Positions 1 through 41,742 of a stretch of 41,742 bases of DNA are shown here, piece after piece. Made by a program: the position numbers and the translations under genes. The notes beneath the pieces were generated by a model. That model ran no database searches, was not told where the DNA came from, and was given only the letters and a program-made list of their open reading frames with translations. Numbering within the stretch: position 1 is the stretch's first letter; every line of letters starts with the position of its first letter. The DNA comes from Catajapyx aquilonaris. Lineage: Eukaryota. The stretch covers positions 1 through 41,742 of the forward strand of contig JYFJ02003445.1 in assembly GCA_000934665.2 (NCBI GenBank). Direction: 5' to 3'.

Positions 1-96
1 GGGGGGTCAGGAGATCGTTACGGTCCCGTTACAGAGGGGGGGAGGGGGTCAAAAATGGCCAAAAATACCGTTACGTAATATGTGGACGTCCCCTTA
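1..96. mobile_element. Right end of a MITE (Tourist/PIF-Harbinger-like), truncated by the window edge
   Basis: Ends ...CGTTACGTAATATGTGGACGTCCCC followed by TTA (94-96). G-run blocks (GGGGGGAGGGGGTCAAAAA) resemble widespread arthropod MITEs with GGG...CCC termini and TWA target sites. Left TIR is not in the window. Confidence 0.55.
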
Positions 97-447
97 GCAC
101 TAACTGGTGAGCTATATTGCTGCTGGAAACAAGGGGTAAATCACTCGTCAAGTCTGTTGTACGATATAAGGTCTGTTGTATGCTCAACTGCCAACTAGAG
201 GAGAGTACTAGTAGGTATTGTTAAAAATGGTGTCACTGGGAAATATTTTATAATGTTGCAACAAAGGAATTTGCTACCAGAAAGAGGCTGAAGACATCTC
301 ATTTGAAGTGGTATGAATCTGTGCCATAAGCAAGGAGTTTGATACCTTTTTTAGTTGCAAGATAAGAGTGTGGTCATATAGCCAGTCAATGAAGTTGAAG
401 ATGTTTCTTCATTTATATACTCTTGTTATCACATATCAATTTTCCAG

Positions 448-2497
448 GTCAGTGATTCGGGAGAGCGTCATCCAGAGCAAGCAGATGGGACGGCGTGAGA
501 ACAAGATCATTAATATTGAGGGTCGGGTTCAGTTTGACCTCTTTTTGGTCCTTCTACGTGACTACAAGCTTCGCTCATACTCACTCAACTCTGTCAGCTT
601 CCATTTCCTCCAAGAACAGAAGGAGGATGTCCACCACTCCATCATCACTGACCTGCAGAATGGGACAGCTCAAACTCGCCGACGCTTGGCAGTCTATTGC
701 CTGAAAGATTCTTTGCTTCCACTACGCTTGCTGGACAAGCTCATGTGCATCATCAATTATATGGAGATGGCTCGAGTGACTGGAGTAGCACTCGGTGCTT
801 TGCTGACCCGTGGTCAGCAGGTAAAGGTAATGTCCCAGTTACTGCGGAAGACCAAGGAGAGAGGGATGGTCATACCTACTACACATACACAGGCATCTGA
901 AGAACAGTTTGAAGGTGCCACTGTGATAGAGCCAGAAAAGGGTTTTTATAAGGAGCCAATTGCAACTCTAGATTTTAGCTCTTTGTACCCATCTATTATG
1001 ATGGCACACAATTTGTGTTATTCAACGCTGCTTCATAGTACAAGTGGGTTAAATGAGGATCAATACACCCACACTCCTTCCAATAATTACTTTGTTAAGG
1101 CTGATCTGTGCAAAGGGTTGCTTCCAGAAATTCTTGAGAGTTTGCTAGCAGCACGGAAGAGAGCTAAGTTTGAGCTCAAGAATGAAACTGATGAGTTTAA
1201 GAGAAAGGTGCTTGATGGGCGTCAGCTTGCACTCAAGATAAGTGCCAATTCAGTGTATGGATTTACTGGTGCACAAGTTGGAAAGCTGCCATGCATTGAG
1301 ATTTCACAGAGTGTGACAGCGTTTGGGCGCCAGATGATTCTCCAGACTAAAGAAGCAGTAGAGAAGCAGTACCGTGCAGGTGAGAATGGCTACCAGTATG
1401 ATGCAAAAGTAATATATGGGGACACTGACTCGGTCATGGTCAATTTTGGAGTCAAGACTGTTGCTGAGGCTATGGAGTTGGGTCGTGAAGCTGCTGGATT
1501 GGTCACTAAGCACTTTCCAGAGCCAATCCGACTGGAGTTTGAGAAGGTGTACTACCCTTACCTATTGATCAATAAGAAGCGCTATGCTGGCTTATATTTC
1601 ACACGTCCTGAGATACATGACAAGATGGACTGTAAGGGACTAGAGACAGTTCGGCGAGACAATTGTCCTCTGGTGTCCAAGCTCATCAACACATGTCTGC
1701 AGCGCATTTTGATAGACCGAGACCCTTCAGGTGCTCAGCAACATGCCAAGCAGGTTATTTCTGACCTTCTGTGCAACCGCGTAGACATCTCTCAGCTTGT
1801 CATCAGCAAGGAGTTGACCAAGACAGACAAGGAATATACTGCTAGACAAGCCCATGTGGAGCTGGCTCACAAGATGAGAAAGCGTGATCCTGGTACTGCC
1901 CCGAAACTTGGTGATCGGGTGCCATATGTGATCACGGCTGCTGGACGTGGGACGCCAGCCTACCAAAAAGCTGAGGATCCCATCTATGTGCTTGAGAACA
2001 ACATTCCAATTGACTGCCAGTACTACCTTGAAAATCAGCTGTCAAAACCACTCCTGCGTATATTTGAGCCAATTTTGGGTGAGAAAGCTGAGTCAATCTT
2101 ACTTAGAGGTGACCACACCAGGACCAAGACGTTGGTGACTTCTAAGGTTGGTGCGCTGTCAGCTTTCACTACAAAGAAAGCAACATGCATTGGGTGTAGA
2201 GCAGTTCTGCGAGATGGAGGCTCCAGTGATGCTATATGTGAGCATTGCCGTGAACGGGAGGCTGACATATACATGAAGGAGGTTGTGCTAATGCGCACCT
2301 TGGAACACAGATTCTCTCGGCTATGGACACAGTGCCAAAGATGTCAAGGAAGCCTGCATGAAGATGTAATTTGCACCAGTCGGGACTGTCCAATCTTCTA
2401 CATGAGGAAGAAGGTGCAGAAGGATCTGAGTGACCAAGATGCACTCATCAGAAGGTTTGGCGACCCTGTACTCAACAAGGGAGACGACTTGTGGTAG
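448..2497 (+). CDS. POLD1: DNA polymerase delta catalytic subunit, terminal coding exon (5' exons lie upstream of the window)
   Basis: B-family motifs [17 protein letters not shown] and YGDTDS; exonuclease III region YCLKD; C-terminal CysA (CIGC..CEHC) and CysB (CQRC..CTSRDC). Acceptor TTTCCAG ends at 447, so ORF-track residues from 368-447 are intronic. Stop TAG 2495-2497; ATTAAA at 2585-2590. Confidence 0.97.
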
Positions 2498-3618
2498 ATG
2501 AAGTTGGGGGACGGGATCATGTTGGATCATTTGGGATATTTTTCATGTCCAATGTTTTTTTTATGCTGTATTCAGTTAAAACTAATTAAAGAATCGGTGT
2601 TTCTTATTTTTTGTGGTGATTGCAGCTTGTATTCGCACGGTGTGGAATTTACCTATTTTTTGTTTCAGGCCTGTATCATGTATGTCCAACTTATTTGTGA
2701 ATGGTACCATTAGCAAATGATACACACTATACAGTATTGATGGATTTTAAAATTAATGTTTACTGGATATTTTAAACTAGGATCGATCAATTTTTTCATT
2801 CACACTTGACTATCCCATTCCCTTGAGCTTGAATGCATCTCTGGAGTCATAGCCATGCTTCCCGCCGGTTTTCATCCTGGCACGACTGTTTTGGCGCTGC
2901 CGTCGCGCCATACTCTCCGATGTTTTGATGAGTGAACCCCCTGGTGGCGGGTGATGGTAAGCAGTGGGCAGAGGACGCCACCCTTCGAGTGGATGGTCCT
3001 TGTTCCTCCCCGGCATATTACGAACATCCCGCCTTCCTGGAGGATTGTTTTGTTTGTTTGTTCCGTGTTTGCGACCTTTGCAGGCAAATAGCGTGATTGA
3101 ACTGAAGGAGACTGTGACTGCTTGTTGTGGCGTCTGAGGGGCGAGCTGGGCGCATAGGAAATCCTTCCTTGGTCCTACTCTCCCTGCTGCCAAAAAGCGA
3201 TTCGCCGGGCCTGCTGGCCGTCTCTCTCCCTTTCAGTGCCAGCCCTCTTTGCGATAAACAGGTTGGTTCAGTGACCTCGTCGATTTGACTGGACGTGTCT
3301 CCTTTTCATGAGGAGAGGAGGTGCATTATTGGGCCCATGGAAATGTGCCAACGCTTGCGTCACATTCATGGGTGTGCATGGCTTTCATGTGTGGTTAACC
3401 TTGTTATTTTTATTTGTTGCCCACAAGGGACGGTTTTGTATGGGATGGTCTATAGAGCCAGTGCACTATGTGGTTGTGAGGTGCAGCATTGCAGATCGTG
3501 TGACACAAACTGGTCACATGGAGAATACTGATGATTCTTTTACGGTATTGTAGCCTGTAATGCAACGTGAGCATAATGCTGATGTGACAATGGGTAACAT
3601 TGTCAACAAGTAAAGTCC

Positions 3619-3704
3619 AATTGAATCGGTCATTTTGAAAAGGGGTCATATCCTCATTTGCTGCGCTGGAGATGACCCCCCTTTTCCAAATGACCGATTC
3701 AATT
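3619..3704. repeat. Inverted repeat/hairpin, ~31-bp arms and ~22-nt loop (mini-MITE or structured RNA)
   Basis: AATTGAATCGGTCATTTTGAAAAGGGGTCAT (3619-3649) pairs with ATGACCCCCCTTTTCCAAATGACCGATTCAATT (3672-3704), with one mismatch and a 2-nt bulge. Confidence 0.8.
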
Positions 3705-3817
3705 AAAGGCTTGTGGTGATGGTACTATTCCAAGGCTGAATACTTTAAACGGTAACCTAATTTGACTGAATTCCATCCAGCAGGTGCAACACATAGAGTA
3801 TAGCCTCAGGTGCATGC

Positions 3818-6800
3818 ATGGAGTGTGAGAAAACACCACAGCGGAGGCAGGCAAACAATGCCAGAGCCAGGTCTGCAAGGACAATTCGACGGCCTTCTAG
3901 ATTTCTTGACAACCAAGGTGATGATGGTGACTTGTCCAGGAAAGACGATGGTACTATTCAACTCCAAGGAAAGAGAAAGGTGGACAGTGCCAAGCGCATC
4001 CTGGAGGTGGATGGCATAAAGTGCCTGACCAATTCAGAATGCCCTATCAGTGAGGGAAAGATTATAGTGAGAACCCCTAAAAGATCAGAAAATGGTGAGT
4101 GCTGAGGGTGGGAGAACTTGCACTAAAGTCACTAATACGAGTTTATTGACTATCCTATATTAAAGTCACTGTCAGTGCCTTAAGTACTTGGGCATGGACT
4201 TATTTTGACCGGAAGTGCTGACCTTGAAAAAATTGCCGTGTGTGAGCTTGCAGCAGCAAATGACAATACAGTCGGTTAAAGGATTTCCTTACCACATGAG
4301 GTGAATAAATTACCCTCCAACAGAGGTGCTGCTTCCCCCTGATGCAATGACTCGCACTCCTCTAGCTAGCACCTCTGTTGGAGGCTAATTTCTTTGCATC
4401 ATGTGGTAAGGAAATCCCTTAACCGACTGTACATGGACCGGTTTCACTGAGCCCAGTATATTATAAATCCGAGTTTCTTTTCGAAAAATCTTCGGTTTTC
4501 ATTGTTGACAACAATGGTTGCTATGGGAATTCTTGTTATAACTGAGATTCTAAGTTATACTGAGCTCATTGAAACTGGCTGTGTGTTGGGGGGAACTTTC
4601 CTACATGAGAGAAAGATCTGATCATAATAATTGACCCCAACAATGTGCAGGAAAAACATTCCAAAGCCTGCCCCCTGTAACTAGACAACCACTTCGACTT
4701 GTTACATGACATTTCATGGAGCAACCCAGATATCTGTTACCTCCCTCCCAAGAGCCGGCAATCCCAGTTGGCCCATCATGATCATAATGAGGCCAGTTTT
4801 GTGCAACAACGAGCTTTAAAATGTGTGTTCTTGGGTATGTAACACTGCTTGATATGAAGAAGCTGCTTTCCTCTCAAAGTAGCCTAAAAGAGAGAGCAGG
4901 AGCAGTGCTTTGCCAGTTGTTCATACACATGCAATCCTGGTGGTCTTGTCTCTCCCTGTTTTGGCTTAAATTATAAGATTATTTTGGACATGCTTTTCAG
5001 TGAAAATGTTAATATTTTTACTTTATAAAAAACTGAGAAATCAATTAAAGTTACAAAATCTTGCTCGCAGATGCAATGTAGAAAAAACTATATTTAGGAG
5101 TGCACTTTTTGTGGCAATGCTTGCTCATTATTGTTGTATCATGTATTGTCAAAGTCACTATTTCCCCCCATTGTTTGCCACCTTGGTATGCCAATTCCAC
5201 CAATTTCTGGTTCCCCTCCTCAACCACCACCACGACAAAATATTGGGTCGATAATTTAACTCAGATACCATTCTGGCTAATTAAGACAGTGGAATGAGTC
5301 ATTTTGGAATAGGAAAGGATAGCAAGATAGGTGTGGCATGGAAAACATTACACAGTCACATGACCTGTCTGGCTGTCTCTAATGCACTGCCGTAACCATC
5401 ATAATTGAAGGTTACATGTTCCAAGGTCAAAAATGATGACCTTTTGTGCCGGGATCAGTTCAATAAGCATAGGAGGCACTAGTATTGGTGGCAGTTAGAC
5501 TTTGTCTCAGACCATTTCTTTTGTCCTGTGTATTTAGTGTTGGGGAAACAAGAGGCAAAAGTGGAAGCAGAGAGTCCAGGTGGCCCACTCATGGAGAGCC
5601 CCGTCATGGATTTGTTCCCTCAAACACAGCAGCAAATGTACCAAAATGGAACTTCCCCACAGTGCAACATTGTATGGGACTGTAACTCCCCGCAGTATCG
5701 TGATTCTGTTGCCCCATCAACTCATGGTGAGTCCTTAACTTTTAAATTCAGTGACCTAATTGAGTAAATCATGGTAGGGTACAAGTGTCTATGTAACTAG
5801 TACACTTTGTTGATAGGGATGAGAACTGGAGGAGTATTTCATCCGAGAAGGTCACAGAGAGAAATGTCCACTGTCACTTCACCACATTGTGGGCATATGT
5901 GTCCTCCAAAGACCATGGCCGCAGACACTGTGACAATGGATAGCAAAGGAGCATCAAGAGTGAACAATGGAGAATTTACTTCCGAAGCAGCTGTGTTACC
6001 TTACAAGAATCCAAAAAAGGCTTTGGCTGGAATAGGTCGCATCAGTGCAGACCTTCAGTCCATTATTGGAAGTGCTGCATGTGATGGTTAGCTTGCTGTT
6101 ATTGTCATTGTCATTGTCATTATGTGAGTATTATACAAAATTACTTGTACAGGAATGGGAGAAGAAGAGGAAAAGGAGGAGGAAATGTTTACATCTGAAA
6201 AGAAGAATGCAACACAGGCTGAAATGTCTAGAAACAGGCTAAAGGGAGGCTGTGAGTTTGAGGAGACACCATCTGCGTTGGACAGTGAGAGGAAGAAAGA
6301 CCAATCTGAGAAGGACTTAGACCTGTGGAGTGAAGACTTCAAGGATGAGGATGACTGGATGTTAGCAGCTGCAGCAGCTGAGCGCATGGATGTTAGTGAA
6401 AATGGACGACAGCAATTACTTACAAGACTACCACCTGTGAAGACAGTACCTAAAGCTGTAGGGAAGACACCTACTTCCTTTGGCTCCAATTCCCGCACCC
6501 ATTCTCCCAAGTCTAATCCGCAACTGAAAGGAAAGCGGCTTGTTTTTTTAGACACTACTATCATCAAAACCAACCAAAAGGGAAAGGAAAACAATAACCA
6601 GACACACAAAGGGCCAGTAACAAGTAGTGATAGAGTGACTGCAACATCCATAGTCAATTCCAAGCTCAATCGCAAGGAACTGTCAAAGAAATCAGAGCCT
6701 GGAGCCAAGGTTTCTCCTCAAGCAGGTCCATTGTGTACATCCACTAGTACACACACTTCCACTGCAGCCAAGTCTGCAACAAAAAGCAATGACATAGCAG

Positions 6801-8304
6801 AAAAGAAGGGGCACATGAGGGAAAAGGATGAGTGGGAAATGCTGTTTGGACAGGACTCAGATGATATGATTTTCAGCCAAATTGCCATTCCATCTGATGA
6901 CAAGCTTCTACAACCCAAGCGGGCAACCTCACCATCAATTCTGCAGACGTTGAAGCCAAGTGGTAGGTGATCATGTTGCAAGCAACAATAATTTGAATGG
7001 AATCTTTCACCATTTGTGTGATTTTTAGGGAATGATGTTACTCGTGAGATTCCAAAAGCTGCCTCTTCGGCCAAGAAGTGGGGACGTGGGGCCAATAAGC
7101 CTCTTGGAGCACCAGTGCCACCCAAAGATTCCAAGCCTCAGCAGCCCCAGTTGCAACAGCAAGCTGTCCATGACCCGTGGGGTGCAGATGATGATGATGA
7201 GGCCTTTCTTCAGGAACCGCAGCTTCTCAATTTGCTCAGTCAAGCAGAAGGTGAGTATCAGTTATTGACAGTTTATGGGTGACACAGTGGTGTAGTGGTT
7301 AACGCCACAGCCTTCCACCTCCAAGGTCCCGAGTTCGATCCCCAGGTCGGACGAAGGATACTTATGTGGATAGTTTCGATGGGTTCTCTCTGTGTTTGCG
7401 GGGATTTTCTCGGGGTTCTCCCGTTTCCCCCTGCAATCAAAATCCATCACACCGCTGGCTATGATTAAAGATGGTTCAAGAAAAGATGATCCCCTAAAAG
7501 GCCCAAGGAAGCCTATCACGGGGTTTCGAAAAAAAAAAAAAAATGACAGTTTAAGCTTACCACAGCATTTTCCAGGTGAAAGTGAGTAATCCGTATTAAA
7601 AGCATTATTGCCAATATTATGTTCACTAGGTCTTTAAATTCAGGTACACCACATAGATTTTAATATTGCACAGAGAAATAGGTTAACTTTCATTTTAATA
7701 TTGACTTTTTCATAGCGTAATCTGTGTTTGGGATCTGGGTTTAGGATCTCCTGGATTTAGCCTCCATCTATTTATGCACACAAAGGCACAAGGCCAGAAA
7801 TTAGAAAGTACCATACGTTATTCTTGCCTGCATACCATTGCATTGTTTAAAATTATGGTGTTGACTCCAATCTGCAGTAAGTCACACGCCTAGTTTTAAG
7901 TAGTCAAATGTTGGAAAAAATATTAGTACCTACCAAGAGTATTGCAACTTTGTACGTATAGACTACGCTTTATGGAATGTAAGTTTTTCTCATAAATTTC
8001 GTGGAACTACTTGCAAGGTTGAATGCTGCATGGATAAGTGCATAGAAAGTAATGATAATAGTGTGCTTGGAATAGAGTAAAGATTATAATTAACTTCTTG
8101 ATTCTAGGTACTCCTGAAACCAAAGTGGCAGCACCGACTTGCACTCCCCTGGAGATTGAAGCTAAGAGACTGCTGGCTAAGCAGCGACTACAGGCCAAAA
8201 GGCTGCGAGAGCAGCGATCTAAAGGCTTGGCCCTGCAACCTCGTCCCTCTGCCACTGCACCTGGACCTGCTCATCTGCCACCTGTTAAGAGGGCCAAGCC
8301 TTAA
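3818..8304 (+). CDS. ETAA1: ETAA1-like protein (putative RPA-binding ATR activator), ~654 aa
   Basis: Exons 3818-4094, 5538-5726, 5817-6086, 6153-6962, 7029-7250, 8108-8304. All introns are GT-AG and phase 1, joining into one open frame of 1965 nt. Motifs: RTPKR; TSPQCNIVWDCNSP (cf. human ETAA1 QNDIFWDQNSP); acidic-hydrophobic DEDDWML, DSDDMIFSQI and WGADDDDEAFL; C-terminal CTPLEIEAKRLLAKQRL (cf. CSPEEIQRKRQEALVRR). Gene structure is well supported; orthology is inferred from short motifs. Confidence 0.75.
4267..4431. mobile_element. TA-flanked MITE, Tc1/mariner (pogo/Tigger-like) type
   Basis: TA|CAGTCGGTTAAAGGATTTCCTTACCACATGA...TCATGTGGTAAGGAAATCCCTTAACCGACTG|TA; ~60-bp imperfect TIRs including CCTCCAACAGAGGTGCT/AGCACCTCTGTTGGAGG; TA target duplication. 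Confidence 0.85.
4438..4578. mobile_element. Second, older MITE-like inverted repeat
   Basis: CCGGTTTCACTGAGCCCAGTATATTATAAATCCGAGTT versus the reverse complement of AACTGAGATTCTAAGTTATACTGAGCTCATTGAAACTGG; ~38-bp degenerate arms; no clear TSD. Confidence 0.55.
7276..7543 (+). mobile_element. tRNA-derived SINE with V-domain-like core, poly(A) tail and 10-bp TSD
   Basis: A box TGGTGTAGTGGT (7288-7299); B box AGTTCGATCCC (7332-7342); core GTTCTCTCTGTGTTTGCGGGGATTTTCTCGGGGTTCTCCCGTTTCCCCC; 3' stem-loop 7491-7523; A15 tail; TSD TGACAGTTTA at 7266-7275 and 7544-7553. Confidence 0.9.
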
Positions 8305-10328
8305 ATAATGCCAATCATCTGCATTTTCATGATTCATCATTCAGTGTGCAGTGAAAAGTTGAGAGTAAGCATTCAAGGATGTACAGTAGTCCCAAACTTG
8401 GGCTTTTCTCATCTTAGTAACTGCTCAATGCCTTCTAGGATAGTTCCTAATGAGCTTCCAGGACATAAGGGAACACAGCATGTGTGTACTAAAATGTTTG
8501 GCTGCTTCTGTTTCCACTATGTTTGAATCAATGCAATGTAACTATTCTGTGAATTTGAGGCAACTATGTTACCTGAGGCACACAGAATGTGGAAATATGA
8601 GGATAAAATTGATTCAAAAAAAAAAAAAAAAATCCAGATAAGAGTAAATAAGGGTAGTCACTAAGGATACTGGCAAGTATTACTGGGACCAACCATTGTC
8701 AAACAGCTAAGGTTGTTGCCAACAAAAAGAATGAAACCAAAAGTTCAGAATTTTGCACCCCCAAAGTCTTCCTTGCCAAACAGTAGGCTCCCTACAATAG
8801 TGTAATATGTATCCTTATTGTTTCATGTGCTATCCACCAGAGTAAAAATCTGAAATTAAGTAGGGACAGAAGCAATGAATAAATGCATCAACCTACCAAA
8901 AGTACTATTGAATATTCAGAATGCAACCTGATTGACTTTCACCTCTTGACAATCATCAAGTTCAGTGAGCTTCCAAACTCAACGTTTACCTCTAAACCTC
9001 AGAATTGAGGTCAGATGTAGATAGAGTTCTTCTGTCTTCTCTTGAAACTTTGCAGTGCAGTTATATTCATGTTGCCTTTTTCATAGTTCATGTTGATATC
9101 ACGTGCCTTTATTTTATTGTTAGTCAAAATAACTGTGTCCCACTCGACGGTCCCACTACACACAGCCACTTTTCAAGCAGAGTCACTGCATATCATAAAA
9201 TGGTAAACATGACACAGCTGACTTGTAGCAAGTATTATGTTGGCACTACAGCTGCTGAGATTGGATTTAATGCAACAAAACTGTTGTCAGTGGTTACTAA
9301 TTTTACTTACAGGTACTAATGGCAAGTGACCTCGAGGTTGCAGTAATAATAATAATTTGACAGTGTAGTATTGGAATAAGCTGTAAAAATAAAGGCACAT
9401 CAGAATATATGGGTTGATTCAAAAACAATACTTTAGTATGCCTTATAATAAACCCACCTTTTCTGTGTTCGAGGAGATCATTCAATGCTTGTTAAATATA
9501 CTCAGAAAGTGCTGTATACAGAATGTAGTGAAGTAGTACTTGGCAAAAGGTTAAGTTAATATTTAAGTTTCCAAAATGAAATGGTTGATTTCAAGAATAT
9601 GAAGACTTCTCTCACTTCTACAACATTTCCGTAAATACCTGGGAACTATGGTGGCACAATATCATTTGAGATTTATTGTAATGCCAGTTGAAATTGATAT
9701 GTGTTGTTTCTCACAACCTGAGTAAAGGATGTGAAGGGAAACGTGAGAATATTAATATTAGTTGTGTAGATATTTGTAACCAGTGTTTATTTAGACTAGA
9801 GAAATGTTTGTGAAATACACATAATTTGTCAATATATTGTTTCTGTGGCAAAAATGCTATTTTGAAAGGATGTCTTTCACTGTATAAAAAACAGGGTGTA
9901 AGATATTGAAGATGTTACAATCATTAACTGTTTCTTTATTTTATTGCTGTGGTGATTTAACAATAAGGACAGCTTTTGGTGGCACAACATCATGTTTTTA
10001 TTGTACTTACAGTAGATGTGGGCAGGCTGCATCTGCTCTTGTCTGTTATGAGTCAAAGATCAGAGTGTGCTGGATGGGTTGAGTGCATAAGATGTGCACT
10101 GTTGCAACTACAGCTACTTTTGGGAGGGGATAATCCAATGATAGGCCAACCTTTAGATTGGAAAGATGATTGGATGGATGGATGGATAATTGGATGGATG
10201 GATAGTTGCAGGCAATGGCACCTGATTGGCACCTTAATTATTGCTTTTCTTTTCAAGTGCAATCCTCTGAAGCTCTTCTGCTTGGTTGCTTACATGCATG
10301 TGTTAACATGTGAAACAACAACAGGTCA

Positions 10329-13300
10329 TCACCAGAGGGTGCACTTCTCTCGGGTTGGGTTCATTGGTGAACCAACAGGGCACTGAAAGGCCTCAGCAAA
10401 CTCTGGAGTGTTCATCAGCATACCATTCACCCTATACAAAAGATATTGTCATCAAATGACATGTGGAGGCTGATGTGTGCGAGGTAATTTACCTTTCAGG
10501 ATGTGGTGTGTGTTCATCTAGTTCTAGGAGGAACACGTAGGCCATTGGACTCATCACAGAGCAGTATGCCTGAAAATCAATGTAGTCAATGTGATTCATC
10601 TCAAATATGTAATAATGAAACCTCTCAAGTGATTGGACACTCTGAAATTAATTGTAAGGTCTTCTGCCTAACAATAGATCTCCCAAGTGCTTTTCAATTA
10701 TGAAGGATTAAAAGTGCCTCTTTACAGGCTCGTGTTCTGTTGACTATTGCTCTAAGTATAATAGGGAAAAGTTCTTAAATCACATAATTGCCAAAAATCA
10801 CAGAACCAACTTTATCCTCGAATCTTTCATAAAATATTATGATCTATTGCATCTTAATACCTGTGCAGTGCTGAGAAAGAATAGCTGTGTGGTGGTCATG
10901 TTCATCCCAGGTAGAAGTGGCTGTGGACCATGCTCCTCTTCCCAGGTGTGGTATGCCCTCAGAGCATACTTCAATCCCCCCAGATCAGCTGTATTCTCAT
11001 TGAGGGTGAAGTTGCCATCGAAGGAAAGCACGACTTTCCGACCCTCATACATCACTTCTCTGGCCGAAAAGAACGATCCTGTCCCTGAGGATGACGATGA
11101 GAAGTGATTGGCCAAGCAGGACGAGTCCCGGAGGAATCTTTCCTTGGCTTCGGCGGACCACCACTCCCGCATGGTTCCAGTGGCATCAAACGCATGTCCG
11201 GCTCCATCAAAACCATGAAGGACTTCATGTGCAAGGGTGCTGCCCATGGCCCCAAAATTGAGATATGAAGGCAATCCAGTCCCAAAGTGTGGCTCCTCCA
11301 GCAGTGCCATGGGCACCACAATGCTGTTGAACTGCTGGATGTAAAATGCATTAACCACAAAAGGGAAGGTAATGAAGGCCCAGGTGACAGTGGCTTTCTC
11401 AACAGGTTCCCGGTATAGCTCATACAGCTGCCGACGAAACAGGCGGTACATCTGCATCACATTGCCGAAGAAGTCCGTCGGATGTAGATCAACTTGAGAC
11501 ATGCTCTCATCCAGGTAATCTGGGTCATCATAGAAATCTGGTGCCACCAGGTTGGCCTTCAGCTGCTTCACTTTCCGGACTGCTTCAGCACGGGTGGTGT
11601 CATCCATCCACTCCACTTCAGACATACCCTCCACAATGCTGCCCCTCACACGCTCAAACAGCTCTGCCATCTTGGAACAATCAGAATACAATTGCCATGT
11701 GTACTGATAATAAATTGAAGATAATTCACCTGTTTCCTAGTGTTGGTCAGCTTCCGAGGACTAAAGTGCTGCAGATAGAGACCTGAGAGAGCCTCACCGA
11801 ACCCTGCAGATGTAGCTTGTACACAGAATCGCCACCTCTCCCCTGCACCTTCCTCCCCGGCCATCTCCTGCTGTTGTGACATAATCGGAACATGAGTCAG
11901 CTCTTGCAGCACGTCCCTCCCGTACAATGCCAGCATGGTGTTGTACAAAGTCCTGCAACACCGATTCATGTTAGAGGCCAGGTTACTATGTCATTTTGTA
12001 CCGCATACCTCGGATCGGAAAACTTGACGAGAAGGCTCAGTCGACGGAAGTAGTCCGGATAAGAGATGTAGATTGGTTCGTTTCCTGTCAGGTTGACTCC
12101 CATAAGTTCCTCCAGAAACGGCTTCCATTGCATCTGCAAATGACAAAAATACGGTTAACAAGATCTTTACAGTTTTCATCTGTTCTACAATTATGACGAT
12201 AAATAACTCGCATAATTGACATGATGTGTACTATATCAGGCATGGTGTGTTTATGTTTACTCGTTGTGCACAGACCGATTTGGGTCAGTCTGAAAATTGC
12301 GGTCAAAATATTGATTCAATGATGGTTGCGGCTCTACTAGTTAGTAAAATAAACCGCTGTAGAGCAGGAACATTTTGTATGTCATATACTGCACATACTT
12401 TAAGAAAATGACACAAATTCATCAGTACGTGCCTGCGGTCCACCTTTAAAATATTAATGAACCCGACAGACTTATTAAGCTTGCTTTCATTTGAGAAGTC
12501 ACGAAATCATATACTGCAAGCAGGGATTACTTACGAAGTTATATTTCCTTTGAAGCTCGTCCAGAGTGAAAGCGTTGTATATCTTGTTCTGCTGCTCCCA
12601 AAGCTTCCTTTGGCGAGGCCCTGGCACGATCTAGTTACGAGAAGAGAATTCAAAATGAGTCTCTTCTTACCAAACCCATATTAAAGCAAGTCTCACGAAA
12701 CGGAAACTGTCGCATAAAAATGAGAATTGCACGTACTTGATTTGAATATGATTTGCAGAATATCCGCCCATATTTCGAGCGTGACTGCGTTACGAACTAG
12801 GAAAGCTTTCAAGCGAAATGAGACCATAAAGAAATATTTCATGCAGACTTGATTCCCCAATGCAGTTTATAGGTCATGGCAATGTAATGCTCAAAATGCT
12901 ATTTGAATTGCTATTGTTTTTACAGCTCGCTTCAGTTTCAATAACTCGTGCGACCTTTAAAATGTTAAAGGTTCTTTGATGTAAATACCTGCTATCTTCT
13001 CGGTATGTGAAATGTTGTGAAAATGTCTTTAACACTGGAGACGTCTGTTTCTATTCAGCGCTTGAGTGTGCTTATAGACCCTTATTGGGTTACAACCTGA
13101 CCTTTGAACTAAACTATTTTTTGCAATATGGCATCAGTTTATTTTCCTATATAAAATTCCCATGTGTAGTGACGTCTTATTTATCTGCAGCCACGAGAGA
13201 TTTACTCCTCCAATCCCCGTATTGACAACCATACTATATATAGCAACTGTGATGAAAAAGCTTGCTATAAAGGAACCAACTTACTCAGGCCTGATTGCCC

Positions 13301-16300
13301 CCAAAGCCTATGGGAGCATGTGGAGGCGGCCCAGGTTTTCTTAGACCAGGAAATATACACCAAAATCGGGTCAAGGCAAGCTGTCAAATGCTTATTACAT
13401 GTATAGATATACGAGGTCACATTTCATGGGGACCTCATGTATATTTGACTATTGTATTGCGGGCGTACCGATTATTGTTTTCAATTTTGGGAGCTTGGTG
13501 TAGGCCTGTAGGGCAAGAGTCACGCACCTTTGGTAGAGATATAAATAAGCCCGATGGTCAAAAAGCAAATGGGATAATTCGGGAGTCGATTCTTATCGTG
13601 ACCTCCAGAAGGCACTGCCCGTGCATATCCGTCAATCTGTGTCTCTGGAGGAAAAAGGTAGAAGGGAGGAAAAAAAATGCAATTTAGTCCAATAAGGCTT
13701 CTCGTGAGGTCGGTGCTAATGAAGTTATAGACCCATTGTAGAACTGTAGAAACTCTGAACTTCCACCTTATGACCTCTTACTTTTGAACATAGGCGCAAA
13801 ACTTCTGACCTATTGCAGGTGCAATTAGCGTATGCACTGCAGCAGTGCATTATTCGACGGTATGACGCATAAATGCTCGTATGAAATTCCATAATCAACT
13901 GACGAGACTACTTTTTACGGACTAATTAGCGCGCATTATGTATGAAAAGTTGGTGTTATTGGGATACCCCCCATTTGCGCTGGAATAATTGCAAAGCCTG
14001 GAGAGAAGCAATATGCATTCTAGTCATTATGTAACACCCTCGTTAGTGTCAAGGTGATGGAAGGAGACTGGAAAAGAAGAAAGGGAAGGTAGGAGTAAGG
14101 TCGATATTATAAAAGTGACTGAACTTAAAGATCAGCGAATCAATGTAGTAAACAATTAATGGTCGCTAATTGACAAGTAAGAGACAGGCAACAATTAGTT
14201 GAACTGAAATGCCCACTTCATTAAGGGCCAATTATAACAGAGTGCGTCAGCAACGACGTGACCTTTACGCCCGGTCCTCATTTTTCAAGGGACATAACAC
14301 GCTGTATTTTGCACTTGAAGACCATTATCACAGTAACTCAAACCGGCCTAACAAATCCAAAATTATCATATGTACAGTACAGTGCAATATAGTGAATAGA
14401 ACAAGAACCCCCCTGGAAGTTTGCCGGTTTAAGTATAAACCTTACATATACGTCCCCTAAACTAAGCCCAGTGAGATTATCATAATTGAAACTGTGGGCT
14501 TTAGAGTACAGTAAACTATAAAGCGCTCTTAAAGCGTTGAGCTCTACTGTGAAGCTCGACTTATTTTTGCATCGTACCGTACACGCATTCGTTATAAGCA
14601 CATAACCGATTTTTTTTTGCTGCAATTATGGCACGCCTGCAGGCTAGCACCTCATCAGCATTTTCCAGTGAATGCTCTGGCGAGTTTGCAATTTGGTATG
14701 ACGAGAGACGGCGAAAAATTTGACGATAGTTTTTTTGATTCCGCATCAGAGAACAAACTCGTCGGCTGTGCGGGTAATCCCTATACGTTTCATTCGGATT
14801 TCACCAGTTGCATTCCAGCTATTGTTTGAACTGTTACCTTTTGGGCAGATAAAAAGTTTGGGAATTACAGTGCTGGTTACCCACAGGAGGATATCCTATA
14901 CTCCCTATGGGCTAGAAGTGGATCACTTGCATTACATTTGTTTATCCAATCGAATTTGAAGTTGACTGAGCTTAATTGAAGCTTAACAGTAAGAGCCGAC
15001 CTTCATCAGCCCTGATAACAAACAGGCATTTTGTGAAATTAATAATGCACACAGCGAATGCCGAATAATCATGTTGGCATTATTAGTCAATTCTCATCAC
15101 GGTTGACAGGCACTCCCTAGGTGATATGTGATGAATTGTGACTCGTGAAATCGAGCTTGACATAGTTGTGGCTATTGAAATTGATTGGCTTCGGCTTTCC
15201 TTAATCACATCATGAACTGCACAACTTTATATGAACTAGCGCAGTCGCGCCGATTCTATGAGTATAAATCCGAAACGTAATTCGTGACTAGCCGTTAAAA
15301 TTTAATCAGCCCGAATACGTCATTTGCTTTAACTAATACCTCCTGCCTTAAGCAATGTATGTAGAAACTGCCAGTAAAATACCGGCTCCTTTGAAATTCT
15401 CTTTTCAAGGGTTTCATTACTTCTTCATACATCCCAACCTGATTGGAACGAGCGAACGGCTCCCGTAAGTCGCCACGCACACAAAGTTACCCAAAGAACC
15501 CCCTAGGTCCAAGTTCCTTTCTAAGTATTTCCCCTTATTCATTTTAATATCACAAGGTCAAGCCACAGTGAACAAGTCAACGTAGCCTAGTTGTTGCCCA
15601 AATAATACCCTTACTCTGGTTGCTAACTGAATTATGCATATGGGCAAGCGATCAATGACGGATGCTCAAGAGAACAGCCATGAATGTTTTACATACATAC
15701 TAGGGGCTTGCTTGGTAACACTAAACCTTTGTATCATATACCCTGTGAAACTGCGTGGGATTTGATCCGGATGTATCGAATAACGTAACGTAATGAGGTC
15801 TTACCTGTTGTAGAGCAGCAGCCATAGCAGTAATCCGCTTCAGCTCTCGACGGAATTGATCATGTGGCACCTTGTGTAATTGCGCAAACAATATGATTTG
15901 CTTCTCCAGTTCGGCTTGCTTTTGTCTCTGGACCGATTCCTGCAAATGAACGTACATTGTATTTATGTAAGCAACAAAAAGCTGAGAATAATTAGCATTA
16001 CCGAGAGCATGTTGTACAACTTCTTTCGACTCATCCCTGGACTTGTGGCGTTTGTGTCGTCTTTGCTGCTGCCATTAGTACTTCGCATGTCGTCTGTTAC
16101 GTTGTACTGCTTTTGCTGCTTGTCTGTCTTGTCGTCATCCTCTTTTGGCTCTTCCTCCATGTCTTCCTCCTCATCTTTAGGGCCAAGAGACTGCGAGACA
16201 CGGAGACTGGGTCGTCTCGAAGGATTGGGCAGACGTCGTTGCAAACGAGCAGCTTGTTGCTGCTTCTGGTTGTTCTCATGCTTCATGTTGGCCACTTCTG

Positions 16301-17658
16301 CCATCTGAAACATATCGCGGCGGTGGAGTCTAGGCAAATTGACTACCAGTTGACACGCACCATTCGGTCAGCCTGTGCTTCCCGTCTGGATCTGAGCAAC
16401 GACGGAATCAGGCCGTACTGTCTGGGCAAACCCAACAATAGGGCAAATCGGGTGTTGTTGGTGACATCAATGTCGAGTGTCACGTCGAAAAGAGGTGCCC
16501 CGTTGACCCTCAGAAGGCGGGTGAGGAAATCAGCCAGGTTCCATGGACGCTTCTGCACCTCTACGTCCCATTCGGACTGGCTCATGTAACCACCCAAGTC
16601 CTCAAGTACTTGAAGCACTACGTGACGTCATGACGTTAATATAATTCAGAGTATACAATGGACTGAAGTAATACCTTGTTGATGGGCATTGTCGGTGAAG
16701 TTGGCTGAATAGAGACAGCTCCTATAAAAATCCTTCAGCTTATGGAAAGCCTGTAGTTCGTCATCTCTTTTGGGGGCCTCCAACAAACCTGCAATAAGTC
16801 AACAACGTCATTGTTCAAGGGCGAAGCAAAAGTTCGAGTTTGTGAAAGGCAGAGAAAAATGAGGCTGAAATCCGCCTTTTCACATCGAGTTGGACAACTC
16901 ATTTATTGAAAGATTGGAGCGGTTCTAGAAAAGCCAAAGTTCTAAGGTCGCCACGAAAGTTCAAGAGCCTGGTGCTCAAAACCAACCCTTGATTTGACGA
17001 TGAACGTTGTCCCTTAGCTCGTTGAGATTGATGGCATGGTAAAGCTGGTCAGGGGGGAGCTGCACTTGTTTCTGCCAACCTCCACATGCATGTTGAAAGA
17101 AGTTTTGGCAAGGATCGGTGTCCGGGTCAGAGTGCGTGAGCAACCGATGGGCCACCAGCACGCACTCTTTCGACACGCACAGAGGCGTCGTCGGCTCTGA
17201 AACTATCCGTGGTGTCGTGTATGCCGAGCAACATGACTGCAGTAAAAGGGTGGTCAATATCTTATTAATCAGAGGCCACTAGATGTATATACCGGTGTGA
17301 AGGTGTCCGAATCGTCCAGAGTACAAACTGGTAGCCTCTGGACCGGATGAGCATAGTTGGTGGCCAGGGCATCTTGTGTCCTGTACCACAGGGCAGCTCC
17401 CAGGGTAAGGAGCGTGATGGCCATGAGAAGCAGAGTGGTAAGGAATAAGAGGAGCTTCTCCAGAGCGCTTCTTCGTGCCCACCACCAACCGTGTCCGCCT
17501 CCAGAGGAGCTGCCCGCTGGTCCAACCTCCTCGATCTCAATATCGGGCATCTCGAATGCTTGCTTAGTGTTGGGCATCAGCTTTCTTTTGGCCCCATTCT
17601 TGTTGATAGGAGGGAGCTTCTTCTTGATGGGAAACACTTCGCCTGGCAGCGACGACAT
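10329..17658 (-). CDS. M13 family zinc metallopeptidase (neprilysin/endothelin-converting enzyme-like), type II membrane, ~952 aa
   Basis: Exons (minus) 17658-17293, 17236-16987, 16788-16675, 16617-16361, 16304-16002, 15939-15805, 12630-12535, 12133-12009, 11952-11730, 11670-10861, 10569-10493, 10431-10329; 2859 nt in frame. N-terminal TM (LLLFLTTLLLMAITLLTLGAALWY), PCQNFFQHACGGW, VNAFY, HEVLHGFD (HExxH), ENTADLGG (ExxxD), HTP..ERVNG and terminal CTLW. Confidence 0.93.
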
Positions 17659-19512
17659 GATTGCGTCACACCTGACGGCAATCGGGCAATGTGTGAAACG
17701 TTTGACATGAACAGGTTAGCCGGTTGTAAATCAGAGCAATTGGCCATTTGATACGTGTTTCATGGGCACGCAATGGGAATTGTTACAAAGACACGATGCA
17801 ATGTTGGAAAATGAAATATATTTACTCGCTGAGTGTAAAATACTGAACCCCAGGCGTGCTATGAGCAAAGCCTAATAAACTGCATATAGCCAAAGCCATT
17901 ATGTTGATATGTCATATTTCTCTTTAGAACTATAATGCCACATGGTTAAGTACCAGACGGTGCTGAAAATGGCCTGCGTGACTTGTCACATTCTCAACGT
18001 GGCCACAATCCCTTTTCGCCCGAAGAAATGTACAGTATGTATAGCCTCATTTGTCAATGACTTCTGAAGATGGAGCACAAACATAACCTTCTAGAGTTGT
18101 AACCATGTTGTACGACGTGTTGAAGTGAATTACTCTTCCAGACACCATATAAAATTGCTGCCATGTTTATATGATTAGATCAAATCGATGGCCAATCGTA
18201 TAGAGATCGCAGATACAACCTGACACAGACATTTAACATTGATGTGCTCTTCGATGTGCTCACTATAATAACAAGAGTCCGCCAGCTTTTATATAGATCA
18301 ACAGAGTTACCTACTGGAAAGTCTAATTATAGACTTCACTAATCCTACAATAATACGTATGTATAATCATTCTGAGTTATTTATTAAGCATCTGGAGAAC
18401 ACCTCGCCTCCTTGATTGCATTTTACGTACTTATGCATTAAGTGCTTTCAAGGGAGCCTATAGCGACACTGCATAATCATCCCTTATTATTCTCAAGAGA
18501 CGCAGGGAACGCCGTTCTAGTTGCGTAATTTGCGGTGGCGGGACTTAGTAAGTAATTACATTCGGTTCAAATAGTCTATAAAATTTTAAGCGACCGGTAG
18601 ACTTGTATCCCGCGGTGAAGCCCATGTACTCCACCCTCACATGATTTCGCAACCCACACTCGCCTACGGCCTATATGAACAGGAAGTGGTAATTAAAGCT
18701 GATTTGCATACCACCACACTGTACTGTACCAAATATGTATCAATCTCACCAGCCATATTTCGCAAAGGCGCATATACGATTTTCGGGCCACTTTTTAGGA
18801 AAGCCAGAGATGGTACTGATAGTAAGGCTATTTCTTCTCCGCATAAATCATGTCAGTTGAATTTCCTCTCTATATCTCCGCAGTTACAGTGCAGATAGGT
18901 GTATGCCCTTCGGCCACAACTGCCGAGCCAAGGGAGAAGACGCAGTTATTCGCCGCAAAAGTGTCAGGCATGCCCTTTGGCAAGATGAACAGAGATATGA
19001 AGGCACGGTACAGGAGACTATCTTTATTTTAATGCTGAGTGATGTTATCTATGGCATGTATGGTGACGGTTTTTATCTTAAGAAACGGGGAGAGTGGTTT
19101 TTCTTGCCCTGAAAAATCCTGAATTTATTTTATAATTTCGTTTCCAATAAGCATAGCAATTATTAATCCTAATTACTCGTACGGCACTTTTCATCCATCA
19201 CCGTCAACATTCTGTATTTCGTACGTTATTTTTTGTGAACCATTAAGCCAGATATCGTTTAAATACATTTTTAAAATATTGTATTTTTATGAGCAAATGA
19301 ATAACTAACATAATGATTAAAAATCAAACAACTGTACAAGACAATGTACCGGTACTGTAACTTGTATAGGCATAGTTGGGTTAATAAAGAAAGTCTCCTT
19401 TATCTTACTTTATTGAGCTCAAGGTAAATCATATTTTATGTCCCGATTTTTAATGAATGCATAATATCGGCATGACACTTTCCACAATGTAATTAATAAT
19501 AATAATAATATT

Positions 19513-19599
19513 GGGTGGAATTTTCGTCCCACTGATAGCCATGGCCAACACTGGTACTGATAAGTTAGCAGTAGCTATCAGTGGGACGAAAATTCCACC

Positions 19600-19600
<1 letters not shown>
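19513..19600. mobile_element. 88-bp mini-MITE with perfect 27-bp TIRs, inside an AAT/ATT microsatellite
   Basis: GGGTGGAATTTTCGTCCCACTGATAGC (19513-19539) / GCTATCAGTGGGACGAAAATTCCACCC (19574-19600); flanked by ATT on both sides. Confidence 0.8.

Positions 19601-19673
<73 letters not shown>
19601..19673. repeat. (ATT)n microsatellite, about 24 units
   Basis: Directly visible; a shorter (AAT)n run lies at 19495-19510 on the other side of the hairpin. Confidence 0.97.
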
Positions 19674-19676
<3 letters not shown>

Positions 19677-22600
19677 TCATAATAATAATCTCGTTGAAAA
19701 CTGAAGCGATAAATATGATATTTCAGGTCTCTGAATCACCTTGTACAGTATACGTACTAAACGCACAATAAAAAAGTACACATCTGACGTTCAGTTACAT
19801 ATCTCTGGTCTATACAGTACATTACTATTATTGCCGTGGCCGACATGAAAAGACACAGCATTGCCGGTTAATTTCATCGTTACATGTATTGTATTGCGTG
19901 CATCGCGTGACACTACGCGCAGTTGTGATTTCAAGTCTACGACCGGTGGCGTTATGACATTGGACACTTGACACGTGCTCGTGCTCTATAATAACTCTCC
20001 TATATCCATCTCACAATCCAACTCTGAACCTTATGTATATTACAATTCAAAATATTTATGAAATACCCATTTTAACATTTTATCCTTATAAATACTCGAA
20101 TTTAATTGTGCCAATAGCGAATCTGCAGTGCCGGAATTGTCTTTGAATGTGAAAATGATCACATGCTGACTTACGAACTACTGGTTGTTCCGCAAGGCCC
20201 CTGCGTCCACAGCAGCGCTGCCGAGCACAAGTGTTTGTTGGGCAGCCTCTGCTCACATCCACATCTACGTTCTGGGTCGATATGTGTCAGTTGGGCCGAC
20301 TAAAATGTCGACGGGAGCCTGGAGGGGCAGCAGTGGTAGGGGGTGGAGGAGAACAAAAAGCGGGGAGGGAGAGGGAGAGAGGGAGGTAGCGAAAGGGCCA
20401 ATCGATAGCCACGACTTGCACCTAGCTAACTATATGACTTTCATCATTATAGCCCTAAGCCTAATTAGACCAGCTGGATTCGAACTATTCGCGCCATATT
20501 GATCCATCGTATGGTGTTAATAGCGTATTAAATTTCATACACGGATTGTTCTAATTAAAATTCCTTGACGCTTCATCGCATACCTGATCATAGAGTTTGA
20601 TGGGGGGATCGGTTCACTGGAACTTTGATTTAAAAAAAAAGGTTGTCAGACTGCAGGGTCATATCAATCGATTTCAGTCTGAATGACTTCTATTCAAGAT
20701 TGTTTTGATTACTTACCTTTTTCTACATGTTTGGCCTTCGAAGCGTAGCGATTTCAATTTCCGGTCCATGTTTTCTCGAAAGAAATATACTGTAAATATA
20801 CGGGACTAGGAAAGAGGCTGTAAAATGTGATTGGATGGGAGAGGAAAATCCGCGAACAAATTAGTTTATATAGTTGACAGTGCTTGGGTTCTTATTAATT
20901 TTCGAAAATAACTTGGCAGAGGCGAAGGCAAATTCTGGCAGAAAATTTGGCTCCCTACGCTTGAAAGTTTGTAATCAGGAAGGAAAATACTTACAGTGCA
21001 GTGGCGTTGGCGGAGGTTCTTAAAGAGATGGGGATATATAGATTTTTCAGATATGGCCATACCGAGACCGAATTTTAAGTCAAATTTTATAACTTAATTA
21101 GCATGAACCAAATATATGCTACGAATTTTTAGAAATTGCATTTTTTTTAAATTAAAAAGTTTTTAAATTTATTGCATAAATTAGTGTCTGCCAATGAAAA
21201 TGCAGCAGGTGGCCTCGAGTTATCAAATGTGAAATACGAGTAACTTGAGCACTGAGAGCTATTAGAATATTTAATGCAATTATAGAAAAAGAACTTGGCC
21301 ATTCCCAGCTGGAGTTGGGGAAAGTGGAAGGATGCTGTTTTAACATTTTATCCGACTACATCAGGAGGATGCAATGAAAAAACGCCGTCACATATGTTAC
21401 TTCTTGCAATTTAATTGATCGATTCCAGAAGAAAATAAATAGATTCTTTTAACAACATAAAACGAAAGGAAAACGTGGTAGAAATGAGTAACGTGGCCAA
21501 TTAAGATTTAATGAAATTTGTACTTAAAATTACATGCGTGGTTCTTGTGACCCATGATGACCATCCGCATACTTCAGCTACACCCCCCACAAATTGCATT
21601 TTTGTCCCTCACCTGTTGAAGCAGAGTGTTTATAGGTGGGATAGGAAATATAGACAATAATTGGCCGGTTCTCACCTGCTTGCCTGTTGCCCGTTCATCT
21701 GTATTATTTCTATAATCTACTTTTTTGTTCTATGATATTAACACCTTCTACACGTTCCAGTAAAATATAGCTATGATATCATTAATTATACATGACTGAT
21801 ATTTTCTCCTTTCTCTCTCACGACTCTAATTCATTGCTCTTCTGAATTACATGGGTCTAAATTTTTTTTTGGACAGCACCAATATGGGGGTAGAAAATAC
21901 AACAAAATCAGGAGTGTTGTGAGAGAGAATAAGAAGAAAGGAAGAAAGAAGAAGACATCCTGCGTGCTGGAGGCCTACATTTGAAGAATGTAAATCCGGC
22001 TCATAAAGCGGCTCCTGAAAATATTTCCGTTTCAGTAAGATTTGAAATAATTGATTTTTTAAAATCACGACAACGATCGTTACAGAAGCTGACTTATGTC
22101 TGATTTGCATGCTAGACTCAAATCTAGCTAAAACAGAAAATTTTCCTATGCCGCAAGCAGATCTTTGAAAATGCGGCACAGGCGCCGCAAAAAAGTAAAT
22201 TTATAAATATATTACGTACAGGCTCTTTTTTTTAATACTTTATATTTATATATTATATTTTTTTAAACTCACAGTCTCTTTTCGCACTATCAGTCGTCTA
22301 TGCGGCCACGCATTTCCAGCGTTAATACCGATACATTTGTTTAAAATTATTTCAACATGATCTTTTTTATTGGTGTGTTGTTCTCTAATCTAATAGTGGT
22401 CCACTGGGGAGGCGAGTTGGAGACGCAGTACAGTACAGTACATGGCATGGCATGCTATGTCAAGTGGAGGACTCGGAATTGGACTTGCCCACATGGAAAC
22501 GGGGACAAGTTATCTGCGATGTGACATCTTGTCTCGTGCCATCTGATTTTTTTTTTCGAGATTCAAAATATGACAAAGTGACAAGACTGGAAAAAAAATA

Positions 22601-23938
22601 TAGTAACAATTTGACGCAAATGCGTGAGCGAGTGAGAGTGTAAGTGGTGAGTTCCATGTGGGCCGAGTAGGGCAGTTTAGGAGGAGTTCAAAAAATAAGC
22701 AAAATAGGAAAAAATTCACACACTCACACACTCACACACTCACCCGCTCACTGGTTGGTTCACATGCACTCTTCACCGTTCTTTTCTGCTTGGTGGTCAT
22801 TATTCGAGCCACGATTATCTCCCAAAATATTTGTTTCCATATGTACTTGTGCATTTTTTAAAAAAGAGTTACCGGCTGCATTAGTACTACAGCACACCAA
22901 GCCAGATCACATATTAAAAGTTCTATTAAAGTAAACAAAATTTTGACGTGCCCAAGTGAACCGACGTGATAAGGATGAGTCTCATGTAGGCTACGATACC
23001 GCTACACAATTCAACCGTTTCATGAGCCATACTGTGCGTTGGCTATGAAGCGGCTGTGTACTGGCTGTGTACTGCTATATTAAAGTATTCCACAGCCAGA
23101 CTTGCAGGGGTGGCACGGTGGAAAGGACCGACAAACCATCCTCGTGTAATTTACCGATCCTTTCAGCAACAGCGGACATACCGCAGTTAAAAACACCCTG
23201 ACCGGTAACTCCCCCGTGCATACATTTCGCCATAATATCACCAATAATTGCTGAAGAAACCGAGTGTGCAGGGTCACCCACCGAGGGTTGTTTATTATCT
23301 ACAGGCATTATGACGATTGCCAATAAGGCTCGGCCAATAATGACCTCCAATATATTGGGGGCAGGGAGATGGGGGGGACAAGGAAGAAAAAAGCAGGTCA
23401 ATAAAGTTATGTCTTTTTTCTTTTTCAAGTCTACTTCTACCAAAGATAGAAGTTGTCGACGGACCCAGAATGAATTGGGGGATGGTCGCTCACGAGGAAC
23501 ACAAAACAACAGAGTAAATAAACATCAAGGAGAAGGCTCGCTCAACACCGGATCACCTCACCACCTTAATCAGAATGATTGTTTGTTACCCCACTGGTTT
23601 ATACGACAGAGAGCTCCTTGCTCATTAGCATATTAAATGACGAAGGATGGGGCTGAGTAACGAAGGAGATGAAGAGAAACGAAGTGGATTAGTGGCCAAT
23701 GAAACAAGCAATATTGGGACCTCGTGGGCTCGGATTGCAAATGACGTCGATATTCACTAGGGCAGAAACAGTATTGGCGAGCCTTCCCACAGCCAACTAA
23801 CTAGAATTAAATGTATAGATTCAGTAGGGGGGTCAACATCAGGGAAGTGGGATGAAGAATTATTATTTTTTTTGCATTTTCTGATTTGTTTTAGATGTTT
23901 CAGTGTGGTGGGTGTGTTGTTGATGGCGATGGGGGTTC

Positions 23939-26900
23939 TCAAGCCCTGTTCCTCTTTTCATGTGCCTTCTTGACCAGGGCCAGCTTGGAATGAGGGTCGG
24001 TCACTGGTAGTTGGCTGTATGGAGCTTCCCGGGTGCCGTGGAGCATCAGCGTCCACTCTTTCAGGAAACCCGATTGTTCCGAACTCCCTTTGAACCGGAC
24101 CTGCGAAACATTATGGAACCTTCTGTAGTTCCAATCAACTGAGACTAGATAAAGCGTGGGATGCATGGGAAGCTTCGGCCTTTGTTCGTCAGTCTAACCG
24201 CAACAGCTTAATCCTACAAGTCCTCTAACTTAGCCGCCTGTGATGTAGACCACGAAGCCTTTAATTGACAGACGCCAGCTTTATTTAAAGTAGACTTTGT
24301 ACCATACAAAAGCGACGCATCCGGGTTAGCGCTAGTTCAGGATGAAGGAAAATTCCCAGCGGAAAATATATTTTGATATTCTCATGTGAGCATAAAGTTA
24401 TTTTCAGCTTTTTGATCTCAGGCCCACCTGACAGTCATGCCTACGCTGTCGTGGAACTTTTTCCCATCACTACAATTGAGTTACGCTGAATGACGTGTTC
24501 TGGAGCACTTCTAATGCCATTAATTTTAAAATTATATTTAACGCTTTCACAAAACTCGCTAGACGTCACATTAATTTCGCGTCATGTATTTTATGAATCC
24601 CTGAGTGAATTTGTGTCTGCTGATGCCGTTACTTCTCAACCCGAAACAAACAAAGCGAAGGCGAATAACACCCACATGTAATTAACAATGCTAACCTCAA
24701 GATTCCACTTGCCCCGTGGATTTTCTCCCCATGTGTGTGTTGTCATGAATGGCCACTTGTTGAAGCCATCATGATGATCATCGTCGTTGGGCCTCCTACT
24801 CAAGATCATGGACCTGGAGAGAAAGATACATTTGTGTGAGACAAAATGACCTACAAAAATGACAGAAAGTCTTTTGAACCAAAGGCACTGACCTGGTGGC
24901 CATGGGAGAAGTGAGGTAGAGCTCGGCATCCCCTCGTCGGGTCGAATTGAGAGTAATCACCACTTGCACATGTTCCAAGTAGATGACTTCTGTGTCCATC
25001 CCTTTGCATGCTTCTGTGTCAATCTGCAGTGTCAAACTTCCTTCGCTCGGTATCTCACTACGATACGAAAACAATCATAAACACTGCCCAATGTCACCCT
25101 GCCAATATCACTTACTGTAGGTCAGTGATGGATCCAGCCTCGCAGTGGTACCGGGCCGGAACAGTCTTCCACTCCTTGGCCAAAGCCACCATAGCCCCTG
25201 CGTCCAATACCCCGAAGCCGAAGAGGTGGTTGAACTCGAGGCCCACTCCATTCATAGTCCAATGGAATCGACCTTTTGCGTCGAAGAGCGAGTTCCTCTT
25301 CGAGGTCAACACGGTCAAGTGCTGCACATCGCGCCAGCTCAGCTTCGGGCTGGAGACAATTTGAAATGGTGATGTGGAGGAGTCGAAGGAAGTTGGTACA
25401 ATAAGGAAATGGAAGAATAACTCACTTGGCTTCAAGAGCAAGGGCGAACACTCCAGCAGCTTCCGGAGCAGCAGCCGACGTTCCGGAGTGGGTTTTGGTA
25501 CACTTTCCGTAAAGATCCGTCGTGGCCTGCGAACAATCGATATGACGTATTCATTTTTTTTTTAAATTGCAGAAAATTTTGTGTGTGAACAAAATTACAG
25601 CGCCCATATTACATATTAAAATCCATCATGTCTATGTACTTTTTTTAAAAGTCTGGCCTCGAGCGCATAACCACCATGCATTATTCAGAAGCCTAGGTCC
25701 TGACATTTGGAGAGGAGTGTTCATCGTGATATGAATGAAACATACGACTCCGGTGTTGGGATCCTTGGCGCCATTGCTAAAGGTGGAGGCTAGAGTGGAT
25801 GAGCAGCTCTCGTCGTAGTGGGCATTCTGTCCATCGTTGATGGCTGAGTTGATGGAAACTGTCCACATACTGGCTGCATACCCGTCGCAATTACAGTCAT
25901 CGTCCTCGCCCCCGTCTCCACTTGCCCATACGTAGATGTTGCCCAAACCACGGCGACCCTGTCATTTTTTGTTAGAAATATGTAACGGGTACTGTAACGC
26001 TCCTGGACGAGCAACGTGTAATTAATAACATCTTGAGCACACAGTGGGAAGTTGATCGTGGACAGGCTAGTATAATTCTCTTCAAGTGCATTATGCTCAC
26101 GGGCTCATTAGTCACCGTCTTGTAATTTTAGGGCCGCAGCACATTTAGTAATTTATGTTGTAATAACACTAATGTATAGTCCTTCATCATTATGCCTGTC
26201 ATGGCCCGCAGCAGGTGCACTTGCATTATAAAGGCTTACCTGCGCAGTACAGTGACCAAGTAAACCGTACAGAGTAAGGGTTATAACCGATTATGTGAAT
26301 GTGCGGCCTACCTCGTTGACCCCTCGTACAATAGCTCTCATCGTGGCATTCCTAGGTCCGTCCACTGTTTTACCGTCATCTGTTGGACCCCAGGAGGCGC
26401 TGTAGATGTCGATAAGGTCAGGTTCGTGTCCCATGGAATTGGCCTCGATTAGGTCAGTCATGTACGGCTGGTCGAGCATTCGGATACCTATCGAATCACA
26501 CCACACGTGTATTATCTCTATAAAAGTAACTAATTGCGATCAGCCGATTACAGCCAAAAAGGACTATATTTTTAATGGTTTTTAAAGTGCTGAAACTTTC
26601 TGACCTGCAACTTTGGAGTCGTAGGCCACTCCGACACCACAGATGCCGTTGTCTCTAGCGGCTGAAACTTCTCCAGCACATCTGGTCCCATGGCTGAGAA
26701 GAAACATTACGTAAGTTGTCTCCTTGTTATATCAGTCCCTTCACAACAGTTTGCTCTTTCCCTTCAGTCTGACGAAGCCAGTGATGTTATTACTCACCTG
26801 TTGAACCAGTCGTCTGTGTATCGAGGGTAAGGGTAAGGGTCGTTGCTGCTGAAGTCGTAGCTGGCTTTTGCATTCTGGAAGGATATTTTTTTCTCTCATT

Positions 26901-29900
26901 GAACAATATATGATGGACAAGAATTGAATATTTTCAAACACATTTGCAGGAAATTAAGCCCCATCATTAAAATGTTCCGTGCTGAAATACTTGTTGAGTT
27001 TATTTTGATTCTAGCCATGCGTAGGTTGGGACAGATCGATTTGGTTCGGATGTACGCCATTTTTTTAAACCCGAAACAATGGACCTTGCAGTGTAATGAA
27101 CACGGCTCATTATTACGCAAATTAGAACCTAAATGTTTCAGTTCAATTGGAAATTGTAATTTCACTGTACACTATTACCGGCCCACCTAATCAATGCTTT
27201 GAATAATTAACGCCGGTGTGAAAAAAACCCTTGACAAGAGCTAGCGAACATATTAGCATTATTAGCATTTAGAATGCCCGCCATTTGCGCCGAGAGGCTG
27301 ACGGATGATGGGCTGCTGTGCCGGAGGAAGATCCATAATAATCGGCTAATAATATTTGGGTTTCATGGGTGCCTGCCTCTTGTAAGTCAACATTCCTACC
27401 GTTTCATGGAATCCTCGACGCCCTTTATTCACAAGTCTTTACTCTTATCCAAACAAACCGCAATGAGATATGGCTTCATTTGAATACGTCTCTGTGTTGT
27501 ATTATCCTGGGAAAGCAACGGAGACAAAGGAAAGGTTCACCCATTCAAATTGGCTCCTCTTATATAGGGCTCGACAAGTAGTTCCTTGACAGCAAACAAG
27601 ATTACGTGTCGGAGAGAAGAGGCATGCAACGGATGAAAGGAGTAGTCAAACTCACGTAATTGAACTTGAGGTCGGGGTGCATGTAGTCCACACCTACACG
27701 GAAAGAGAATAGGGATTAAGCCAATTACCAGAGCGCTCAATATTCGCGCAATATTGCAGGCTTTTATGTTTTGAGTGGTGGTAGTTCTAGTCTATAGCAA
27801 TTGCCGATATTCGCACCAAGAGAAAAGTTTCGTACAGAAAATTGTAGATATAACTTACCATCGTCCATGATGGCGGTTGTGACGTTTCTTCCGGTGATTC
27901 CCTGAGCCCAGGCAGCCTCCACGTTCAGGTCCAGCTTCGGCTTCCCGCCATTTTGTCCAGTGTTTTTCTGCGAGAAAATTTATCCGTGACATGGATTTTC
28001 CGGAGGGAAGGGTGAGGAAGAAGAGTCACACTGACCAGATACCATTGGTAGGTGAAGTATGGGTCTGTTGGATCCTTTTCTGGGGGTAGTCTGACTAGAT
28101 TCTCCACTCGGAGGGGCTTGTAGCCTCTCTTCACTCGCTTGAAACCCCGAAGCTGTTCCGCTTTCTTCACCTGTAAATATCAGGTAGTGTCCAAGTCGTA
28201 TTTACTCAATACACGGAATGTATTACTTTTCTCTTTGAAACCCGATTTATTAGCATAACTTTAATTTGGGAACACAACTATTTCATTATATCCTAAATAA
28301 TAGCCAAAGTGGCCCACATATAATCTTATCATCCCTTGCCGGCAGAGTATGGACTGAGGCGGTACCGCGGTAATATGTCTTTGGAGTCAACAACATTGAA
28401 GTTTAGTCAACAACCTCCGCGTATTAAGATATCTCTCCGGGGTGTTGTTTGTAGAAGAGGTCCTTAACCTGTACAGATAAAACTAGCGCGAGTAACTTGA
28501 TGTTTCTCTCATTGCACAGGAAATAAGAGAAGTACGTCCTGTAGAGTTTAAATCATTTGGGTTGAATGTGTACGTCCGCGAAAAGGTCAAGCTCACTTGC
28601 TACTGGACTTTAATTATGCAAAAGCAACTTTGCATAGTTATGCCCCAAATGAGATTTTCATAGCCGACTTGCATACCGAATGTATATTATGAACTGATGG
28701 CTTTACTCGAACTTTTTTAATTTGGTTGTCAAAATAACTTTTAAAGGAAAAAAAAAAAACTTTTTCAGATGGATACCGCGTTCACATCCGACAAAATGGA
28801 ATTTGTTCACTCCCTCTCTTAGCCATCCAATTTCACGGAAGCTCATATAAACACTCGATCCGTTGGCAGTGTTTTATTGGTTACAGTTCTGCAATATTAC
28901 TCTCTTTCACTTATCAAATATGACATAAAATCGCAAAAATTGTGCACCAGTGTGATTCATATACAGTTGCTCAGAACTTTACTTCATATCATATTCTTGT
29001 CATAATTGCCTATCATGTGCTCCTATCGTATGAAACCCTCCCAGGCACATATACAGCTAGAAGTAGCTGAAAGTTGACACTGAAGGACAGGAAAGGTCAA
29101 TCACATAATCTTGATTAACCTTTAGTGTCAGATAATTGAACTGAATGTAACTCACCAAAGGATCTGCCTTGAGCCTGCGGGTATGTGGGGCACTTCTCTT
29201 GGTCCGACCGACATGAGGCAGAGCATGTTGAACGAAGTGGAATTCCGTATCCGATCTCAGCACCTGTGTAACAGTAGAAAATGCAAAAAGGGCATTATTA
29301 TACTGTAAAAGGGAACAAAGTGTTTGTTGCAAGCTTCCCGAGCATGCTCCAAAGTTGCAGCTTACAATGAGAAAAGGCAAAGCCATTTAATCCTAAGGCT
29401 GCCAAAGTCAGTGAGTTTCGCTTTATATTTTAGCCGGAATTTCCAGCCCGTCAGGTTGTTGTAACATGTTTAATGAAACAGGGCCGCATTTATAATTTTT
29501 GTTTTGCTTTACAGCCGTACAGTGTGCTTCTCTTGAATGGTTTCTGTAGTGGTTTGGCAATTTTGTGAGCACGGAGCTGCATATTATTGTTACGTAATTT
29601 ACAACTTTACCAACTTTGATAAGAAATTATAGGGCATATGGAGGATACAGTATTTCACCTCCAATATGGAGCAACATGACGCGATGTCATCCCCTGCAAG
29701 ACAGCACTCTGCCCCAGATATTTTACACCATCCGTATTTGACGTCAACGTATCAGCCTGTCAGCGTCTAATTTCAGCAGTGTTGGGACACGACACTCTCC
29801 TGATAAATAGATCCTAGAGATATACTGCGAGGCACATGCTGTAACCTTTTTCTCATCATGGGAAAATGTCATCTGCCTGTGCAGTAAAACTCGCCTACAT

Positions 29901-32900
29901 GCAGCAGAATATATAAACTGGGCTCCTTTAATCTCATTGATCACGATCGCAGGCTGCTGCGATCCAATAAGAGCTCTCAGTGCACAAAACAAATCAAAAG
30001 GCCGAAACAACTTCATGTTTGATATTGCATGGCTCAAGCCTCTGGGAACAACTCTGGTTTTCTTCCCATGGAAACCCGAATATCCGCCTACGTCAGCATT
30101 TTGCTCTACCCACATTTCTTTTTTCATGCGTGTAACTACGACGCGTCGTGTGTTCATGCCACCATTTTGACGAGGGCTTTGCATGTATCTACCCAGAAAT
30201 AATCTGCGATACACATCCACTATTATTCTATTTTAAAGTGCTGTAAATGATGGCAGGCCGTGTTCATTTGGACGTTATCATGTTACGGGTTAGCATGATA
30301 ATGGACATATGATCCGGAGATGCGATCTGTAGTCTCCTCCCACCTGGTCAGAATGGACAATATAACCACGATAATCCAGGACAGTGTCCAATATCACGTC
30401 GGACATATCTGCACTCTTTACACGTAGGAGGAGACCCATTTTGTGATGACATGTCACAAACCTGGATGAATGGTTGTCATTAGCGGATCTGGAGGCGTTC
30501 TGCAGAGTGTCTTTTCAGTATACTCGTTACGGCGTATTTGATAGACGCCGACTGTAAATCAACACCACTCACTCAGCTTGATTTCTCATTCATTAGCCAG
30601 ACCGATTTTCCAATTCTCTCCCACAAGAGAAGCTCATTTTTAGAGCGAAATCTGACACTTGATCTATTCAAGTCGTATTACGTTTCATTAAGGCTGTACT
30701 GTATGTAGCAGTGATTTGCGGAATGATTTGCATTATGGTCGAAATTGAATAGTTCTGAACATTTCTGAACAGAAATAAGACATGGTGCAATTATTCATGC
30801 CGTTCACTACGTCCGGATTCTTTCAGAAACATATGTGATCAATCCACAGTGACAGCCGGGAAAGCAACGAACAGTTGTGCGCAGCGTATACCGTCAGAGG
30901 CAATTTCCGGAAAATGAACCATGAACAAAACAAGAATCGCAGTATGGCATACTTGCAGCTCCGAGCTCTGTGCAATGACAGTTTATATGTTGAATGGCAT
31001 GTATGCCGCAGTCAACCCAGACCGCATAAATGAGACGCACTCACCACTTTACCGCCATACACAAACTATGGAGGACACTGTAAACAACCGTCCACATTGC
31101 TGACACTAAAGTGGTTCAGTACTTCAAAGAGAGGCATGCAGTATTTAAGAACTTTTCTGGCTGGTTTCATTTATGTGATGGATCTACTGTAGAATATTTA
31201 GTTTTCACATCTGATGAGACTTATGCAAATATTGAGGTTTTTACTTCCAGACAGGAAGAAGTTTGTGTTATATTAAGGGCGAACTTGTGCTTGCGAGTAA
31301 AGTTTTCACCTGTGCATATTCTGCTCCTCATGGCTAATATTAAGCACACCATTTACTGCGTAATTCAAGCTTCATAAATATTCACTCCTCACGTACAGTT
31401 CGGCATGTACGTACTTGAATTATTTGCACTTACTTCGTTTTTCGCAATTTTGTGACACGCAAGATGGTAGAAGTGTGAACTTGAAGCACAATCTTTGTGT
31501 AATGAATGTTCGATTGCGTATTTGCGAATTATAGTGAAGCACTGTGCACATGGAACTGTGTGCTTTAGATCACATAATAAGCCGATGATTCTATTGTCAG
31601 AAGCCACAATTGAAGTGACGCTTTGAATTTTGTATATATACAGTGAATATTCGCTTTAACAACTGCAAGCGAATTCAAATTCTCGGAAAAAACGCAAACA
31701 ACTAATGATTACCCGTGATTATGCAAGGTTCTCCTATTAATTGCGTGTGTCTACTCAATTAATAACCTAGCACCCGTTTACCGTAGGCTGTCATAACTTG
31801 GATTCGACCATAACGCTCGGTTTCCGCCAGCATAATACTAGCCACAAAAATCCACGCCTGGGGGATTCACGCAAGTACGAAATGCAAATATGACCTTTTG
31901 AGGGGCTTACAAAACAGTTGAACTTTTTGGCTCAAATAAAGTCCAGTCTACCAAGCGATCCATCGCATTTTAGTGGTCGCCTTACAGGATCGAAAATTTG
32001 CAATATTCGACCTGTAAGTTTACTTACTGCCACTTAGACAATCCTGCTAAAGCATTACTGTGCCCACACGCTTATAAACCACATCCTCTCTTCCTTGCCG
32101 CAAAACAGGTCAATTTTGCATGCGTTAATTTCACTTTTAGATGGCACGTGAGCCCTCTAGGGTGGCTATGCGCCGTATAGTCATTTACTATGCATTGGCC
32201 CTCGTAATGATTGAATCGGCCTGGTTCAAACTGTACAGTCAACAAAAACTACTGCTCGTGACTGTACAACCTTTATCTCTGGTCACTCTCTCCCAGAGCA
32301 ATCGCCTGATTTCTGAGCTGCATTTGTTCCAGAGCAGGTTCAGAGTCTATAGTTTTCATAGTGTCGCATTACCCTGCAAGAGCAGTTCCTTCCAATCCCA
32401 TGACCGAGTAGAGCAACGGTATGCTGCGCTGGTAGTCAATAACCGGATATTGGAGGCCTGGGAGTAGCTACTTTTCTCTTTTATATCAGCCCGAGTGGGC
32501 AGAGCTTTTGGAGAAAAGCTGGTGCGTCCATTTCGGAAGACGTAAATTACGTGTTGATGTGTTGCCGGACTCCTGCGAGGGCTGTTGCCCAGGAAGGTTC
32601 TTTCGGGATACGAGCTGGTCCGTCATTTGAGACACGTACCGGTGGGGTTCATACTTGAGATTGGATTACGTCGTGGGCGTGTGCTGGCTAACGGAAATAA
32701 CCGGATTCAAAAACAGATATGTATGCAAACTGCTATGGAGATGGTTCATCCTACTTTAGCAAATTGAGGTGGATTCCGCGACTTTTTTCGTGAGTCAAAA
32801 GTGACCTTTAAGTTAAAGTTGGTTGAACTGTACAAAGACTAATACTTGGTAGGCTACATTATTTTTTGTGTCTTTCACAAGAAAGTTCGTGTCGGAGCTT

Positions 32901-35246
32901 ATTTTAGAGGTTTCTTGATTCTTCTACCATATAGTATCATTAACTTAATGGCTTCGGTGTAATAATAGGATATTGCTAGAAAATCCGGCATCGAATATTG
33001 TGCTGAGGGGGGGGGGGGGGGGGGGAANGGGGGGGGGAATCCATCGACCAAATTGGAAGTAATGATGAAAACAAGTTGCGAAACTCTGCTTGCCGAACAC
33101 CAATTGCTGTACTTAGTACTAAAAATAATCTACATGATGATCAGTACACGTACATTAATTAACTTAAAAGGCGACAAACGTCAAATGCTGCCAGCGATTT
33201 GCGAATAGTGATGTGTCGACTCTCCCATATGGACACTATAATATATCACCCGCTTTTCAGACAAGCCTATAAGACCACTATTGTACACGTCCACAAAAGA
33301 ACGACAAGCTAAAAATACCTCCATAACTATTTAAACCAGCTGTTAGGTTGAAACAGCCGCATTAAATATTACCAGTATTTACTAATGCATCATACTCCCT
33401 ATCTTGTCCGTGCAAATGGCCAACATTTCTCATAAAAAACGTGTATTTAACCTGGTTAATAAAAAGTGCGATTGCGTCAACAGCTGCTCACACACCGTGT
33501 TATGAGCCGCGTCAAAAAAAGCCACCATCGGATAATAAGCCCTATTTGCGGTAGCTATGACCGTGCATGATGATATTAATTGACAAAATGGGCCCATCAG
33601 GGGTGGAAATTATCAGTTGAAAAAATAGCACGAACGAGCTTGACCTCCCATCATGTTTATGGAGGACTAAATATAAAAATTTTACATTTAAAAAAAGCAT
33701 GCTCCATTTTTATCCTTGTGTGTCGTGATGTACAGGGTCTTTCAGATGGTGAGTCTGGCAGATTTGGTCTCAAGAAGCATTATGTTTATTGTACCTTCAG
33801 GAGATGTTTGAGACAACCTTCCACATCTATCTTTAATGCCCTGTATGCCCTTTACGACCCTCCTCGGATCAAGCGAAATAACGTCTTTCGGATAGATTTC
33901 CCACAACCTTCGCTCACCTCTCGACTTTTATGGTTTCTCTCGGATATGAGTGGCTCAGCGTAGGGATGCAGGAGTAAGTGCTTATCTAATTTTCCAATGG
34001 GAATTTGGACCCTCTCGGCTGCCGACAGGAGATAAATTAATGAGGTACCGGCAACGCCTGCTATTTATGGCCGCGATTACAGCCAGGAATGTTAATTAAT
34101 TAGAGTTCAGGTGGTCGCGAGAATCGGTCGCGAATTCTCTGGAAAATTATTGTTCTCGCAATTTATTTACGATTTCGTATACACCATTTGGTTATTTACG
34201 ATACAGTATAGGGTTTTTCCTAAGCTCCGTAGGGTGTCGTGAACACCGAAATATTTTTGGAGAATCAATGAGCCAGTGAAGGTTAGTAATTCACCTTTAC
34301 GTAATCTGGCTACTGGAGACGGCCAGTGACAACCACATTTCGCATCGTACATCCATATTTATGATGAGGATCCAAGTTGCTATTCATATAGTTAGACGAC
34401 CCATCATTTTAAAGATGGTTAAAATCGAAGTTACTCAGTCGAAAAGTGTAGGAGGAAAGTAATCTGGGCAGACCTGTCAAAAGTCAACGAAACGTGAAAC
34501 ATATGGCGGCAGTGTGCAGGCGTACATCATTATTCTCGAGCCTCATTAGGATTGCTGGAGGAAAAGTTGTACGGGACAAAAGAGCATGCCAATTATTTTC
34601 GTAACAAGGCTCATACCATTGAGCCTGCGGGACCCATCAAAAAAAAAAAAAAAAAACGGAGGCAAGACGTGGCATTCCCTGGTAATTGTTAACCCCATGT
34701 TAACAGGTCAGGTTGGAGTGTGCTTGATGTGCGGGGCTTGACATAAGTGGGCCAATATGGTTGAGTTAGGACTTTGTTACATCAATGAGAGTGGGTGATG
34801 TGGGCGTGGGAGGAGGGCAGTAACCACACAGGTGTAGGCGGGTATATCCAGGTAAGAAGGAACGGGAGCAGAAGGTGAAATTGATGGGGGCTGATGATCG
34901 ATTTGGAGGCGCCATTATGCCATCGTGCCACCAGCCTAGTCGCGCCAACCAACATATGGAGCCAGTACACACGCAGCAGCGTTGACCGCCGTACCGACTA
35001 GTACAGTAAGTACAGTGTTTCAATTCGGACAGGGGCATGCGAGAGACTCACCGGTCCCAGGTTGGTGAATCCGTTGCGACGTGCCACCCTGTGTGCTGCC
35101 TCTAGTCCTCCAAGTCCCTTGAGTTGCACGTAGAAGGAGTTGGTGAAGACCTCAGGCTTGGCCCCCTGAACCTCTCCCAGCGCCAGGACCACCACCAGAA
35201 CCACCAGCATTGAGGGCAGATGGAGAGGCGCCGGCGCCTTCAGCAT
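23939..35246 (-). CDS. PCSK2: Prohormone convertase 2 (neuroendocrine convertase 2, amontillado ortholog), ~639 aa
   Basis: Exons (minus) 35246-35052, 29263-29156, 28170-28036, 27967-27859, 27693-27656, 26874-26798, 26693-26605, 26487-26312, 25958-25746, 25526-25426, 25349-25116, 25057-24893, 24813-24696, 24100-23939; 1920 nt in frame. Signal peptide; prodomain sites RTKR and KRVKR; catalytic D (IMDDG), H (HGTRCAGE) and S (HSGTSAAAP); PC2-specific oxyanion Asp (ASGDGG); P-domain RRGD. Start uncertain: in-frame ATGs at 35321, 35246 and 35210. Confidence 0.96.
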
Positions 35247-35499
35247 CAACTGCCTTTGTTGGTGGTGGTGGTTGTTGTGATTGTGCCTCCTCCACCTCGC
35301 GGTCACTTCCTCTCCTGACATGCCAGTCGCGTGTGAAAAAAGGAGGGGTGGAAGGGTGTTGGAAGGGGTCAAAAGGTCAGGTGGGTGCAGGGGCGATGGG
35401 GCGATGGAGGGAGTGTTGGCCCTTGGTTTCGGGCAAGTGGAGGTCCCTCCTGGTCCCACTCAGCTACTGTCGGCCATCGTCGCGGACTGAAGAGTGTGC

Positions 35500-35810
35500 C
35501 AAGGTGGGGGAGAGGGGAGAAGGGGGAGAAGGGGGTGGGGGAGAGAAGTTGCCGGGCGTATATGTGGAGGAGGAGGATGGGAGGAGGGGAAGGGGAATGT
35601 GTGTATGGGTGTCGTGGGTCGTCGCAGCAGCTGGTGTGGCTAGGACGGCCGCCTCTTCTGCTGCTCCATCCTCTCTCCTCTCTCTATTCTCTCCACTTCC
35701 TTCGACCTCTTCTGCGTCACAACACACGTCACAACATTGATTTCCCACAGCACATGCGCCATCCTCACCTCCCCCCTCCCCTCTCGACAACCACCCTCCC
35801 TCCCCCTCCA
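35500..35810. promoter_or_regulatory. Purine/pyrimidine-skewed, G-run-rich 5' UTR/promoter region of PC2
   Basis: Five G4-6 runs at 35505-35541 on + and C-runs at 35768-35808, immediately upstream of PC2 exon 1. Confidence 0.4.
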
Positions 35811-37118
35811 TCCACATTGCCGGTTATCCACATCATCATGCGACCTTTTCCAAATTCATATTTAATAGTCGAGTTGCGACACACTGGGAACGTATGCTCG
35901 GGCTAATCCCACACCTGATAGGGCCATATGTGATTTTCAACAATGTTGACCCAGTATGATAATCCAAAGTGGGGCTTAAGGACCTCCTTGCTCCTTGTTA
36001 TGTAACACGCCTTGCCAGCGAGGTACACTCTGTACCAACATATGCATGTCAAACCCAATAACCAGAGCCGCTTCTGAAGATTTCATTTCGCAGCATGTGT
36101 CTATAGAAGACCCGCAGAGTTCCTAGCAACTCCTAAACATTAATTAATATCTGCTGACCCAATCCGGCACCAGCACAATGAAATCCTGATGCCTATTGTG
36201 CAGAGAAGCACTTGAAATGAGATATCCGCATCGGCGTAGGCCAGCTTCGCCCTGGAGGGTAGATTGATTTGTCAACCAGCTTCGGCTGTTGACATTAAAC
36301 AAGAGCCACCCGCCTGCCTGTATAACCCCCGAGGTACGGCTTCAAATTGCCAGTCCTCGACCTTGTCCTTCCAATGCCACTCACCATTTCCCCCCTCGAA
36401 TGGCAAAAGAAGTCTATAACCCACTCTTGATAATTAAACGCCTCGGGTCCAATATAGAACGGGACAAGTACACCCAATGTATAAAGAGCTGTCGCCATGA
36501 AGCCATTAAAGTCGTTTATTGCGACAGGAAGAGGTGCATCAAGTTTCAAATTCATTTCCTAACGGACACTCTGAGCAAAGGGATGAAAGCAATGGGAAGT
36601 GTCGGATTAATTTATGCAAAGACATTCTTGGCGTGACTGCGAATATTGACGTTTTCCCGCGGATTTCAAGTCATGCGAGACCGCGCAATATTGCTGCAAG
36701 CATTACATTCCTGGAGCATGAATAAAACATTCCACTTGCAGGGGGGTGATAGTGTCTACATAGTGACAGTTACGGGCCACGAGTCGTGTTAGCTTGTTGT
36801 GGTCGATATGCTTGTGGCCGTGAAGGATTTCGGCCAGCAGGACGGGGGGGGGGGCGGCGGCGGCGGCTGACCGACCTGATTTTGCCCCTGGGAGTCAGGC
36901 TGCGTGGTGGGCAATTGAGGCACTTGGGTTGTCTATAGGGTAGGATGAAGTGACCTTGATGTTGCTCGATGGTTGGCAGCGGTGTCTGTTGTGGGACAGA
37001 CACATGCTCAGATCATTTATGTGATCATATCACATAATTATATATTTTCATATGGTTATGGAAATACACATGGAGATGGTAATTTTTAAAGGATGCATCT
37101 CAGTTGTCCTGTATTTCT

Positions 37119-37337
37119 CAGGGGTTCCCAACCTGGGAGTCGTGGCTCCCCAAGGGGGCCATGGAGCAGGTCCAGGGGGGCCGCTGTGAGAGGAATTGTA
37201 CCATATTTGGTAAATATATTTCTTGTATTCTTTGGCTGCTTCATTAAAGATTTATGTATGTTACTTTTGCAAGGGGGCCGTGGAGAAGTTTTAGGTGATT
37301 TGGGGGGTTGGGGGTGCAAAAAGGTTGGGAACCTCTG
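37119..37337. mobile_element. Non-autonomous hAT (Charlie-like) MITE
   Basis: TIRs CAGGGGTTCCCAACCT ... AGGTTGGGAACCTCTG with internal GGGGGCC subrepeats and the typical AAAAAGGTTGGGAAC end. The 8-bp flanks (GTATTTCT vs CATTAGCT) no longer match. Confidence 0.8.
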
Positions 37338-37709
37338 CATTAGCTCTTGACTCGTCATTTACCATTAACAGCATTTCATACACATGCTTTCATAAATATG
37401 TTGATTTTTAGGTAGCACATTTTAAAAACTAACGCTGGTTATTATTAACAAAATGCATTACAGTTCTTGTATTACTTGCCCATGTTTTATTTAGAGTGGA
37501 ATTAAAATGTAAGATTTGAGAGGCACTATTCGGGTGGGGGGGGGGGGGAAACCTCCAATGGAATAGCTCAGCAGTGAATGACAATACAGTCCATCAAAAT
37601 AAAGAAGCTTACTCTTCAATAACTCCTTGGTGGATTACTTGGCTCTTTTATTACTGCAAATTATCACAAAAACATATTCCCACATGACAAGCACAATTGA
37701 TAATAATGA

Positions 37710-40700
37710 TTAGCGTGTGTCACTGGCACTGGTAGTCTGGCTCCTGGGCAATTCTGGCTGATTAGTTGGAGGTCGCGTCTCCCTCCCATAGTATATGTTG
37801 CCCTGAAGATCCACAGCAAAGTTGTAGTCAACAGGTTGCGATTCTATTGCTTCCTCAATGGCACGGTCTAGTGCATCAGGCCTTGGGTCATTTGGCCCCG
37901 GAGTTGGAATAAGTCCTCCTTTAGGGTGGTTTACTTTAGCCAGGACCTCTTTCTCCAGGATATTCCTCCACTGTTCCCGTCCTGCTTGAGTTCTGCCTAT
38001 GCCTTCCAAGGATCTCTCTAGGCGCTCTTCACGTTTTTTCTTCAGGCGTATTTTACGTTCAACAGCTACAGCTGCATTCCAGGCATCATTTTCTTTCATC
38101 AGTCTCACCCATTCCTCCTCCTCCCTTCTCTGCTGTGCTTCTTCTAGTGTTTGCCCTCCTGATAGCTCTGCTTCACTTTCACTGCCCATGCTTTTTTTTG
38201 TTTCTTCTGCTGCCAAAAACATTCTGAAAAAGATAATGGTTTAGCCGAAACTGAATTATTTGTGCATACTTGTACATAGTAATGGAGAGGCTTCACTCAT
38301 ATACAGTGACCTGTAACCCTGTTCCATTCAATGTCTAATTACATGCATTAAACTTTCCATATACAACGGATAATTTAATCCCAAAATAGCTGCATGCAAG
38401 ACAAATAGGAAGAATTAGTGACAAGAAGCAGGTTGATATACATTTACCTTTTCGAGGGCACAGGTTTATAATGTGAAACCTGTGTACACACTTTAGCGAA
38501 ATCCCCCCGTTCTGGTAAAAATTTTCGTAATAGGACCAGTTTACACAGAGAGAATCTACACTCACTACTCATGCATAACATCATTGATATCTTGCACCTT
38601 AGCTTGTCAGACTGTTCATCACCGATATAATGCGGTATTGCAGTATTATTTCCAATACTCACAGGGTTTTCCTTACTACATGACATAAAAATGTAACCCC
38701 TTTCTGCATTACAGAGGTGCTGTTACACTGAATAAAAATACCTACTAAGAGAAAATTCTATGCCACGACCAGAACTGCATAAATTTTCTGCAGAACAAAA
38801 GTTTCTACTCTAACCGGGGTTTGCTGTAGACAGGTTTCACTGCATTACCATTCCTTAACTCTATTCAAGTGACACGATACCAGCATAATGGTATCAAGTG
38901 CCAAAACCAATGAACAACCATTATGCGAGATATTGCAATGTCGTTATGGAAGGTGAACAATTTGAGATGTCCATGCATCAGTTAGTAATTATTTTGGCAC
39001 TATGCTGCTTATTTAGTAGTTACAGTGAATAGTCACTTTCATTGGTCATCAAAAATATGAGCATATAGGATTAGGATATATGGACCCACACACAAAAACA
39101 AAAAAAGGTCTGCAAAAATGAGTACAATCATTAACGTTTGATGCCAGTTGTTCCAATGGGCCATTTTCAGTCAGCTACTGCAAATCAAAGCTTGAATTGA
39201 TGATTTATCTTGGCCTAATTTTAGCACCAGACACCTTTGATACCATGAAAAATAATTATGCCAAAGTAGCCGTCGAAGAATAAGAAGGTCAGTGTCAAAA
39301 AATCACTGAAATTGGCAATTCAGTTGGATCACCATGTATGCAGTTAAAAGCAATTCCATGTCTATTCCAGTAAATGGGCTGAAATTACAATAATGCTAAC
39401 ACTATCAGTCCCTCCTCGCAGTCAGTCATTCAAGCATATGACTTGTAGCTTTGGAACGTGGGTCATGGCTCATATGATTCGGAAGCAATATACTCCATAA
39501 TGAATATTCGTAAAATACCAATTTCCCCATAAAAAGATGAAAAATGTGATACTTTCACACGCCCACACTAATCTGCCATTAGATGCAAGAAGACCGTAAG
39601 TTAGGCTTCTTGCATCTGACAGCAGGAATGGTGTAGCATAATGTCTGACAGAAATTATTAGGCACCTTCAGATGGGATTCACAAATGGTCACAAATGCAA
39701 TGCACTATGCCAGGCAGATTGTGCAACTTGTTGTGACAATTTTACAAGGCAGCAGGTGACTTGAGTGGCATGTCATTTTAATATTTTGTTAACCTGGACT
39801 GTGGTGTTCTACAATGCTCAGGTCAGAAGCAGGAGGAGGGAGTTGATATAAAAACATGGCGATGAAAAATAAGTCTAACTTCCTCTCAGATTTCAGTTCC
39901 TTGTGAATATCCAAGGCAAAATAATCATAGTTTACTAATTATTACTTTTTTATTTATTTTTTTATTTATTAAAAACCCCGTGATAGAGCTCGTGGCTCTC
40001 TTAGGGGGGAAGGGGATGTTCCCAAGGGAGGGCGCCGCGAGAAAGCAATTTCTGACATTCTTTAACACCAGGCCTTTTCTCCTGGCCCCGAGCAGAGAAG
40101 GGAGTGCACAAGGGGGTAGTCACTCCTCAAAAAAGTGTACACCGGCTCTCTTGAGTAGCGGCTCTCCTCGGCTCTCCTCGGCTCTCCTCGGCTCTCCTCG
40201 GCTTTCTGCGGCTCTCCCCCTGCTCACCAGCAGGCTCACCCACGGTCTTATGGGCTCACCGATGCCGAGGAGAGCCGAGGAGAGCCGAGGAGAGCCGAGG
40301 AGAGCCGAGGAAAGCCGCAGAGAGCCGAAGAAAAACTACGTCATATTGACGTCATATAATTACGTCATATGATGAGGACAAGATGAGGAGCAAATGCGCA
40401 TTTGCTCCTCATCATATGACGTAATTATATGACGTCAATATGACGTAGTTTTTCTTCGGCTCTCCTCGGCTCTCTGCGGCTCTCCTCGGCTCACCAGTGA
40501 GGGTGTACACCGGCTCTCCGAAGTGACTACCCCCTTGGGAGTGCAATTCTGCTCCGGCATGTCGGGAGAAAAGCGGAAAAAGACCCGGCCAAGCAGAGGT
40601 GACGGGGACGGAATTTGAATCCCGGCCTCTCGCTTGGCTGGCCAGAGGCGTAACCACTAGACCACCATGCCACCGTACTTTTGGTATATTTAAATTCATG

Positions 40701-41148
40701 CACTTAATTAAAACACCTGAAATCCCTATTCAGGCCGAAATTCCCAGTACTGCATAAGTGCAGTGTAGCTACATTTGGTTCCTGCTATGGGTTAGTACCA
40801 ACTGGTACCAACATCAAACAGTGCACACTGATAGTTCAAACCGGACCTGATAGATCTGAGTTCAGTGCGGTACTTCTTGTAGAGCCTGGTGATTTCCATA
40901 GCCTCATGCTCCGGGATGATCTTCCTGGGGGGTACGATGAACATCTTGCTCTTGGCTCTGGGGAACCACATGGGCTTCCTCCAGCGCACCACTTCCACGC
41001 GAACATCCGACGGCGGGCAGCAGCTCTTCGGGCCCATCCCCGCAGGCAGAGGAACCACTGGGGCCTGCAATCTGCTGAGCAGGCACGGCAGCAGGAACCG
41101 GCCGCTTCGCAGCAGCGCATTCCCGCTGATCGCCGAAGATGCCCACAT
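37710..41148 (-). CDS. MRPS26: Mitochondrial small-subunit ribosomal protein S26 (mS26), ~271 aa
   Basis: Exons (minus) 41148-40847 and 38223-37710, phase-2 GT-AG intron, 816 nt. Arg-rich presequence; RKPMWFPRAKSKMF..P and Y..YRTELRSIR; coiled-coil ENDAWN; C-terminal LDRAIEEAIE..PVDYNFAVDLQGN, all typical of arthropod mRpS26. Confidence 0.9.
38471..38841. mobile_element. Degenerate Tigger/pogo-like MITE remnant
   Basis: GTGAAACCTGTGTACAC at ~38473 versus GTAGACAGGTTTCACTG ending at 38841; poorly conserved. Confidence 0.4.
39950..40675 (-). mobile_element. Second tRNA-derived SINE family, interrupted by a nested fold-back element
   Basis: On minus: A box TGGTCTAGTGGT (40664-40653); B box GATTCAAATTCC (40621-40610); 3' end CCCCTAAGAGAGCCACGAGCTCTATCACGGGGTTTTT plus a (TAAA)-type A-rich tail; probable TSD TACTTTT at 39943-39949 and 40676-40682. 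Confidence 0.85.
40109..40537. mobile_element. Fold-back non-autonomous DNA transposon (hAT- or P-superfamily-like) with perfect 8-bp TSD
   Basis: 16-bp perfect TIRs CAAGGGGGTAGTCACT (40109-40124) / AGTGACTACCCCCTTG (40522-40537); TSD GGAGTGCA at 40101-40108 and 40538-40545; internal (GGCTCTCCTC)n arrays and a loopless palindrome centred at 40397/40398. Confidence 0.9.
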
Positions 41149-41568
41149 GGCTCAAGCAAAAGGGGCTTGATCAACACCGGATTTGATCAGATTTCCTTCG
41201 AGCAGCGAGCCGCCATGTTGCCCTGCGCTTTACCAATGTTGCCAACCTCATTCCTCTTCATATAATGCCGAAGCATACTTACGTTATAAATAAATTATGT
41301 TTATTACTACATCTTGCTCTTATCTGTGAACGGACATGTTTTCGGATATTTAACTACGAGGGGGTAAGCAAGNTGTTTTCGGATATTTAACTACGAGGGG
41401 GTAAGCAAGGCACGTGAGGGAACCATCGATTGGGTACATTGAAATATGGCAGCCCCCATGTAGCTCACATTTGGGAAGTATTACCACTTGATTGCAAGGC
41501 TCCTTCCATCCTTCCTTGGCATTAGGGAGCGTGCCCTGGCAGCCTCAATAAGCGTTGAGGTTGTGAAA
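41149..41568. promoter_or_regulatory. Putative bidirectional promoter between MRPS26 (-) and a + strand gene
   Basis: About 420 bp between divergent ATGs. YY1-like CAACATGGCGGC on minus (41220-41209) and AATATGGCAGCCCCC on plus (41443-41457), each pointing toward its gene; E-box CACGTG at 41411-41416. Confidence 0.5.
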
Positions 41569-41742
41569 ATGGCTTGCATTCTGATGCCGACCCGTGTTGT
41601 GTCGACCGCCATCCATGTGAGGACACTGGTGCGACGCTTTCTGAGCAGTGGTGGGGAGAAGAGCATTCCTCCTGGCCAGTGCAGGACCTCCCAAGATGTG
41701 GGGCGCCTTCTGGCTGAGCTGCACAGTGTCAGCTCCCGCAGT
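41569..41742 (+). CDS. 5' end of an unidentified gene with a mitochondrial-presequence-like N-terminus (runs off the window)
   Basis: AAAATGG context; open for 58 codons to the edge: MACILMPTRVVSTAIHVRTLVRRFLSSGGEKSIPPGQCRTSQDVGRLLAELHSVSSRS. The first ~27 aa are Arg/Ser/Thr-rich with no acidic residues and end RRFLSS. Confidence 0.55.
   Translation, partial: MACILMPTRVVSTAIHVRTLVRRFLSSGGEKSIPPGQCRTSQDVGRLLAELHSVSSRS

What the first reader, a model, noticed from the sequence alone, without database searches (positions are those of the whole stretch)
3818..8304. Hidden six-exon ETAA1-like ATR activator in an invertebrate genome
Seen: six GT-AG exons join into a 654-aa frame that the ORF track shows only as unrelated fragments. 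The protein is mostly low-complexity but has three ordered motifs: TSPQCNIVWDCNSP (nt ~5651-5692); acidic-hydrophobic patches (DEDDWML, DSDDMIFSQI, WGADDDDEAFL); and CTPLEIEAKRLLAKQRLQAK near the C-terminus (~8140-8199). Known: vertebrate ETAA1 activates ATR independently of TOPBP1 through a Trp in DIFWDQNSP with a CDK SP site four residues after the Trp. It binds RPA70N with an acidic motif and RPA32C with a C-terminal CSPEEIQRKRQEAL helix shared with XPA/SMARCAL1/TIPIN. Motif order and W-x3-SP spacing match here. Inference: this is a divergent arthropod ETAA1. ETAA1 is characterised in vertebrates and, to my knowledge, not recognised in Drosophila, so this would extend the RPA-ETAA1-ATR branch to this lineage.
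Basis: partly seen in the sequence, partly recalled or inferred. Interest (0 to 1): 0.8.

Follow-up and report, generated by a model that had tools for sequence, protein, structure and literature searches.

The report
Expressed gene with ETAA1-like motif layout
A real, spliced and transcribed gene encodes a mostly unstructured 654-residue protein that carries, in the right order, the short motifs by which human ETAA1 touches the ATR kinase and the RPA protein, but no sequence-profile search could confirm that it belongs to the ETAA1 family.

Summary
Six GT-AG exons (3818-4094, 5538-5726, 5817-6086, 6153-6962, 7029-7250, 8108-8304, + strand) join into a 654-codon frame, and all five introns are phase 1. 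Spliced contigs of one public run join 4 of the 5 introns exactly at the predicted sites.

The protein is hydrophilic and low in complexity. Three motifs match features of human ETAA1 that I read in papers:
- I137-V138-W139-x3-S143-P144 matches human I105-F106-W107-x3-S111-P112.
- W566-x5-D-E-x-F-L matches the human RPA70N motif W600-x5-D-D-x-L-L-Y.
- T602-P603 opens a confidently predicted helix (603-627) near the C-terminus, like the human RPA32C motif that holds S894-P.

The tryptophan lies in a symmetric exon, as in human exon 2.

Every homology search was blank. Pfam ETAA1 did not match the single exons or a read-through of exons 2-5. The protein-database, PDB and metagenome searches found nothing relevant.

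Verdict: probably a divergent ETAA1-type, RPA-tethered ATR activator (about 0.6), supported by motifs and not by homology. Interest is moderate.

The parts
3778..3817 (+). Transcribed 5' untranslated part of the start-codon exon. It holds an in-frame TAG at 3794-3796 and an out-of-frame ATG at 3814.
   Evidence: Contig record 1 lies on 3778-4093 and has 176 further letters upstream that lie outside the stretch laid. Sequence read.
3818..4094 (+). Coding exon 1 (aa 1-93). Basic and acidic low-complexity N-terminus with a full CDK consensus, T86-P-K-R.
   Evidence: Junction 4094>5538 is bridged by a contig.
4267..4431 (.). Hairpin repeat (MITE-like) inside intron 1. Not part of the protein.
   Evidence: 64-nt arms, 91% complementary. 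Raised contig depth with many mismatches.
5538..5726 (+). Coding exon 2 (aa 93-156). It is 189 nt long with phase 1 on both sides, so it is symmetric. It holds three SP sites upstream of the tryptophan motif.
   Evidence: The 5' junction is confirmed. The 3' junction (intron 2) is not bridged by a listed contig.
5669..5692 (+). ATR-activation-domain-like core: I137-V138-W139-D-C-N-S143-P144.
   Evidence: This pattern occurs only once in all six frames of the window (83,480 codons) and in 2.6e-4 of composition-preserving shuffles. Human I105, F106, W107, S111-P112 were read.
5817..6086 (+). Coding exon 3 (aa 156-246).
   Evidence: Junction 6086>6153 is bridged.
6011..6076 (+). Possible amphipathic helix (aa 221-242). 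It is a candidate for the helical or coiled-coil part of the activation domain.
   Evidence: AlphaFold2 single-sequence model predicts a helix at residues 65-86 of the exon 3 piece, but pLDDT is only 50-57.
6153..6962 (+). Coding exon 4 (aa 246-516). Long hydrophilic low-complexity stretch.
   Evidence: Both junctions are bridged. No Pfam family matched.
6326..6367 (+). Acidic-aromatic patch 1 (W304...W314-M-L-A). A second candidate RPA70N-type motif.
   Evidence: 5 of 6 loosely scored contact positions relative to human W600; the +9 position fails.
6833..6886 (+). Acidic-aromatic patch 2 (W473...D-D-M-I-F-S-Q).
   Evidence: 3 of 6 positions in the W-anchored register. Holds an SQ site.
7029..7250 (+). 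Coding exon 5 (aa 516-590).
   Evidence: Both junctions are bridged.
7178..7210 (+). RPA70N-motif-like stretch: W566-G-A-D-D-D-D572-E573-A-F575-L576.
   Evidence: W, +6 D, +7 acidic, +9 and +10 hydrophobic, as in human W600, D606, D607, L609, L610. Occurs only once in six frames of the window, and in 0.4% of global shuffles and 1.1% of 40-aa block shuffles.
7272..7543 (.). Interspersed repeat (SINE-like, ending in a poly-A run) in intron 5. Not part of the protein.
   Evidence: Summed contig depth is 586 against 2-6 on the exons, with many diverged contigs. Sequence read. ARAGORN calls no tRNA there.
8108..8304 (+). Coding exon 6 (aa 590-654) with stop TAA at 8302-8304.
   Evidence: Junction 7250>8108 is bridged.
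8143..8220 (+). RPA32C-motif-like element: T602-P603 followed by a basic amphipathic helix (aa 603-627).
   Evidence: AlphaFold2 predicts a helix at residues 13-37 of the piece, with block pLDDT of 95-98. The human RPA2-WH motif of ETAA1 holds S894-P.
8281..8301 (+). C-terminal basic cluster (P-V-K-R-A-K-P), a likely nuclear localisation signal.
   Evidence: Pattern scan. Its function is inferred.

Best explanation
The locus is an expressed gene with six coding exons. It encodes a 654-residue, largely disordered nuclear protein built like ETAA1, a chain of short linear motifs.

Proposed mechanism (inferred, not shown):
- The C-terminal T-P-capped helix (603-627) docks on the winged-helix domain of RPA32.
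- The acidic-aromatic stretch at 566-576, perhaps helped by those at 304-317 and 473-490, docks in the basic groove of RPA70N.
- Together these tether the protein to RPA-coated single-stranded DNA.
- There the I-V-W strand (137-139) binds the FAT domain of ATR and stimulates the kinase.
- CDK phosphorylation of S143, four residues after the tryptophan, tunes this activity.

The gene is most likely a divergent orthologue of ETAA1. At the least it is a functional analogue.

Shown here: the gene model, its transcription and splicing, the motifs and their order, and the C-terminal helix. Inferred: every binding event and the orthology.
For: 1. Gene reality. The frame is 654 codons across five phase-1 GT-AG introns, and 4 of 5 junctions are bridged by spliced contigs.

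2. Activation-domain core. Here it reads I137-V138-W139-x3-S143-P144. Human ETAA1 has I105 and W107 packing on ATR FAT, F106/W107 essential, and S111-P112 as a CDK site that potentiates activation. The pattern I-[hydrophobic]-W-x3-S-P arises in 2.6e-4 of 200,000 shuffles. It occurs once in 83,480 six-frame codons of the window, in this gene.

3. Gene structure. The tryptophan lies in a symmetric 189-nt exon. In human ETAA1, disrupting the exon 2 splice junction gives an in-frame deletion that removes the tryptophan.

4. RBM1-like motif. W566, D572, E573, F575, L576 have the spacing of human W600, D606, D607, L609, L610. Chance is 0.4-1.1% in shuffles.

5. RBM2-like element. T602-P603 precedes a helix at 603-627 with pLDDT 95-98, 52 residues from the C-terminus.

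6. Order. The motifs run AAD, then RBM1, then RBM2, as in the ETAA1 domain diagram described.

7. Other RPA32C binders. No Pfam domain matched. In particular none of the TIPIN, SMARCAL1, XPA, UNG or RAD52 domains matched (domain names recalled). ETAA1 is the only binder on the list that, to my knowledge, has no folded domain.

8. Sites. SP/TP sites (14) and SQ/TQ sites (5) are numerous, including T86-P-K-R.
Against: - Pfam PF15350 (ETAA1) matched none of 6 single exons at E up to 10. It also did not match the 570-residue read-through of exons 2-5.
- phmmer of exons 2, 3, 5, 6 and of the read-through against PDB sequences gave no ETAA1 or RPA-fusion chain. Entry 8JZV, an RPA70N-ETAA1 fusion, dates from 2023, so it should be in the copy.
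- A full HMMER search with exon 2 over 1.84 billion proteins gave 6 hits. None is ETAA1-like. Five of the 6 are bacterial Big_4/SLH repeat proteins whose repeats hold V-x-W-D-G-G-x-P-x-Y. This shows that the W-D-x-x-S-P-like string can recur by chance.
- Position -1 is V, not the aromatic F106 that was mutated together with W107 in human.
- The upstream SP site is at -7, not -12.
- Only one low-confidence helix (pLDDT 50-57) follows the tryptophan, where human ETAA1 has three ATR-binding helices and a conserved F198.
- RBM1 positions +11 and +13 do not match.
- The motifs were found post hoc by a reader looking for anything of note, so the shuffle figures overstate the significance.
- No orthologue could be examined for conservation.
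Confidence: 0.6

Rival explanations
1. A lineage-specific, intrinsically disordered nuclear protein unrelated to ETAA1. Its likeness to ETAA1 comes from short linear motifs that arise easily in acidic, serine- and proline-rich disordered sequence.
For: - No homology signal of any kind was found.
- W-x3-S-P alone arises in 4.1% of shuffles.
- Bacterial Big_4 repeats share much of the string.
- The protein-language-model search put exon 4 nearest to BRCA1 disordered fragments at only 0.76, which is generic disorder.
- Several ETAA1 details are missing: F at -1, S95 spacing, three helices, and Y and A of RBM1.
Against: - Three independent motif classes co-occur in the ETAA1 order within one protein.
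- The stricter activation-domain pattern is rare: 2.6e-4 in shuffles, and once in 83,480 window codons.
- The RBM1-like spacing is at 0.4-1.1%.
- The tryptophan exon is symmetric, as in human.
- The C-terminal helix is predicted with very high confidence and is capped by T-P, as in human S894-P.
Confidence: 0.25
2. An RPA-binding adaptor that uses RPA70N- and RPA32C-type motifs but does not activate ATR. The I-V-W-x3-S-P stretch would be an unrelated CDK-regulated site.
For: - The RPA-type motifs (566-576 and 602-627) sit close together at the C-terminus and look the most convincing.
- RPA32C-type helices occur in at least seven unrelated proteins.
- The helical part of an ETAA1-type activation domain is not evident.
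Against: - The I-x-W strand is the element shared by the TOPBP1 (I1143, W1145) and ETAA1 (I105, W107) activation domains, and it is present here with the S-P at +4.
- No other functional domain that such an adaptor would deliver was found.
Confidence: 0.12
3. Not a protein-coding gene: a transcribed pseudogene or non-coding RNA whose open frame is accidental.
For: There are no homologues, and contig depth on the exons is low at 2-6.
Against: A 654-codon frame is kept open across five introns of matching phase. The introns themselves carry 7 stops in the same frame over 222 nt. Splicing occurs exactly at the frame-preserving sites.
Confidence: 0.02

Closest known systems
ETAA1 (Ewing tumour-associated antigen 1), the vertebrate RPA-tethered ATR activator; Pfam PF15350
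   Same: - Largely disordered, with no folded domain.
- An I-x-W strand with S-P four residues after the tryptophan.
- The tryptophan is encoded in a symmetric exon.
- An acidic-aromatic W-x5-D-[DE]-x-hydrophobic-L motif like RBM1.
- A [ST]-P-capped basic helix near the C-terminus like RBM2.
- The same motif order.
   Different: - 654 residues against 926 (human length recalled).
- V in place of F106.
- The upstream SP is at -7, not -12.
- The helices after the tryptophan are not evident.
- RBM1-like and RBM2-like elements lie about 25 residues apart, not about 280.
- The Pfam family model does not detect it.
TOPBP1 ATR-activation domain
   Same: It also uses an I-x-W strand (I1143, W1145) that packs on ATR FAT.
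   Different: TOPBP1 is a BRCT-repeat protein and no BRCT domain is present here. In TOPBP1 the strand is coupled to a following helix. TOPBP1 is recruited through 9-1-1 rather than through RPA32C or RPA70N motifs.
Other RPA32C (RPA2 winged-helix) binders: SMARCAL1, TIPIN, UNG2, XPA, RAD52, RFWD3
   Same: Each uses a single basic amphipathic helix as the docking element. A helix of that kind lies here at 603-627.
   Different: To my recollection each of them carries a folded catalytic or structural domain. None was found here. None of them is known to carry an ATR-activating tryptophan motif.
ATRIP N-terminal checkpoint recruitment domain (RPA70N binder)
   Same: An acidic stretch followed by hydrophobic residues that binds the RPA70N basic groove. 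The stretch 566-590 here is of that kind and ends in an SQ site.
   Different: ATRIP has a coiled coil and a C-terminal ATR-binding region (mentions structured ATRIP with a zinc site). Here the motif is C-terminal and the protein is disordered.

Membership tests
ETAA1 (Pfam PF15350) | Significant match to the family's profile HMM | tested here: not met
   hmmscan against Pfam-A at E up to 10 found no PF15350 match for 6 of 6 single exons, nor for the 570-residue read-through of exons 2-5 with X at 7 intron stops. Two caveats apply. The joined full-length protein could not be submitted, and HMMER's filters drop weak matches.
ETAA1 (Pfam PF15350) | ATR-activation strand: Ile at -2 and the critical Trp (human I105, W107) | tested here: met
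   I137 and W139. Human residues were read.
ETAA1 (Pfam PF15350) | Aromatic residue directly before the Trp (human F106, mutated together with W107) | tested here: not met
   V138 is hydrophobic but not aromatic. Human F106 was read.
ETAA1 (Pfam PF15350) | CDK site S-P four residues after the Trp (human S111-P112) | tested here: met
   S143-P144 at +4/+5. Human residues were read.
ETAA1 (Pfam PF15350) | Second conserved CDK site upstream of the Trp (human S95, at -12) | tested here: inconclusive
   SP sites lie at -7, -26 and -34 and TP-K-R at -53. None is at -12.
ETAA1 (Pfam PF15350) | Helical or coiled-coil part of the activation domain after the strand (three helices, conserved F198) | tested here: inconclusive
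   One predicted helix at aa 221-242 with pLDDT 50-57. Human features were read.
ETAA1 (Pfam PF15350) | RBM1: RPA70N-binding motif W600-x5-D606-D607-x-L609-L610-Y611-x-A613 | tested here: inconclusive
   W566 with D at +6, E at +7, F at +9 and L at +10. Positions +11 (Q) and +13 (P) do not match, so 4 of 6 contact positions fit. Human residues were read.
ETAA1 (Pfam PF15350) | RBM2: C-terminal RPA32C-binding helix with an S-P site (human S894) | tested here: inconclusive
   T602-P603 and a helix at 603-627 with pLDDT 95-98. The residue-level consensus could not be compared, because no RBM2 sequence was available from a tool. phmmer against PDB chains gave nothing.
ETAA1 (Pfam PF15350) | Trp encoded in an exon whose loss keeps the frame (human exon 2) | tested here: met
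   Coding exon 2 is 189 nt with phase 1 on both sides. The human case was read.
ETAA1 (Pfam PF15350) | Binds RPA and stimulates ATR-ATRIP kinase in a Trp-dependent way | not testable with these tools
   No RPA or ATR sequence of this organism is on hand, since no genome is held. A complex prediction was therefore not sent.
ETAA1 (Pfam PF15350) | Reciprocal best match to ETAA1 of other animals; motifs conserved in orthologues | not testable with these tools
   No relative was found in any search.

The most novel reading that the evidence does not exclude
This is a true ETAA1 orthologue in an invertebrate (possibly arthropod) lineage. It would be so diverged that the Pfam family model and word-based searches miss it, and it would be reduced to the bare working motifs: the I-x-W-x3-S-P strand, an RPA70N motif and an RPA32C helix packed into the last 90 residues. 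That would mean the RPA-ETAA1-ATR branch is older than vertebrates. It would also mean that ETAA1 in other 'ETAA1-less' animals may simply be unrecognised, and that the minimal motif set defines what the protein needs in order to work.
Probability: 0.5. Interest if true: 0.6.

Novelty: new member of a known kind. Interest (0 to 1): 0.45.

Why it matters
The papers I could read treat ETAA1 as a vertebrate or human factor. One abstract speaks of 'metazoan cells' (the listing of PMC7994790). My six literature searches listed no paper that describes an invertebrate ETAA1.

If this gene is an orthologue, it would matter in three ways:
- It would place the second, RPA-tethered route of ATR activation outside vertebrates.
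- It would give a compact natural 'minimal ETAA1' for mapping which motifs are essential.
- It would show that motif-only, disordered checkpoint proteins escape routine annotation.

If it is not an orthologue, it is an ordinary, fast-evolving disordered nuclear protein.

Tried and rejected
Searches that came back blank or uninformative:
- Pfam on each exon and on the exon 2-5 read-through: no family.
- The search for homologous proteins with 'longer' lengths for exon 4, exon 2 and exon 6: nothing scored.
- The search of protein representatives with exon 2: 6 hits. Five are Big_4/SLH bacterial repeat proteins and one is a eukaryote-like repeat protein. I rejected them as repeat-summed chance matches.
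- PDB sequence searches with exons 2, 3, 5, 6 and the read-through: only chance rows (phytase, OLD nuclease, cyclodextrin glycosyltransferase) or none.
- ESM Atlas: exon 2 gave no usable hit. Exon 4 was nearest to BRCA1 disordered fragments at 0.76, below any useful level.
- Metagenome contig scans with exon 4 and exon 2: no relative.

Resources that were not available:
- Own genome: not held. I therefore could not search for a second ETAA1 locus, for RPA32 or for ATR.
- Earlier findings of the scan: none.
- RNA holders: the look-up of sequencing runs listed no run on record as RNA. The one run listed (kind unknown) nevertheless holds spliced contigs. No listed contig covers intron 2 or 5625-5867.
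- Rfam: 0 matches in the window. ARAGORN: 0 tRNA in 3500-8700.
- Papers not held: PMC5245861, PMC5063979, PMC5173396. The supplement of PMC8053108, which aligns the RPA2-WH motifs, could not be read. It may bear on the RBM2 comparison.

Other identities considered and dropped: TIPIN, SMARCAL1, XPA, UNG2, RAD52 and ATRIP. None of their domains was found.

Full report
**1. The observation**

The region 3818-8304 (+) was read, and its stop-to-stop frames were listed. The list shows the coding pieces only as separate fragments of 80-280 aa.

Joining 3818-4094, 5538-5726, 5817-6086, 6153-6962, 7029-7250 and 8108-8304 gives 1965 nt. That is 654 codons and a TAA, with no internal stop. All five introns begin with GT and end with AG, and all are phase 1. 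Introns 2, 3 and 4 are 90, 66 and 66 nt long. Exons 2-5 therefore lie in one genomic frame, but these introns carry 7 stops in that frame.

**2. Expression and splicing**

One public run (X1; kind not on record, kept as contigs) shares 32% of the sampled words of the stretch. When laid on 3500-8900, its contigs match the exons with 0-1 differences. They skip 4094>5538, 6086>6153, 6962>7029 and 7250>8108, each with GT..AG ends. So 4 of 5 predicted introns are confirmed by spliced molecules. Intron 2 is not bridged by a listed contig, and retaining it would stop the frame.

The first contig reaches 3778 and has 176 more letters that lie outside the stretch laid. This points to an upstream 5' untranslated exon that I could not place. 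An in-frame TAG at 3794-3796 lies ahead of ATG 3818.

**3. Surroundings**

- Upstream on the same strand, a 726-residue uninterrupted frame (317-2497) is the C-terminal part of DNA polymerase delta's catalytic subunit. It matches DNA_pol_B at 1e-157 and zf-C4pol.
- Downstream on the minus strand lie an M13 peptidase gene, a proprotein-convertase gene and MRP-S26.
- None of these bears on the finding.
- Intron 1 holds a 64-nt-arm hairpin repeat, and the 5' region holds a 27-nt-arm one.
- Intron 5 holds a SINE-like repeat with a summed contig depth of 586.

**4. The protein**

Mean hydropathy is -0.90. K, S, A, P and E are the commonest residues, and there are 6 Trp and 3 Tyr. There are 14 SP/TP sites (two of them full CDK consensus), 5 SQ/TQ sites and a C-terminal K-R-A-K cluster.

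AlphaFold2 without an alignment gave these results:
- In exon 6, a single helix at protein residues 603-627, with block pLDDT of 95-98. The rest is coil.
- In exon 3, only a low-confidence helix at 221-242, with pLDDT 50-57.

**5. Comparison with what papers state about human ETAA1**

I used only features that I could read.

- *Activation domain.* I105 and W107 form a strand on the ATR FAT domain. F106 and W107 are needed for activation. S95 and S111 are conserved CDK sites. P112 to L117 become helical in the S111D mimic (passages of PMC6891097; passages of PMC13468113). Here I137-V138-W139-D-C-N-S143-P144 has I at -2, W, and S-P at +4/+5. Position -1 is V rather than F, and the nearest upstream SP is at -7 rather than -12.
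- *Gene structure.* Targeting the splice junction of human exon 2 gives an in-frame deletion that removes the tryptophan (passage of PMC6446857). Here the tryptophan lies in a 189-nt, phase 1-1 exon.
- *RBM1.* Human residues 599-622 bind RPA70N through W600, D606, D607, L609, L610, Y611 and A613 (passages of PMC10479964). Here W566 is followed by D at +6, E at +7, F at +9 and L at +10. Positions +11 and +13 differ. A second candidate at W304 fits 5 of 6 loosely scored positions but fails at +9.
- *RBM2.* The human RPA2-WH motif holds S894 in an S-P context (passage of PMC8053108). Here T602-P603 opens the confident helix.
- *Order.* The motifs run AAD, RBM1, RBM2 in both proteins (figure legend).

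**6. Chance**

| Pattern | Global shuffles | 40-aa block shuffles | Six frames of the window (83,480 codons) |
|---|---|---|---|
| I-[hydrophobic]-W-x3-S-P | 2.6e-4 | 6e-5 | once, in this gene |
| W-x3-S-P | 4.1% | not run | not run |
| W-x5-[DE][DE]-x-[hydrophobic]x2 | 0.4% | 1.1% | once, in this gene |

These figures come from composition-preserving shuffles of the protein. They ignore that the patterns were noticed post hoc. The Big_4 result in section 7 is a reminder that part of the tryptophan string does recur elsewhere.

**7. Homology searches: all blank**

- Pfam: no ETAA1 (PF15350) match and no other credible family for 6 of 6 exons. The same holds for the read-through of exons 2-5.
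- Word-indexed search of 5.8 billion clusters, longer proteins, with exons 4, 2 and 6: nothing scored.
- Full HMMER search of 1.84 billion representatives with exon 2: 6 proteins at E up to 0.001. Five carry Big_4 and SLH domains, and one is a repeat protein. None carries ETAA1. Their scores come from repeated V-x-W-D-G-G-x-P-x-Y units.
- PDB sequences: nothing relevant in 5 searches.
- Atlas: no usable lead.
- Metagenome contigs: none.
- No genome is held for the window.

As a result, no ETAA1 sequence and no orthologue ever entered the session. A direct alignment, a profile-profile comparison, a reciprocal search and a conservation test were all impossible.

**8. Reading**

The gene is real. 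The best explanation is that it encodes a divergent ETAA1-type protein, tethered to RPA-coated single-stranded DNA by two C-terminal motifs. It would present an I-x-W strand, regulated by CDK phosphorylation at +4, to ATR (confidence 0.6). The binding steps and the orthology are inferred from motif likeness.

The rivals are:
- An unrelated disordered nuclear protein with chance motifs (0.25).
- An RPA-binding adaptor without ATR-activating function (0.12).
- A non-coding transcript (0.02).

By the Pfam criterion, family membership was tested and not met, so I do not file the gene as a proven member. That result lowers 'it is an ETAA1' more than it lowers 'it works like ETAA1'.

**9. Novelty**

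My six literature searches listed no paper that describes an invertebrate ETAA1. The papers read speak of vertebrate or human cells, and one abstract speaks of 'metazoan cells' (listing). From memory, which I could not check here, public databases do name ETAA1-like proteins in some non-vertebrate animals, so I rate this as at most a new member of a known kind.

The 'arthropod' label could not be tested. The intron-poor polymerase delta exon and the 66-nt introns fit such a lineage but do not prove it.

Noticed in passing
window 317-2497 (+): A 726-residue uninterrupted frame encodes the C-terminal two thirds of DNA polymerase delta's catalytic subunit (DNA_pol_B 1e-157, zf-C4pol 5e-21). The stop is at 2495-2497, about 1.3 kb upstream of the ETAA1-like start on the same strand. 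Two replication-related genes sit head to tail, which is probably coincidence.
   Followed up: partly
window 5540-7249 (+): Exons 2-5 all lie in one genomic reading frame, because introns 2, 3 and 4 are 90, 66 and 66 nt (multiples of three). Each of these introns carries stops, 7 in all. All five introns of the gene are phase 1, so any internal exon could be skipped without breaking the frame.
   Followed up: partly
window 7272-7543: A SINE-like repeat ending in a poly-A run lies in intron 5. Summed contig depth in run X1 is 586, against 2-6 on the exons, with many diverged copies. ARAGORN calls no tRNA in it although its head looks tRNA-like.
   Followed up: partly
window 3619-3704 and 4267-4431: Two hairpin (MITE-like) inverted repeats: 27-nt arms at 96% and 64-nt arms at 91% complementarity. 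The second lies in intron 1 and draws diverged contigs at raised depth.
   Followed up: no
window 3778 and upstream: The transcript contig that covers the start codon has 176 further letters 5' of 3778 that do not lie in 3500-3777. This suggests an unplaced 5' untranslated exon. A 4-codon out-of-frame upstream ATG (3814) overlaps the start codon.
   Followed up: no
window 10837-17278 (-): Exons of an M13 (neprilysin/ECE-like) metallopeptidase gene. Peptidase_M13 scores 1e-36 at 10837-11736, and Peptidase_M13_N at 16976-17278.
   Followed up: partly
window 24796-35459 (-): Exons of a furin-like proprotein convertase. The P-domain lies at 24796-25074 and the S8 pro-domain at 34998-35459, so the gene spans more than 10 kb.
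   Followed up: partly
window 37710-38240 (-): A 176-residue frame matches mitochondrial ribosomal protein S26 (MRP-S26, 4e-18).
   Followed up: partly
window 19450-19771: A long trinucleotide microsatellite reads as runs of isoleucine in both strands' frames.
   Followed up: no
proteins P0001-P0005: Bacterial Big_4 repeat units hold V-x-W-D-G-G-[ST]-P-x-Y-x-G. This resembles the I-V-W-D-C-N-S-P-Q-Y string closely enough to give repeat-summed E-values down to 2e-11 with a 62-residue query. It is a caution against motif-only matches.
   Followed up: yes
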